Of a stretch of 64,000 bases of DNA, positions 1-64,000 are shown piece after piece. The stretch covers positions 34,410,001 to 34,474,000 of the forward strand of contig CM060733.1 of NCBI GenBank assembly GCA_030704615.1, given 5' to 3'. A program made the position numbers and the translations under genes. Source of the stretch: Takakia lepidozioides (Eukaryota > Plantae > Bryophyta). The notes beneath the pieces are model-generated. The model had not been told where the DNA came from. It ran no database searches and worked only from the letters and a program-made list of their open reading frames with translations. Within the stretch, counting starts at the first letter, position 1. Every line of letters starts with the position of its first letter.

Positions 1-540
1 ATCTTATGCAAGCATTCAACAAGCCAAGTTGACTGCAGAGCATATTCAGCCCCCCACGTTTCTAGTTGCATAATGTTCTTCATCTCCTGGGCAGAGCATT
101 TTCCAGGGTCTCCATCTGTGATGACACACTATCTTCTTATGTGGTTCAGCTTCTGGTCTTGCTCTTGTTTGCACCACCCCAATGAAGGGCAGTTCCCACC
201 TGCTTGATTCTCTCCATATGGTTGTCTTGGGCCTTGGCAGGGTTTCCCACAACTGCCTTTCCTTTTCATACTGCCAGTCATCAGCCTCGTTCTCCAATGC
301 TTCACTTTCTTCCCAAGTGAAGTGCTCTCATCTTTTATGCTTCAACGTCCCTGCAGGTGTCTTTTTCTTCATCTCCCGTGGTGCTTTCGAATGAATGAGC
401 ACTGATTTGCATCTGTTGGCAACACTTACGGTGTCCCTTTCCTTGCATGCCACTGCAGGCCCGTCATTGACTTTCTTGGCAGGGAAGTCTCCTCCTTCTC
501 CCTCATTTTCTGGCTCTGTTGGTGCCCCACTCACCATGCT

Positions 541-698
541 ATCCTTCTTAGCTGGCATCACCGTTGCCGAGGCATACTCCCCGCCTGACAACTCCACCAA
601 TCCAGCTTCGAACAACTCCATAGTCCGTGACTGGATCAAAGACCTCTCCATATCACTATACCTGTAGGGCCTTCGAAAAATTGGCGTGTCACTTGCCA
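541..698 (-). mobile_element. Ty3/Gypsy RT N-terminal fragment, same family as the DNMT/PHD element at 42.5-48.3 kb
   Basis: Translates ASDTPIFRRPYRYSDMERSLIQSRTMELFEAGLVELSGGEYASATVMPAKKD. Co-linear by eye with 45338-45496 (ATDTPIFRRPYRYSDMER..LVELSGGEYASATVMPAKKD). Confidence 0.85.
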
Positions 699-876
699 AA
701 TCAATACGAACTATACGACTACATCACTACACGTGTCATTTTGAAAGCAAATACACGAATGTATTCATCCATTGGACGAGTTCATCCACAACATGATATG
801 ACATGTAAACTTATGACTGTCAAACTGCAGATTGTTTCATGACTCTATATATATGACTACATCACTACACGTGGCA
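699..876. repeat. CACTA-like subterminal repeat fragment (ATGACTAC-rich)
   Basis: Repeated atgacta / gactacatcactacacgtg motifs, similar to those inside the CACTA element at 2629-3466 and at about 52780-52930. Confidence 0.5.
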
Positions 877-1097
877 TGTCATGGTTTTAGTCATGGTTAT
901 CTAGAATTACCTACTTCTAGTTAACTATGACATTTTAGATATTTATATTTATATTTTGTGTGTTGGGATTTCATTGGGTCTCACATGCCAAGTGAGGTGT
1001 CAAGCCTCACTTGGGACATGAGGATAGGTTTTCCCCTTATGAGGATGGAGGAGGCTCATCTTCTTGTAGTTGAGCCTCCATGAGCATCTCTCACCTC
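877..1097 (+). mobile_element. Truncated LTR-like fragment, copy of 59760-59976
   Basis: Starts TGTCATGGTTTTAGTCATGG and aligns by eye over about 220 bp with 59760-59976. It abuts and truncates the Gypsy RT at about 1098. Confidence 0.75.
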
Positions 1098-2628
1098 TCT
1101 CTTACATTCTTCCAACTCGTTTGGTGCTAATCGATAATGGACTTTACAAGAAGGAGTACTACTTGGAACAACCTCAATCTTATGATCTACTCTTCTATTT
1201 GGCGGAAGCCGTGCTGGTAGGTCATCTGGAAAGACATCTTGGAACTCTTTCAATATACTCTGTAATTCTATAGGGACCTCACTCATGTTTTTTTTCGGAT
1301 TTTCCACGTATCTTATTAAACCTACAAATAATAAGTCTTTCTTACATATAGCTGTAGTACCTATAACAAATGATGGTAGGTTTCGATATGGTGTCATCAC
1401 TCGATCTCCCCATATTTTTCAATTCTGGGTTTTGACTATCTTTCGACGCCAATCAACATCAAGGTTGTGAGATTCCATTCAAAGCATGCCTAATATTACG
1501 TCATATTGAGCCAGTCTGACCACTCGTCATTCTAAGGTTTCTCTATATTTACCAATCGACAACTCTATGTTTTTAGGTAGTGTCTCAATGGCCTCTGTAT
1601 GTCCATTTGACATTTCTACTTCCTCTCTTTCATCATTTTCTAAGGGGAGTCCTAGTTTCAAGACAGCCTTTCTAGATAAGAAGTTTTATGTTGCCCCAGG
1701 GTCTATCAACATTCTCACATGAATACCTTCCAAGGTTCCATCTGCCACAATTAACTGCGTCTCTTTCTTGCCCGCATGATTGATTTGTCTCTTCTCTTTG
1801 TAGGCCCCTCGCCTCTTCTCTTCTTTGTAGAACCAGTCAGACCTCGAGGTTGTCCTCGTTTTCCTGCTCATTGTGATGTTCGTTATTTTCTCCTCTCCTT
1901 AAACTGTTAAGAGATTTTCGATAAGTTTGTTGATTGTATCTTCCCCTTCGGTAGTTGGCTGCAAGATGTCCGTATTTTCCACAGTTGTAACATAGTCTAG
2001 TTTCCCTTTGTCCTTCTGTTCGTGAGAATGTTGAGGAGGTCGCATCCTTGTCATTCAATTTCATTCGCCGCTCTGTGTTATCGTCCCCATATCTGATTCC
2101 CGACCTATTTCTTTGAGAGTATTGGAAATTATCCCGTCTTCGAAGATTTCCCAGCTCCATAGGCGTTAATCCGTATTGGTTCAATGGAACGTGTATACCT
2201 TCGTCGTATTTTGGTAGCGTCCCTTCAATCTTTTGGGCCAATGAAATTGCTTCGTGAACATCAACCGGGTTGCGTAAAATTACATCTCCTTGAATTTTCA
2301 TCTTCAATCCTCTTTTGAAGTTGTCTAAAGCTTCTGCAGGACTCATGTCTTCGATTTGGACATGAAGATTCAAAAAAATCTTCAATGTAATTTTGCACAC
2401 TCCTGCGTTGTTCCAAGTTCCATAATTTCATTCGAGCAGTTGTAACAACATCTACTGCCTTGAATTGTTGCAGCAGTCTCGTTTTCAAAGTGCTCCATAG
2501 TAAAAGTTCTCATTTTACAATCTGTTTTCTCTCCCATGTCTGTAACCATGTTGAAGCATTGTCGAGTAGAAAATATCGTATGAACATTCCGTGGTCCAAA
2601 TCACTTGATGTAGTGAAATATGACAGAT

Positions 2629-3466
2629 CACTACACAGATCGCGATATTTATGACTGTATATATGACTATTCTGCAGTCATAAACGGTACATATGACTTC
2701 TATGACTATAAGTCATGCAAACCAAGTGAATACAATGAGTACAGGATGGTACGGTCCGGATGACTACAATCAGATAAACCAAGTGATATTTCTCACTGCA
2801 GTCATATATATCATACTGCAGTCGTCGCTACCGCGCCACGTGGCGAGGCGCAATTGATTAATTTTTAAAAAAAATAAAAAAAAATAAAAATAAAAATCAA
2901 ATGCCGCGTCGTACCGCGTTGTGCCATGTGACATAACACATTTTATAATAATGAAAAAATCAACGTGACAGCCCATCTAAGGTGCCACGTGCTATCCCTA
3001 GCTCGCCTACTAACCCAATGGCCATCTTATCCATTTGATTGTACTTAGAGGAGTTTGAACGTCCAACCTCTTTACTATAAGAGTTATAGTTCACTACTTG
3101 CTAACCAATACACCCATTAGTCATTTATATGATCATATGATGTTTTAATTGTATTATACACACCAAATTACAAAATCCCCAGTAGTCATCATGACTATGT
3201 AACCTCATCCATGTACATTGTAGTCATGGAAATGACTATTAGTGGTAAGCTAAATCTGGTCAATTGTCGTTGACCAGCCTTCCGTCCATTCCGGAGCCAT
3301 GTAGTCATACAGACGACTACTTAGATAGTCGTTTATATGACTACAGTCGTATGAATGACTGCAGGAGGTCAATTTCATATAAAAACATGGTGCAGTCATG
3401 ATCAAAGTCAAGAAAACCATAACTACCATGGTTTGGCAGTCATAATTACCGCGATCTGTTATAGTG
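2629..3466. mobile_element. Non-autonomous CACTA (En/Spm) element, 838 bp
   Basis: TIRs CACTACACAGATCGCG.. / ..CGCGATCTGTTATAGTG, a 3-bp TSD GAT (2626-2628, 3467-3469) and many subterminal ATGACTAC/GTAGTCAT repeats. Excision restores the gag frame (..YRMEVH|LSYFTT..). Confidence 0.92.
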
Positions 3467-4396
3467 GATGTACCTCCATTCGATAAATCCATACTTCTAG
3501 CACTCCCATGACGCGACTTCCTTTATACGGCTCGACCTTGCATGTCTTGGTCATCTTTTGCAGCAACGTATCCGACCCAACAGCAACCAGTCCCAGGGCG
3601 GTTGATTGTCTCACTTGTTTAAGCTCCTCCATCAACACGTTGTTTTGTTGTTGGGTCGTGACAAGAGCATTATGCAATTCGTGTAAACGCTCCATTATCC
3701 ACACCGTCTGATCAATGACTTGATGAGTAATGTGTGCGTTGTCCACTATTTCTTCATTGTCCGCCATCTTGCTCCACTACTCCTTCCTTCGTGGTGTTTG
3801 TCTTCTAAAATTAATGTATACTATCTCTATTCTCTTATCTTAATACAGTATGTAAATAGTGCAATCCCAAACCATCTCGTACGTTACTATTGGTAATACA
3901 AAATGGACGTTTGAACTCATGACAAAGTTCATGAATTCTACTCCAAATTCTACAATTAAAAATCTCACAAGATGATGTTTGTCGATGGCGCGCACATTGA
4001 TACTAAATACATTTGGCAGTGGAAAATTAGGCGGAAAATGTCTACCTCGATCCATGAGCTATGTATATACACATATGTATACTTTCCAATTTCTAATTAT
4101 AGGAAAGACGACAGGTCGTGGGTTTTGTAACACTTCTTAATATTGTTCATCTCCAAATCTCTGTATTATCATATCTCTAATTTCTGCTTTACGACGACAT
4201 ATAATTTTAAACTCACACTCCCAAGGAAAATCATGGAAATGAGGTTGATTTAAGTCCATAAAATTTTTATACTATCGTTATGATACCATTACTACTATTT
4301 ATTCAAATATTAACAACAAAAATCTCTAAAAAAAAAAAACATCTTAATCGAATCCTCCTAAAGAAGGTATTCACTCCCAACTTTAAGAAAGACTAG

Positions 4397-4408
4397 GCTC
4401 TGATACCA
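4397..4408 (-). promoter_or_regulatory. Primer binding site (tRNA-iMet) of the Gypsy element
   Basis: Minus strand reads TGGTATCAGAGC, 1 nt after the LTR end (..GTTACA). Confidence 0.9.
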
Positions 4409-4409
4409 T

Positions 4410-4831
4410 TGTAACACCTAGGATCTACACAAACTAGAATAGAAGTACTTCTCAACTTTTTCCCAAAACAACTCGATGCCTTCTAGGCTTTCATTGCAGG
4501 TTTATATACCCTTCACAATATGATTATTTTAAAGATTTGACTTGAGAGCCTCAAGTCAAAGCTTCCTAAAGTCAACCTTCCTAGGTTTGACATATTCTCC
4601 ACAATACGACTTTATCAAAGATACTTGTTAAAGTCAATCTTCCTAGGTTTGACATACTCTCTATAATACAACTTTATCAAAGATTTGACCTACTCTCCAT
4701 AATATGAATATCTTAGAGGTTTGACTTGAGAGCCTCAAATCAATCTTCTTAGGATCATTCCTAATTATTCTGGAAACTTCTAGGGAACTTTCCTCCTCCA
4801 TCTAGAACCTTCTAGATTCTACCTTGTTACA
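4410..4831 (-). repeat. 5' LTR (422 bp)
   Basis: Termini TGTAACA...TGTTACA form a short inverted repeat next to the PBS. Internal imperfect tandem repeats lie at about 4540-4750. Confidence 0.85.
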
Positions 4832-5051
4832 GCTTACTAGCCCCTGAATCTATAAGCCAGGTTTTATCATGAGTTTCAAGCGCCAGGGCTGCAAATGTAG
4901 CCTCGAACTCCTGAGTTACATTGTCTGGGTCTTCTTCAGGGATTCCCTCCTCGTGAACATCATACAAGGCATTGGCTTGTTGTTTTACAAGACGGGCCGA
5001 AGGTACTAGTGTACATTCCCTGATCTTGTTCCACCGAAACTGGGGTTCCAT
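4832..5051 (-). pseudogene. Ty1/Copia gag-protease junction remnant
   Basis: Encodes ..HDKTWLIDSGAS, the Copia protease motif WxxDSGAS, and is cut exactly at the Gypsy LTR. Confidence 0.7.
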
Positions 5052-5699
5052 GCCTAATCATGGGTTCCATCTATTGCTAAAGTTGCTGTCATTACTCCAT
5101 ATGTACAGCTTTCTAGAGCTGGTCAGATGTAACATCCCACTTGCTTTTTAGAGCTGGTCATGGTGTGGATGTAACACCCACTTGTAGCGCTGCTGCGCAA
5201 AAATGAGTCTTCCCAAATTTTGGATGCCCTCCACCAGTCTGGTGTTATTCTTGACTAAGTCTACACAGAAGTTGATAAGATTTCCATTTCCATCGTTGAC
5301 AAATGTTGCCCAAAACAAACGATGAGCTTCCTATCAGAAGTGTTATTTGAAGTGCTCATGGTTTGAGGAGTTAAGGAGAGGTCTTTAGGATCTGGTTACA
5401 TGTCAAAGGAGCTTTCAGCAAATCTTGAACAAGATAGAGATTGTTACAATAACTTTCATACTGACAAATTGCTAGATATTCAAGCACCCATTTGCTTCTC
5501 AAAAACATTGGTAACACCCTTGATTTCCCTTCTATGGCTCCAGTCCCATGAGTCAAGTTAAACTGTTGATTCCCTTCTGATCAACATATCTCACCTACAC
5601 AAATGCAGACCATGCCACCGCCCAGTCACCCCGAACTGAAAACGAGTTCACAAAAACAATTCTTGAAAATGTCAAAAACGGGAGTTCTCAAAGAAGAGG

Positions 5700-8128
5700 A
5701 AATTGGAAAACGTAATAGAAAACGGCATGAGCAACGAACGAATTTTATTCATCACAGCATGAGCACACATAATGCTACATACATAGCTCAAATCTCTTCA
5801 TCGCTATCCTCACTCTTTGACCAGTCTAGAAACTCCTCTTTATAGTCAGGGTCAAAAACTTTATCTCGCAATCGAATGTTGCTAAAAACATATACAAGAT
5901 CAGCTGCTTTAGAAGAAGTCAAACGATTGCGCTTTTTAGAATGAATGTACTCAAATGTACTCCAGTTTCTTTCACATGAAGATGCTGAAGTAATTTGAGC
6001 AAGAACTCTAATAGCAATCTTCTAAAGTTCTAGAGTTTCAGCCCCATAAGACTCCCACCCAATATGACCTGCAACTTCTTTGGCCACCAATGATGCAGCG
6101 GGATCAAAAAACAATCATTCCATGTTACGAAATGTAGATAGTTGCTTTTCCACTAGAACCTAACTTTGAACATCAGGATAGAATTTGTCCCGGATTATAC
6201 GAAACCCTTTCATAACCTCCTTGTCTCCCGCTTGACCCTTTCATCTCCACTCGGGGTCTAAAACAAATCCGGCACAATGCAGTGGACTGTGGATAAATAA
6301 CCATCTGTCTTGCAAAATGTCCACAACTTGTTCCTTCTTCTCTATTGACAGCCCTGATAAGCTATGCACTTTTTCAATGAGCTGATCCATTTTCTCATAA
6401 AATTTTCCCATTGTTGGCATGTTAGAATCAACCATGCGCAATAAGGTGAAGATGGGCTCTGAAATCTCAACAATGAGCTCCAAGTTCTTCCAAAATCTAG
6501 GAGCCAGTAGGTTATCAGCAATTGTTTCCCTCTCCGAGCTGCGTGACTGGTCCCAATTGTGCCATTCCCTGCTAGCAATCATTTGTTGAAGTGGTGTCTT
6601 CCACCTTCAACAATCGTTCATGCATGATGAAAGATGTCCCAAATTGTGTCTCTCCCGGTTTGAGGAGCTCTAGTCCTTTGTCTCTCAAAGAATACTCCCG
6701 AAAAAAAGCTTAACTGCGGTGATGATTTGTAATCAACTTCACCACAGACTTTAATTCTTTGACACATAAGGAAAACCACTCTAAGTTGTCAATGTCCTCG
6801 AGACACAAATCAAGGCAATGTGCAGTACATCCTGAAAATGTAACGTGAGGGTACTTCTCTTCTATGAGTCTCCCGGCTCTCTTGCAGACAGCTGCATTGT
6901 CTGTGACAACCTGAATAACATTTTGAGACCCTATCTCCTCCATGACATCTATCATTTGCTGTGAGATGTACTCACTTGTTTTTTCTTGTCCACTCGTATC
7001 AATAGCCTTTTTGAAAAATTCTCCTTTGGGTGATACACACAGTGCATTAAGTAGAGGTCTATTGGTGGTATTAGACCACCCATCACAAGTCAATGTGCAT
7101 CCGGTTTTGTTCCAAGACTCTATGATAGGCTGCAAGTCTTTGTTCAACTCTTTTTTGACATCCTGCAACAAAGTGGTGCGCAACTGCTCTGAACCAGGTG
7201 CTTTATAACCTGCCCCATAGTTCGAAATGGCTGATATCATACTTTGAAAATATGGGGTCCTTGCATAGTTGAAAGGAACCCTACATGAGTAATAGAAACG
7301 TGCAACAACTTGGTTTACATTTTGTTTTCGCATCTTTGCAGCTTGCCAAGATGCAGCCAATGTAGGTTGTGAAGCACTCAATGATTTCTTATTTGACAGG
7401 GAAGCTCTCTCCTCTGCTTTTTCTCTTGGTAGTTGCTCTCTCTAGGTTCATTTTGTCCACAACTACCCTCACAGGTGCTAAAATCTCGTCACTGACACTG
7501 ATGTACACCTCAATGTTCCCTCCTCCAAAATAATGCTCTCTAACATGACCAACAGACCCTACCTTGAATTCTTTTCCACAATGTTTGCACTTGACTTCCC
7601 AGCCTTTTCCATGCTGGACTGGAGCATTGATACAGTCAACCAATGACCATTCAAGTGCAGGGCTTGGAGGAAATTTCGGTGCTCTCTTCCTAAAAGAGGA
7701 TGCAACATTGCTGTCCGAACTAGTGCAGGTGTTTAGAGAAGACATGATTTCCTGACAAGTGGGACTGAGCTGGATGTTACTTGCTGCCACCCAACAATGA
7801 TTCCACGCCACTCAACAGCTACCTCGCTTGTGTTTTTCCTCACCCACCAGCATGAATCTGCCTCTCGCACCGCGCTATCTCTCGTCGCAGGCTGAGTAGT
7901 TGCCTGATTTCGAAAGAATCTGCTCTAGCAGGGCTCTAGGGTTTGTTGCCCAATTTTTCATCCATTCAAATTTTGGATGAAAAATTTATCATCCACCCCT
8001 AAACGTTTTCCAGGAACGTCAGAAACGACGTTCTCCTAAGTCACTTGGGACGTTCACGGTGACTGGGTGCCACCGCACCCTGTTGGGACTGGAACCCATT
8101 CCCCCATGGCTTTCGACACTACGCTCTG
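5700..8128 (-). mobile_element. hAT DNA transposon with pseudogenised transposase (BED finger, DUF659, C-terminal dimerisation domain)
   Basis: Motifs CKHCGKEF..VREH (BED), GCTLTCDGWSN, VIQVVTDNAA, CTAHCLDL and HSPLHCAGFVLDP. The region 5880-6060 reads WWESYGAETLEL*KIAIRVLAQITSASSCERNWSTFEYIHSKKRNRL. It contains frameshifts and stops, and the element ends are approximate. Confidence 0.9.
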
Positions 8129-8225
8129 ACCAGAGCACACGACGCACAACAAAATTCTCACCATCATTCTTTCTGCGCTACTCAGTTCCTTGAAGATGTA
8201 TGACACTTGCACTGTGTATTGGGCC

Positions 8226-9650
8226 TGTTGGAATATCACACCCTGGCTCTCAGTGATTCCTAATAATTAGTCCATTGTATTTCTCCGTTTCTTTCTCTAT
8301 CGATAGGTTTAGGCTTGACGGTGATGCTATGGAGATAAACCTCATTAGTACGAGTAGTGTGGGTAGTTAGTGAGGTTGACGGTGATGCCGCGGAGGGGAT
8401 AAGCCCATTAGTGGAGGTAGTTGGTTAGGTAGAACTACTCTCCGTATATATATCTGCTCTCCTGATGTGTGTTTTCTATCTTCTGAACATACAAAAATTT
8501 CTCATGGTATCAGAGTAGGAGTTCCAGTATCTGTCGAGTGCCTAAGATCCATGGAGTTGGATCTTTATTCAGGGTTGGGAGGGTTGAACTTGTCTAGGAC
8601 GAAGTTGTGTCTGTGAGACTATGAGACACCATGTCGATAGTACGATAGATCGTAGTCTAGGACGAGGTTGCGTCTGAAAGGCTAGACTTACTTTGTGCGC
8701 TCTGTGATCTTTTTTTTTTTTTTTTTTTTTTGTTTATCACTTGTAAATACTACCTCCAATGTTACCTCTCTCCTTATCTCTTAGGTGGTCTGAGCAAGTA
8801 GTCATGATAGGTCTTGAAAATTCTTTCTCTGAGTAGTACAAACTGGAAGGTGCTTCCAACTACGTCACATGGAAGTTTCGGATACAGAGCATTTTAGAAC
8901 AAGAGGATCTATGGGAGCATATTGAATCAAACTTTAAGGAAGATGAAGCTGATTCGACAAACTCAGTAGTCCTACCAGACCCAAGGGACGATGCTCTAGT
9001 ACGACGACAGAGGAGAAAAGCATTGTCTATCATAAAGCTGTCAGTGAAAGATCAGATCATCCCTTTCATTCTCAACGCCAAAACTCCAAAAGAATGTTGG
9101 ACAACGCTTCAGAGGCAGTTTGAGGTGAAAAACAATGCGAAGCGATTAGCAGTCATAAATCGTTTTTCGAATCTGCGTATGGATGAAGGGACGACTGCTA
9201 CAGAGTTCATGAGCTTGGTTCAAGACATCTTGAACCAACTACCGGCGTTTGGTGAAAGACCTTCTGACAATATTGTAGTGGAGCAAATAATAAATGCTCT
9301 ACCGCCTAGCTATGATAGCTTTGTCAGTGATTTCCGGTGAGAAAGATCCACCCTCGGTAGATGAAGTACATTTGCAGCTTGAAGAAAGCCGCAATTCAAA
9401 TCGCCACCGAAACCAAGATGAAGAGGCATTGGTCATGAAGTTTTGCAAAGTCCTCAAGTTTCGAAGATATAATGAGCACTCACGAGGACGACGACAATTC
9501 TTTGATGGAAAACGCTCAAACTCTGGCCAGCCGAATTCAACATTTGGGCTTGGCTATTGTGTCAAGTGTGGAAAAGAGGGCCATTGGGCTCGTGGCTGCC
9601 CACTCTTGAACAAAGAAGAACGTTTATAACATGCAACACAGGAAGCTTAA
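8226..9650 (+). mobile_element. Truncated Ty1/Copia LTR retrotransposon (5' LTR, PBS, gag)
   Basis: LTR about 8226-8504 (TGTTGGAATA...TTTCTCA) and PBS TGGTATCAGAG at 8505-8515. gag starts at 8804 (KLEGASNYVTWKFR..IINALPPSYDSF, UBN2-type) and has zinc knuckle CVKCGKEGHWARGC. No pol seen. Confidence 0.85.
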
Positions 9651-12600
9651 AGCACTTATGGGACAAGGAAAAGAGAAAAGAGAACAGAAAAGTGAGGCGT
9701 GCAACAACAAGCCACCACAATCATAACACGATTATGCTGCAGCTCTTCTCAATCAGGATTCTAACCACCTGCTTTCAATTTTGTTCTGTTTCTTTTCTGT
9801 GTATTCATAGCACATCATCTTTTGACTACATAGATCATCTTCCATTTCCTGACTACACCTCGCCTGGTTTGACAGGTTTCTCGCAGATGGAAGAGTAATT
9901 TTCTAGGTCTCATACTAAGAAATCATTCGTAGATAGACATACCTTGCTTCGGGTTCTAATGTGACTTTGGCAAGTCTACCTAGTTGATGAGCTGAAGCCG
10001 TAGATAGAACTTGGTAGTTCTTATTGAGCATCTGATGGGTTTGCTGACGAAGGAGAATGGTTTCCCTGGTTGCTGAGGCTTCTGAGTCCTGAAATGTAAT
10101 TCTTATGTATCAATGCTCCGAATGTTTTCTCCCGCACTGGTACATTCTGGCTCAGCTCCACCGCCTTGCCTTTGCCTGCAAACTATTAGGTTCCGTGTGA
10201 GCACATCGAAGTCAGTACTTGTTATGTGATATCACATTCTCTTTTCTTGGGCGTTTGTTCTCATAATGATACATTCTGTTCTGAATCCCTTCTAGCATGA
10301 TACTCAAGTTAACATCAAATTCTTGCATCCATGGGTACAGTATTACTTTGCTGGCTACTACTCAATTGTTGACCCAAGCAGTATGGCACACCTTGCCTTT
10401 TGGTTTTGTTTCTTCTCTTTGCACATCTTTGTGGACTGACAGCGTATGGGAGGGAGATCTCCACAGTGCAATGCTGGGTTTCTCTTGTGTTTGTCCATCC
10501 GATTGGTCCGGGAAAGCTTCTTTCTTGGCTTATACTGGCGTCTCTTCCAAGCACAGCGTTGCCAAGCATCATGCAGCAGTTCCTCAGTCTCTTAGTGTGC
10601 CATCAAGTCGCTCTGAACCTGTATTCTCCCCTTGGGTTTCAATGATTTACACAGAGATGATGCGTGAAGTAATCTAAAACCAAACATTCTATTTCGGATT
10701 CCCTAGGAAAACAATTCTGTACATTGAATAGACAGATGCAATGTCTTGGTAATGAAATTTGTGTTTACATGTGCACACATATTTCTGTGTAGTGCATATT
10801 GTGCCGAACCCATGCTTCATGAATCCTTATCCTTTGTGTGGACAACTCAGTGGGTATTGGGCCACAGTTGTTCCTTTCGTGATTTGGAGGTCCAAGCAAT
10901 TTGAAGAGAGAACCCGTTTCTATGTATCTGCGGGTGTATTTTGATGAGAAATTACCTAACAATTTTCTGGGACGCATGGGAACTTCAGTTTTTCTTTTTA
11001 AAAGAGACTTGGTCTGTACAACGAAGCAATTGCCGCCTTGCAGATCATCTATATGTTACCGAAGGACAGACTCGCAATCAGCCAACATCTGAGAAACCAC
11101 CGCCATCAGCATCAAGCAATGTGATGTGAAGTCATGCCTCGAGCGAGTGCATGCAGAAACTTGTGCTCAAGAGAAAAGAAAGAAAAAAGAAACTAAGAAC
11201 CTATTCCGTTTACCGAAGGCCATTGCAAAGCTTCTACCATATCATGAATTCCAAAATATCCATTGCCATGGAAACAATAACAAATTTCAGGCCTACCCCT
11301 CTCCAGTTAACCGAAGATAGCTGTCCAGCTCGATCTTGTGTAAGAAGGTTGATCAAGGCCGGGAATCCCTAAACTTTTGAGTCTGAACACTTTTACTAGT
11401 GGGAGATGATTTGCTTTGGAGTGTTTGGGGACCTAGGTTTGAGGATACTTCTGCTTGACAGCTATCTTTCCTCATACTTTGCCAAGAGGCTTTCAAATAC
11501 TAAACAATACCAGCAACATGCAATTGAACTGCATTTGTGACAGTAGCGAGCCGCAATCCCCAAAATGATGGCCACAACTTGTGATCATATGTCTATCTTT
11601 AGTTGATTATGAGTGACAAGCGATGGGAAGACAGTCAGGGTTATATTCCATCAAAAGACCCGTGTGTGGCTGCAGCTTTTACCTACCGCACTGTGAAGCA
11701 TAATTCAGCTTTTCATATTGAGGTTTCTGACATGATTCTGCGTACTGACAGTTTTTTTTAATCTTTATGCTGTGTTCCAGAGATGGAGGAACATCTTACA
11801 TATTTCTTCCCCACCAGTTCAAAAAATCTCCAGAAAAAAACTGTTGGTGTTGTGTTCAATGTTCCATGGCATACTTAGGTCCGAACTCCGAACCCATAAC
11901 CGTATTCCTGGATTTTATGTAAAGTGATGTTCAGTTGTCTCATTCACTGGACTCCCATTTCTGACATTCATTGACCACTGTAGGGAGTGATTGCAGCAGC
12001 ATATAGTTAGACTGGTTTGAATACTCCATTGTACATGCTTCATTGCTTCCCCAGTTGCACTCATGAGTGTTCAATGAAGCAGGAGTGGGGAGTGATGGCA
12101 ACAAAGTGGACAGTGATGGCAACCAAAGTGGAGCCTATTCCTTATACCTTATACTACCCTATTCCCGACTGAAATTCCAACACCCAAATGATGTCTAGGC
12201 TAGTTTAGTTATTTAAAATTAGTACCTTGCAGCCTACCCATAGAGCTCCCTTCCCACAGGGCAGTAGCCCAAAGGTGAAGTGGTTCTTATTCACACTGCT
12301 TCTACCTGGTGGCCAGGTGGGAATAGCACAAATGGTGGCATCTTTGATGGTGTGCTGAGATCCATCATTTATTTATTTATTTTTAATGATTCCTTTTTGC
12401 TTTCATAATTATTCCTTCTTTTAATTCCTGCTGCATATCTTTCTTCTACTGGCTTCTACTATGGCGGTGTTGAGTTGGATATCTTTTCCTAAAAATGGAC
12501 CTTATTTTATTGTGCCTTCAAACATGCTCCTGCATCACTCTACAGTACCTGTTCCGACCTCCCTAGTGGTCGCTCCGACCATATCTATTTCCTTGACCTT

Positions 12601-12823
12601 CAAAATTTCCCTTGGGTACTTTATATTCGGCTGGACTTCAACTTTAACTTTAGTGAGAGAAACAACCAGCTCCCCTCTGTATTCTTAAAAAAGAAGAAGT
12701 AAACCAGCCGCTCCAGGTAAATAATGTCCGCACTCTGCCGAGTATAAAGTCCATGGCCAAAAACATGTTACTACTCTTTCCTGCAGCATGTCAGGGATCA
12801 TTGTCAGGTCCTCCAACTCTATA

Positions 12824-14044
12824 CAGTCAACCCTGGATAATTGTTATGCCTATAGAGCAGAAAAATTATAACATTTACGGAGATATATCATATAACAGAA
12901 ATAGAGGTCAAAATCCAAAACATAACATTTAAGAAAAAAAACAATAAAGCAGGTTAAAAAAACGAAAAAAAACAATTAAAAAGGCTTAGGGTTCAAATCT
13001 CAATGCATACACATGGATGAATGATAAGACTGGATGAATGTTTTCTCAAACCAAGGCTCCGCATAAGATCTAACAACTATGGAGGTGTGCAAACGAAGAG
13101 GAGAGCCATATTTTCATAACACATATCAAATAACGCTCTATGACATTTTCAAATGTAAATTCTTACAGAGCCAAAATTTCATAACATTAAAGGCGATATA
13201 ACATTAACCCTTAAGTTCCCAAGCGACCTGAATCGGGTCACTTTGAATTTGCAATTAGACCTAATTTTTGCAGATCTAGTCTGATGGGCCCACTCCTGAA
13301 GCTTTAATGACAAGGGATTTGTCTCGAGTATGATGCAAGAAAAAAACAAAAGCTTACTAAAAAAATCTTAGATCTCTCATTTACGTTTTGGGGCTGAAAA
13401 GGGCTGTTGATCGCTGACGTGGCAGGTAAACAAGCCCAAAACAGATTGCACTCCAAAGGCCATTTTCGGCAGAAAATTAGCAATTTTGGAAAAAACACTT
13501 CACCTTGTGGTGTGTGAGCATTACATACACACATCCACCGTTGGCTTTTAAAAAATTTGTAGAAAAAAAAGTACTTCATTTGGAGGCACATTTTCTCTTG
13601 TCAATTTTGAGATTTCAACCCCCATGTAATTGCATGCAAAGCAAGCATAGGTGAAAAAATCAGTTGGACCTGCAATTTAGTGGGGTCATAGCCACTCCAC
13701 TATTGATTTGGAAATGGTGGGTCTTGGGGCAATCAAAATTGGAGAAAGCTAGGTTTTGATTTGGTCAAACCAATTTCTTTCTCACTTTTTCTTTGGGACC
13801 TGATATTTGAAGTCCGGGGCCAACTGCTATAATCTCACAATTTCCACGGTGGACTTGGCTCATTTTTTGGTATGTCATGCATAAATGAGCTGGGCCCATT
13901 GCTATAAAGCTGGAATCTGTGGATGATTTTTGGTAGGTTTCTAGGGCAATTTACTGCAGCTGGGTACCCAAAATTGGTAAAAAGTCAAAAAAGGGCTTGG
14001 GAACTTGAGGGTTAAAGGAGTTAACATTTATCCAGGGTTGCCTG
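12824..14044. mobile_element. Tc1/mariner (pogo-like) non-autonomous element
   Basis: TIRs CAGTCAACCCTGGATAA / TTATCCAGGGTTGCCTG (16/17), TA on both sides (12822-3, 14045-6) and subterminal ATAACATT repeats. Confidence 0.85.
13208..14011. mobile_element. piggyBac-like non-autonomous element (TTAA TSD) nested in the Tc1/mariner element
   Basis: TTAA|CCCTTAAGTTCCCAAGC ... GCTTGGGAACTTGAGGG|TTAA. TIR match 16/17; TTAA duplicated at 13204-13207 and 14012-14015. Confidence 0.75.
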
Positions 14045-15953
14045 TATGGGACCCACCCCAACATACAATGTACATTGGTAACTTATGGGCTTCAATACAC
14101 TCTACACTGGGCATTCTAACTGCACTCCCTCCTAAAGCAGCAGTTACGGTGCAAACACAACTGCGGTGCACCGTTTTTTGTTTTGTAAAGAAATGAAGGA
14201 CAACTGTTACAGATTCCAGAGAGGCCCACATTTTGGAGCCAAAATTACTTACTATAAAGGAAAGAACCAATAGAATTTGGGGGTGCACCACATGTGACAA
14301 ATGACTCTGATTTCAAAGTCCAGTCGGTACTGAAAAAGGTGTCAACTAATAATAACAAAAGATGCATCAGTGAAGAAGAATCAGTCACCGATACCCTGGG
14401 TTGTTGTCATTACAGTAACTTACCAAGCCATGATGGACCCTTCTCACTGTCAAACTCACAAACTCAAGGCACTGTAAACTGTAAACCTTCAGGCAGGGTT
14501 GGATCTGCATCAGGAGACTTAATTTTGTCGTGTGCTTGGAGATGCCACCAGGAGCTCCATTTTGCGAATAACATAGTGAGCTACATAGCAGTAGACTGTA
14601 GCGTAATGATATGCAAGGTGATGAGGGTCTACGTGCAAGTACTCTGTGTACAAATCCAAGTTTTGCGGTACGTTAGTACTAAGAGTTTAACTAAATAATA
14701 GTTGTGGGTTTACTAAGTATGGCAGTACAAACAAAGATTTACTTTGGGATTGTGCGGTGGGATTACTTTTTTTAATTGAGGGAAAGTTTGTACAAAGGGT
14801 TAGTTTTCCTTTGTGGGCTTGTTTCACTTTTTACTGATAGGTCTGTGTGCAAATGGGTTTGTGATTCAGTTCTTAGGCAGAGGATGATTAAGTTTGCAAG
14901 TTGGCTGGCTTAGAAGATTGGATTTTTCTTATGGATTTAGAAGATTAGTTTTCCTTTATGGGTTATGTTGAGAAGACTTTGCTAGGTGGGTTTGAATGGA
15001 TTTGTGCAACTGATCTGATAATATACACACAGATCACTTAGTTTCCACAGGAGTTTGCAAATGATTTGTGGGTTTGCATGTTTGCATGCTTGCTGGACTG
15101 CAACTGATTGTTGTTACTCGGTGGCATGAGGAATAAGCTTACAAGTGGAGGATGAGTGCCAGACCTGTTGGTTTCACAAAGGGACAGACAGTTGGGTCAG
15201 ATTGAAGGAATATGCTTGGAAAGGTCCCTGGAGTTGGTGGGCTCAAGGGAGAGGTTTGTGCCGAAGCAGTAGGGAGGCCCCGGAGTAGAATATAGTTTTC
15301 TTCGGACAATAGGGGAGTTTACTGAGGGCCTGCAGTGGATAGTTTCCTGGGAGGTCTGCTCTGCACACGGGGATAGTTTGTTACCGTTGTATGAGCATTA
15401 ATACGAAGCCTGGCAGTGCGCACAAATTTTGTAGTTCACGCGTGCCCACGCTTCTCGCTACCCGTGCCGTTCCTGGGCCTTTCCCCTCTCTCTCTTCTCT
15501 CCCTCCCCTATGTTGCACAGAGCAAGCCTTTAACTTTAGCCTTGTTAGTTGCTGAAGAGCATGGATCCATGCGCTGTTGTGGTCCTCTAGTTCTGATGGC
15601 GCCGTGGCAGGAATGGCTGTGCTGGTCGATGCTGGACGGGTTCCTCATGTTGATGGGTTGTTTTGGTGTTCTCTAGGTCTCCAGATGGCTCAGGTATCTC
15701 AGAATGAGAAAGAGCGCTGTGACGGGAGCAGAGGGTCGTTGTAGAAGGTGCCAGCAGTTTTGATTCTGGGCTCCCGGGGAGATAGGAGGGGCTCTACTAG
15801 GGTTGACAAGGCAGGGCCTTTTCTGCTTGAGGAGGTGGAGAGGAAGGGGTCTGGTTGGGAGGCGGATAAGGAAAGCGTGGGAAGGAGTGCTTCGAATGCA
15901 GGCCGTGTTGTATTGGCGTGCACAGAGCGCACGCCGATTGCTGCCCTGTACTA

Positions 15954-18900
15954 ATGGTTCGACGCCATGGCTGGCAGCTTCCCGCACACACCTTTCAGGT
16001 TGGTTTGTCTTGGACATCATCTGCCACAAACGGTAAATTGGGAAAGATCAGCCTTTTTCAATGTATAAATGTGAGCATGCTGACATTGTTGATTGTTCTG
16101 TTGGCTGACAATACCTTCCTATCGAATCTCAACTTTAACCAGATGACTCGCAAAGTAATTCATCTTGAGATTCGGTAATGCAGTAATTTTCAACTTTTCT
16201 TCTTCCCCTAAACCGACGTTCATCACAAGCAAAAACGTGGTTGATTTTCTGTCATCAACCTTTTGAACTTGACGACTAAATGTGTCCCAAAATGTACTTA
16301 GCGTTCAAATTCACTTACCCCTGTTTGCTTTATTCTCATATCATGCCTGCATTTGTCTCCCTATTTATATAAATTTTCAATGGACGAGAGAATCTATGCA
16401 AATGTTAGCGTTCAGGTGGTCAGTGGCAAGGTTGCTTTGTGGACTATTTAGTGGTGGGATTGGTGTGTTGTGAACCCACACTTTTGATTTTACATCCTAG
16501 GTGAACCTTCTAGCAACTCCCTCGCCTTTGCTTGCCCTGTCCTGCTTGAATACCTTTGCTGACTTTTATGACAGCAATCTCTCACTCAGCTGGAGATAGA
16601 GAGTTGTGCTTGTTTTTGCATAGTACATTGCAAGTGAAGCACTATATATGGCTACCTTATACTCAAACAGATTGAGAGAACGTTTTTACATTGTGTTTGG
16701 TTGAGGCTTGAATACCTGTACAGCACAATGAAAGCACATCTCCTTCATATGCCTAAGTTTATTATATGTGTTGGCTCTGTGTGGGATGCCGCTGGTTCTC
16801 CAGGTGGTGGCAATTACAGTCTTTTTCCTGCTGGTCATTGCCTATTACATCTTTTTGGCGCCATTCCTGTGGATAAACAGTTTGGAATCTGCTGCTCTTG
16901 CTCTCTACACTCCCCTGGTATGAGTGTTTTCTCCTCCTCCGCTGTTGTCTTAGGTTAGTTGTTTCAAGGTTCTAATATACAGGGTATACCTATAGATGAG
17001 ATTGTTTTAAGCTATAAATACTGCAGTTATCCAAACATCTGCTACTTGGATGTGAACAGTCAACTGTTAGTGTATCAGTTAGTGTAGGTTTTTTCAGGTA
17101 TTGCATCCCAAACTCTTCTGATCTGCACTCTGTGGTACCTTAGATACCATATTTCCTTCAAGCCTTTCCGTAAGATTCCTATCAATGTTGCCGTTTGAAG
17201 AGGGACAAGTGAACCAGGGATTATGTGGGAGTCTCAATTGCAGGCCTTGGCAGTTTTCCTGCTCTACATACGCTCCTCAGCAATTGACCCATCAGACCCT
17301 GGTGTGTTTGCCAACCAGCCCTTATACAAGCATGATGAGAAGGGTTCCTTCTCTGAATTTTCAACGGCAATGACACCTGCAGTGCTGGGTGCTCCCTTGT
17401 CTCCAGCTCTGTCCAGCCCTTTGTCTGTCCCTCCATCAGACAAAGATTTTGACCGGAAGACACAGTATGCGGAACAAGGGCGGGTGGGTTGGAATAAGAC
17501 TCCCAGCATCTGCTCCTTTGCTGGGCTCTGTGGTCTGTGTTGTGGGTGGCTGGTCAGCGATGACAATTGTCGGAATGACTCCAAGGTGCAGCAGCCTGTG
17601 GCAGAGGAGGACGTTCTGTTTTGCACCCTATGCAATGCTGAGGTAAGCTCAGCATCAAGTTCTGAAAGACTCACAAGCACTAGCATGTTGGAAGCTGTTC
17701 TTAGAAATGGTGGTCATCTCACATTAGTTGCTTTGTTTCTACTTTTTAGTGATTGTTACAATGGAAGGACATGACTCTGACATAACTTTCGTCAGCCGTT
17801 GTCTCATAGCAGAGTTGTAGGTGCTCTGATTGTTGGCAAGTCTGGTGGGGAGCCCCAAGATGGGGGCTTGAATTGGGTCATTGGGTGGATGCAGGTACGC
17901 AAATTTAGCAAGCATTGTCGCAGTTGCGACAAGTGTGTTGATGGCTTTGACCACCATTGCCGGGTATTTTTCTCCTCTTTTAGGCACCTTTATGGCATTG
18001 GTGGATGAAGGAGCAGGAAGTGTTCAACTCCCAGAGGTGGGCAATTCAGATCATCAGTTCTAGGCCATGAACCCCAGTACCTCGTTTGCTTCGAGTGGTC
18101 CCCTTTTGCTAGGCAAACATCCCTTGATTGCAGACAACAGTGAGGTTTGTGCCCAATGTCTACAATATCTATATATACTGCTGAAACTCTTTTGCATTAA
18201 CAGTGGCCTTGAATGTTTGCAGTGGCTGAATAACTGTGTTGGAAGAAAGAACTACGTCACTTTTGTAGGACTGATGGCTACAAGCATTACATTGGTAAGC
18301 ATTTTGGTACATCATCCAGTTGGCTCATGAAGAAGCAATAGGAACATGATGCACAACTTTACCATTTGATCTTGGATTAGGAAGTAGCAGAACTTTGGAG
18401 ATTACATTTTCAACGTTGGACATTTTGTGGGGTATTGACTCGGAGTGTAGTCCTGGCACTTGAAGTGCCCGCCTAGATGGAGTAGATCAATCCCTGTAGA
18501 AATGTTCTGTTAGGCTGGTTGTTTGTGTAGGACTGTCCAGTATTATCATGCCGTTTGACTGGGATGCTTTGTGGCAATATGCAGCTGGTTCTTGAATGGG
18601 GAGTAGGAGTAGCAGTTTTTGTACGTTGTTTTGTGGACGAGCAAGGGATAGATCACCAAATCACACAGAAGCTCGGAAATGGATTCTCAAGGGCCCCATT
18701 TGCAGCAATTGTGGTAATCAATTGATACCTTTGTGGTGCTGAAATTGGAATTGATTTGAATGCTTTTCTGCTTGAGAGTTGAAAGAATGCTCGAGCGCTT
18801 CCCAGTTTCTTGGCTGGAACAGAGGGTGCCAATGGGGCAGATAATGTGATCAAATTGGACTGAACACTTATGAATTGCCTTTCCTGGATTAACTCATCCT

Positions 18901-21900
18901 CACCTGCAATGTGTCTAGGATTTTAGCATCTGTCGCCACAAGTCTTCTCACATAGATCCACACTAGCTGTTGTCCTTCGAAGCGTTGGATCAACACCAGA
19001 TGTACTTAAAGCAACACTGTTCAACAATGACATTTATTTTGGTGACTGCTTCCTGGGAATACTTTACCGGCAGAGCACGATGTTGAAGGTGCAGGGGCCA
19101 ACTCTAAAGTTTTTGAGTCATCCCACACGGGTCACCTGTACAGTAGTAGCTATTGACCAGGAATCTTAACCTGGTGTGTAGGTGTTGCAGTTCTTTTTCA
19201 TGGTAAGAGAAACTGGTCTGCCCATGTCAATTTATGTATATTGAAGGAAAAGCCTGCTGCCTGGGTAGTGTGTGGTTCCCCAGATTGTTGCCGTCTTCGT
19301 GTTTGGCAGGACTCATAGGCAAGGACTTTTAATGTCACAAACAGCTTGCAGGGGCTGACAAGTTATTCATGTGTTGAGGCCGTACTGTGGGACTACCACA
19401 CTCAATCAAATCCTTCAGAACAGATCATTCCTGGACCTTGAGCAGTACAAGCCCTCTTCCAGGATAATAATGTGACGTCAATGTTGTTCATTCTTGCAGG
19501 CTATATGCACCCTGGTCTCGTTGTTGGCTTCCATACCGCTTGGGGAACTTTTCTTTTTCCATCTCCTCCTCATGAAAAAGGTGTTGTGGTTCTTCTCCTT
19601 TAACCTTCTCAAAACAAATCAATTTCATGCAAGCAGCTTGGTGGTTTAAATGCATCACATATGTTACGTGCAGCAGACAGAGTAGAAGAAACATCTGGCT
19701 GACAGAGAAGGAAATGGGGGAGAGGAAGATAGAAAGACGCAGAGGCAGAAACTAGCAAACATGTAAGCAGAATTTGTTGCTCCTGAGTATGCTAGTTCTA
19801 GATTCATAAGATGGAAGGGTTTTGAAATATATTGGTGCCACCAGGGAATCACAACCTACGAATATGTAGTGGCCATGCGAGCACAGAATGAAACACAGGG
19901 AGCACTGTTTGGTGAAGGGGATCACAGCATACCATCATCACCCTCCAGTTCCACTGCAACTGGCATGAGCAGGTCAAGCTCCTTGGGTCTTCAGTACCGT
20001 GGAGGGTGGTGCACGCCACCCCGCATTTTTGTCGAGCATCAGGTATCGTTATATCAAATTTGCAAATGTAGTTTCTATTGAGTTTGTCAGTAGGTCCATC
20101 TGTTGATCTCTAACATGATTGTGGACGGGCAGCCAATCTGTTGTAGCATTACTAGTCATTAGGTTCTAACCTTCAAGAGGGCCAGGAGTTGGGTGATTAC
20201 TCTATGGTTCTTGATGATGTAGGACCCCCAATGTCATAGCTTATAAACCTGAACATATCGGTAAATATGTGCATGGGAAGCAACAGTAGTTGGTAGTCCT
20301 GACTTTCTTTCAGGTGGATTAATCATGGGATCTTTGAAACGGACAAACCCTGAATGTCATGTCTTCATATCTTAGAAAGAATGGTCTCCTGAATTCCTCA
20401 CTAGTTCTGTGATTATTCAACAAGGATCAAAATTTTCTGCCAATTTTGAAGTCCTTGAGCCAATACATTGAGAGTTGGGGGGGGGGGGGGGGGGGGGGGG
20501 TGGTGCTTAAGAGACAGCCTTTGTTGCTGGATGCTTGTTTCCTGGAAAAGATATGAGATGCCTAACGCTTGACCTAGCTTTGGATATCCAACACCTAAAT
20601 ATGTGTAAAGCATATTGCAGGCTCATGCATGTGCAGTAAGCTCTCTTTCAGTAACTCTTATTTCACAGTAATCACAGGTAGGCCGCAGGGGCATACCCTC
20701 AGACAACCTCTTCCACCCCTTGAGAAAGCCCAAGTGCTTCTGTCTCGAGGACCAATGCACAGCACTACCTGGAGCCTGAATTGAATTTCCAGTAAGTAGG
20801 TCTTAGTTAACCTGAAAGACTTGTATTAAGTGTCCCTTACATGTGATAGAAGAAAATGATCAGGCTTGCCAGCGTATATTTGCTTGGGGGCCCCGCAACG
20901 AAACCCAACCCGTCACTGATGAAACAGGCGCTGCTAACCACAGTACTACGGTACAGGAATTTAACCTTGCAAACACCCTTTTGTACAAAGGAAAACGTAC
21001 TCCTGTTGGATGCGATCCTAAGTTTCAGATGTAATCAGCTGCCTATAGAGGACACAAAATGACTTCATAATGGTTAAAGCATGTGACTAGCTTCCTAGGA
21101 CTTTTCAAGCTGAAGCACATTAAGATTGTGGTCAAACACAAGTTCTTCTCAATGTATTCCCTTCCTTTCTTACATCTCACATCTCAAATCGTAAGTGTAT
21201 ATATATCAGCAATGCCTGTCTGCTGTTTGTTGAAGAGGGTTGCTCTCTAGAGGTTTGTTGAAGTAAGGTAAAGTGGCAGTTACCACAATGTCCTAGATAT
21301 GTTCATGGCAGCAGACAAAGGGAAGTGGATAGGTGAAAGAATGAGTGAGAAGGTGGGATGTGCCTCAAACTTTTTCTCTTCAATATATTTCAACAATCTG
21401 CAAGTATTAATTTCTTAAGTTTGATTGTCAACAGGATGAAGTTGTTCCACATTTGGCACCAGGCAGAGTACCTTCAACCATAGACCCAGATGCAACAAGT
21501 GGTGGACGACCACAAAAGCAAGTCATGGGGAATGTGAGAATCAGTGCCTGGAAACTTGCCAAGCTCAATGCCGAAGAGGCTGCACGTGCAGCAGCCAAGG
21601 CCCGGGAAAATTCTTCGGTGTTACGCCAGGTTGGGCCAAAAGATTTGGGGGGAGTACCTGAGACAGATTACAGCTCTAGCAGCATCAGTAGTCAAAGCAG
21701 CTTAAGCACAGGGTATGTGTATGGTGGTGGGAAGCGGAGAGGTAGGGAGGAAACTACCATGGCTACGGGATTTGCTTCTATCAAATCCGAGCTGTCCACA
21801 GTCCGCACTGGCAGGGACCTGGGGTCTTCAGGTCGTCCGTCGGAGCCTTCTGATGCAGATCTCCAGAGTAGAAGCAGCGGTGGCAGTCCCAACATCACCA

Positions 21901-22760
21901 TCCCTCAACCAGAATCTTTGTCCATCAGCCCTCTCCCTGCAGAGCGCAGATATGGTCCCTCGGAGTTAAATTCAGCGGTTGCTCTTGATGTTCGTACTGC
22001 TCCTGGGGAATCTATGCCTTCATCTTCCTCCTCACCGATCGGTACTTCATCTAGTGTGAGAGCCAGTTGGCCAACCTATCAAGGAGCAGCACTATCGCAC
22101 CCAGCAGCTGGAAACTACAACCCGGCCTGGGGCATTCGGGGGTTAACAAGTGATGAGGCCTCAAGTGGAGACAGTGCAGATGATTCTGTACGTCCAAATA
22201 GAGGGAAGTTACCTGATCAGGGCCGGGTTGTGTCTGCGAAAGAGTTAAAGAGGGCTGCAGTGTTTCCTAACGGAGGACCCATGAACAGGTTGGGAGGAGG
22301 TGATCCCAGCAGTACACGGAGACCACCAACCAGGATTGAGTTTGGGGGTAGAGGAATCAGCACTTCTGTTTTCTCAGGTCAACAGATCCACCGTGGGACA
22401 TGGCTGGAGCCATCCATGTCACCATCTTCAGCATCTGACGCAGACCTAGTCTCTGAGTTTGGTCATGACCGGTTCTCTGCATCACGAAGTCCGCCTACTA
22501 TTTTAAACACTGCCACAGTTTTGCCGAGCACGTCCCGTCCTTCGGACAACCTCCTCTATGCAGGGACATCTATATTCTATGGTGGCCCTCTTCTACCGGT
22601 GGGGGAAATAACCAGCAGTAGGAAAAATTTACCTCCCAAGCCTCCTAGTGAGTTGAGAGCTGGGGTGCCTAAGCAGGCAGGCTTTGAAAGTAGACCATTC
22701 TCCCACGGATCAGCATTGCGATCGCAATCTCCAATTTTTGTCCCCCGTGGCTTGCATTGA
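15954..22760 (+). CDS. DHHC-type protein S-acyltransferase (PAT19/20/21/22-like), about 810 aa, 9 exons
   Basis: Exons 15954-15998, 16804-16917, 17244-17642, 17895-17963, 18223-18294, 18585-18713, 19500-19580, 19845-20042, 21435-22760; all GT-AG and phase 0. Motifs [53 protein letters not shown] (DHHC-CRD), [17 protein letters not shown] and [11 protein letters not shown]. Confidence 0.95.
20477..20500 (+). repeat. Poly-G tract (24 nt) in intron 8 of the DHHC gene
   Basis: Uninterrupted run of G. Confidence 0.9.
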
Positions 22761-23624
22761 GGGGGTTGGCTTTTCATCTAAGCCATACCTCCCAGTTCCT
22801 CGTGTGCACCTGGAAAGGGCAGTTAGCTTTTTTGTTCTGAGGTCGTCCCCATGGGAATGTCATATGTCATGACCACTAATGTGAACCATGCGATGGTGAT
22901 CTATGCTGTCGCCATCTATGTTTCGATGATCAGATGATGGGGACTCTGTTGCCGTGTCAGTCAACATGCCTTTGATGTTCTGTTGCCGACACACAGAACA
23001 AAAAACACCAAAGGCAGAATTAATCAAACACCCAGGAGCCTCAAGTGAGCTATTCATCAGGCGGCGTTTCCCCCCCTCTAAAGGATTCTTGGCAGTTAAA
23101 ACTGCTTTACAGGCGTTGTGGGAGCTCTTTGTGGGGAGATGGACAATGGTGAATATATTGGTTCCTAAAGTTCATCACTGAGACTGGGTGCTTGAGCAGG
23201 CAAGTATCTCCAGGCTTAAGGGCTGCGAGGCATGAACAGGATTGATGCTAACATAGTGTGTTAGCTTGTTGAGTACTACACTGCAAAGAACAATATAGTG
23301 AGAGCCCCATTTGAGAAGGGTTCCTTCGCATTGCTATGAAGGTCAGGCTAGTACTGCGATGAATATGTATGGGCTTGCCCACTTGTTTGAAATGCATAGC
23401 AAGTTACACTCAAGTGGGAGGCCCAGGTCTGGTTTGAGGATCTGCAACTATGATTGGGGGGGTGATCAAATATGCTGCTGAAATCAACGAAGTAAAGTTT
23501 AGTTGTTTCTTCAGTGTACATAAAATCCACCGGTTTTATGGAAATGGACAACACCCAAGAAATGTATTGAATTATGAGGTGGGGGAGTTGAAACCCCCTG
23601 TTGAACCCCATGAGGCATTGGAGA

Positions 23625-25080
23625 TCTTTTGTTTTTCTTAAACAGTGGACAGTGACCCTGGAAAGCTTTATTTTACGATTATTGGAGGGAAAGAAAATTT
23701 AAAACCCTCCAACACACCGTAAGGCACACTCTCAAGGGAGTGAGGAGAGAGTGACCCGAGACATCACAGCCTGAGAGACTGGTCAAACAGCCCCCAGGAA
23801 CAACAGATCAGAAAAGCAAAGAGCCAGCGAACATCACCAAGCAGGAGTGAAAACGTCCGATGCAAGGGAGCAAGGACCAACCAAGGTCATGACGATCCCC
23901 ACCAAACTGCCCACAGCTAATGCCCCCGAGATGACAGGGGGGGTAACGATGAGCCAGAAACAGGAGACACAAGGCCTTAACTGATCAGGACGCATTGCTA
24001 CCGAAGATTTGACCTTAGATCAAGCAATGCAGCAGGGGCCGGAGCTGTAGGATTCAAGGAAAGTTGATCGAATGTGCCGTTGCCATGCCGAAGTCCTAAC
24101 ATGCTCCTAATGCACAAAATTCCGGCGATGCGGTGGAGAGCTTGCCTTTGAATGGGGGTGCCCCCGGCCATGAGCACTAATCGGGTGCTGTGCTAATGAA
24201 GAGGATGCCTTGTTTAGCCCATGTCGACGGGAATGCAACGTTGGAGCGCAGCTGCATTGAGCGTAGTCCTTGCGGGCGTCTGCACAAAATTGAGTCCCAC
24301 GCTTTGCTAGATTCCACCTGTAGGTCATGAAATACCAGGTAGAGCAGGGCTGACGCTCTCACTAGAGAAAGCCCAATTGCATCTGATGCCCCAGATGTGC
24401 GAGAGTGATGGCCCTCTCAGAGCTCCCTCTCGGAGCTCAAATACTGGACAGCGAGAAGCCTTCTGCTTGGTTTGTGTGTTATAGTTAAAGTGGCAGTTCA
24501 ACTGATGAGGGGCTTCGGTGGTCCCTTATGCTATACAGTGAAGTGACAATCGGCCGGATTTTTGCAGGTACTTCGCAAGGGAGCAGCGGCCAAAGTTTCC
24601 TGATTGCAGAGAAGGGCGTCCGCAAAACCGAGCCATTCTCCAACCTTGCTTGAGCACTCTGTTGGCGATTTGCCACAGGAATGCGGAAATCTTAGTTGGC
24701 CGCGATTTGGAGCTCGAAATAGCGTTCCAGTTCTCCTTTCGAAATCCATGGCCTTCTTGTGTTCCATTTTCCAGCGAAGGGTGTTGGTCTAGCAAGTTCG
24801 CAGTGTAGTTAAAGAAGGGTTGTTGACTGTCTTTGAAATTCCAAGAGCATTCATGGGAATCCATTGTACTGCACCCAACTGTCTACCTGCAATCCAGACG
24901 AACCTGTTGAGAGAGAGCCAAGCAGAAGGTTGTATGCCTGGTGGGGTCCATGTCTTTTTCATATGGGGGGGGGAATTAGTAGAATGCATGGACGGTGATA
25001 GACCTCATTTTTGCATAAGATCATGGAACAAAAGAAGGATGGTGGACAGACTTCAACAGGGTCCTCACGGTCCATGAGGC
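23625..25080 (-). mobile_element. 5'-truncated L1-type LINE remnant (zf-RVT region and 3' tail)
   Basis: Minus strand WNAISSSKSRPTKISAFLWQIANRVL resembles zf-RVT. The 3' end has AATAAA and an A-rich tail at about 23625-23672. Boundaries are approximate. Confidence 0.65.
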
Positions 25081-25696
25081 TGTTGTCAATGCTACATATG
25101 TCGTGCAGACTGTATATCATCTTTAGTACAATGATGGCTTTCTAACAGAACCAACTTTGGAGCCAAGAATTTCTCTCCTTCAATTGTAATATACACAATT
25201 CACTGCACACCTGTTCAGGCTTCTCAGAGACTTTGCCTATGGAACTTTCGCTGCCCACCAGTCTTAGATGTACTGTCTTTGTCACTTGGCAAGTCTCAAC
25301 ATCTATGTCCACCTGCATTACTGGAAGATGGCGCTAGACACTAAAGTTGATCATGCTAAAAGTGACTAGATCCGAAATGAAGCTACAGACAGAAACGAAA
25401 TCTTTAACCTTGACTGAGCTACATGACTGATGAGTTCTTCCTCCTATCTACAAGAAATTAGGCGTGTCTGTGCAATAGTCACAGATTCATGAGCATCACC
25501 ACAGTCGTGCTTTTTTCTCGTCTCCTTGCTTCCTTCAATTTCTGTCCATAATGCTTCAGTCTAAATGACAGATCGCCAGAAAGACAAAGTGGATGTCCAT
25601 CCGCGCGAGCCTAACACTCGGAGTATCAACAGGAACAAAGCTAGAGAGACGATAACAACATGCTCTCATGCACCAATACTCTAGAGACAGGCACCA

Positions 25697-28345
25697 ATGA
25701 ATGATGCAAGTGATAGGCTTTCATTGAACATTCCAATTGACGCGTCGTCATTCGACATGAAAGAATTGTCGGAGGAAGAAGGCGCGTGGTCTTCTTCCGT
25801 TGCAACATCCGACTTTGAACTTTCTGAAGAGTATGAGGACTACCAGGAGGGAAGCAGTGCAGAATCTGCTACTGCTGAAGGAGCTGGCGTCAAATTCAAA
25901 AAACGAAAAACAGCGACAGGGGTTAGTGGGACTGGAAACCCTTGGGATGAAGGCAACTTCTGGCCTTGTCCACATCTATACTCTAGTCTCTCTGTCATTT
26001 TGCGTCTTTGCATCAGACACCTTGACTCCGTAGCCTACTTTAGGGTTTGGGATGGTTGCTGTAGTCAGAGCTTCATAAACGCCCGGTCATCGTGGTGTCG
26101 AGTGCGCATCTGGCGAGCACATCTGATTGGGGTTGGTCTTATAAGTGAGGGGAGAAAATGTAGAAATCTGGGTGAGTGGGAACTGAGAACATCTAGACTC
26201 GACAGGGTACAGAAGTCAAGGAAACCAGCTCGGAAGTGGGAAGAATCTAAGTTCCTTAATGGCTTTTCATTTGTCCTTAGTTCTCCCTTTTGTGGATGTG
26301 GTAAAAGGTTGTCAAGTCCAGTTATTTGTAGATCTAAGAAGCTCGTATTTGCTGTGAAGTTCCTTGTAGGGCTTCATATATCCACATTACAATGTAATAA
26401 CATGACTGTCAAATCCTATGTCCAGAGCCCTTCCAACTGGTGTCTTTTCTTTTGTTCTTGTACTCATCTAATGAAAGCGGTTGTAGTCCTGTTCAGCTTG
26501 ATGAATTATATACAAACCACATACCTTATAGATATCATACCTAGGTAATGTAGAATTGAGGATGTCAAGGTGAGTGAGCCCTTTACCACATCCACAAGAG
26601 GGATAACTAAGGAGAAGCGAAAACACAGTCGCGGTCAAGTCTAGCTTATTTGTCAAGTTCATGTAAAGCTTCATATGTCCAGATTATAATGTAATGACAT
26701 GTACAACTTGCAGGTCCTATTTCCCAGCTTCATGTTTTCAGAGCCCTTCCAGCCTGTGTCACTTTTTGTGTTCTTTCATCAAATCAAAGTATTTGGACTC
26801 CTAGTGTTTCCAGACTGTGGATAGATTCAGGCAGTGATTTTTGGTCATTTGTCTTAATGCTCAATCAAGGGCCACTTGGGATTCTTCTCTATTTAATGAT
26901 CTTTCGTTGTTTGTAGTCCAAGGGTGTTAGGGTAATGTACATTGAAGAACAAAAATTTCTTCTATTTTGCCGGCGTGTTTTGCTTCTGGTGTTTTATGTT
27001 TGGGTATTGTGTCTTGTAGCATGTATTAGGGTTCACACTAGACTGGTGTGTCTGTCAGATAATGTAGCATGCTGATTAGCAATGTATTGGTTCAGTTGAG
27101 AGTCTTTCAGTACCTCTGAGGTAAATGTTGTAGGTGGCCTGTGTCTGGACATCATGTAATTATGCTATCTGAAATTGAGCACCTCTTTGACATTGTCGCA
27201 GCCCTTGACATTTCATGTTTTTTCGTCTGCGGATTTGGCCGAATTTTGGATAAGTGAAACAGTGCAAACAATTCTGCAAAGTATATGATTTACTACCATG
27301 AAATGCAGGCGCATGAGCAAAAATGTAATGCTAACACCAGGCTTCCCACTTGGCATCATCTGTTGTGGCTAAGTCGAGTCTGATTAGTTGCTGTGTGTGG
27401 GGTTGTGTGAAGGCAAGGGCAAAGGGAGCAAAAGCAGTTGAAGTTCCAGCATCAATCAATCCACCTGTAGGCTGGCATGGACAATGCAGCCGACCAGCCC
27501 CACAGTACCCACCGCAGCCTACCCATCAGTACAGGCAGCCAGTCAATCCATCTGTAGACTGGCCACCTCCAAGTGGACAATACAGCCAACGAGCCGCACA
27601 GTACCCACAGCAACCTACCCATCAGTACATACAGCCACAACAACCGCCAGCACAATGGGGACCTCCTCCAAGCCAATGGCACTGGGTGCCTTCCCAAGGT
27701 ACTGCACAACGCCCCTCCCCCATATTGTGTATGGTGCTCCTCCCACAAGCACACTTCCCACTTCAGACTTGAAGCGGGCACGATGTCAATCCAGAGGTTC
27801 AGATGCAACACAAGCCCGGGTGTTTGTACAGATAACCCTTCCTATTCCATTTCCATTGCTGTTATTATTATCATTACTAGAATTGGTGTTCAGTTTTGTT
27901 TCGTGCAACATTCAATATTTTCTTGATGTAGTTTAGAAACACTATGATATTATCATCTACATCTGTCATATATGTGGACAGGAAGGAGGAAGTGCCTTGA
28001 CATCCCTCCTCATTATCATGGAGGGCAAGCTCTCCAATATAGAAGTGCTGTTGGGAAAGCTTTCGGAGATAGAAAAACAGGTGGCCAAGCTGATGACACT
28101 CATGGAAGCAAGGGGGATGGGTTCTACTGGGAATGAGGTGCAGCCCACCGTGTCTCCTAGTGAGTTGGATATTGTACCAAGGCCTGCAACCAAAGGCCTT
28201 AGCTGTGCAAAAAGGGAAGGGAGGTAGGAAAGGCAACAAGTCAACGAAACCACTTAGTAAAAATCGTGGGGCTAAAAATCTGATCACCGTTAGCAATATG
28301 GAAGAAGAGCTGGTCAAAGGTGTTCGAAGGAGGGACAGAGTTTAA
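25697..28345 (+). pseudogene. Possible spliced gene remnant of unknown function (acidic N-terminus, P/Q-rich repeats, coiled-coil-like segment)
   Basis: Acidic ORF start 25697-25921 ends at a GT donor. 27450-27710 is an imperfect tandem duplication encoding PQYPPQPTHQY / AQYPQQPTHQY. 27982-28345 is an exon-like segment with a frame break. No recognisable domain. Confidence 0.3.
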
Positions 28346-28915
28346 GGGTTGATGAAATCAAAGACACCAGTCTCGGAACACGCCAGTCTCTTGGTAGCTG
28401 GTGTCTTCTTTGCTTCTTGTTGGCATCAAACAATCAAAAGGAGTTTAATGCCATGAGGGCTCAGTATCATCGCTATCAACTTTGGTGGCTGCTAATGGTG
28501 GCCTATTCTGACTTTGCATTAGAAAGTGGTTGCTTTCTTAGTGGTTATAAGGATCCACTCCCATCCCCCAACAACTGACTTCAGAACCATCTTCGCACTT
28601 GAAGATGTAATTACTGGGTTTTCCATGGCTTCTGATGACACTTCTGAGTTGCCATGCTTGTCCAAGTCATCAATCCTCAGTTTAAAAAATATGCATGTGC
28701 CTAACAGTTCCGAAAACCAGACATAGATTGCCAGCTGCGCTTCATGACATCAATCTTACGATAAATTTTATCATAAACAGCATGAGATTGACGTAAACAG
28801 CATCAACTTTTGTGCAGCATCAAAAAATGGGGACTGATTCAATATAGATGGAGGCTAAATTGGGCCTGTGTCTCTACAAAAGAGTTAAAACTGACCTAGC
28901 TGTGGTGCAAAGACA

Positions 28916-31900
28916 CTAAGACATAAGGTGTGTAAACACACTCTCCACACTACCATCGTGTTGCACCAACAGCTGTATTGCATCCCCTCTTGATAGTGCC
29001 AAAAACTCCTGCACACGTTCAACCCCCAAGTCATAACCAAAAACGGCTTTGAAATAGCTAGCTACTCATGAACAACATGGTGAGCCACTCGAGGGGAGGT
29101 ATTGAAAAACATTCATGGGCATAGTGCACACAATTTATCAAGAAAAACCAAGAGATCTCTCTCCCTCTCTCTCTCTCTCACTCCTTTTGCCACCACAAGG
29201 CCTTATGAGTACATTCTCTCTCTCTTTGCTGACCCAAGAATTCAAGCTTGCCAAAAGAGAAATCAAAGGCTACTTAAATTAAGGTTCTTCCAAACAATCA
29301 GTAAACCATGAAACAACATATAAAAGACTGAAAAGATATCAACTTCCCCCACTCAATAGTGTCAGTTATGTCCCACTTGACAAATTAATATTACACAAAT
29401 AGAAACTAACACCCCCCAGTATCACAGAAGCAAGCTACAATGGGAGTAGCTATAGGATGAAGACAAAGCAAATTTGTAAGTGCTTGGAGTTTTCACTCAA
29501 CAGCTTGTTGTTTTATCTACAAGAACGTCAAATTAAGACTCCTGCTGCAAAGAGGACAACACCACCCTGTATCCTTGAGACAGCAAACAAAGCCATGCAC
29601 CATAACAGTCCATGCACCATAACAGTCAAGAAAAGAAGAGATTTCACGCTAGTGTCACAAACCATAAGCGTCAGGATGGAAGCTTCATCAAAGAGAGGAC
29701 CCTCCCGAGGCAAATCAGATGGCTGGATGCCACTTGTATCGGTCGAGGACAAGCATGATGTACTGCCAGCCACTATGTTAACATCCTCCACCGAGGTCAC
29801 CGTAGACATTGTGGCCGGCTCACCCTCCTTGAGTGCAGTTAATTTGAGGAGGTCCGCAAATGGGTCAGCACACATTTGGAGCTTGAACCACAGTGTGTGT
29901 GTATACAGAGTGGCTCTCATTATCTTCGTTAGTTGTGGCTCTGCAATACCCAGGCTTGCCCCCAGCGCCACCTGAACCCCATGCCGCCAATGCCCCTCAG
30001 GAGATATGGAGACATAAGACAGCACTATATCAAAGTGACAGTAAGGACCAAACCGCAAATCCTAAGGCCACCCTTAGCCACATCTGAATGTGTGAATAAC
30101 ACTCAGCTTCCTTGACATAGACTATAGTAAGGATCATGGACAGCATGCTAGAACACACAGACTACCTGGAGAGCAGCAGCTAGCACAGGTGGTGGTGTAG
30201 GCTTGAAAGCAAGATCTCCTCTGGGCCGGGCTAATGCAAGGAGTGTCTCTTTCAAAGACCTGAGCAAGTCAGGAAACTTGGCGGCCAGAGGGCCCAGGTC
30301 AGCCCGTGCAATACCCAAGGCTCTGGAGTAGTTCCCTGCTTCAACCAACTTAAGAAACTCTACCTGTGGGTACATACCACAACAGAGAACACATTTAGGA
30401 ACCAACGGGATGCTTTCTTAGAATCACTATTCACATGCTTGGAACATTGGTTATGTTTGAGGCTGGGGAGGCAACCCTGCTGGTTGCTTGTACCTTCCTA
30501 GGCATAACCACCCCAGTAGCCCATGCAGGAAAGCACGACATGCGTAACTAAGCCTTGTTTAGTCAGCCGATCAGGCAAATAACCAAGAACCAACAGGTTA
30601 AAGACCCCTGCAGAAAAGCAAACAGGGCCAAGAACCAAACAACAAAGTCGCTGAGAAAATACCACTATTTACTCTCACATTGTAGAAAACTCCCATTCAT
30701 ATGTTTATGTCGACCAAAAATTTATAGATCACTAGACAGTGAACATGTCTCTCATGAACATGCAAATACGTAGTAACGGCCCCAAAAAAATACCAGGGAG
30801 CAAATGAACTAGCACACTAGGCTTGAAAAGTAAAGATGCACATTCACTTGCTGAATTGCAAGATGTGCTTGTAAAGTCCTCATGTGTTAATGGACTGACA
30901 TCAAACACTGTGGAGGAACCACCCAATACCAGAAATACTTTTCAAACTGGCTGCACGGCCACAGCCTACCTGCTTCAGCTGGAAGAGGAGCTGTGGGTTC
31001 TGCTCAAAGAAACTCGGGTTCAAACGGTGCACTTCATCAATCACTTCCTCCGTCTTGCCTTCACTTGCCATCTGCCGAATTTCAAGTGCTCGCTCATACT
31101 TCTCAAAAACCAACTCTTCAGGTTCCTGATTCAGATTCAGGTTCAGACTCAGTCACTTTATTTTTCAGCAGACAAAATCCAACATAACTGTCAGCTACTC
31201 TTTAACCTCCACTTCTACAGCAAAATGACAGAATCCTCATAACAGATGCTCAGTTTGATTGGGACACATTTCGCAATTTCCAATCTAAAATCAAAGCTGT
31301 TCACTGACATTGTTTGCCACTGTTTGTGCATCTATGACCATAGCTGTCTCCTCTGCTTCATTTACGTTTGCTGGACTTAGATCTTCTCGGGATATACACT
31401 TTGAGGACTCCAAGTTTGGCCCCCACAAGCCCTGAACAAAATCTCGTGCCCTAGCAGTCTGCCTTCTCCCTTTCCATCTCCTGCGTGCCATTGAAGACAG
31501 GCTTGTGTTCCCTTTCCCGACTCCATTCAGTTGGCCTTCTGAACGCATGCCATTGATGCTGGCATGGGACGACCCACTTGTACTGCACCCGCCGCAGTTT
31601 CGTATACTTTCGGTCACTCCTACGTTGTCAACACCTTCAGAGATGCTTTTCCTAACCACTGCAGACAGACACATACTGAGTAACATACATCCCCAATACA
31701 GAGGCTATCACCAGAGACACTACCACAAACAAAACAAAAGAGCCCCCCAGTGACAGAAAACGTAATATGCCTGCTTCCCCGTATATATAGGTGTCACAAC
31801 CTTGCAGAGAAGGTTGAACACGTAGACAAGATTCACTTAGCATTGCAATGTAGCTCAAGAAACAAAATAGAAACTCACTCCTAGCAACCATTTTAATAAC

Positions 31901-32692
31901 TCCAAGACTAAGAACATACAGCTCAGGACTGGAAAACCTTGCTAAGGTTATGAGGTTCTATCTCAGGGTCTATCAAAAGCTAGGATGTTTCAGTGCAAAG
32001 CGATAACATCTAGTTGCTTTAAAGAATGAGTCTGAGACCATAATAGCACTGGATTAAAATTTATGTGGGGCTCCTAAGCAGATCATTATGCAGCTGGTAA
32101 CCCATGTACTGCCTGTACCTTCGGCCACACAGCCATTGGCTAGGTCCTCCATACACACATCACTTGTTGTACTATCTGACTGCTCCACTTCAGAGGAGCC
32201 AGCTACTCGAGCAGAGTTTTCTGTATCAGCCTTGATCCCTATTTCATTAGCCTCCGTGAAACATTCATGCACAACCTCCAATCCTGCACACTTGCTCACA
32301 CCTGGCTCTTGCTCTGCAGCTTGGGCTGGGGCCAAAGAGGAATTTAGAGAAGGTCCCCTGGTCCCAATGGCTTTAAGGGAATTCACTATGCCAGTTGCAA
32401 GCACATCTGTTAACTGCGCTGCCACTGGGTCGTTTGATGATCCCTTGCCATTAACTGGATAGGGGGGCCCACCCTCAATTAGGCCTCTGTAGACACAATA
32501 TTCTCGCACCAGCTCGTCAATTGTGCCCACATTTACCCTCAATCGGCTTAACTCATTCTGCCATGCAAAAGAGACAGCTGCAGCCAGGTTAGACTAGTCG
32601 ACAGGTAGTCCCTAACACAGTGCTCTTTTTACACAATTACGTTCCTCAACGGACTTTCTCTCTCCCTCTCTCTCCAAACAACGTCTTATGAG

Positions 32693-32750
<58 letters not shown>

Positions 32751-35700
32751 GTGGCAGTTCTAAGTTTCTTTCTTTCTCCCTCTTTCACCCTTAGACAATC
32801 ACTTGAACAATAGTTCTTTTCTCTGACTCTGGTTTCCTGTTTTCTCTCATGTTTTTCTTTCCATTTTGTCCCATAAGCTCTATGAGCTTTCCGCGGACGA
32901 AATAAAGCACCATTTCATTTCATTTCCCTCTCTCAATCTTCTCCCCTGGAACATTTTTCCCTCCGTCTATGTCCCCTTTGAAACTTGATTATTTTCTATT
33001 TATTGAGATGGAGAAAAACATTTTCTGCTTTTGTAGTGCCTGGACATGCATAGCCCTCCAATCGTGTGGCCAAAATACCTATTCCCCTGGTGATTCTCCT
33101 TACCTAGACAGCTTGGTGAGGATCAGCACTCGCACAAAATATCTAGAGCACAGTTGAATCAACAGTTGATTAATTATTTAGTTACTGGTGCCTGCAATTC
33201 AGGTTTCAGACCTACAACCAGTGTTAAATATTGCCTCTTGTAGCCCCCTGATGGACCCACGGTATAACCACATCACAGATTACAAATTAGAAAATTTGAT
33301 TAGAGCTTAAAAATATATATTGCCACACCAACCTTAAACGCAGTCAGGAGGTCACCACTTGCATACCGCAGGCTATCCACTGCCCCCTGCCTAGGCAATT
33401 CCACTGCGTGCGCTAAACCTTGCACGTCGCTCTGGTCCATATACCATTCAACAAGAACATCACACAGTTTACACTGGCAGCTTTGTTATTCATGCAAATG
33501 TAACCCACATAATCCTTAGGAACTCCGGCTGAAGCTCGAACTAAACAGGTCCTTGACCAATAGCCCCCGATATAATGTCCAACAGAGTGAAACCACACAT
33601 CAACCACTACCCCAAAAAAATTCTTGAGCTGTCTACTTCAAAAGGATTGGTTGAGGAGGCTGATCGATATCAGGTTGCAAAACTGATAAGCTAATTGCTA
33701 CCAGAAACAACTCATTGAATGCTCTCTGTGTACCCTCTCTCTCCACTGTTCTTCAATGTTTTCATCAACCAATTTGGGCTGAAGGTGGTTCTGCCACCAT
33801 ACCAGCTCTTATGTTTGCAGATGACTTCGCGGGCCTATGGATAATCCATCCAATCTTCAAGAGTTGATTGATTGTGCGAAGAAGTATTTTGACTTTTGGT
33901 AGATAGAAGCCAACGTTATTAAATGCATGGTGGTGGCCTTATTTGGAGAGGGAATCTCAAATTGCTTCAGGGCAATGAAGAAATCTCTGTGCTCCCTTCC
34001 TACACACATCTTGTTGTTGATTTCTCCTCCAGTTGTAGCTGGGATACGCATATACAAAAAGTGGTGCAAGCAGCTAAACGTAAAGCTTTGGGTCCCACTA
34101 AATTTTCCCACTGCTGAAGTTTAAAGGACCATGCTTGCAACATCATTACGCCTACCTTGGAGTATGCATCTTTTAAATATGGGATGGAAACTCCAACCAT
34201 GCTAAGACTTTATTCAGCTTTCGGTGCTCAAGAAGAGCGGGTCAGCATGCTCTCAAACAGCTAACATAGCTGTTCAGGGCAAGCTTGCCCTTGAGCTCTC
34301 AACTGATGAGTTCAAGGTCAGATGGTGGGCTCAGTTGAATCACATGCATGATACCAGATACCCCAAGATGATGACTCTATTGCTTGGAAGCCCAAACTGG
34401 GCGGCAGGGTCCATGGTCACAAGGCTACGGCAAACAACGTCTTATGAGTACATTCTATTGCTTGGAAGGCAAGACCATCCTGTTCAACAGGTAAGTTCCT
34501 GGCACAGAAGGACATAGGAGATTTTCTAAGTACCTTGAATATTATGCAGGAAGAACTGACCCTGCTAGATGAAGCTGAGTTGGCGACTGAAGTATCTAAG
34601 GCTATATCGGAAGTATGAAGAATGTCTGAACCAAACGAAGTTGAACATGAAACTTCCCTGAACTTAATTTCCAGTCTGTGACATGGGTAAGGACCTTATG
34701 AAGGGCGTACCTATCCTCGGCACTTGACTGAAATTTAAACTCAGGACGGGGAGTCTACCTTTGAGCAATAAACAGATGGAAGAGAGGAAAGGGAGATTGT
34801 CAATGCCCAATGTGCTGGCAGCCGGAAGACAATAGCCATGTTCTGATACAATCTCTGGGGTATTCTCATCAGAGAGCCCCCATCTTCAGAACATTATGAA
34901 CACAGTCCCCGCACCTCTGTTCACCAACTTTCAAAATCTCGAGGCCGAGCCTAAACCCCTGGTCCTGTTGGGGTCTAATTGCTGGGCAGATCACACACAG
35001 CAGATTGATGCTCATGTGAAGTGCTTTCTAGAGGAAATCTAGAAAGCTCCAATTATCTATATAAAGGTAAGCCCCACTACTGGAGTCAGCCGCTCACAAA
35101 GGTAGTGTCTGTTCCCTCTTGTTCCGCCCAAACTGGTCGCAGGGTCTATATGAGTACATTCTCTGTGTATACATAGGCAAACAACGTTTAATGAGTACAT
35201 TCTCTCTGCGTACATTATAAAGTTCATGTGTTTCTTTGTTTCTCCTTTCTCATTGTTCTACTTTATGCCACCTCCTGTGGGGACATTGAAAAGTTTCTAC
35301 ATTTTGTCAAGTTTATTTCTTTCTTAGTTTGTCACATGGGCACCCCAGACATTAATAAGCTTTCATTTTACTTTCTCTCTCTGGCAAACTATGAGCTGAG
35401 TACAGAAAGCCCATTATAACGCAAAGGTGTCAGTTAAGAACCTCATTGAACTTCGGGGCTTCCATAAGGCACTCCTGGGGCATAGCAGGTGGATCACGCT
35501 CCTTGGACAGTACAGTCACAGCAACATCTGTTATTGGTGAAGCCACACCTTGCCGGAGGCAGTAGCCATTATGCATACTGGAAAATAGTGCTGACATGAT
35601 ATTAGCCAATTATATTAAAACCTCCTAAGAAGGTCTGAAGAGCCGAATTGCAGATCCAGGCACAAGTAGTTGTTAGGGGTCTTACCTCAAGTGGATAGCA

Positions 35701-38700
35701 GTAAATAGAAGTGACATAAGTAGGGGTACAAAGAGTTCCCTCCCAAGTGCAGTAGTCCTCACAAATGTTATTTGAAGGAAGTACCGAATGGAAGATCTTT
35801 GTTCATGGTAAACTATGTAGGAAGTCCGGCTAGTGTCCACAGAGGGGGATTAGTGACTAACTGTGCATACGGTGTGAGCATCTGTCCAACTGTGCTGGGT
35901 AGATACACAGGAAGGCATAAAAAACCTTGATAATAATCAAATTGCATGTGTTGTCACCATAAGTTGAGAAACCAATGTAATGGAGATAAAAACCTCAACC
36001 AACCTGATTAAGTATCGGAGGGTCAGGGAGAACAAGGGATCGTACGCCTGCGACTGAGCCTTGAGAGTGCTAGCAATGGTGGCCGCCAGCTCAGCCCTCC
36101 TGACTTCTGACCACTACTACACAGCGTCCCCAACCCAAGCCTTCAGTCACTGAAGTTACAAGACCTAACAATCATGAGTAACCAATGGAAGTGCAAAACC
36201 CCCAAGACCCATCCTTACTCAACATAAACCATTCACACACATATATATAACAACAACACCCTACTTTCTGCCATTCATTTCCTGCTGTATCACCCAACTA
36301 ATATGTGCTAGTACATATTGAAAGTCTCCTCACAAAGCACAGTGGCTCTCTAAACCCCCGCTGACAAAAGGCTCACCCCAGTGAAGACAGGCTAACAGTT
36401 GTCCTGCATGCTCATATTGCATATCATTGTAGGTGAGACAAAGCTGTAAGAAGAATGTCTTCAAATTAGTGGGAAGGAAAAGCACACCTCTTCGGCCACA
36501 GGGGAAGTACAGTCATCTTTGTCATACATCAGAGCTAAGAGAACTCGCTTGAACTCTTCATAAGCTTCCTGCACACACGCCCCCATGTAAGATACAGCCA
36601 TTGATTGAAACACCCGCTCAAACCCAACCTGATCACTGCAATATCACAAATACACATGCAAAACACATACTAGATGCAGATCATTTGGACAATTTGTGGT
36701 TGCACAGAGAGAAATAACTTATGTTGCTTCTGTTTAATGCTCGTAAGCAACCAATAGCCAACTGTCTAGCTGCATGGCACTGTGCATACACAAACATAAT
36801 GGTATCCATCAGGGGTTCCACATAGCAATGAGATCAACAGAACAGATGACCCCCTTCTGCAACTAAATGCCAACCACTATTGGTTTAGGTGGACTGACTA
36901 GTTCTGATGGACCTTCGCTCTTAGATTCTGTCTGGAAAGATTAAAAACTAACAAGAATTTGAAGAAAACATTGAAATTATTTGAGCTTCATGCACAGTTC
37001 ATATCATCCCATGGAGGATGGGCCACATCAAACTCCTTGAGACTGCCTCACACTTAGCTATTCCAGTACGACTTCCCAAAAAGACTCCTATCGCTCTTGT
37101 CCTCCTTTTGGTAACAGATAAGCTGAATTATCGGACAACCCACATGGAAATTGAGAAACTGTGCAGAGCAGTGTAAAAGAGGGACTCACAGGGTAGGCAT
37201 TGAGAGCGCATGGTCCAAGGTGTGAGCGAGAGCACTCAATTGCCTGCGCAACTGCATCTGCCCCTCCACTCCTCAGCAACTCTATGAACTTCTGCTTGGC
37301 AAACAAATAATACCACACAGCTAGACTGAGACATAACACATGTGCAAAGTTGTGCAGGCTCACCCAGATCACTATTGCACCTATGTGAAGCGTCCATGTA
37401 TCTATCAAACCAGATGGTTGAATGAACTCGGGCGTAGGGCCATCAATTGATTTCAGGTCACTTGTCAGATGACATACTTGAGCTAACTACCAATTATTGT
37501 CTTACAAAATCCTTGAACCCCTCATCGCCCATGAGTGAAGACTCTTGTTGGTGCCTTTTATTCAAATCATCGCCCTACAATCCCAACTGACCATTGGACC
37601 GTCATCAGAGAAGCCAACTCCTAATCCACTAGCAGAGTCGCCAACATATGAATTCTCCTCCTCCCCATCCCAATCACTATCATCATCTAAATCATGAGGG
37701 TGTTTTCACCCAACAACTCAGTGACAATATGCTGCACATTGCATAACTGAAGTACACATCAATCTTAACATCAGTCTCACCAGGTCCACCCTCCACAAAG
37801 GACAGCACAAAACGGACAGTGGATGCCCTAAAGGGCAAGTACTCCCAAACCCTTCCTACGCCTTCCCCCTTCTTTCCTCTCGTTCTTGAACAACAATGTT
37901 GCTCACAGTGCAACACCCATTGGTCCCATCTGCTGAAATGAGGGCTAAAGGAGGAGTGCCTGAATCTCATATATGAATCTCACTGCACAAATCCAACTCT
38001 GACTGCAAGCAATACAGTGATTTCAAGCTGAGTCCATAGGCCAAGGTTGGTTGAAACCCCACAACCACCTCTGAGTGGGTAAGCATCCTCCTGGGACACT
38101 GCCCTCAGACATATGTCCTAGCCAACATTTGTCAGGGAGTAAATCCTCTTGTAAACAGACTAATTTTCATACTACTTTAGTACAACTTAGCTGAAAACAC
38201 ACTTCAGCATGTGTGACTTAGATAGTACAGAAATACATACACCTCCCCCAGCCGACTTGCAAGATTCAGTTTGACTCTTACTGGTAGCACAGCCAATTAA
38301 CGAAAAGCATTTGTCACCTGTGGGTTTATAGCCAGAAGGCTAACCTTATGGGAACCATGTTACAGCTTAGGAAGACACATTGTCCCCAATGGACACAATA
38401 CAGTTTCTCTCTCTCGCAGCTAACACACAGCATGCTTGAGTGAACGGCTTTCTAGAGGATATCTGGAAAGACCCCAACTAATTGTTTATATCAAGGTAAG
38501 TCCCACTACCCGAGTGAGCCCCTCACAATGGTAGTCTGTCCCATCTTCTTTCACCCAAACTTCATGCAATGCTTGAGGAGTAATTTGGTTTCTCTGGTTC
38601 TCCTTGTGTCCCCTGGATCCTTTTGGCCCCCATGGACAGGAAAATCTTACTATCTTTCCCTCTTCTCTAAGTCATACCCCCACAGGAAGTACAGAGAAAT

Positions 38701-38962
38701 AGAGACAGACCTGTTTATGCAATCGGAAGAGGAGGTGTTGGTCTTCCAAAACAACCGGGGCATGTTCCTGCATAAGATGGAGAGCCTCTGTGATGCAGCC
38801 TGCCTCTATCAGCACTCGGATGAGCTCTATCGTATGGCGGGGGCTAGTGTTGCTGAGTGGTGGCGACAGCACATCCCCTGGCCTGTCCAATAAAAGCTCT
38901 GCCTCTGCATAGTCTAACACTAGTGCATCAAGCACACCCCAATTCACAGGTTGTGTGTCCAT
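28916..38962 (-). CDS. CTLH/CRA-domain protein (similar to Arabidopsis At5g66810), about 774 aa, 12 exons
   Basis: Exons (minus) 38711-38962, 37190-37291, 36488-36568, 36004-36113, 35442-35577, 33333-33431, 32119-32557, 31309-31658, 30970-31125, 30166-30363, 29663-29971, 28916-29008; GT-AG with consistent phases. Motifs MDTQPVNWGVLDALVLDYA, LLFRLHKQKFIELLR, EAYEEFKRVLLAL, QNPQLLFQLKQVEFL and EFLALSRGDAIQLL. Confidence 0.9.
32698..32746 (+). repeat. (CT)n microsatellite preceded by a LINE 3'-tail motif
   Basis: AAACAACGTCTTATGAGTACAAT followed by about 24 CT units. Confidence 0.85.
33640..35215 (+). mobile_element. Degenerate intronic non-LTR retrotransposon (RT C-terminal half and 3' tail; RTE-X/CR1/L2-like, clade uncertain)
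   Basis: Motifs CTLSPLFFNVFIN..PALMFADDFAG (RT), YTHLVVDFSSSCSWDTHIQKV and LRPTLEYAS-like. Ends in the family tail GGCAAACAACGT(C/T)TATGAGTACATTCTCTC. Confidence 0.8.
38420..38560 (+). mobile_element. Fragment of the same LINE family
   Basis: TTTCTAGAGGATATCTGGAAA..AAGGTAAGTCCCACTAC matches 35025-35130 and 39917-40030. Confidence 0.7.
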
Positions 38963-39609
38963 CAGGCTGTCCCTGCACCAGAAAAACCATAGACATAGAA
39001 AACTTGAGAGGGAGAGTAAAACGGAATAAAAAAAAGGACAAGATACAAGCAACCTGTGTCCCTTCCAGTATAACCTGAGACTTATTCCATGTCTTCCGTG
39101 AGCAAAGTTAGACAAGATCCCCCCAAAATCAAAAAACATCATTTTTCTCCATTCGAAATCCTAAGTGATGTACCGTCTAATGCTCCCTGCCCTGAAGGCC
39201 TACAGCAGTCCTTATCCTGCAGCCCAACCCCTGTTGTGCCAATGCACACCCTCCCTGACAAGCTCCACCTGCAAGACTTCTGTAATCTCTTTCTCCCAAC
39301 AAGAATGCGGACCTGCTGCTAAAGGTGAACCCCTAAGTGCTGGCACCTAAAATTTTACCTTGCACTATCAGAGGCAAGCTATGGCATGGATACAAGAAAA
39401 ATATCGCCAACCTCATAAATTCCGTCAGTCAGGAAATGGCTCTTGTAAACCCAACAGGAAATGGCTCTTCAAATCCAGCTGCACACTGCAAAAGCCAGCA
39501 GGATGATATTAGCCAAAATTTGGAGATAAAAGGGTGCGAAGAGGTATACCTGTGAGTGCTGACTTCCTCAGTTTCAAAGACCATCTGAAATCGCATCCCT
39601 CCATCCATG

Positions 39610-40092
39610 CAGGGCACAGGGTCTAGGGCTGGGGGCTCTATGACAGCCAGGCTACGACAGGCAAACTTCATTGAGTACCTCTCTCTCTCCACAATACTTC
39701 CCTGAACTTGTTTCCAGTCTGTGACATGGGTTTTCTGATTCATTGTCCAGGGTTCTCACCAGAGAGACTGCTCTCTTTCAATCTATCAAGGGAATTGTGC
39801 CTGTACCTCTGTTTACCAACTTTGAAAGTCTCGAGGCTGAGCCAAAAGCCCAGGCCCTTTCGGGGCCTAGTTATTGGGCAAACCACACACAGCAGGTTGA
39901 TGCTTGTGTAAAGGGATTTCTAGAGGATATCTGGAAAACCCGGATCAATTGTTTATTCCAAGGTAAGTCTTACTACCGGCATCAGCCCCTGACAAAGGTA
40001 GGTCTGTCCCTTGGTGTTCTGCTCAAACTGGGGGCGGGGTCAATGGCCACAAGGCTACAGCAAACAACGTCTTATGAGTACATTCTCTCCAC
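39610..40092 (+). mobile_element. 5'-truncated copies of the same LINE family
   Basis: Homologous to 34660-35160. Tails CAGGCTACGACAGGCAAAC..GAGTACCTCTCTC (about 39650-39690) and GGCTACAGCAAACAACGTCTTATGAGTACATTCTCTC (40053-40089). Confidence 0.75.
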
Positions 40093-41448
40093 AATACAAT
40101 TAAGTTGTTGGAACAAATAATTGCTGCCAGTGGTAAAAACCCTAATGGTCTTGCTCTATTCACCATCAGAGGCCTGGATACATATGTTTTGCAGCCTTAC
40201 CTAACAAATGGTGACATGCATCTGGCATGTAGAATTATACCAGTCCCAGCAGTTGGCATAAGCTGCTAACAAAAGCAAAGGCTGCAAAGAGAAATCAATG
40301 CTTACGTTCGAACACTGGATTCCTCAGGTTGAAATACCATCCGAAACTGCATCCCCACGGTGACATCCAAGTCGTAGAGTATCTTGTGATACTTGGCCAC
40401 CGGTATCAAGAACCCCGACGATCCTGGTTCTTACCTTTTTGCTATAAGTCAATTGTGTCAAATCCAACCAGTTAACGGCTCTCGCACTTGGCAGGCGACT
40501 CGTCCATTTGCGGAAGAACTGCTGCCAAATTTGGTCTCCGGGTCCAGATATAGCCTGAAGCCGATGCTGTGCGCTTCCGGCTTTCCATCCGCTCTTTGGA
40601 TACGAGTGAGCCGGTCAGACGCAAGTTTCTGACGTCTCCTCGCGATCCTTTGCTGCTAAAAATTCCGAAATTCCACAATTCTAGAAGAGGTGTGGAAGAA
40701 GAAAGCATTCAATTAGAAAGAGGAAAGCTGACACAGCGGGCACGACAGGGTGCCGCAACAACGGTCCCCCAATTGTGCAAAGCCCTCCACCACACCACTG
40801 TTTCTTCCAACATAAGCACAGACTCTTGAATTGTCCCTTCCGTTATGATTCAAGCAAGGTACCGACCACTCTGTCCTTCGCTAGTGTGAAACAGCCCCTA
40901 GGTCTGGCAGGTCAAGTGCAAGACAGCACACTTGTTACTGCTGCCCGCCGCTGCTCCACACCTGCTGCCTCGAGCCCTTGCTTCACTATGGCCTGCCTGT
41001 TACCCTGCGGCAGCCATGCAATCCGCCATGCATGCACCCCTGCTTCCTCATCTTTATCCTCCGAGATACCAACTAATTAATTAGGCACTCATTAGCCCTC
41101 ATTAGCACTGCTTTAGTGCTAACTTAATTCCCTCCTCTTGCAAATAGGTGGCATATGAGGTGGCTGCCAGTCGAAAGCGGTCACATCGGCTTTGCTTGTA
41201 CTAGGTCATCCTATAATTGGACAAAAGGAATATTGCATTGAAGTGATTAATACATTATAGGCTAGTAATGATGCAGATTGTTGAACAAGACATTTTACCA
41301 TAGACATGTTACAATTTGCACCTAGGCATTTTGTACTTATAGATCGATCTATATATATATATATATATATATATATCAGTTTTATCATCTTCTTTTTTTA
41401 ATCTTCTATTTATTTTTTATTTTATTTTTAAAAAAACACCATTGTAAC

Positions 41449-41715
41449 TTTTTTCTTTTTTTCTTTTTTTTTACAGAACAGGGGACATCGGCCCTGGAGC
41501 TTTATTATTAAGTTTATTTTGCGGGGAAAAAAATTTAAACCCCCTTGGAACGCCATAAAGGCACACACACCGTAATCAGTGAAAGTGGGACTCTCCTCCT
41601 ATGTGGAGTGGACCAAAGTCACGACTCCTAACGAGTATACCCCACCCGACAAGGTAGCAGGATTTTGAGCCCAGATTCACCCGGGTCTTTCTCAGTGCTA
41701 CTGAGCTACTGACTG
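41449..41715 (-). mobile_element. tRNA-derived SINE with LINE-derived 3' tail
   Basis: Minus-strand head GTAGCTCAGTAG..GGGCTCAAAATCC (A/B-box-like). The 3' part resembles the LINE tail at 23630-23730, and a poly(A) appears as a T-run at 41449-41472. Confidence 0.65.
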
Positions 41716-41729
41716 GTGATATATATGTA

Positions 41730-41892
41730 TGTGCAATCAGCAGGAATACTAGTTACATGAGAGACCAGGGCTACAGAGGGTTACACTGATTGGAATACCA
41801 ATACCCGGGTTACACTACAAGAGCCTCCCATCAAGAATCGAACCCGGAACCTCGCTGCCTGCAATTCTATTACCTTACACTTAGGCTACCCA
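41730..41892 (-). mobile_element. Second tRNA-derived SINE-like element
   Basis: Minus strand GTAGCCTAAGTGTAAGG..CCGGGTTCGATTCT (A and B boxes). Not a canonical cloverleaf. Confidence 0.5.
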
Positions 41893-42574
41893 CCATAGCA
41901 TGAAACCTACTTGGATTCTTCGGTATTTTAGTGAAACCGAGGTAAGAGGGGATGGGGAGGATATGACAGGCCCCCCACCCCTTGGAGGAGCCCAAGCTGC
42001 TGGAATCCGGGCGAAAGCACAGTCAGATTGCAGGTGTCCATTAAGTTCTTGTCTGAACTTCCAAAAAGAAAATTGAATCATCACAAAAATCATTTTTATC
42101 AATTATTTCCTATTTTTTTAAGGCTCCATCATTACTAAAATATTACTTTGTTTATTCATATATTGATAAAGTTAGATAGTAGAACAAGTTTGAGTGTTTT
42201 ACTAGCGCAAAAGAAAATAAACTATGAATGATTTGACATGAAAATTTCTTGTAAATGCTCCTAGTCTTTTATAGTATGTGTTGTGCGCATACATATCGCT
42301 ACACAACTACATCGCTATCCAAACCACACCACATATATATGCACAATAAAGTAGTCTGCCACAAGAAACACAAGGCCCAGCTACTAGGAGACCTTGAACA
42401 CACGAGGTCCTGGCTCAAGTTCACAAATTGCAAGATGGCGACTAACGATGGGGCTACTCTTGTACCCGGCCTCTTGGTCTATAGAGTTTGAGTGCAATAG
42501 GGGCAGTGATAGAGGACTTAGTACGGCTGTGGCTATTACATCTTGTTAGCCTTCCATGGTTGTATCCACTCCCA

Positions 42575-43830
42575 CTATCCAATGCAATGTGGACATAACC
42601 AATCCCCATCCGGAACCATCTCAAGAGGTGGAGTCAAGCATCCCATATGCCAACCTCTAGAGCATCGATCACACACCAGCATGGTGGCTGCCCCTTTAGC
42701 AGACCCACACAACATGCACCTCAAACCTGCAGATACCACTGCCAGGTTTGGGTCAATCTTGCCATCGACATTCGGAAGGTGACATGGCGCACAATTACGC
42801 ACATGGTCCTTCCAAGTTATGCCATCCCGACCCTCCAAGACCAAGACGCCTGAAGGCAAGACCTCTCGAACCCTCAAAATAACACGTCCTGCAGTCACAT
42901 CCAGGGTCGTAGGAGCAGTCTGCTGCAGATAGACATAGTCACCAGGGTTGAATCTCCGAACCCCAGGACGATAGCCCCCACCACGTATGGTAGCATACCT
43001 CAACGTATCACGGTGTTGTGCAATGGCAAGGTTCTCGAAAGCCATGGGCATGACTCTCTTGAACAACTCTGCACGCTGCTCACATGCACGTGCCCACACG
43101 TCCGGATCGTCAAGGTTAAGAACTGTAGCAGCTTCTCTGCGAATGGATGTAGACAAATCCGACTCTCGGCCAAAGAGAATGAAGTATGGTGAGAAGGAGG
43201 CAAGTGATGCTTGCTTGCTGAACCTATAGCCCATGGCTAACCAGGGTAACTGAAGGTCCCAATCTCCTAGGTGTCCCTTCTGCAAGCCATACTTGCGCAA
43301 ACCCCTCTTTACTGTCTGAACAACTCTCTCTGCCAAGCCGGCCTCAGGATGATCCCGAGAAGTGGTGCGGTGGTCTATCAAGGCCTTGTCACACAAAGCC
43401 TGAAACTCCCCCAAGAACTCTCTCCCTTGGTCCGTGAGTACCTCAGCTGGAGTACCGAATCGGCTAAGCACACAATCCAAGAATGCATACGCAGCTCCCT
43501 CACTAGCCTTATCAGGCAATGGAACCAATTCAATCCACTTGGAGAAGTGCTCCACCATCACCAACACGTACTTGTTGTGGCGCATGGTCAGTGGCAATGG
43601 CCCTGCGAAGTCAAGACTCCACCTGTAGCCCGATCCCATGATCGGAAGAGGGTGCAATTGTGGAGTAGGGGTGTTGAATGAAGCACGCACCTTGTCACAC
43701 ATCATGCACCTAGCCACAAATTGTTGCACCTCTGTGTACATACCACGCCACCAATACTGCCCCTGCAGTAGACTATGAGTGCGTCGCACCCAAAATGCCC
43801 CAACTCCTCATGGGCATGCCGCACTAACCG
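42575..43830 (-). CDS. Integrase (HHCC, D,D35E) with C-terminal PHD finger
   Basis: HEELGHF..CMMC zinc domain and catalytic WSLDFAG / VLTDQG / AERVVQ. C-terminal CMLC..CDRC..WH..C..WLCPHC (C4HC3) at 42578-42718. The 404-aa ORF is uninterrupted. Confidence 0.93.
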
Positions 43831-43836
43831 TGCCCG

Positions 43837-44619
43837 CTATGTTGGGTGAGGCACAATCCTCACTCGACCATCCTCCCACACTCGGAGCAGGTGTGTCCCC
43901 TCCCACTTGAACCTCTTGGCTCGTTGTAGGATCCGATCCCTCTCCTTGGCAGTCACAGTGGCTGTAGTGTCTCCAGTGCGGAGGTAGTCCAACACAATTG
44001 AATCCTCATGTATATCTTTGGCGCCACCTTGCTCATTGCTGGCCTCAGGGTCCTCAGACACTTGATCTACAGTCATCCATGTTGCAGGTCCAACTTGGCC
44101 TTCCGCTGCCAAGATACACAGAAATGCAGATGCATGCCATCCGGGCACCATCTCCTCGTCCGTCTCACCATGCCACCGAGCTCCAGTGTCATCCTGCTGG
44201 CTCGTGCATGGATTGCGACTCAACCCATCTGCATTGCGATTGACCAAACCCGGTCGATGCACCACCTGAAAGTCATACTCTTGAAGGATGAGTGCCCACC
44301 GTGCAAGCTTCTCCGTAAGCTTGTCTGACTCCATCAACCACTTGAGTGGTTGGTGATCCGTGACAAAGGTGAAGAGATTGCCGTATAGATAGCACCTGAA
44401 GTGTGCCACGGCCCACACTGTAGCTAAGCATTCTCCCTCATATGAGCTATACTTAGACTCTACAGCATTGTTCGAGCGGCTAGCATAAGCCACTACGAAC
44501 TCTCTTCCCTCATCATCCACCTGTGTGAGCACCGCTCCAAGCCCCAGCATGCTCCAATCTGTATGCAGCTGAAAAGGACGCCCCCTGATAGGTCGTCTCA
44601 AGATGGGCGGCGAGGTCAA
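43837..44619 (-). CDS. Ty3/Gypsy RNase H and linker
   Basis: PFQLHTDWSMLGLGAVLTQ..VVAYASRS..YEGECLATVWAV..TDHQPLKWL..ADGLSR. Confidence 0.92.
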   Translation of the reverse strand: MTSPPILRRPIRGRPFQLHTDWSMLGLGAVLTQVDDEGREFVVAYASRSNNAVESKYSSYEGECLATVWAVAHFRCYLYGNLFTFVTDHQPLKWLMESDKLTEKLARWALILQEYDFQVVHRPGLVNRNADGLSRNPCTSQQDDTGARWHGETDEEMVPGWHASAFLCILAAEGQVGPATWMTVDQVSEDPEASNEQGGAKDIHEDSIVLDYLRTGDTTATVTAKERDRILQRAKRFKWEGTHLLRVWEDGRVRIVPHPT

Positions 44620-44667
44620 CCTCGCCTTGAGCTCTTGAAAAGCTCATTCTTGCTCATCTTCCCACTG

Positions 44668-45600
44668 TCACTCCTGGTCCACCTTGGTCAGCTTGGTTAG
44701 AGCCTTTGCAATGGCACTAAATCCCTTAACAAACCGTCTGTAATAGTTTGCTAACCCCATGAAAGCTCGAACTCGGCTCACATCCGTGGGGCGTGGAACC
44801 TGTGCAATGGACTCTACCTTAGTCTGCTGTACCCCCAATCCTCCAGGATATATCATGTGACCCAGATACTCAATCTGGTTGTGGAAAAACTTGCACTTGC
44901 CCGGATGTAACTTCAATCCGTGCGTCCTCAAGCGCTCAAATACCCCCTGAAGGTGTCTCTCATGCTCCTCCACCGTAGCACTAAAGATGATGATGTCATC
45001 TATGTAGCACCGAGCAAACTCCACCCCTGCTAGAATCCTGTCCATGACTCTTGAAACTCAGCGGGAGCGTTTTTAAGCCCAAATGGTAAGAACCGCCACT
45101 GGTATAGGCAATCCTTCCCGTCATTGATCCCCAGAATGCCGTCTTTTGCTTATCCGCCTCCTTGATCGGCAACTGGTGATATCCGGATCGTAAATCCAAC
45201 GTGCTAAAGACCTTGGAATGCCCAATGGCATCAAAGATCTCCTCTGGTGTCGGCATGGCATACCTATCGGACTTGGTCTGACGATTTACAGGCCGGTAAT
45301 CACCGCACATACGTCTCTCCGTCCAATTACCATAGACATCCTTCTTGGCTGGCATCACTGTGGCTGAAGCATACTCTCCACCAGAGAGCTCCACCAAACC
45401 TGCCTCCCAGAGATCTTGAGTCCTCATCTGAATCAAAGACCCTCTCCATGTCACTGTATCTATAGGGTCTCCGAAAGATTGGCGTGTCAGTGGCCAACTC
45501 AATACGGATCTCTTGACCATTCAGTGCTCCCAAGTCCTTCAAACTGAAGGCAAAACAATTCCTGTAAGCCCTCAGGAACCGCTGTATACGTTGTCTCTCT
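44668..45600 (-). pseudogene. Ty3/Gypsy reverse transcriptase (frameshifted)
   Basis: RRMCGDYRPVN, FSTLDLRSGYHQ, LPFGLKNAPAEFQ, CYIDDIIIFS, KCKF..YLGH and RAFMGLANYYRRF, split across frames. Confidence 0.93.
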
Positions 45601-46019
45601 CCTCCGGTGACAATGGGTCCAATGTCAGGCTCCTAATTGTCCTCCGTAACTGCAACCTTAAGTCCAGTGGGCTTAGAGGTAAAGGACGCGTCCCGTGGTT
45701 GCTATGTTGCAACCTCTTGAGCAGTACTCCCTTCATGCTCAGTCAATGACAAGGCCTCATCCTGCCCCATCATCTCATCATTGAGAACCTCCTCATCCCG
45801 AGAAGAATCCCCAACCTCATCCATCACAGCTGCCTTGGCTGCCAACTCCCTCTGAACCTCGAGCACCTCCCACGTGTGCCATGGATGTCTACACCCCGTG
45901 GTCCTCACCGGCTCGCCCCCACTTGCTGCCTGTACCGTCTCGGTAGGCAGAGAGACCGTCAAGGGAAGTGCACTCCGCACTCTACGTTGCTCAGCCATAG
46001 CCAAGCTGATAATCCAGGT

Positions 46020-46955
46020 CAAGCAATTGAGATCCATTGCTTGCCCCAACACCTGACGACGTGATGCCTCAGAAAGAGAAGGCACCGCCGTGGTCCCAGT
46101 GGAAAACCCCATAGCCCGCTCTCGCTCGTCGGCATTAGGCTCCACTAACTGCTGCAACTGAGCATCCCACAGGAGGCCGGGTCCACCATCCCGAAAAGCA
46201 TGGGATCCTGGGAAGCTGAGCAGTGTAGGTAATGTTGCTCGTGGTTGACCCACCCTGTTGACCACTGCCAAAGGCGAACGGTCATCGTGTCTCACACGTT
46301 GAGTCTGCCTCCCTGTGTCCAAAATGCCATCCACGGTGAGGTGTGCTGACCGCTGCACCCCATCAAATGCACGCTTGAGTAGTGCGGGTGACATCAAGTT
46401 AGTCCACCAAAGCCGTGGACGATGAGCCCGTGACCCCACTGCAGCTGCATCCAGCAACACTGCTGACCCAAGCCACGACCGGACTTGATGCACACTGGCC
46501 ATCACCCTGGCCCGAGAATCACCCATCAGTGGCACATTCTCCAAGATGTATGCTGGCGATACAGCTTGGTGAAGCTGCAAGTGGCGCAAAATCTGCATCA
46601 TCTCCCAAAACAGACCCGTCCTCGAGTCTCGCAATCCATTGTCATGCCCGGCTGATGAATGCCCTTGGCAGGGCCAACCTGCCACTACCAGATCAATGGA
46701 GCCAACCTACTCCAAATCCGGCGCCCCCTGCAACGAAATGTCTGCTGGCAAGGCTTGTTGGTATCCACGAACTGCAGACACTGGCAACAAAGCAGTGTAC
46801 TGTTGTACCAACTGAGCAACATGGCGCAGTGAGACGCGTCGTGCAGTCTCATCCCTCTCCACATACAGGTAACGCCTTACCCGCACACCTGCTTGTAGCA
46901 CAGCAGCCAATCCGGTGCTGATCCCGCCAAACAAGTCCAGAAGACAAATGCCTTC
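46020..46955 (-). CDS. DNMT3-like cytosine-5 DNA methyltransferase domain embedded in pol (one in-frame stop)
   Basis: Motif I LLDLFGGISTG, II YVERD, III ADI, IV DLVVAGWPCQG, VI YILENV, VII/VIII LLDAAAVGSRAHRPRLWWTNL, IX ERERAMGFSTGTT, X RRQVLGQAMD. ORFs 46707-47414 and 45702-46685 share a frame and are separated only by TAG at 46707-46709. Confidence 0.92.
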
Positions 46956-47311
46956 ATCCGGATACTGCCACACAATAGGTGTGGTATCCAATGGTGACAG
47001 CTGAGGTGGTCCTGGTGCAATACCCGCACTCTCCTCCTCTCCTGACGGTACAAAAGCCTCTACCCAGGCTTGTTGCACCCGTCGATCAGCAACCTGCTGC
47101 AAATCCTTGCTCGTACCCCACAATGGAGTGTGAGCAACCATGGCAGGCAACTCCGCCACACCATGCATGTCATCATGCTCTGCTGGAGGTGGCACATCCT
47201 CTGCATGGGCATTGCCTTCCAGCAACTCTCCAAGCAAACTAACTGTAGCTGTAAAGGCGGCTAGTGTTGGCATCTTGCCCTGTTGGGCAGCTGCACTACC
47301 CCCAATGAATG

Positions 47312-47680
47312 TCACAAGGAGTTGTGCACGACGACCATCCCCTGACTGCCATCCAGGCCTGTAGAATGCTGACTCCTCCCAAAAGTCCAGGGTGAAGCCC
47401 ATGGGGTATAACACTGCCCAACAACGAGGACATCGTAAGAGACCGCGTCTGTCATAATGGCCTTGGCTCGCATCACTGAGCCATCTGTAGGGTGATCCGG
47501 CTGCAGTCTAATGGCCAACTGATGTTGTGTCATGCCCCGAGCCTGCTCTGATCCTCCCAGAGATGTCTGTATCTGGAAAGGACAAGGCTCCATATCCGCC
47601 TCCATGAGGCCCAAACCTGCAATAGCAACTCTGCCCAACATCAGTGGCTGAGCTCCCGAGTCCAACAAGACCCGTAGTGG
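47312..47680 (-). CDS. Retroviral-type aspartic protease (frameshifted at C-terminus)
   Basis: VLLDSGAQPLMLG catalytic motif, with YDVLV-G-like C-terminal motif. Confidence 0.85.
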   Translation of the reverse strand, partial: PLRVLLDSGAQPLMLGRVAIAGLGLMEADMEPCPFQIQTSLGGSEQARGMTQHQLAIRLQPDHPTDGSVMRAKAIMTDAVSYDVLVVGQCYTPWASPWTFGRSQHSTGLDGSQGMVVVHNSL

Positions 47681-49131
47681 CCGTTACTTCTTGCCTGCCG
47701 GTCCACTCAAAGTAAAAATGCCTCCCTGGTTGTCTAACAAGACAACTCCAGGGGTCACCATGGCGCGCTCAAAGGCTGGCCTAGCTGGCAGCTCCGTCAA
47801 CCTGGCAGCTGCAGCTTGCCAGGGCACAGCCGTGGCAGTCTTGACCCTCAAATCCGAGGATCCCTCTGCCACTACACCTTCCAGTAACTCCGCAGAAGAT
47901 GAAGTGACCTCCCCAATCTCACAGAGTGTTGCTGCTAGTCTGAACACTGCAGCTGGTCTTACCCCCGGCGTCGCAATCATGGTTGCCGAGAACAGTGGGG
48001 CTTGACACACAGAGGTGGGGAACCCAAAATCTTGCATTCTCTTGCAACCCAGTATACTTCACCCGCCACAAGGCACTCTCCTCAGCAGCCTGAATGTCAG
48101 CCACTGTCTCGGTAGGCCCCTCCACATCAGATCCTGTGCATGGTGTCTCGGGGATGTGGTCACTTGTGACTCCAGTATCTCCACCTTCATCCGCCAGACA
48201 TGCCAGCTCAACCTCACTGAATGAGTATCCTTCCATGGTAGTTGTAAAGTAGAATCCCAATAGCATACAAGCATATAAGAAAACTACAGCTGCATGGACA
48301 CCAGCCACCATGCAACCGGCAAGAAAACTACAAAACAAAGCATCCTCATGTCTAAGATGATTTCAGGAGACAATTTTGGGAGGCAGCTCATGTGCTCAGA
48401 GTTCATTAATGCATCCTATATCCTACATGAGTAAAGTAAACAACAATGAAATGCAAGCATAAGGGAAAGAGAGGCGTACCCTAGAGCATCTCATCAATAT
48501 CAGCAACTTCCTCAATATTGACAGCCCCCAAAATCGCCATTCAAATCGCCTCAATCAAAGAGCCGCAACTCTCCATTGCTGCACCCTAAATCCCTAAAGC
48601 TCCACATATTCATACCTAGGGTGCAAGCGATGGCGGAAGACAGGGTACTGGTATCGACAAAGATGCGTTCTTTGTGATACCAGGCTGGTCTGGTAGGAGC
48701 CCAGGTATTTGTGTTTTATTATATTGCCCCCAATATGTTCTGCCCGGGGTACTGCCATTTTCTTATACCCGCATGGTCTGGTACCCTGCTGCAATACCCT
48801 TACCTGTGCTGATACCCCGCCTCGCCCCAATATACCGGTCCAACACCGGTTCTGACTTCTGACAAATGAGATTATGTAGCCCACATGTGTTATGTATATT
48901 CAGCTAACACAAGCGTTATAGTTATAAAGCTTACTTTACAAATAAAGGGGAAACTATTACCTCATGACTTCATATGATACAATATCTTTTATCGTGTAAT
49001 CTCTCCATCACACAATCATCCATTACACACTATTGTGCACAGTGCTGATGTTCAAACGCTTCGGGACCAAATCACCATCTTACAAACGAAATGCATCTCG
49101 GAGGAGACTCTGCAGCTTCCGGCGACTGCAG

Positions 49132-49339
49132 GCACTAACTATCTCACATAGCGCCAACGTTGCGGTCAAGCAAGTAACGTTTTTGAACAGCCAGCAAATT
49201 CACCTCCAATTTTCCGTTTGCACCACCGCTCTGGCAAACAGTGTCACTATACAAGCGCCTGCCGATAGCCCAAACACCGACGGAATCCATGTATCAGGCT
49301 CTACAGCTGTGACAATACAAAGCTGTTCTATCACTACTG
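49132..49339 (+). pseudogene. Isolated polygalacturonase (GH28) exon
   Basis: AG|ALTISHSANVAVKQVTFLNSQQIHLQF..IQAPADSPNTDGIHVSGSTAVTIQSCSITT-G|GT, containing the GH28 SPNTDG motif. No GDDC, GHG or RIK exons found nearby. Confidence 0.85.
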
Positions 49340-52300
49340 GTATTAAAAAAAAAATCGTTTCCTGTCGTTTCTGAATCTCCTGAAGTCATCATTTTCCATG
49401 TTGACCGACCAAGACATCAAGTTGCCATATTGTAGAGTGGGTGTTACTCTGTACACTCTATTATACCATTGGACCCTCTATTTAATCGTTGATCACAATA
49501 GCGGCTTAGATTAGGTGATCTGTCTTTGGGCCAGTAGCGCTGAAGCACATGGCTGTGACTTGGTGGTTTTTCATAAAAGGAGTCCATGACACGGACAAGG
49601 GCGAAACTTTTGGGTGTTCATTCTGGTGTACATGCGAGTAGAGGTGTAAGTAATATGTACTGGTGGGACAATCTATAGGTCCTCTTCTATGTGTGCCAAG
49701 TTGGTGAGAGAGAGGTGTACATAATATGGTGCACTGGCTGTGTAACATATAATCTACTTACAGGTCCCTTCTACGCGTGACTCCCTCCTCATCATAAAGC
49801 CTGCCTTACCAAGTTATCATCCCCCCAGTTCATGCATATAGGAAGAGGACGAAGCATCTCTACCCTAAACACATTTGTGGTGGAGATCATGGAGGGTTCT
49901 AAACAAGGTCTATGAGGGATTGTCGATATGATCACTTTGCAATGACATATCTCATATATTCAATTTCCATCTGTATATCTGTGCTGATCATATCCATTTT
50001 AATACGATAAAATGAATCTAACATGGATGCTAAAGCTTTTGTCTGAAATGCAAAATGACAGTGGGTCATATCTTAAAATGATGCACAGGGTTTGACATCT
50101 TTGCCGATTGATGGGTGCATTTGCTTGTGGGCCTAACATTCAATGTCCCATGGTTTTGTCTGCCTAAGAGGGGCCCTACTCAAATTTCCTTCCAAAAGAA
50201 ATAAAACAGAACAAAAGTCTCTGGCCAGTGAAGGGCACCCAAGAGAACATGAAATTAGTAGACCCAAAAAGAAATAAATCACGTCACCGAGTATCAAACA
50301 TATCGCCCTGTATGCACCTCCTACAATTATTGACCCCACAGTCTGACCCCATTGCTACCGTGCAGCGATGGTAGCAGGCCATTCCAGCGCTCGACGTCGT
50401 CTGGTAATGGAATACAAGTCTGACAACACGGTTTGTTCAGCTCCACCCAATCACACGCCAAAACATGGCAGCTGAAAAGAGAAATCCTGGTTACGAATGT
50501 TCGACTAGCATTGAAATGAGGTTGCTGAGACAAGTATAGACACAAAATGGAAGTGAATGTGAGATGCATGATTATTACAGGTTGAAACCAATAGGACATG
50601 GGAGCTTGAGAGGAGTGGGTACCAAGCAGCATAACCGTAGAGATGCAGGTATTTTTGCCCACATGTAGCGAGTCTCTTGCTGCAAGCGGAAAAATAGAAA
50701 AAGTGAGGGACGGCCTCCCTCCTATGGATCCCGCTCTCTCTCCCAACCAATGAAGGACGACTAGACAAGCGTTGACTTCCGCATGCCAGCTGATATGCAA
50801 TGCTTCAGCTTGTTGTGCAACATACCAAATCTTGTGATTTCGCTAAATTTCTACCATATTCTGATGTCATGAAGTAGTGTGAAGTGTTTGATGTTGACGG
50901 CACATGAGGACGCCCTTAGAATGCATAGCAATGGTGAAGATAGAAAACAGCGTTGTAAAACAACAAGATAGAGGAATTGACTGTCTTTAGAGTATGAGAA
51001 TTGGAGGGAAATGATACATATATATCCCAAACTCCCGCCATCCTCAAAAGCAGGCAACGGAATGAGGCAACATTGCTAGGCTTGGGAGTGGATGGCGCAT
51101 CAATGAACTACGACTTCCATGAACAGGAATCATAAATCTGCAGAAGGTGAGAAAATGAGAAAGTACTAAGTTCGTTGCCAATTGCTCCTACGAAAGTGAG
51201 CCTCATAGGCTACAATGGGTTCTTGTCAATCTTATATGCCATACATTTCATTGGGATCTCGAGAAAAATAAAAGTCAGCTTGCAGCTTTTGTAGTTATAC
51301 ATAATCATAAACGAAATGGAAGACGAGAGATTTTATTACCATAATAAAGTCTTCTAGGCAATCGACAACAACAAAGAAGATCGGAGAGGTAAAGTGAGTC
51401 AAGACAAACGAAAATAGAAATATAGGGAGACTCGAGGATCATGAGAGAGAGTACGGATCATGCAGCCTACCAAAATGTCGGTCACGCAGTTCCGATTGGT
51501 GGGGGGGGGGGGAGTTGGAGGGGTTTTCCATGGGTCGTCTTGGTACAACAAGTAGATTTGGACTATGATAAATCAGTATTTTTTTATTATCCGTTGTGAG
51601 CATGCATTGGGACAAAAATATAGACTTTTTGAAGAGGAGAAGGAGGATGGTCTTTATAAAATATGGTGGCCCTTACATGGAACGTTTAAATGTGTCTAAT
51701 TTAAGCTCTACCAAGCTATGTTTTGCTCCAGCTGTCGTCATTCGACTCTGTCTCCTCTCGTGCTTTGGCCAACAGTTTGACCCCTTTTAATTGGAATGAA
51801 AGCCCATGTTTCTTGTGACGGAAGAAAGTCACGAATCTGTAATTCCCAATTTTGCCAAGGTAGGGGAATTTTGCAATACCTACCAAGATTGCTATTTCTT
51901 CACGGTCCGAAGGGACGTTCCACAAGGCGCTGTGGAAGTTTGTACTGTAGGGCAGGCGCTTCCATGTGTTCCCCACCTTTAGGGCATGATGGTCATTGGA
52001 CGTGAAAAACTGTCGTATATCACGTTTGTCATGTCTTGGTGGGTTATTTCCTGGATTTGTTGGTCCGTTACAGTGTCTATTGTATCGGCTATTTTCAACG
52101 TTGACATGGTTGTTTGTATGTATGGTGCAGAGAAAGAGAGAGATAGAGAGAGAGGCAGGGGCAGATGAAAGTATATATCGGTGGGTTTTTTAGGAGAATT
52201 AAACCCTAAGAGTGCGACTTTAAAATTAATCACGCTAATCTATAGAACTGTGGCTTTCTCTCTCAGAGCGAGGTTGATGCTACACCGCTTTGCTGGGAAG

Positions 52301-53039
52301 TTAGGTGCAAAGTGCGATGTAACAGTATGTTATATTCCTCTGCTTCACCTGTACCTGGAAGCATCATTCGATTAGGGACCCTCTCATAATCGGTTATTTT
52401 TTTAGCAACAACACCTAGTGAAGACGAAAGGCCTAGTCCATTGATGTTTGATTCAGGCTCAGCTATGCTGATTGAGGAATTCCCATAGGAGATGGCCCTT
52501 CACTAATACATACAGATCCATCTGGATTTTTTCAGTGCTCAAAGCACTACAACAGATTGCGGCTTTTATGACTCCCATGGGTGCGCAGTCATGACAGATT
52601 TGTGGCAGAAATGCCATTTGCAGTCGTAAAATGCTTTTGAAGTCATAATGCAGGTATGGAGAAGGCGTATATGCGACTGCATGGCTTCGGACTCTGCGCA
52701 ACACAGGTCAAACATGTTTGACCTGCTCTTGCTGCCACTGCTAGCGTGACATTCGACTTGTCACGAATATTGGCATGGCAGATATGACTACCAGTCACGG
52801 TCATGGCTACACTAGAATGACGTGTGCATATTGCAAGACAGACATATGACTTCATGACTCTCACTCTAATGCATTATGCCAGATCATCACATGGATGAAT
52901 CACTACATGACTACACGTGTCGACACATGCTTTTCTGGTTATATATATAATATATGAGTATTTATATCTTAAAAAAACGGAGACTCTTACCACTAGAATG
53001 AATTAAAAAAACCCAAAAAAAACAAAGATTTAAAAAAAA

Positions 53040-53225
53040 TCACATCGGCTGGTAAGTGCACAGTGTGTCGCTTGTGGTTTGGGGTTCAAACCCGCTGCCC
53101 TTATCCCGTGTGTGGGATTGTTCGAGACGGTATGTCTTGACGTTGATCGTCCTGTAGGTCTTATGGCCCATAAATGAAGGCGGGTGAATTTTCCCCCTCC
53201 TCAAGGGCTTGTGGTTTCCTTTAAG

Positions 53226-53253
<28 letters not shown>
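53040..53253 (+). mobile_element. tRNA-related SINE with poly(A) tail
   Basis: GGCTGGTAAGTG (A-box-like), GGTTCAAACCC (B-box) and an A-run of about 28 nt at 53226-53253. Confidence 0.6.
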
Positions 53254-53256
<3 letters not shown>

Positions 53257-53449
53257 AAAAGGGGCTTTTAGGGTTTACAAAAAGGTTTAAAAACTTAAAA
53301 AAATGTCCATCACAGTAGCGTGAACAGACTTAGAGCGAGCGGGAGGGAGAGAGAGAGAGGGTTGGGACTTAGAGCGAGCGAGCGGGAGAGAGGGCAAACA
53401 TGCATGGGAGGCCCGCAGTTGGATCAACCTTCGCATCTGGAGCAAGCAA

Positions 53450-54380
53450 CTCAGCCAGCAGAAACACATCTGATAATGTGGGTTGGGCTGCTTGTAACAG
53501 GGTTGCATCTCGCACCCTTCTCTTGAGCTCCTTGTCCAGAATTCCATACCAAAACTGGATTGCCTGAGCTTCAGTAACCCCTTGGGTCACACTTATCAAG
53601 CGCATCATACGAGTGTACGCCTCTCGCATGCGCTCACTGGGTTTGCGCTGGAAGTCTTGCAAACTTTGCAGCTTCTCTGTCCGTACACATTGGTAGTTCC
53701 TCCGCAACTCCTGGAAGAACTCCACCACCGGGTTGAATCTAGGCACATGTGTTGTAGTCGTGGCAGGAGGAGTAGTAGCACCTTTTGAACTAGTACCACC
53801 TACAGAAGTACCAGCACTACTTGCTCCACTACTAGTGCTGGCAGTGGGAGCTATTGGTACTGATGCAGCTACTGGTCGCGTCGTGCCTCGAGTAATGGAG
53901 ACGTAGTCAGGTGACCAATACATCCTCCACTCCTCAATCTCTTCATGTCCTCGCCTGAACTCGTGGTAATCGTCCATAGGCGGGCCTTCCAAATGCTGGA
54001 ACAGTCCCTTCCACACCATGAATGGGGTGAATAGCTGTGGATTGCGCATCTGCTGCAAATCACACCAGCTGTCGAACTCCTGGATAAAGTCATCCAACTC
54101 GATTGTGCCCACAGCTCCAGAGTACCTACGAGGCCCCTTGGTAGCTCCATACATCTCCTCCATGTCGTCCCACAACAATGGCGAATGAAAATGTGCACAC
54201 CTGTTGATGAAGCCTCCGAGTCTGTGTCTGACTCTACAGTAATTGAGGGTGGCGGTGAAGGTGGTCTGAACCGAATACCTCGTCTTGTGAACCCACTCTC
54301 ACTGTTACTGCCTGTAGCCGTACTCCCCTCAAAACCCTTGGGTAACTCCGTAATGACACTCACAATGTGCACCTCCTCCA
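53450..54380 (-). pseudogene. Ty3/Gypsy gag N-terminal part (truncated)
   Basis: YSGAVGTIELDDFIQEFDSWCD..LQDFQRKPSERMREAYTRM (retrotransposon gag). Homologous to 62612-63320, and the homology ends abruptly at VFLLAE (53450). Confidence 0.85.
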
Positions 54381-54890
54381 CGTGACACTATAAGGCTCTA
54401 GTACTAATCTAATAGTGACACGTGTGGGCACCTGTTGCAGTTTAAGGGTCATATCCCAATGGCTCAGGGCACCTGCACCTGCATCCACCGCAAGAACTCC
54501 TATGGTTGGCTGGTCATCAACCCAGCCTCACCATAGAAGAAACACTGGTGGTCTTGCTGGTCATCACTCCAGTCTCACCACCGACAGCATACTCTAGGAT
54601 TGACCGGTGATCAAATCCGGCCTAATCCCTATGAAAGCAAGCGCCCACACAAAACCAACATGGCGCACAGTCAAGCATGCAGGTGTTGGGGGGGATCCAA
54701 ACACAAGAAATCAAACATCAACACCCCCACACCAAGATCCAGCTGCAATGCTGATCCTGCAGAATAGCCCAGCCCAAAACCCCGGAATGACTGGCCTCCA
54801 CCAAGAGAGGCTTTGGCAACTACAAGTACAAGGTAATGAAAATAGTACAGAGAGAAGCCCGACCAAGCAAGATCTAATCCTGATCTATGC
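54380..54890 (-). repeat. 5' leader shared with the second copy (inverted homology to about 61955-62500)
   Basis: For example GATTGACCGGTGATCAAATCCGG..AGTCAAGCATGCAGGTGT..GGATCCAAACACAAGAAA is present as reverse complement at 62125-62240. Confidence 0.85.
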
Positions 54891-55031
54891 TATCAACTGC
54901 CAGACTTCTCTCAAAGTGCCTCGCTCTGCATGATGGTAAGGTGTAGGAGGTATATCTATGTCCAGAAACCTGTCACTAACCTTGTCCCAAGCTACAGTAG
55001 CTCGCTCTAACCAACCCTCCTCCTCTTTCTG

Positions 55032-55634
55032 TCAGGTAGAGACAAAGCAATACTTCCCTATCTCCCACTCACTGAACACTAAAGAAAACAAAGGTAGGGT
55101 CTGATAGTCTCTCAACTCGAAAGCTTTGAGATGGTTGCGGGTGTCCTCATTGCGAATGACTGCATCTCCTTCACGCACAACAAACATGTCATTGTTGATG
55201 AACCCCCGCTCGTGGTTGCCCCGTGCAGAGCGTATCCGGCTGCAACCATGTCTGATTGCACAAACTTGTGTAGCTCCTGCTCCTCTGCTCCAGTACACCA
55301 CGGCCTTGTGGCTGAACACTTTGGTCCCCGGGGCTGTCTTTTGCTGTGTTCCAAGCCTAGCTTTCACCCACTTTGGTATTTCACCTACAGCTGCAGAACT
55401 GCTGGCTCCAACAGAGTTCTGGCTGTCCAAAGCAATATTGAGGCCCTCAACGCCAACTACAGCAGTTTGTTGTCCACTACTAATGCCTGACTCCCAGTAT
55501 GCAATCAACTCGTCCAACTGTTCTCCACTCAAATCAGTCTGAGTTCCTTGGGAAACATAAATCTTGTCCCCTTGTGTGCACAGGCTAAGAGAAGAGACCC
55601 GCCCTTCAATTACGTCCTCATTTCCCCCAGCCAT
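55032..55634 (-). CDS. Intronless 200-aa ORF of unknown function upstream of the Gypsy leader
   Basis: ATG-initiated uninterrupted ORF on the same strand as gag. No recognisable motif. Confidence 0.3.
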   Translation of the reverse strand: MAGGNEDVIEGRVSSLSLCTQGDKIYVSQGTQTDLSGEQLDELIAYWESGISSGQQTAVVGVEGLNIALDSQNSVGASSSAAVGEIPKWVKARLGTQQKTAPGTKVFSHKAVVYWSRGAGATQVCAIRHGCSRIRSARGNHERGFINNDMFVVREGDAVIRNEDTRNHLKAFELRDYQTLPLFSLVFSEWEIGKYCFVST

Positions 55635-58101
55635 ACAAGGAGTACATCCACAGATTTGTCTCTCATATAGACCAGCACAGGTTCTAGAAACATGATTGTG
55701 GATCTTTCATGGCACACTCACACTCTAAAAATTCCATAGATTTTTAGCAGAATCCAAAAAATTAAAACCAGGTTGAGATAGGTAGATTTCCCCTTTCTGC
55801 AGCTATCCCCGCAAAAACTGTACCAAACGGAGCTCATATGACAAAGATATGACCAATTAGGCTCTAAATCATTCGAATTAGATCAAAAAGGTTTTTTTTT
55901 TTTTTTTTTTTTTAACACCAAAACGTTCTCGCCATTAAAAACTGTTCCCATGTTATCTACGGGTTGATCTGTCGGATAAGTGATATCCACACTTGTGCCC
56001 TCCGTTCCCTGCAGGTTCCCGATTTTCCATCTGAACAGCCCGTCTCGAGTTCTCCACACATGGGCGGGTCTTGGGGAATTACGATGAATATAGTGGCACG
56101 CTGAAGCTCAGCAGCAGGTAGACAATGTGTCCGTTAATGTAAAGAGCCTGGCATATCGACAGTTTGAAACGATCAATGCTTCATCTCATGTTATGCCATT
56201 CGCATCAGCCTGCCGTAGACTGTCTGTCAGACAATATCCGAGTTCAATCGTCCAAGCAGAAATCTACCAGAAATCTACCAACCGGCTACTGATTCCATAA
56301 ATACTGGCAACTCCCATTCCGGATCTGTACTCAATGGATCAGTATAGAGTGGCTGCCCTTAGGGCGCGCTTCATCCCAACCAGGGTAATCTGCACTGAAG
56401 CCGAGATGACACTTGAAGCGGCTGCTTCCACAATGCTCCCTCTTTGGTGCATTCATCGTGCTAATCTAGCACTGCCCAAACCACGCCACAACTCTCGTTG
56501 GTGCAGGAAGTATGGCTGCCGCATTGCAGGTCTCGGGTCAGGCTCTCCATAGCCTAGGCGTGCATATTGCTGCTAATATTGGGGCTGCCTTCAAATTGAC
56601 TGCCAATAGGCCCGAACCTGTTTCATTAAAACCGAGACTATCGAATTTCCGTCCAAAAAATGCTAGTGGGTATTTGCCATGACAGGCACCTGACAATGTA
56701 TGAAAGCCCACCATAAAATCTAAATATCTTCAATCAGAAGTTGGAATTCGTAATGGCCTCCATTCTGGTCTGTTTCATTGCCCCTTTGGCTTGCTTCATG
56801 ATCAGCTCCTACGCTTGTTGGACAGCACCTTAATTACGCACTTGCTAGAAAATCTAGCCTGACCCCGTCCATCCATTTGCTTGCTTCCTCGCGATGTGCA
56901 GCCAGACAACCTCACATCAACCAGCCCACAACCACTCCTTCATGGTGGCTGGGCTATAGTCGCACACCGACTTCCCACCCATTGCTAGTAACCACCAGTG
57001 ACTCTGATGTGAGTTGGCTGACCAGCTCTACAACGTTCAATGCTAGGACGAATGGTAAGTCCCTGCAAGTATAATCACAGGTTTCGGGGTCTTTAAACTT
57101 CAGGCCCGGATTGTTGTCTTAGGCCTCATTCATCAACCTCCGTGCACCATATACATCTTGGTCTGCCTTATAACACCAGCCGCAATGACTATATCTTATT
57201 TTTGTGCACTACTGACCACCACCGAAATGTGCAACTGAAAGCAGACCGTAACATATGTTGCCATTTTGGCTGGCCGTGGTGGCCGCTCAAGACGTGATCT
57301 TAGTCAACATGGTTGAACCGCAACAAGTTCATCTATTTATGTTGCGGTTCACTGAAATCTGGACATCTGCAGATCTGAAGTTCCACTACATCTCTTCGTT
57401 TCTTTTCTTTGTCTTCTTTGCAACCACATCTCCACTACATTGATCATGAACTCACATCTAGGAGCGTCATATGAGGTTGCACATTAACAATACGCTTCTG
57501 TTGATCCCGTCAACATCCAGGCAAATGCAAACAGCTCATCGCACTTAGGTAGTGGTCACAACAACAATGGAACTACCTGCATGATGGTATTCTCATATTT
57601 GCGGCTGAAGATGAAGGTCACGGGCAACACCTTTAACGCGCTCCTCACATACTAGCTTGTAGCTGGATAACAACAGAGATATAGCTGATAGGCTTATCGA
57701 GCCTCACCACCAGCCACTCTGAAAACTGCTCAAATGCTCCACAACACAAATCCGTGCACAGCTTATGGGAGCCGTGTATGCATCCTTCTCATGCGCAACC
57801 TCGGCTTTCAAACCACGTGAGAGTCCACGATTCCCGTTACCGCTAGACACCACCCCAATCGATGCCCAACGCATAGGAGCCCACCGTGCAATATCCATGT
57901 CCAGGCCACACACTCTCTTGCCTCCATGGATTTGCTTGTGCTGGGTGTTTGAGACAAGCGGCGGCCACACCATACTGTGTGGGAAGGTCTACAACGAGTG
58001 CGGGTGTGAAGCCTTGGACAGCGGAACCATTGAACTTGAACTAAGAAATGAGCTTACGCATACACACACTGCTGTACGAATCTACAGACTCATATAATAC
58101 T

Positions 58102-59200
58102 TGTAAGCTATATTATAATAGTGCTAAAACAAACATCCTATCTAGCTTAGCACTACAAACCTAGATAGGCATCTCTCTCGAGTGATAAACATGCTAAAAG
58201 GGCACACACTCTCAACACAAGGAATATGAAATCCACGCTATCACTCTTTAAAATAGAAGTCAAGCTAGGGGCACCCCAAGCTATGGGGACTCCACCCCAC
58301 AACAACCTACACTCCCATCATAAGCACACTCAGATCTAAACGCATGAAGGAGCTCGGTCGCGCAGGCTCAACTCGAGAGAGATGAGCCACGCGACTGCCG
58401 CTCTCGTGAAGATAAGGTCGTTCAGGTGTCAAACTAAACTTGACACCTGATTTAACACTTGACCTAAATCCAAGTGTTAAATACAAATAACTAGCTTTAT
58501 TCTAGTTGTTTTCACACTGTGCTTATTTAACTTGACATATGATAAAAAGAGGAAAGATCAATTTTTTATTTTGTTCTTTGTTTCTTCAAATATTTACTTG
58601 ACCTTGAAGGTTATTGCATTCTTTTTGGAAGGTGGACGCCTTCTAATGGCCTTTATTAAGGCAATGCAGTTGTCCAACACTCCCCAAGGACTCAAATGTC
58701 CCGAGGTACCCAACACATTAAGTAATTGTTGGACCAGTACCTCCATTTTCTCAACAAAATCAGGTCAATTGTTGAGGTTGGAGTTTTCTTGGAGAAAAAC
58801 ACAAGCCTCAAACGGCAATTGGCTCTCTTGCTTTGCTTTGGCACAACATAAGAGGAAGGTAAGACTAGGGAGCATGACTTAGCAGAGCACACCAATCAGC
58901 GCCTTGACACGGTGTAAGGTACTTTGGTACTTTGACCCCATTTTCTCCATTGACTTGCATGTCTCCGCAAAGTCTCTCTCTACAAGAGAGCCAATAAACA
59001 TAGAACTTCTTGAAGAACTTGCATCCATCAAATTTTCTTGGACAATGTTCGCTGAAGTTGTCACTACTTGTGAATCCCTAGTTCAATTAGAAAAGAGCCA
59101 AATTGAGAGAACAAAAGTAATAACTTCCAATTGAAGGGTGCACTAAGTGCCTAATATTGGGTGTGGTATAATCTTGTTCCCCCTCCCTTGGGAATGAGCC
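58102..59200 (-). mobile_element. Probable 3' LTR and polypurine tract of another LTR retrotransposon
   Basis: Minus-strand CAAGGGAGGGGGAA (PPT-like, about 59176-59190), followed by about 1.07 kb non-coding sequence ending ..CTTACA (58102), with palindromes at 58425-58480. Confidence 0.45.
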
Positions 59201-59759
59201 TTGTGCTCGGTGCCTCATGCATCGGAAGGTTATTTAGAATGAGCTCTTCCTATAATTAAGGGGCCTGATTTGTGAATGGTCGCTTCTCTGTTCCCTATCA
59301 TTGGTTTTGCAGCGGACTAAAAATGCAATACAAAAATCAATGTGTAATTACTTAGGGGTTTGTTTTCAGCTATATATAGGGTATGTTGGTGTATGACCCT
59401 TCAATTAATGATGGTGAAAATTCCGACGGTGAGTTTTTGTTATTTTTACCCTGGATAAAACTCGTAAGATATGGGGCAACCCACAAACTTGGAGCTATTT
59501 GATTTCATGAATTTTACACAAAGTTATAGGGTTTCAAAGTTGAACCAATCATAAGGCTTTTGTGCACCGAGAGCCCTATGACCAATCACATTTTTTAGGG
59601 TTCCATCAAATAACTGTTTGGCAAGTGGCAATAATGGACAGTCCTGGGACCGACAACATATGGTCAAAGGGTATTCTAGTGATATGGGGTGTTTGGTCAT
59701 AGACGGCTGTTCAATCTGTTCAATCATCGGCCAACTTACCCTACCGTCCCTGGACAACC

Positions 59760-61400
59760 TGTCATGGTTTTAGTCATGGTTTACTAGAATTACCTACTTC
59801 TAGTTAATTAGGATATTTTGGATATTTATATTTGTATTTTGTGTGTTGAAAGTTCATTTGGTCTCACATGCCAAGTGAGGTGTCAAACCTCGACATGGGG
59901 ATGGGTTTTCCCCTTGTGAGTGTTGAGGAGGGTTCATCTTCTTGTAGTTGAGCCTCCATGAGCATCTCTCACCTCCATAGCTCTAGGTATTTAAAGGAAA
60001 ATCCTTGTGGTGATAGGGCTTTGAGAGATATTGATTTGTCGTAAGGAGGTAGAGAGCTCAAAGATAGAGCTCTTGCAGATCACAAGGCTTGCAAGGAAAG
60101 GTGCTTTGTGAAGTTGCATGCACCAAGGAATTGAGAGCAAGGAGAATTTAGCTCTTGTATTGCAAGGTTTGCAAAGGTTACAAGAAAAAGGTATTGTAGT
60201 GTTACACCAAGGTGTTGGGGAGCTCAAGAAGGAGCTTGTTTGCAACAAGATTTGCAAGGATTGCAATAGGGAAGTCTTGTGTGTATGGAAACATGGATTC
60301 TAGGGTTTGAGAATCATTTCTATGCATTATGGAGTCAATGTGCCATGGCTTGAGGAGAGCAATTAAAGGATTGTTAGTGCTCATTTCACTATTAATCTAG
60401 GGTTAAGCAAGCTCAATTGTGGATGTTGTGGAAGAGAAGCCAAAGAGCTACATAGGCTTGGGCTTGAAGACAATAAGGGCAAGCACTTGGAGAGCATTAG
60501 GAAGCTCAAGAGGTTTGAAGGGAAGCATATGGGTGAAAATTCTACCCATGATGATGTGAAACCAAGCCTAGAGCATTGAAGATCTTGGAGCACATGTGGG
60601 AGATCATTGGAAGTGGTCTTCATGAAGAAAAGAGATTGTGGCTCAAGAAATGCATAGAAACTTCAACCATACATTAGCATGTGACAAGACAAGGAATGGG
60701 AAGGTGAAGCTCATGTATTCATTCCCTTTTGGCTTAAGTTTTGTGGTGGATGGTTTATCAAGCAAGTGATGCTTATGTGGAGCATGCTTCCCAAGTGTGC
60801 CTTCCAATTTCAAGCTTGAGGAGAGCTAGAAGGTAAAGGGAGCAAGTTGATTCCCTTGTGTATGAGGTGATGCATGTGTGGAGCATGCTTTTGGCTTGAG
60901 CTTTGCAATTTCAAGCTTGAGATGAGTGGCTCTTGAGCTAGCAAGTGAATGGAGCTTGAATGACCAAGGCTTGAGAGGAGACAAGGCTTGGTGGCTTGCC
61001 AAATGAGGTACAAGCTTGATTTTGAGTTCCAATGAGAAATTGAGCTTGTTGTGTGGCCAATGCATTGCTAGTTGAGTTGGAGACAAGCTTGAGTAGCTTA
61101 AGGTGAAGAAGATCAAGGGAATTTGCCTTGGTACCCCATAGAATTCATGGATGCTTGAGGGGATTAAGCATAGAGCCCCAAAGAACACAAACCCTAGCTT
61201 GGTAAGGCTAAACCTCAAGGAAATAGAGGGGGAAGTGGCTAAACCCTGGGGGGAAATGAACTACTCTATGAGGGGGAAATGGCTATTCCTAAGGAGAATA
61301 CAAGGGGAATACATAGGCCCAGGGAAATACTGGGGGAATACTATGGCATATTCTTAGGAATATTCTTAGAGAACTTTAGGAACCCATTGGGAACACATTA
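59760..61400 (+). mobile_element. Long LTR-like repeat
   Basis: Begins TGTCATGG and its first 220 bp are duplicated at 877-1097. Rich in CAAG/CTTG. The 3' boundary is not determined. Confidence 0.55.
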
Positions 61401-61417
61401 CATGGTGACATAGGAAG

Positions 61418-61692
61418 AGTCCTTGGAGGACTGTTTGGGGTCCTTGGAGGACCATTGGGATTGTTTGGAGGGCTGTTTGGATGACCATTGGGAGTCATTG
61501 GAGGACTGTTTGGAGGACCATTGGGAGTCCTTGGAGGACTGTTTGGAGGACCATTGGGAGTCATTGGAGGACTGTTTGGAGGACCATTGGGAGTCATTGG
61601 AGGACTGTTTGGAGGACCATTGGGAGTCCTTGGAGGACTATTTGGAAGACCATTGGGAGTCCTTGGAGGACTGTTTGGGGTCCTTGGAGGCC
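61418..61692 (+). repeat. 33-bp tandem minisatellite, about 8 copies
   Basis: Unit TTGGAGGACTGTTTGGAGGACCATTGGGAGTC(A/C). Confidence 0.92.
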
Positions 61693-62611
61693 AATATTTG
61701 GCGAGCTTGAGGAGTCTTTGGTGACTTGTGTGAGGGACTATTTGGGGTCCTCGAGGGCTAAGTTTTGGCAGGCTCTTGGGGCCTTGGTGTACTGTTTTGG
61801 AGTCCCATTGTGCAAGGATTGGGAGCCTTAGTGAGATTGTTTGAGAGACATATTCTTGAGGGCTCCTGGAGAGTTATTTGAGAGACCCTTGAAAGGTAGT
61901 CTTGTCTATTGTTCAAGCAAGAGAGTGTGGAGATAGGGTAGTGGGATGAGGGCATGCTGGGATTAGGAATTGCTTTAGTCTCTCTTCCTTGTAGTCTTTC
62001 ACCTTCTCTGTAGGCCAAAACCTTTCCGTAGGTGGAGGCAAGAGTCAGTCCGGGTTTGGGCTGGGGTGTCATTGCAGGAGCAACACTGTGGAGTGTTTTT
62101 GGTGTGGGGGAGTTGTTGTCTTGATTTTCTTGTGTTTGGATCCCCTCCACACCTGCATGCTTGACTGTGCGTTATGTTAGCTTTGTGTGGGCGCTTGTTT
62201 TCATAGGAGGTTGGTCCGGATTTGATCACCGGTCAATCGTAGAGCGTGCTGTCGATGGTGAGGCTGGGTTGATGACCATCAGACCATAGGAGTGCTTGCG
62301 GTGGATGTAGGTGCATGTTTATGTTACGAACCTAATAGTCTAAGCCATAAGCCGCAACAGGTTCTCTACCCGGTTACCTTGTGGAAAGGGGATTAGTGAC
62401 AGGTTTACAACAGGTGTGGTTGTGAGTTTCAATCACGGAAGTGCCACCAGTTGCTGAGGAGAGTGCCGGTACGAGACCAACGATACTAGTGGGTATACAA
62501 GACGAGGTGTGCAGTTTAGGCCACTTTCACCTTCAGTGTTTTCTGAGGAATGTTCAGACTCAGAGTTAGGAGGATTCTCGGCCGAGGGTGCAAGCCATTT
62601 CCGTGCCATTG

Positions 62612-63949
62612 TTGTGGGATACGATGGAGGAAATGTATGGAGCTACCAAGGGGCCACATCGGTATTCTGGAGCTGTGGGCACCATCGAGCTTGATGATTT
62701 CATACAGGAGTTTGATAGTTGGTGTGATTTGCAGCAGATGTGCAATCCACAACTGTTTACGCCTTTTATGGCGTGAAAGGGGCTGTTTCAGTACCTTGAT
62801 GGAACGTCCATGGATGACTACCATGACTTTAGGTGGGGACATGAGGTGGAGATTGAGGAATGGCGGGTATATTGGTCACCTGACTATGTCTCCATCACTA
62901 GAGGCACAAGGGCAGTGGTGACATCGACAGCTACACCGGCAGTTTCTGCTAGTAGCAGTGGGATGTCAAGTGGAACAGGAGCTGGGAAGTCCACCCAAGC
63001 TCCTGCTGCAGCACAAACACTCGTGCCTACTTTTAACCCAGTTGTGGAGTTCTTCGAGGAGTTAAGGAGAAACTACCAGGGGATAAGGACGGAGAAATTG
63101 CGGAGTTTGCAAGAGTTCCAACGAAAGTCTACCGAGAGTTTAAGGGAGGCTTACACGCGCATGAGACGATTGATAAATGTAACCCAAGGGGTTACGGAAG
63201 CTCAAGCAGTCCAATTCTGGTATGGGATATTGGACAAGGAGCTAAGGAGAAGGGTGCGGGATGCAACTCTCCTACAAGTGGCCCAACCCACCTTAGCAAA
63301 CGTGTTTTTGCTGGCAGAGCGGATAGAGCTCAATATGGTGGAGAAGCGAGTGGTCATGGTGGGGTTTGGTAAGGAGACACAACGAAGTGGGGCTCCTAGC
63401 CAACAACAACCACTACCCCAACGTGCTCAAGGCAACAAAGAGGCTCAGGCGAAGCCCAGGGAAGGACAGAAAGGATCTCAATTGCAGAGGTTACTTCCTT
63501 CATTCTCAAGCCAACAACAGTCGGGAGTGACATGTTAGGATTGTGAAGGACCCCATATTAAGAGAGATTGCCCGGAGAGAGGCAAAAGGTCGGCACAGGC
63601 ACAGCCTACACAACCACAATGTAGGCATTGTGGAAAATATGGGCATGAAGAGACCCATTGTTATGACTTGCATCCTGAGCTGTGGCCAGGCCAGTTCCAA
63701 TGGAACAATGGTGGCCGAGGACGAGGCAATGTATTCCAAAGAGGTAGAGGAGGCAGACGTCGTGGTGGAGGTCGTAACCAAAACCAAGGAGCACAGGGTC
63801 AGGGTCAAGGTCATGACCAAGGCATGGTGGATATGCTTGCCCAGCTAGAGCAACGTCTTGCTACCATGGTCACTACTCATGTTGCGCCAGCTCCAAGGCC
63901 TAAGGTTCAAGCCCCACCTGCACAACCTCCTATGCCTAGGGAAGACTAG
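62612..63949 (+). pseudogene. Ty3/Gypsy gag (second copy of the 53450-54380 gag) with two zinc knuckles
   Basis: Single frame with in-frame stops at 62774-62776 and 63536-63538. Knuckles C*DCEGPHIKRDC and CRHCGKYGHEETHC, followed by an RGG-rich segment. The element continues past the window end. Confidence 0.88.
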
Positions 63950-64000
63950 ATTGGTATGGGCTTCATGTGTGGAGCCGCATTTGCAGGACCATTGCATGTG

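Follow-up and report, generated by a model that had tools for sequence, protein, structure and literature searches.

The closest described systems to the locus reported here are KnitGypsy-Dnmt3 of the alga Klebsormidium nitens and SymbioDIRS-Dnmt3 of Symbiodinium, both of them retroelements carrying a cytosine methyltransferase domain related to DNMT3. According to de Mendoza et al., copies of KnitGypsy-Dnmt3 are methylated in the CG, CHG and CHH contexts; the Klebsormidium domain gave no methylation signal in yeast, a result that the authors call inconclusive, whereas de novo methylation at CG in yeast was shown for the DNMT3 domains of SymbioDIRS (PMC5890265). The hosts are algae that are hard to manipulate, and for that reason the question of why transposons carry cytosine methyltransferases has stood since 2018. 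Later papers, citing de Mendoza et al., write ‘streptophytes’ (PMC12344493; bioRxiv 2026.05.21.726589), and the preprint on EpiLTRs and DAM-LTRs sets these elements apart from ‘streptophytes (Gypsy-DNMT3)’ (bioRxiv 10.64898/2026.05.21.726589). For land plants, the printed view of Morozov et al. is that transposon methylases are lacking (PMC6338049).

The window, i.e., the whole stretch of 64,000 nucleotides of Takakia lepidozioides that was analysed (contig CM060733.1, positions 34,410,001 to 34,474,000), contains at 42279-48050 on its minus strand a decayed Ty3/Gypsy copy with the layout PR-DNMT-stop-RT-RH-IN-PHD. Its features, and those of related fragments elsewhere in the window, are as follows.

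42279..48050, minus strand: decayed Ty3/Gypsy copy, 5'-truncated (contig depth step in run X1, and Pfam domains)
42279..42360, minus strand: 3' terminus, ending in CA and like the end of repeat B in relatives (blastn 77-80% to the B ends of L070, L037, L008 and L080)
42361..42546, no strand assigned: inverted segment (contigs of runs X7 and X9 switch strand; inverted matches to L019, L068 and L080)
42575..43807, minus strand: integrase open frame with zinc-binding part, DDE core and C-terminal extension (PF00665, E 1e-14; PF17921, E 5.4e-9)
42584..42718, minus strand: PHD finger at the integrase C-terminus (PF00628, E 1.9e-10)
43837..44643, minus strand: RNase H and connector (PF17917, E 3.8e-35)
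44668..45520, minus strand: reverse transcriptase in frameshifted pieces, with YIDD at 45006-44995 (PF00078, E 5.6e-15 and 2e-5)
45696..45704, minus strand: conserved TAG followed by CAA CCA (CARYYA context), a likely programmed readthrough site, as we infer from the alignment with relatives
45981..46952, minus strand: DNMT3-like C5-cytosine methyltransferase domain with linear motif order (Pfam, PDB matches, motifs)
46707..46709, minus strand: premature stop, private to the window copy (contig letters at 46709)
47400..47683, minus strand: aspartic protease with LLDSGA at 47668-47651, its frame shifted relative to the downstream linker (motif; Asp_protease Pfam matches in relatives)
53444..54163, minus strand: N-terminal part of a gag belonging to the family (59-62% by tblastn to Marchantia P0002, P0003 and P0007)
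62624..63877, plus strand: gag from a further family copy, close to the end of the window (tblastn 48-51% to P0002, P0003 and P0007)
541..711, minus strand: piece of an RT belonging to the family (nucleotide identity of 77% to 45323-45506)

The limits of the copy are set by contig data: in run X1 the summed contig depth is 0.45-1.3 million inside 42279-48050 versus 500-8,400 in the flanking bins, 55 contigs with dissimilar flanks exit the element sequence exactly at 42279, and the 5' truncation falls at about 48050. The copy is damaged, with more stops and frameshifts in PR, RT and IN besides the stop at 46707-46709, and its protease gives no Pfam match, although relatives do give Asp_protease matches. 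All that is left of the terminal repeats is the B-like end at 42279-42360, adjoining the 186-base inversion; comparing the window with itself revealed no second LTR to pair with the 3' end of the element, and the purine-rich run found ahead of repeat B in relatives gave no match in a motif search of all 64 kb. The gag fragment at 53444-54163 is probably a separate piece, because a polygalacturonase (GH28) exon at 49000-49374 on the plus strand sits between it and the pol remnant. Other observations in the window are a tandem array of 33-base units at 61411-61711, ahead of the second gag; a partly duplicated host gene at 29500-40500 on the minus strand, with similar stretches at 34400-35045 and 39797-40086 and weak CTLH and ARF_AD Pfam matches; and an S-acyltransferase host exon, the best named matches of which are from Sphagnum (47%, half of the query) and Physcomitrium (39%, 88%), followed by vascular plants, in a comparison that covered proteins of 244-779 residues and may thus miss a liverwort orthologue. 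One contig of 5,009 bases in run X9, which carries the label of another organism, matches the element at 42361-47260 with about 94% identity, across DNMT, RT, IN and PHD.

The methyltransferase domain proper runs from 46952 to 45981 (324 codons). The span of 45702-47414 given by the earlier note encloses it but takes in linkers too; the motifs that this note placed in linear order between PR and RT were all located, in one minus-strand frame, at these positions.

46940-46917, minus strand: LDLFGGIS
46679-46665, minus strand: GWPCQ
46547-46530, minus strand: ILENVP
46427-46398, minus strand: AHRPRLWWTN
46127-46104, minus strand: ERERAMGF
46061-46026, minus strand: RRQVLGQAMDLN

The single in-frame stop that had been noticed at 46707-46709 is indeed the only one inside the domain and is private to the window copy, since 459,275 of 466,564 of run X1 depth has another letter at 46709, and likewise in runs X5 and X9. 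PF00145, proposed as a check, matches the domain with an E-value of 4.9e-12 and a score of 46 bits, where the cut-off is 22. The DNMT3-type, non-permuted class named in the same note is borne out by sequence, profile and fold, in all of which DNMT3A ranks first: searched against the PDB as a single sequence, the domain finds DNMT3A (E 6e-10), then DNMT3B/C, DRM, bacterial enzymes (HhaI among them) and DNMT2, and a profile gives DNMT3A at 1e-21, DRM at 3e-9 and HhaI at 5e-6. For locus L073, whose domain is naturally open, a structure model (pTM 0.78, mean pLDDT 71.8, residues 209-265 unreliable) has a predicted fold for which the top structural match is also DNMT3A (E 6.8e-16). This ranking, one of similarity and not a phylogeny, sets the domain nearest to DNMT3, with DRM, DNMT1, DNMT2 and the bacterial enzymes further off; the ESM Atlas returned generic PF00145 clusters only, the first of them Streptophyta. 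Across 109 aligned domains, gaps excluded, 100 of 105 have the catalytic Cys, 103 of 108 the Glu of ENV, and 97 of 106 and 98 of 105 the first and second Arg of motif VIII. The PHD finger on the integrase C-terminus, absent from the earlier description, was found by Pfam.

The DNMT is a fixed trait of a bryophyte Ty3/Gypsy family, not a one-off capture, and this family is abundant, at high copy number, in mosses and liverworts. Run X1 places 65,473 contigs on window 42000-49300, with depths of 0.75-1.21 million in DNMT bins versus 0.92-1.13 million in RT bins, summed depth not being equal to copy number. A protein search returned 61 longer relatives and 209 of similar length (120 listed); Marchantia polymorpha, M. 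paleacea, Calypogeia fissa, Riccia sorocarpa, three Sphagnum species, Klebsormidium nitens (45%) and Monoraphidium are named among the matches listed, most of which come without an organism name, and no vascular plant is among the relatives listed. In metagenome loci (the best 80 of 98 confirmed), the order gag-PR-DNMT-RT-RH-IN-PHD is fixed wherever the locus is long enough; as these 80 loci were picked via the methyltransferase, they are blind to copies lacking it. A large group of loci clusters with Sphagnum proteins (quick tree, SH-aLRT 98). A scan of IMG/VR for the family gave 32 pattern matches, none of which was confirmed, and one protein labelled as coming from a bacterial MAG (P0124, on a 2.4-kb contig) nests among the gag-PR-DNMT proteins and is probably eukaryotic contamination. 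In the DNMT tree, the Marchantia and Sphagnum domains group together (SH-aLRT 92), with the liverwort Calypogeia apart and short branches, a grouping that may reflect either horizontal transfer or old paralogous lineages. No description of such elements in a land plant was known to the earlier note, and none for bryophytes was found by our literature search, which covered sources outside subscription journals and repeat databases and met one review denying them in land plants; term searches of the accessible text of PMC6317226, PMC6453930, PMC10952607 and bioRxiv 2021.02.12.428880 gave none either. Marchantia and Sphagnum are not named in the text of PMC5890265 or in its three searchable supplements, and a search of the supplement of PMC12344493 gave 0 matches; a land-plant sequence may be present in one of the tree figures of the later papers that write ‘streptophytes’.

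A related enzyme also occurs in a second layout, RT-RH-DNMT-IN-PHD, between RNase H and integrase (P0045, P0049, P0053, P0060 and representatives among P0290-P0432). This layout is complete in 31 of 143 newly fetched representatives and forms a single branch in the RT tree (95/97), which includes Monoraphidium. A DNMT profile retrieved 488 clusters at E below 1e-30; DNMT-bearing elements are therefore far more diverse than described.

Between lineages, the DNMT domain is under purifying selection: in five lineage pairs its pN is 0.20-0.25 at a pS of 0.65-0.75, below the pN of gag (0.31-0.32, two pairs), PR (0.31-0.36) and linkers (0.37-0.46) and above that of RT (0.13-0.17), and because pS is near saturation the pN/pS ratios are rough, only the contrast between regions being firm. 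For the 21 elements in which both RT and DNMT are present, the trees of the two domains agree in 10 of 18 splits, with a Mantel r of 0.86 that none of 2000 permutations reached, figures that are inflated by kinship and long branches. Among 60 distinct Sphagnum-clade copies, singleton transversions in DNMT stand at 125 to 32, a neutral ratio of 0.98, as dead copies should show; those common to at least three copies amount to 9 nonsynonymous and 2 synonymous in DNMT and 2 and 3 in RT, too small a number for a judgement, though no constraint is visible in the latest burst. The same copies show strand-symmetric C-to-T decay (CG 0.21, CHG 0.23, CHH 0.07), which fits an explanation by host silencing enzymes acting after insertion. 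Within CHH, decay in Sphagnum-clade loci is high at CTC, CTA, CAA and CTT (0.10-0.17) and low at CAC, CAT and CCH (0.02-0.05), a pattern that fits the reported CWH preference of PpDNMT3b only in part.

Many relatives end 70-160 residues past the DNMT domain. In 57 of 59 aligned Sphagnum-clade loci, a set that includes re-assemblies of one insertion, a stop stands at the matching site (TAG in 40, TAA in 17, the remaining 2 having TAC), CAACCC lies behind it in 54 of the 59, and the stop fraction is 0.39 or less at every other codon of gag, DNMT, RT and IN. TAG CAA CCA is found in the window (TAG at 45702-45704), L010 and L043, and TAG CAA CTA in L060 (L060 and L061 fit CARYYA), with a third-position difference of 55-63% between lineages carrying the conserved TAG context, which is met at 6 of the 1648 TAGs of the window. 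Decay as the origin of the TAG at 45702-45704 was rejected on the strength of this conservation in the Sphagnum clade and in four divergent lineages. The RT frame downstream of the stop is the same as that of the DNMT, and TMV, like further plant viruses, uses UAG-CARYYA as its signal for readthrough (PMC2754532, PMC4132726); by this likeness the conserved TAG is likely a readthrough stop giving the RT-RH-IN-PHD product. In the Sphagnum clade the last base of CAACCC departs from CARYYA, and re-initiation is possible there because an ATG comes next. The stop is lineage-specific, since L065 has a different context (TAG TAG CCA) and P0036, P0042, P0044, P0047, P0057 and P0295 run from DNMT into RT without a stop. 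As for the placement of the enzyme inside pol by the earlier note, its position between PR and RT stands, but because in the bryophyte clade the conserved stop separates it from RT the enzyme there belongs to the Gag-PR-DNMT frame, not to Pol proper.

Repeats defined on L073 were matched in 37 of 80 loci, with the full A-coding-B-A-B arrangement in 5 of the 80 (4 insertions) and a 3' B-A-B in 3 more. Read by eye, the termini of full-length Sphagnum-clade relatives are TG...CA, and 10 insertions with both ends show a 4-bp duplication that is exact in 7 and has one mismatch in 3. At the internal B-A junction, 9 of 9 loci have CA, two bases, then TG or TA, forming a perfect palindrome in 3; going by what is known of integrases, staggered cutting behind each CA there would yield processed ends. 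Repeat B is preceded by a purine run, and inspection by eye of the sequence that follows repeat A revealed no canonical tRNA primer site. Membership of the DIRS (tyrosine recombinase) class was rejected in view of the rve integrase and the 4-bp duplications. Two copies have internal inversions involving repeat A (L072, 4786-12072; L074, 956-5597).

Taken together, the window holds a dead copy of a high-copy family, and there is an even chance that in this family a leaky stop loads particles with the enzyme in Gag-like amounts for methylation of the element's own cDNA. Gag-PR-DNMT would be made in bulk, occasional readthrough adding RT-RH-IN-PHD, and the DNMT would be packed at a Gag-like dose and would methylate the new cDNA before or at integration; the cDNA as the substrate is a proposal for which we put the odds near parity. 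The PHD finger of the integrase would guide the choice of chromatin and the integrase would cut the internal B-A junction (CA-NN-TG), releasing ends that are already processed. The likely benefit would be that the new copy resembles host methylated DNA or is quietly self-limited. Against this reading stand the negative yeast result for the Klebsormidium domain and a CpG content that shows no additional CG loss; the C-to-T decay, too, can be put down to host enzymes. That Gag-level DNMT3 load, cDNA pre-methylation, PHD chromatin reading and integration via a palindromic junction instead of LTR ends all hold together, with the sister branch having moved the enzyme between RNase H and integrase, is a tentative picture to which we give about one chance in four.

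An active enzyme could also be imagined at work in the nucleus after integration, where surplus Gag-side DNMT would methylate integrated copies or competitors and damp transposition or host surveillance. The Gag-side position would supply far more enzyme than one cDNA per particle requires, the copies bear heavy symmetric methylation scars, and a slowing of transposition is raised as an option in the Discussion of de Mendoza et al. (PMC5890265). However, the DNMT has no reader of its own, the PHD finger lying beyond the stop and fused to the integrase, and the scars fit the contexts of host MET1, CMT and DNMT3 (PMC6453930); a nuclear role is rather unlikely, though the likeliest of the rivals. 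Less probable again is a function other than DNA methylation, such as attachment to the genomic RNA or its methylation, or protection of the cDNA ends and of the B-A junction in the particle. It would agree with the lack of DNA activity of the Klebsormidium domain in yeast (PMC5890265), with Gag-like amounts, which suit a structural function, and with the absence of CG depletion, the CpG observed/expected being 0.52 for the element, 0.59 for the domain and 0.44 for the window; against it, more than 90% of domains retain the catalytic Cys, Glu and Arg and the nearest structures are the DNA enzymes DNMT3A/B, not DNMT2.

Morozov et al. suggested that such elements are kept since their methyltransferase aids the host against DNA viruses (PMC6338049), and methylated giant-virus insertions have been reported in Klebsormidium and Physcomitrium (PMC12344493). 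This explanation is very improbable here: because copies decay neutrally after insertion, as the DNMT singletons show, constraint acts via element replication and not at fixed host loci, and the hypothesis rested on an absence from land plants that the liverwort and Sphagnum matches contradict. A host DNMT3 gene or retrocopy that landed once in the window copy as a passenger would be compatible with the heavily broken state of that copy but is scarcely credible. The earlier note had named, as outcomes that would speak for a one-off insertion or against an element function, RT-family copies without the domain and an absence of purifying selection; instead, the same position and spacing recur in dozens of loci from several genera, selection on the DNMT is visible between lineages, the RT and DNMT trees are similar and DNMT and RT depths are even, and a single host insertion is refuted by the fixed position, the depth and the selection. 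Cytosine methylation of the element's own cDNA by a particle-borne enzyme is the reading that we consider most likely.

Several consequences follow for work on these elements. The bryophyte matches contradict the printed statement that land plants lost them (PMC6338049). Because numerous gene models of the family are annotated in Marchantia polymorpha, a genetic model for which methylation mutants exist, tests of activity, readthrough and cDNA methylation come within reach. The conserved stop indicates that some lineages set the enzyme dose at the Gag level, which narrows the mechanism. Gene models of the family can also inflate DNMT counts in bryophyte annotations.

Among known systems, KnitGypsy-Dnmt3 is the nearest, as described in PMC5890265: it too is a Gypsy element whose PR and RT flank a DNMT3-related domain that is free of introns and not permuted, its DNMT is likewise under purifying selection, and it shares the A-coding-B-A-B repeats (Fig. 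4c legend), here seen in relatives, the window copy having the B-like end only. The Klebsormidium protein KFL_009030040, which has the order PR-DNMT-RT, aligns over 70% of the query at 45% identity. The two elements may share one origin, although in the DNMT and RT trees, which are without host DNMT3 or DNMT-free RT outgroups, long branches meet near Klebsormidium. Unlike KnitGypsy-Dnmt3, the bryophyte family is present in liverworts and Sphagnum at high copy number, its conserved stop splits the DNMT from RT, whereas the KnitGypsy DNMT lies in the ORF of RT (PMC5890265) and the Klebsormidium-clade proteins P0042, P0044 and P0047 run from one into the other, and its integrase bears a PHD finger, a term with 0 matches in the text of that paper. 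SymbioDIRS-Dnmt3 resembles the family in joining a DNMT3-type domain to a retroelement with A-coding-B-A-B repeats (PMC5890265), but it is a tyrosine recombinase element, in contrast to the DDE integrase, TG...CA ends and 4-bp duplications found here.

The PHD finger has its parallel in Chlamydomonas Gypsy-7a_cRei and REM1, where it is likewise an accessory of a green-lineage Gypsy polyprotein (PMC9940879, PMC6673714); compared by description only, Gypsy-7a_cRei differs in that a methyltransferase is missing from the domains listed for it in these papers. EpiLTRs and DAM-LTRs also are LTR elements joining a DNA methyltransferase with a chromatin reader, but their DNMT is described as sister to DNMT4 and they add DAM and a chromodomain (bioRxiv 10.64898/2026.05.21.726589). 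By description, the host enzyme PpDNMT3b has the same linear motif order and DNMT3 class, and host plant DNMT3 genes, as reported, are not embedded in gag-pol as the bryophyte domain is (PMC6453930). The element is thus of a kind known from Klebsormidium, and its land-plant lineage differs from the described one in the conserved Gag-side stop and the PHD finger of the integrase.
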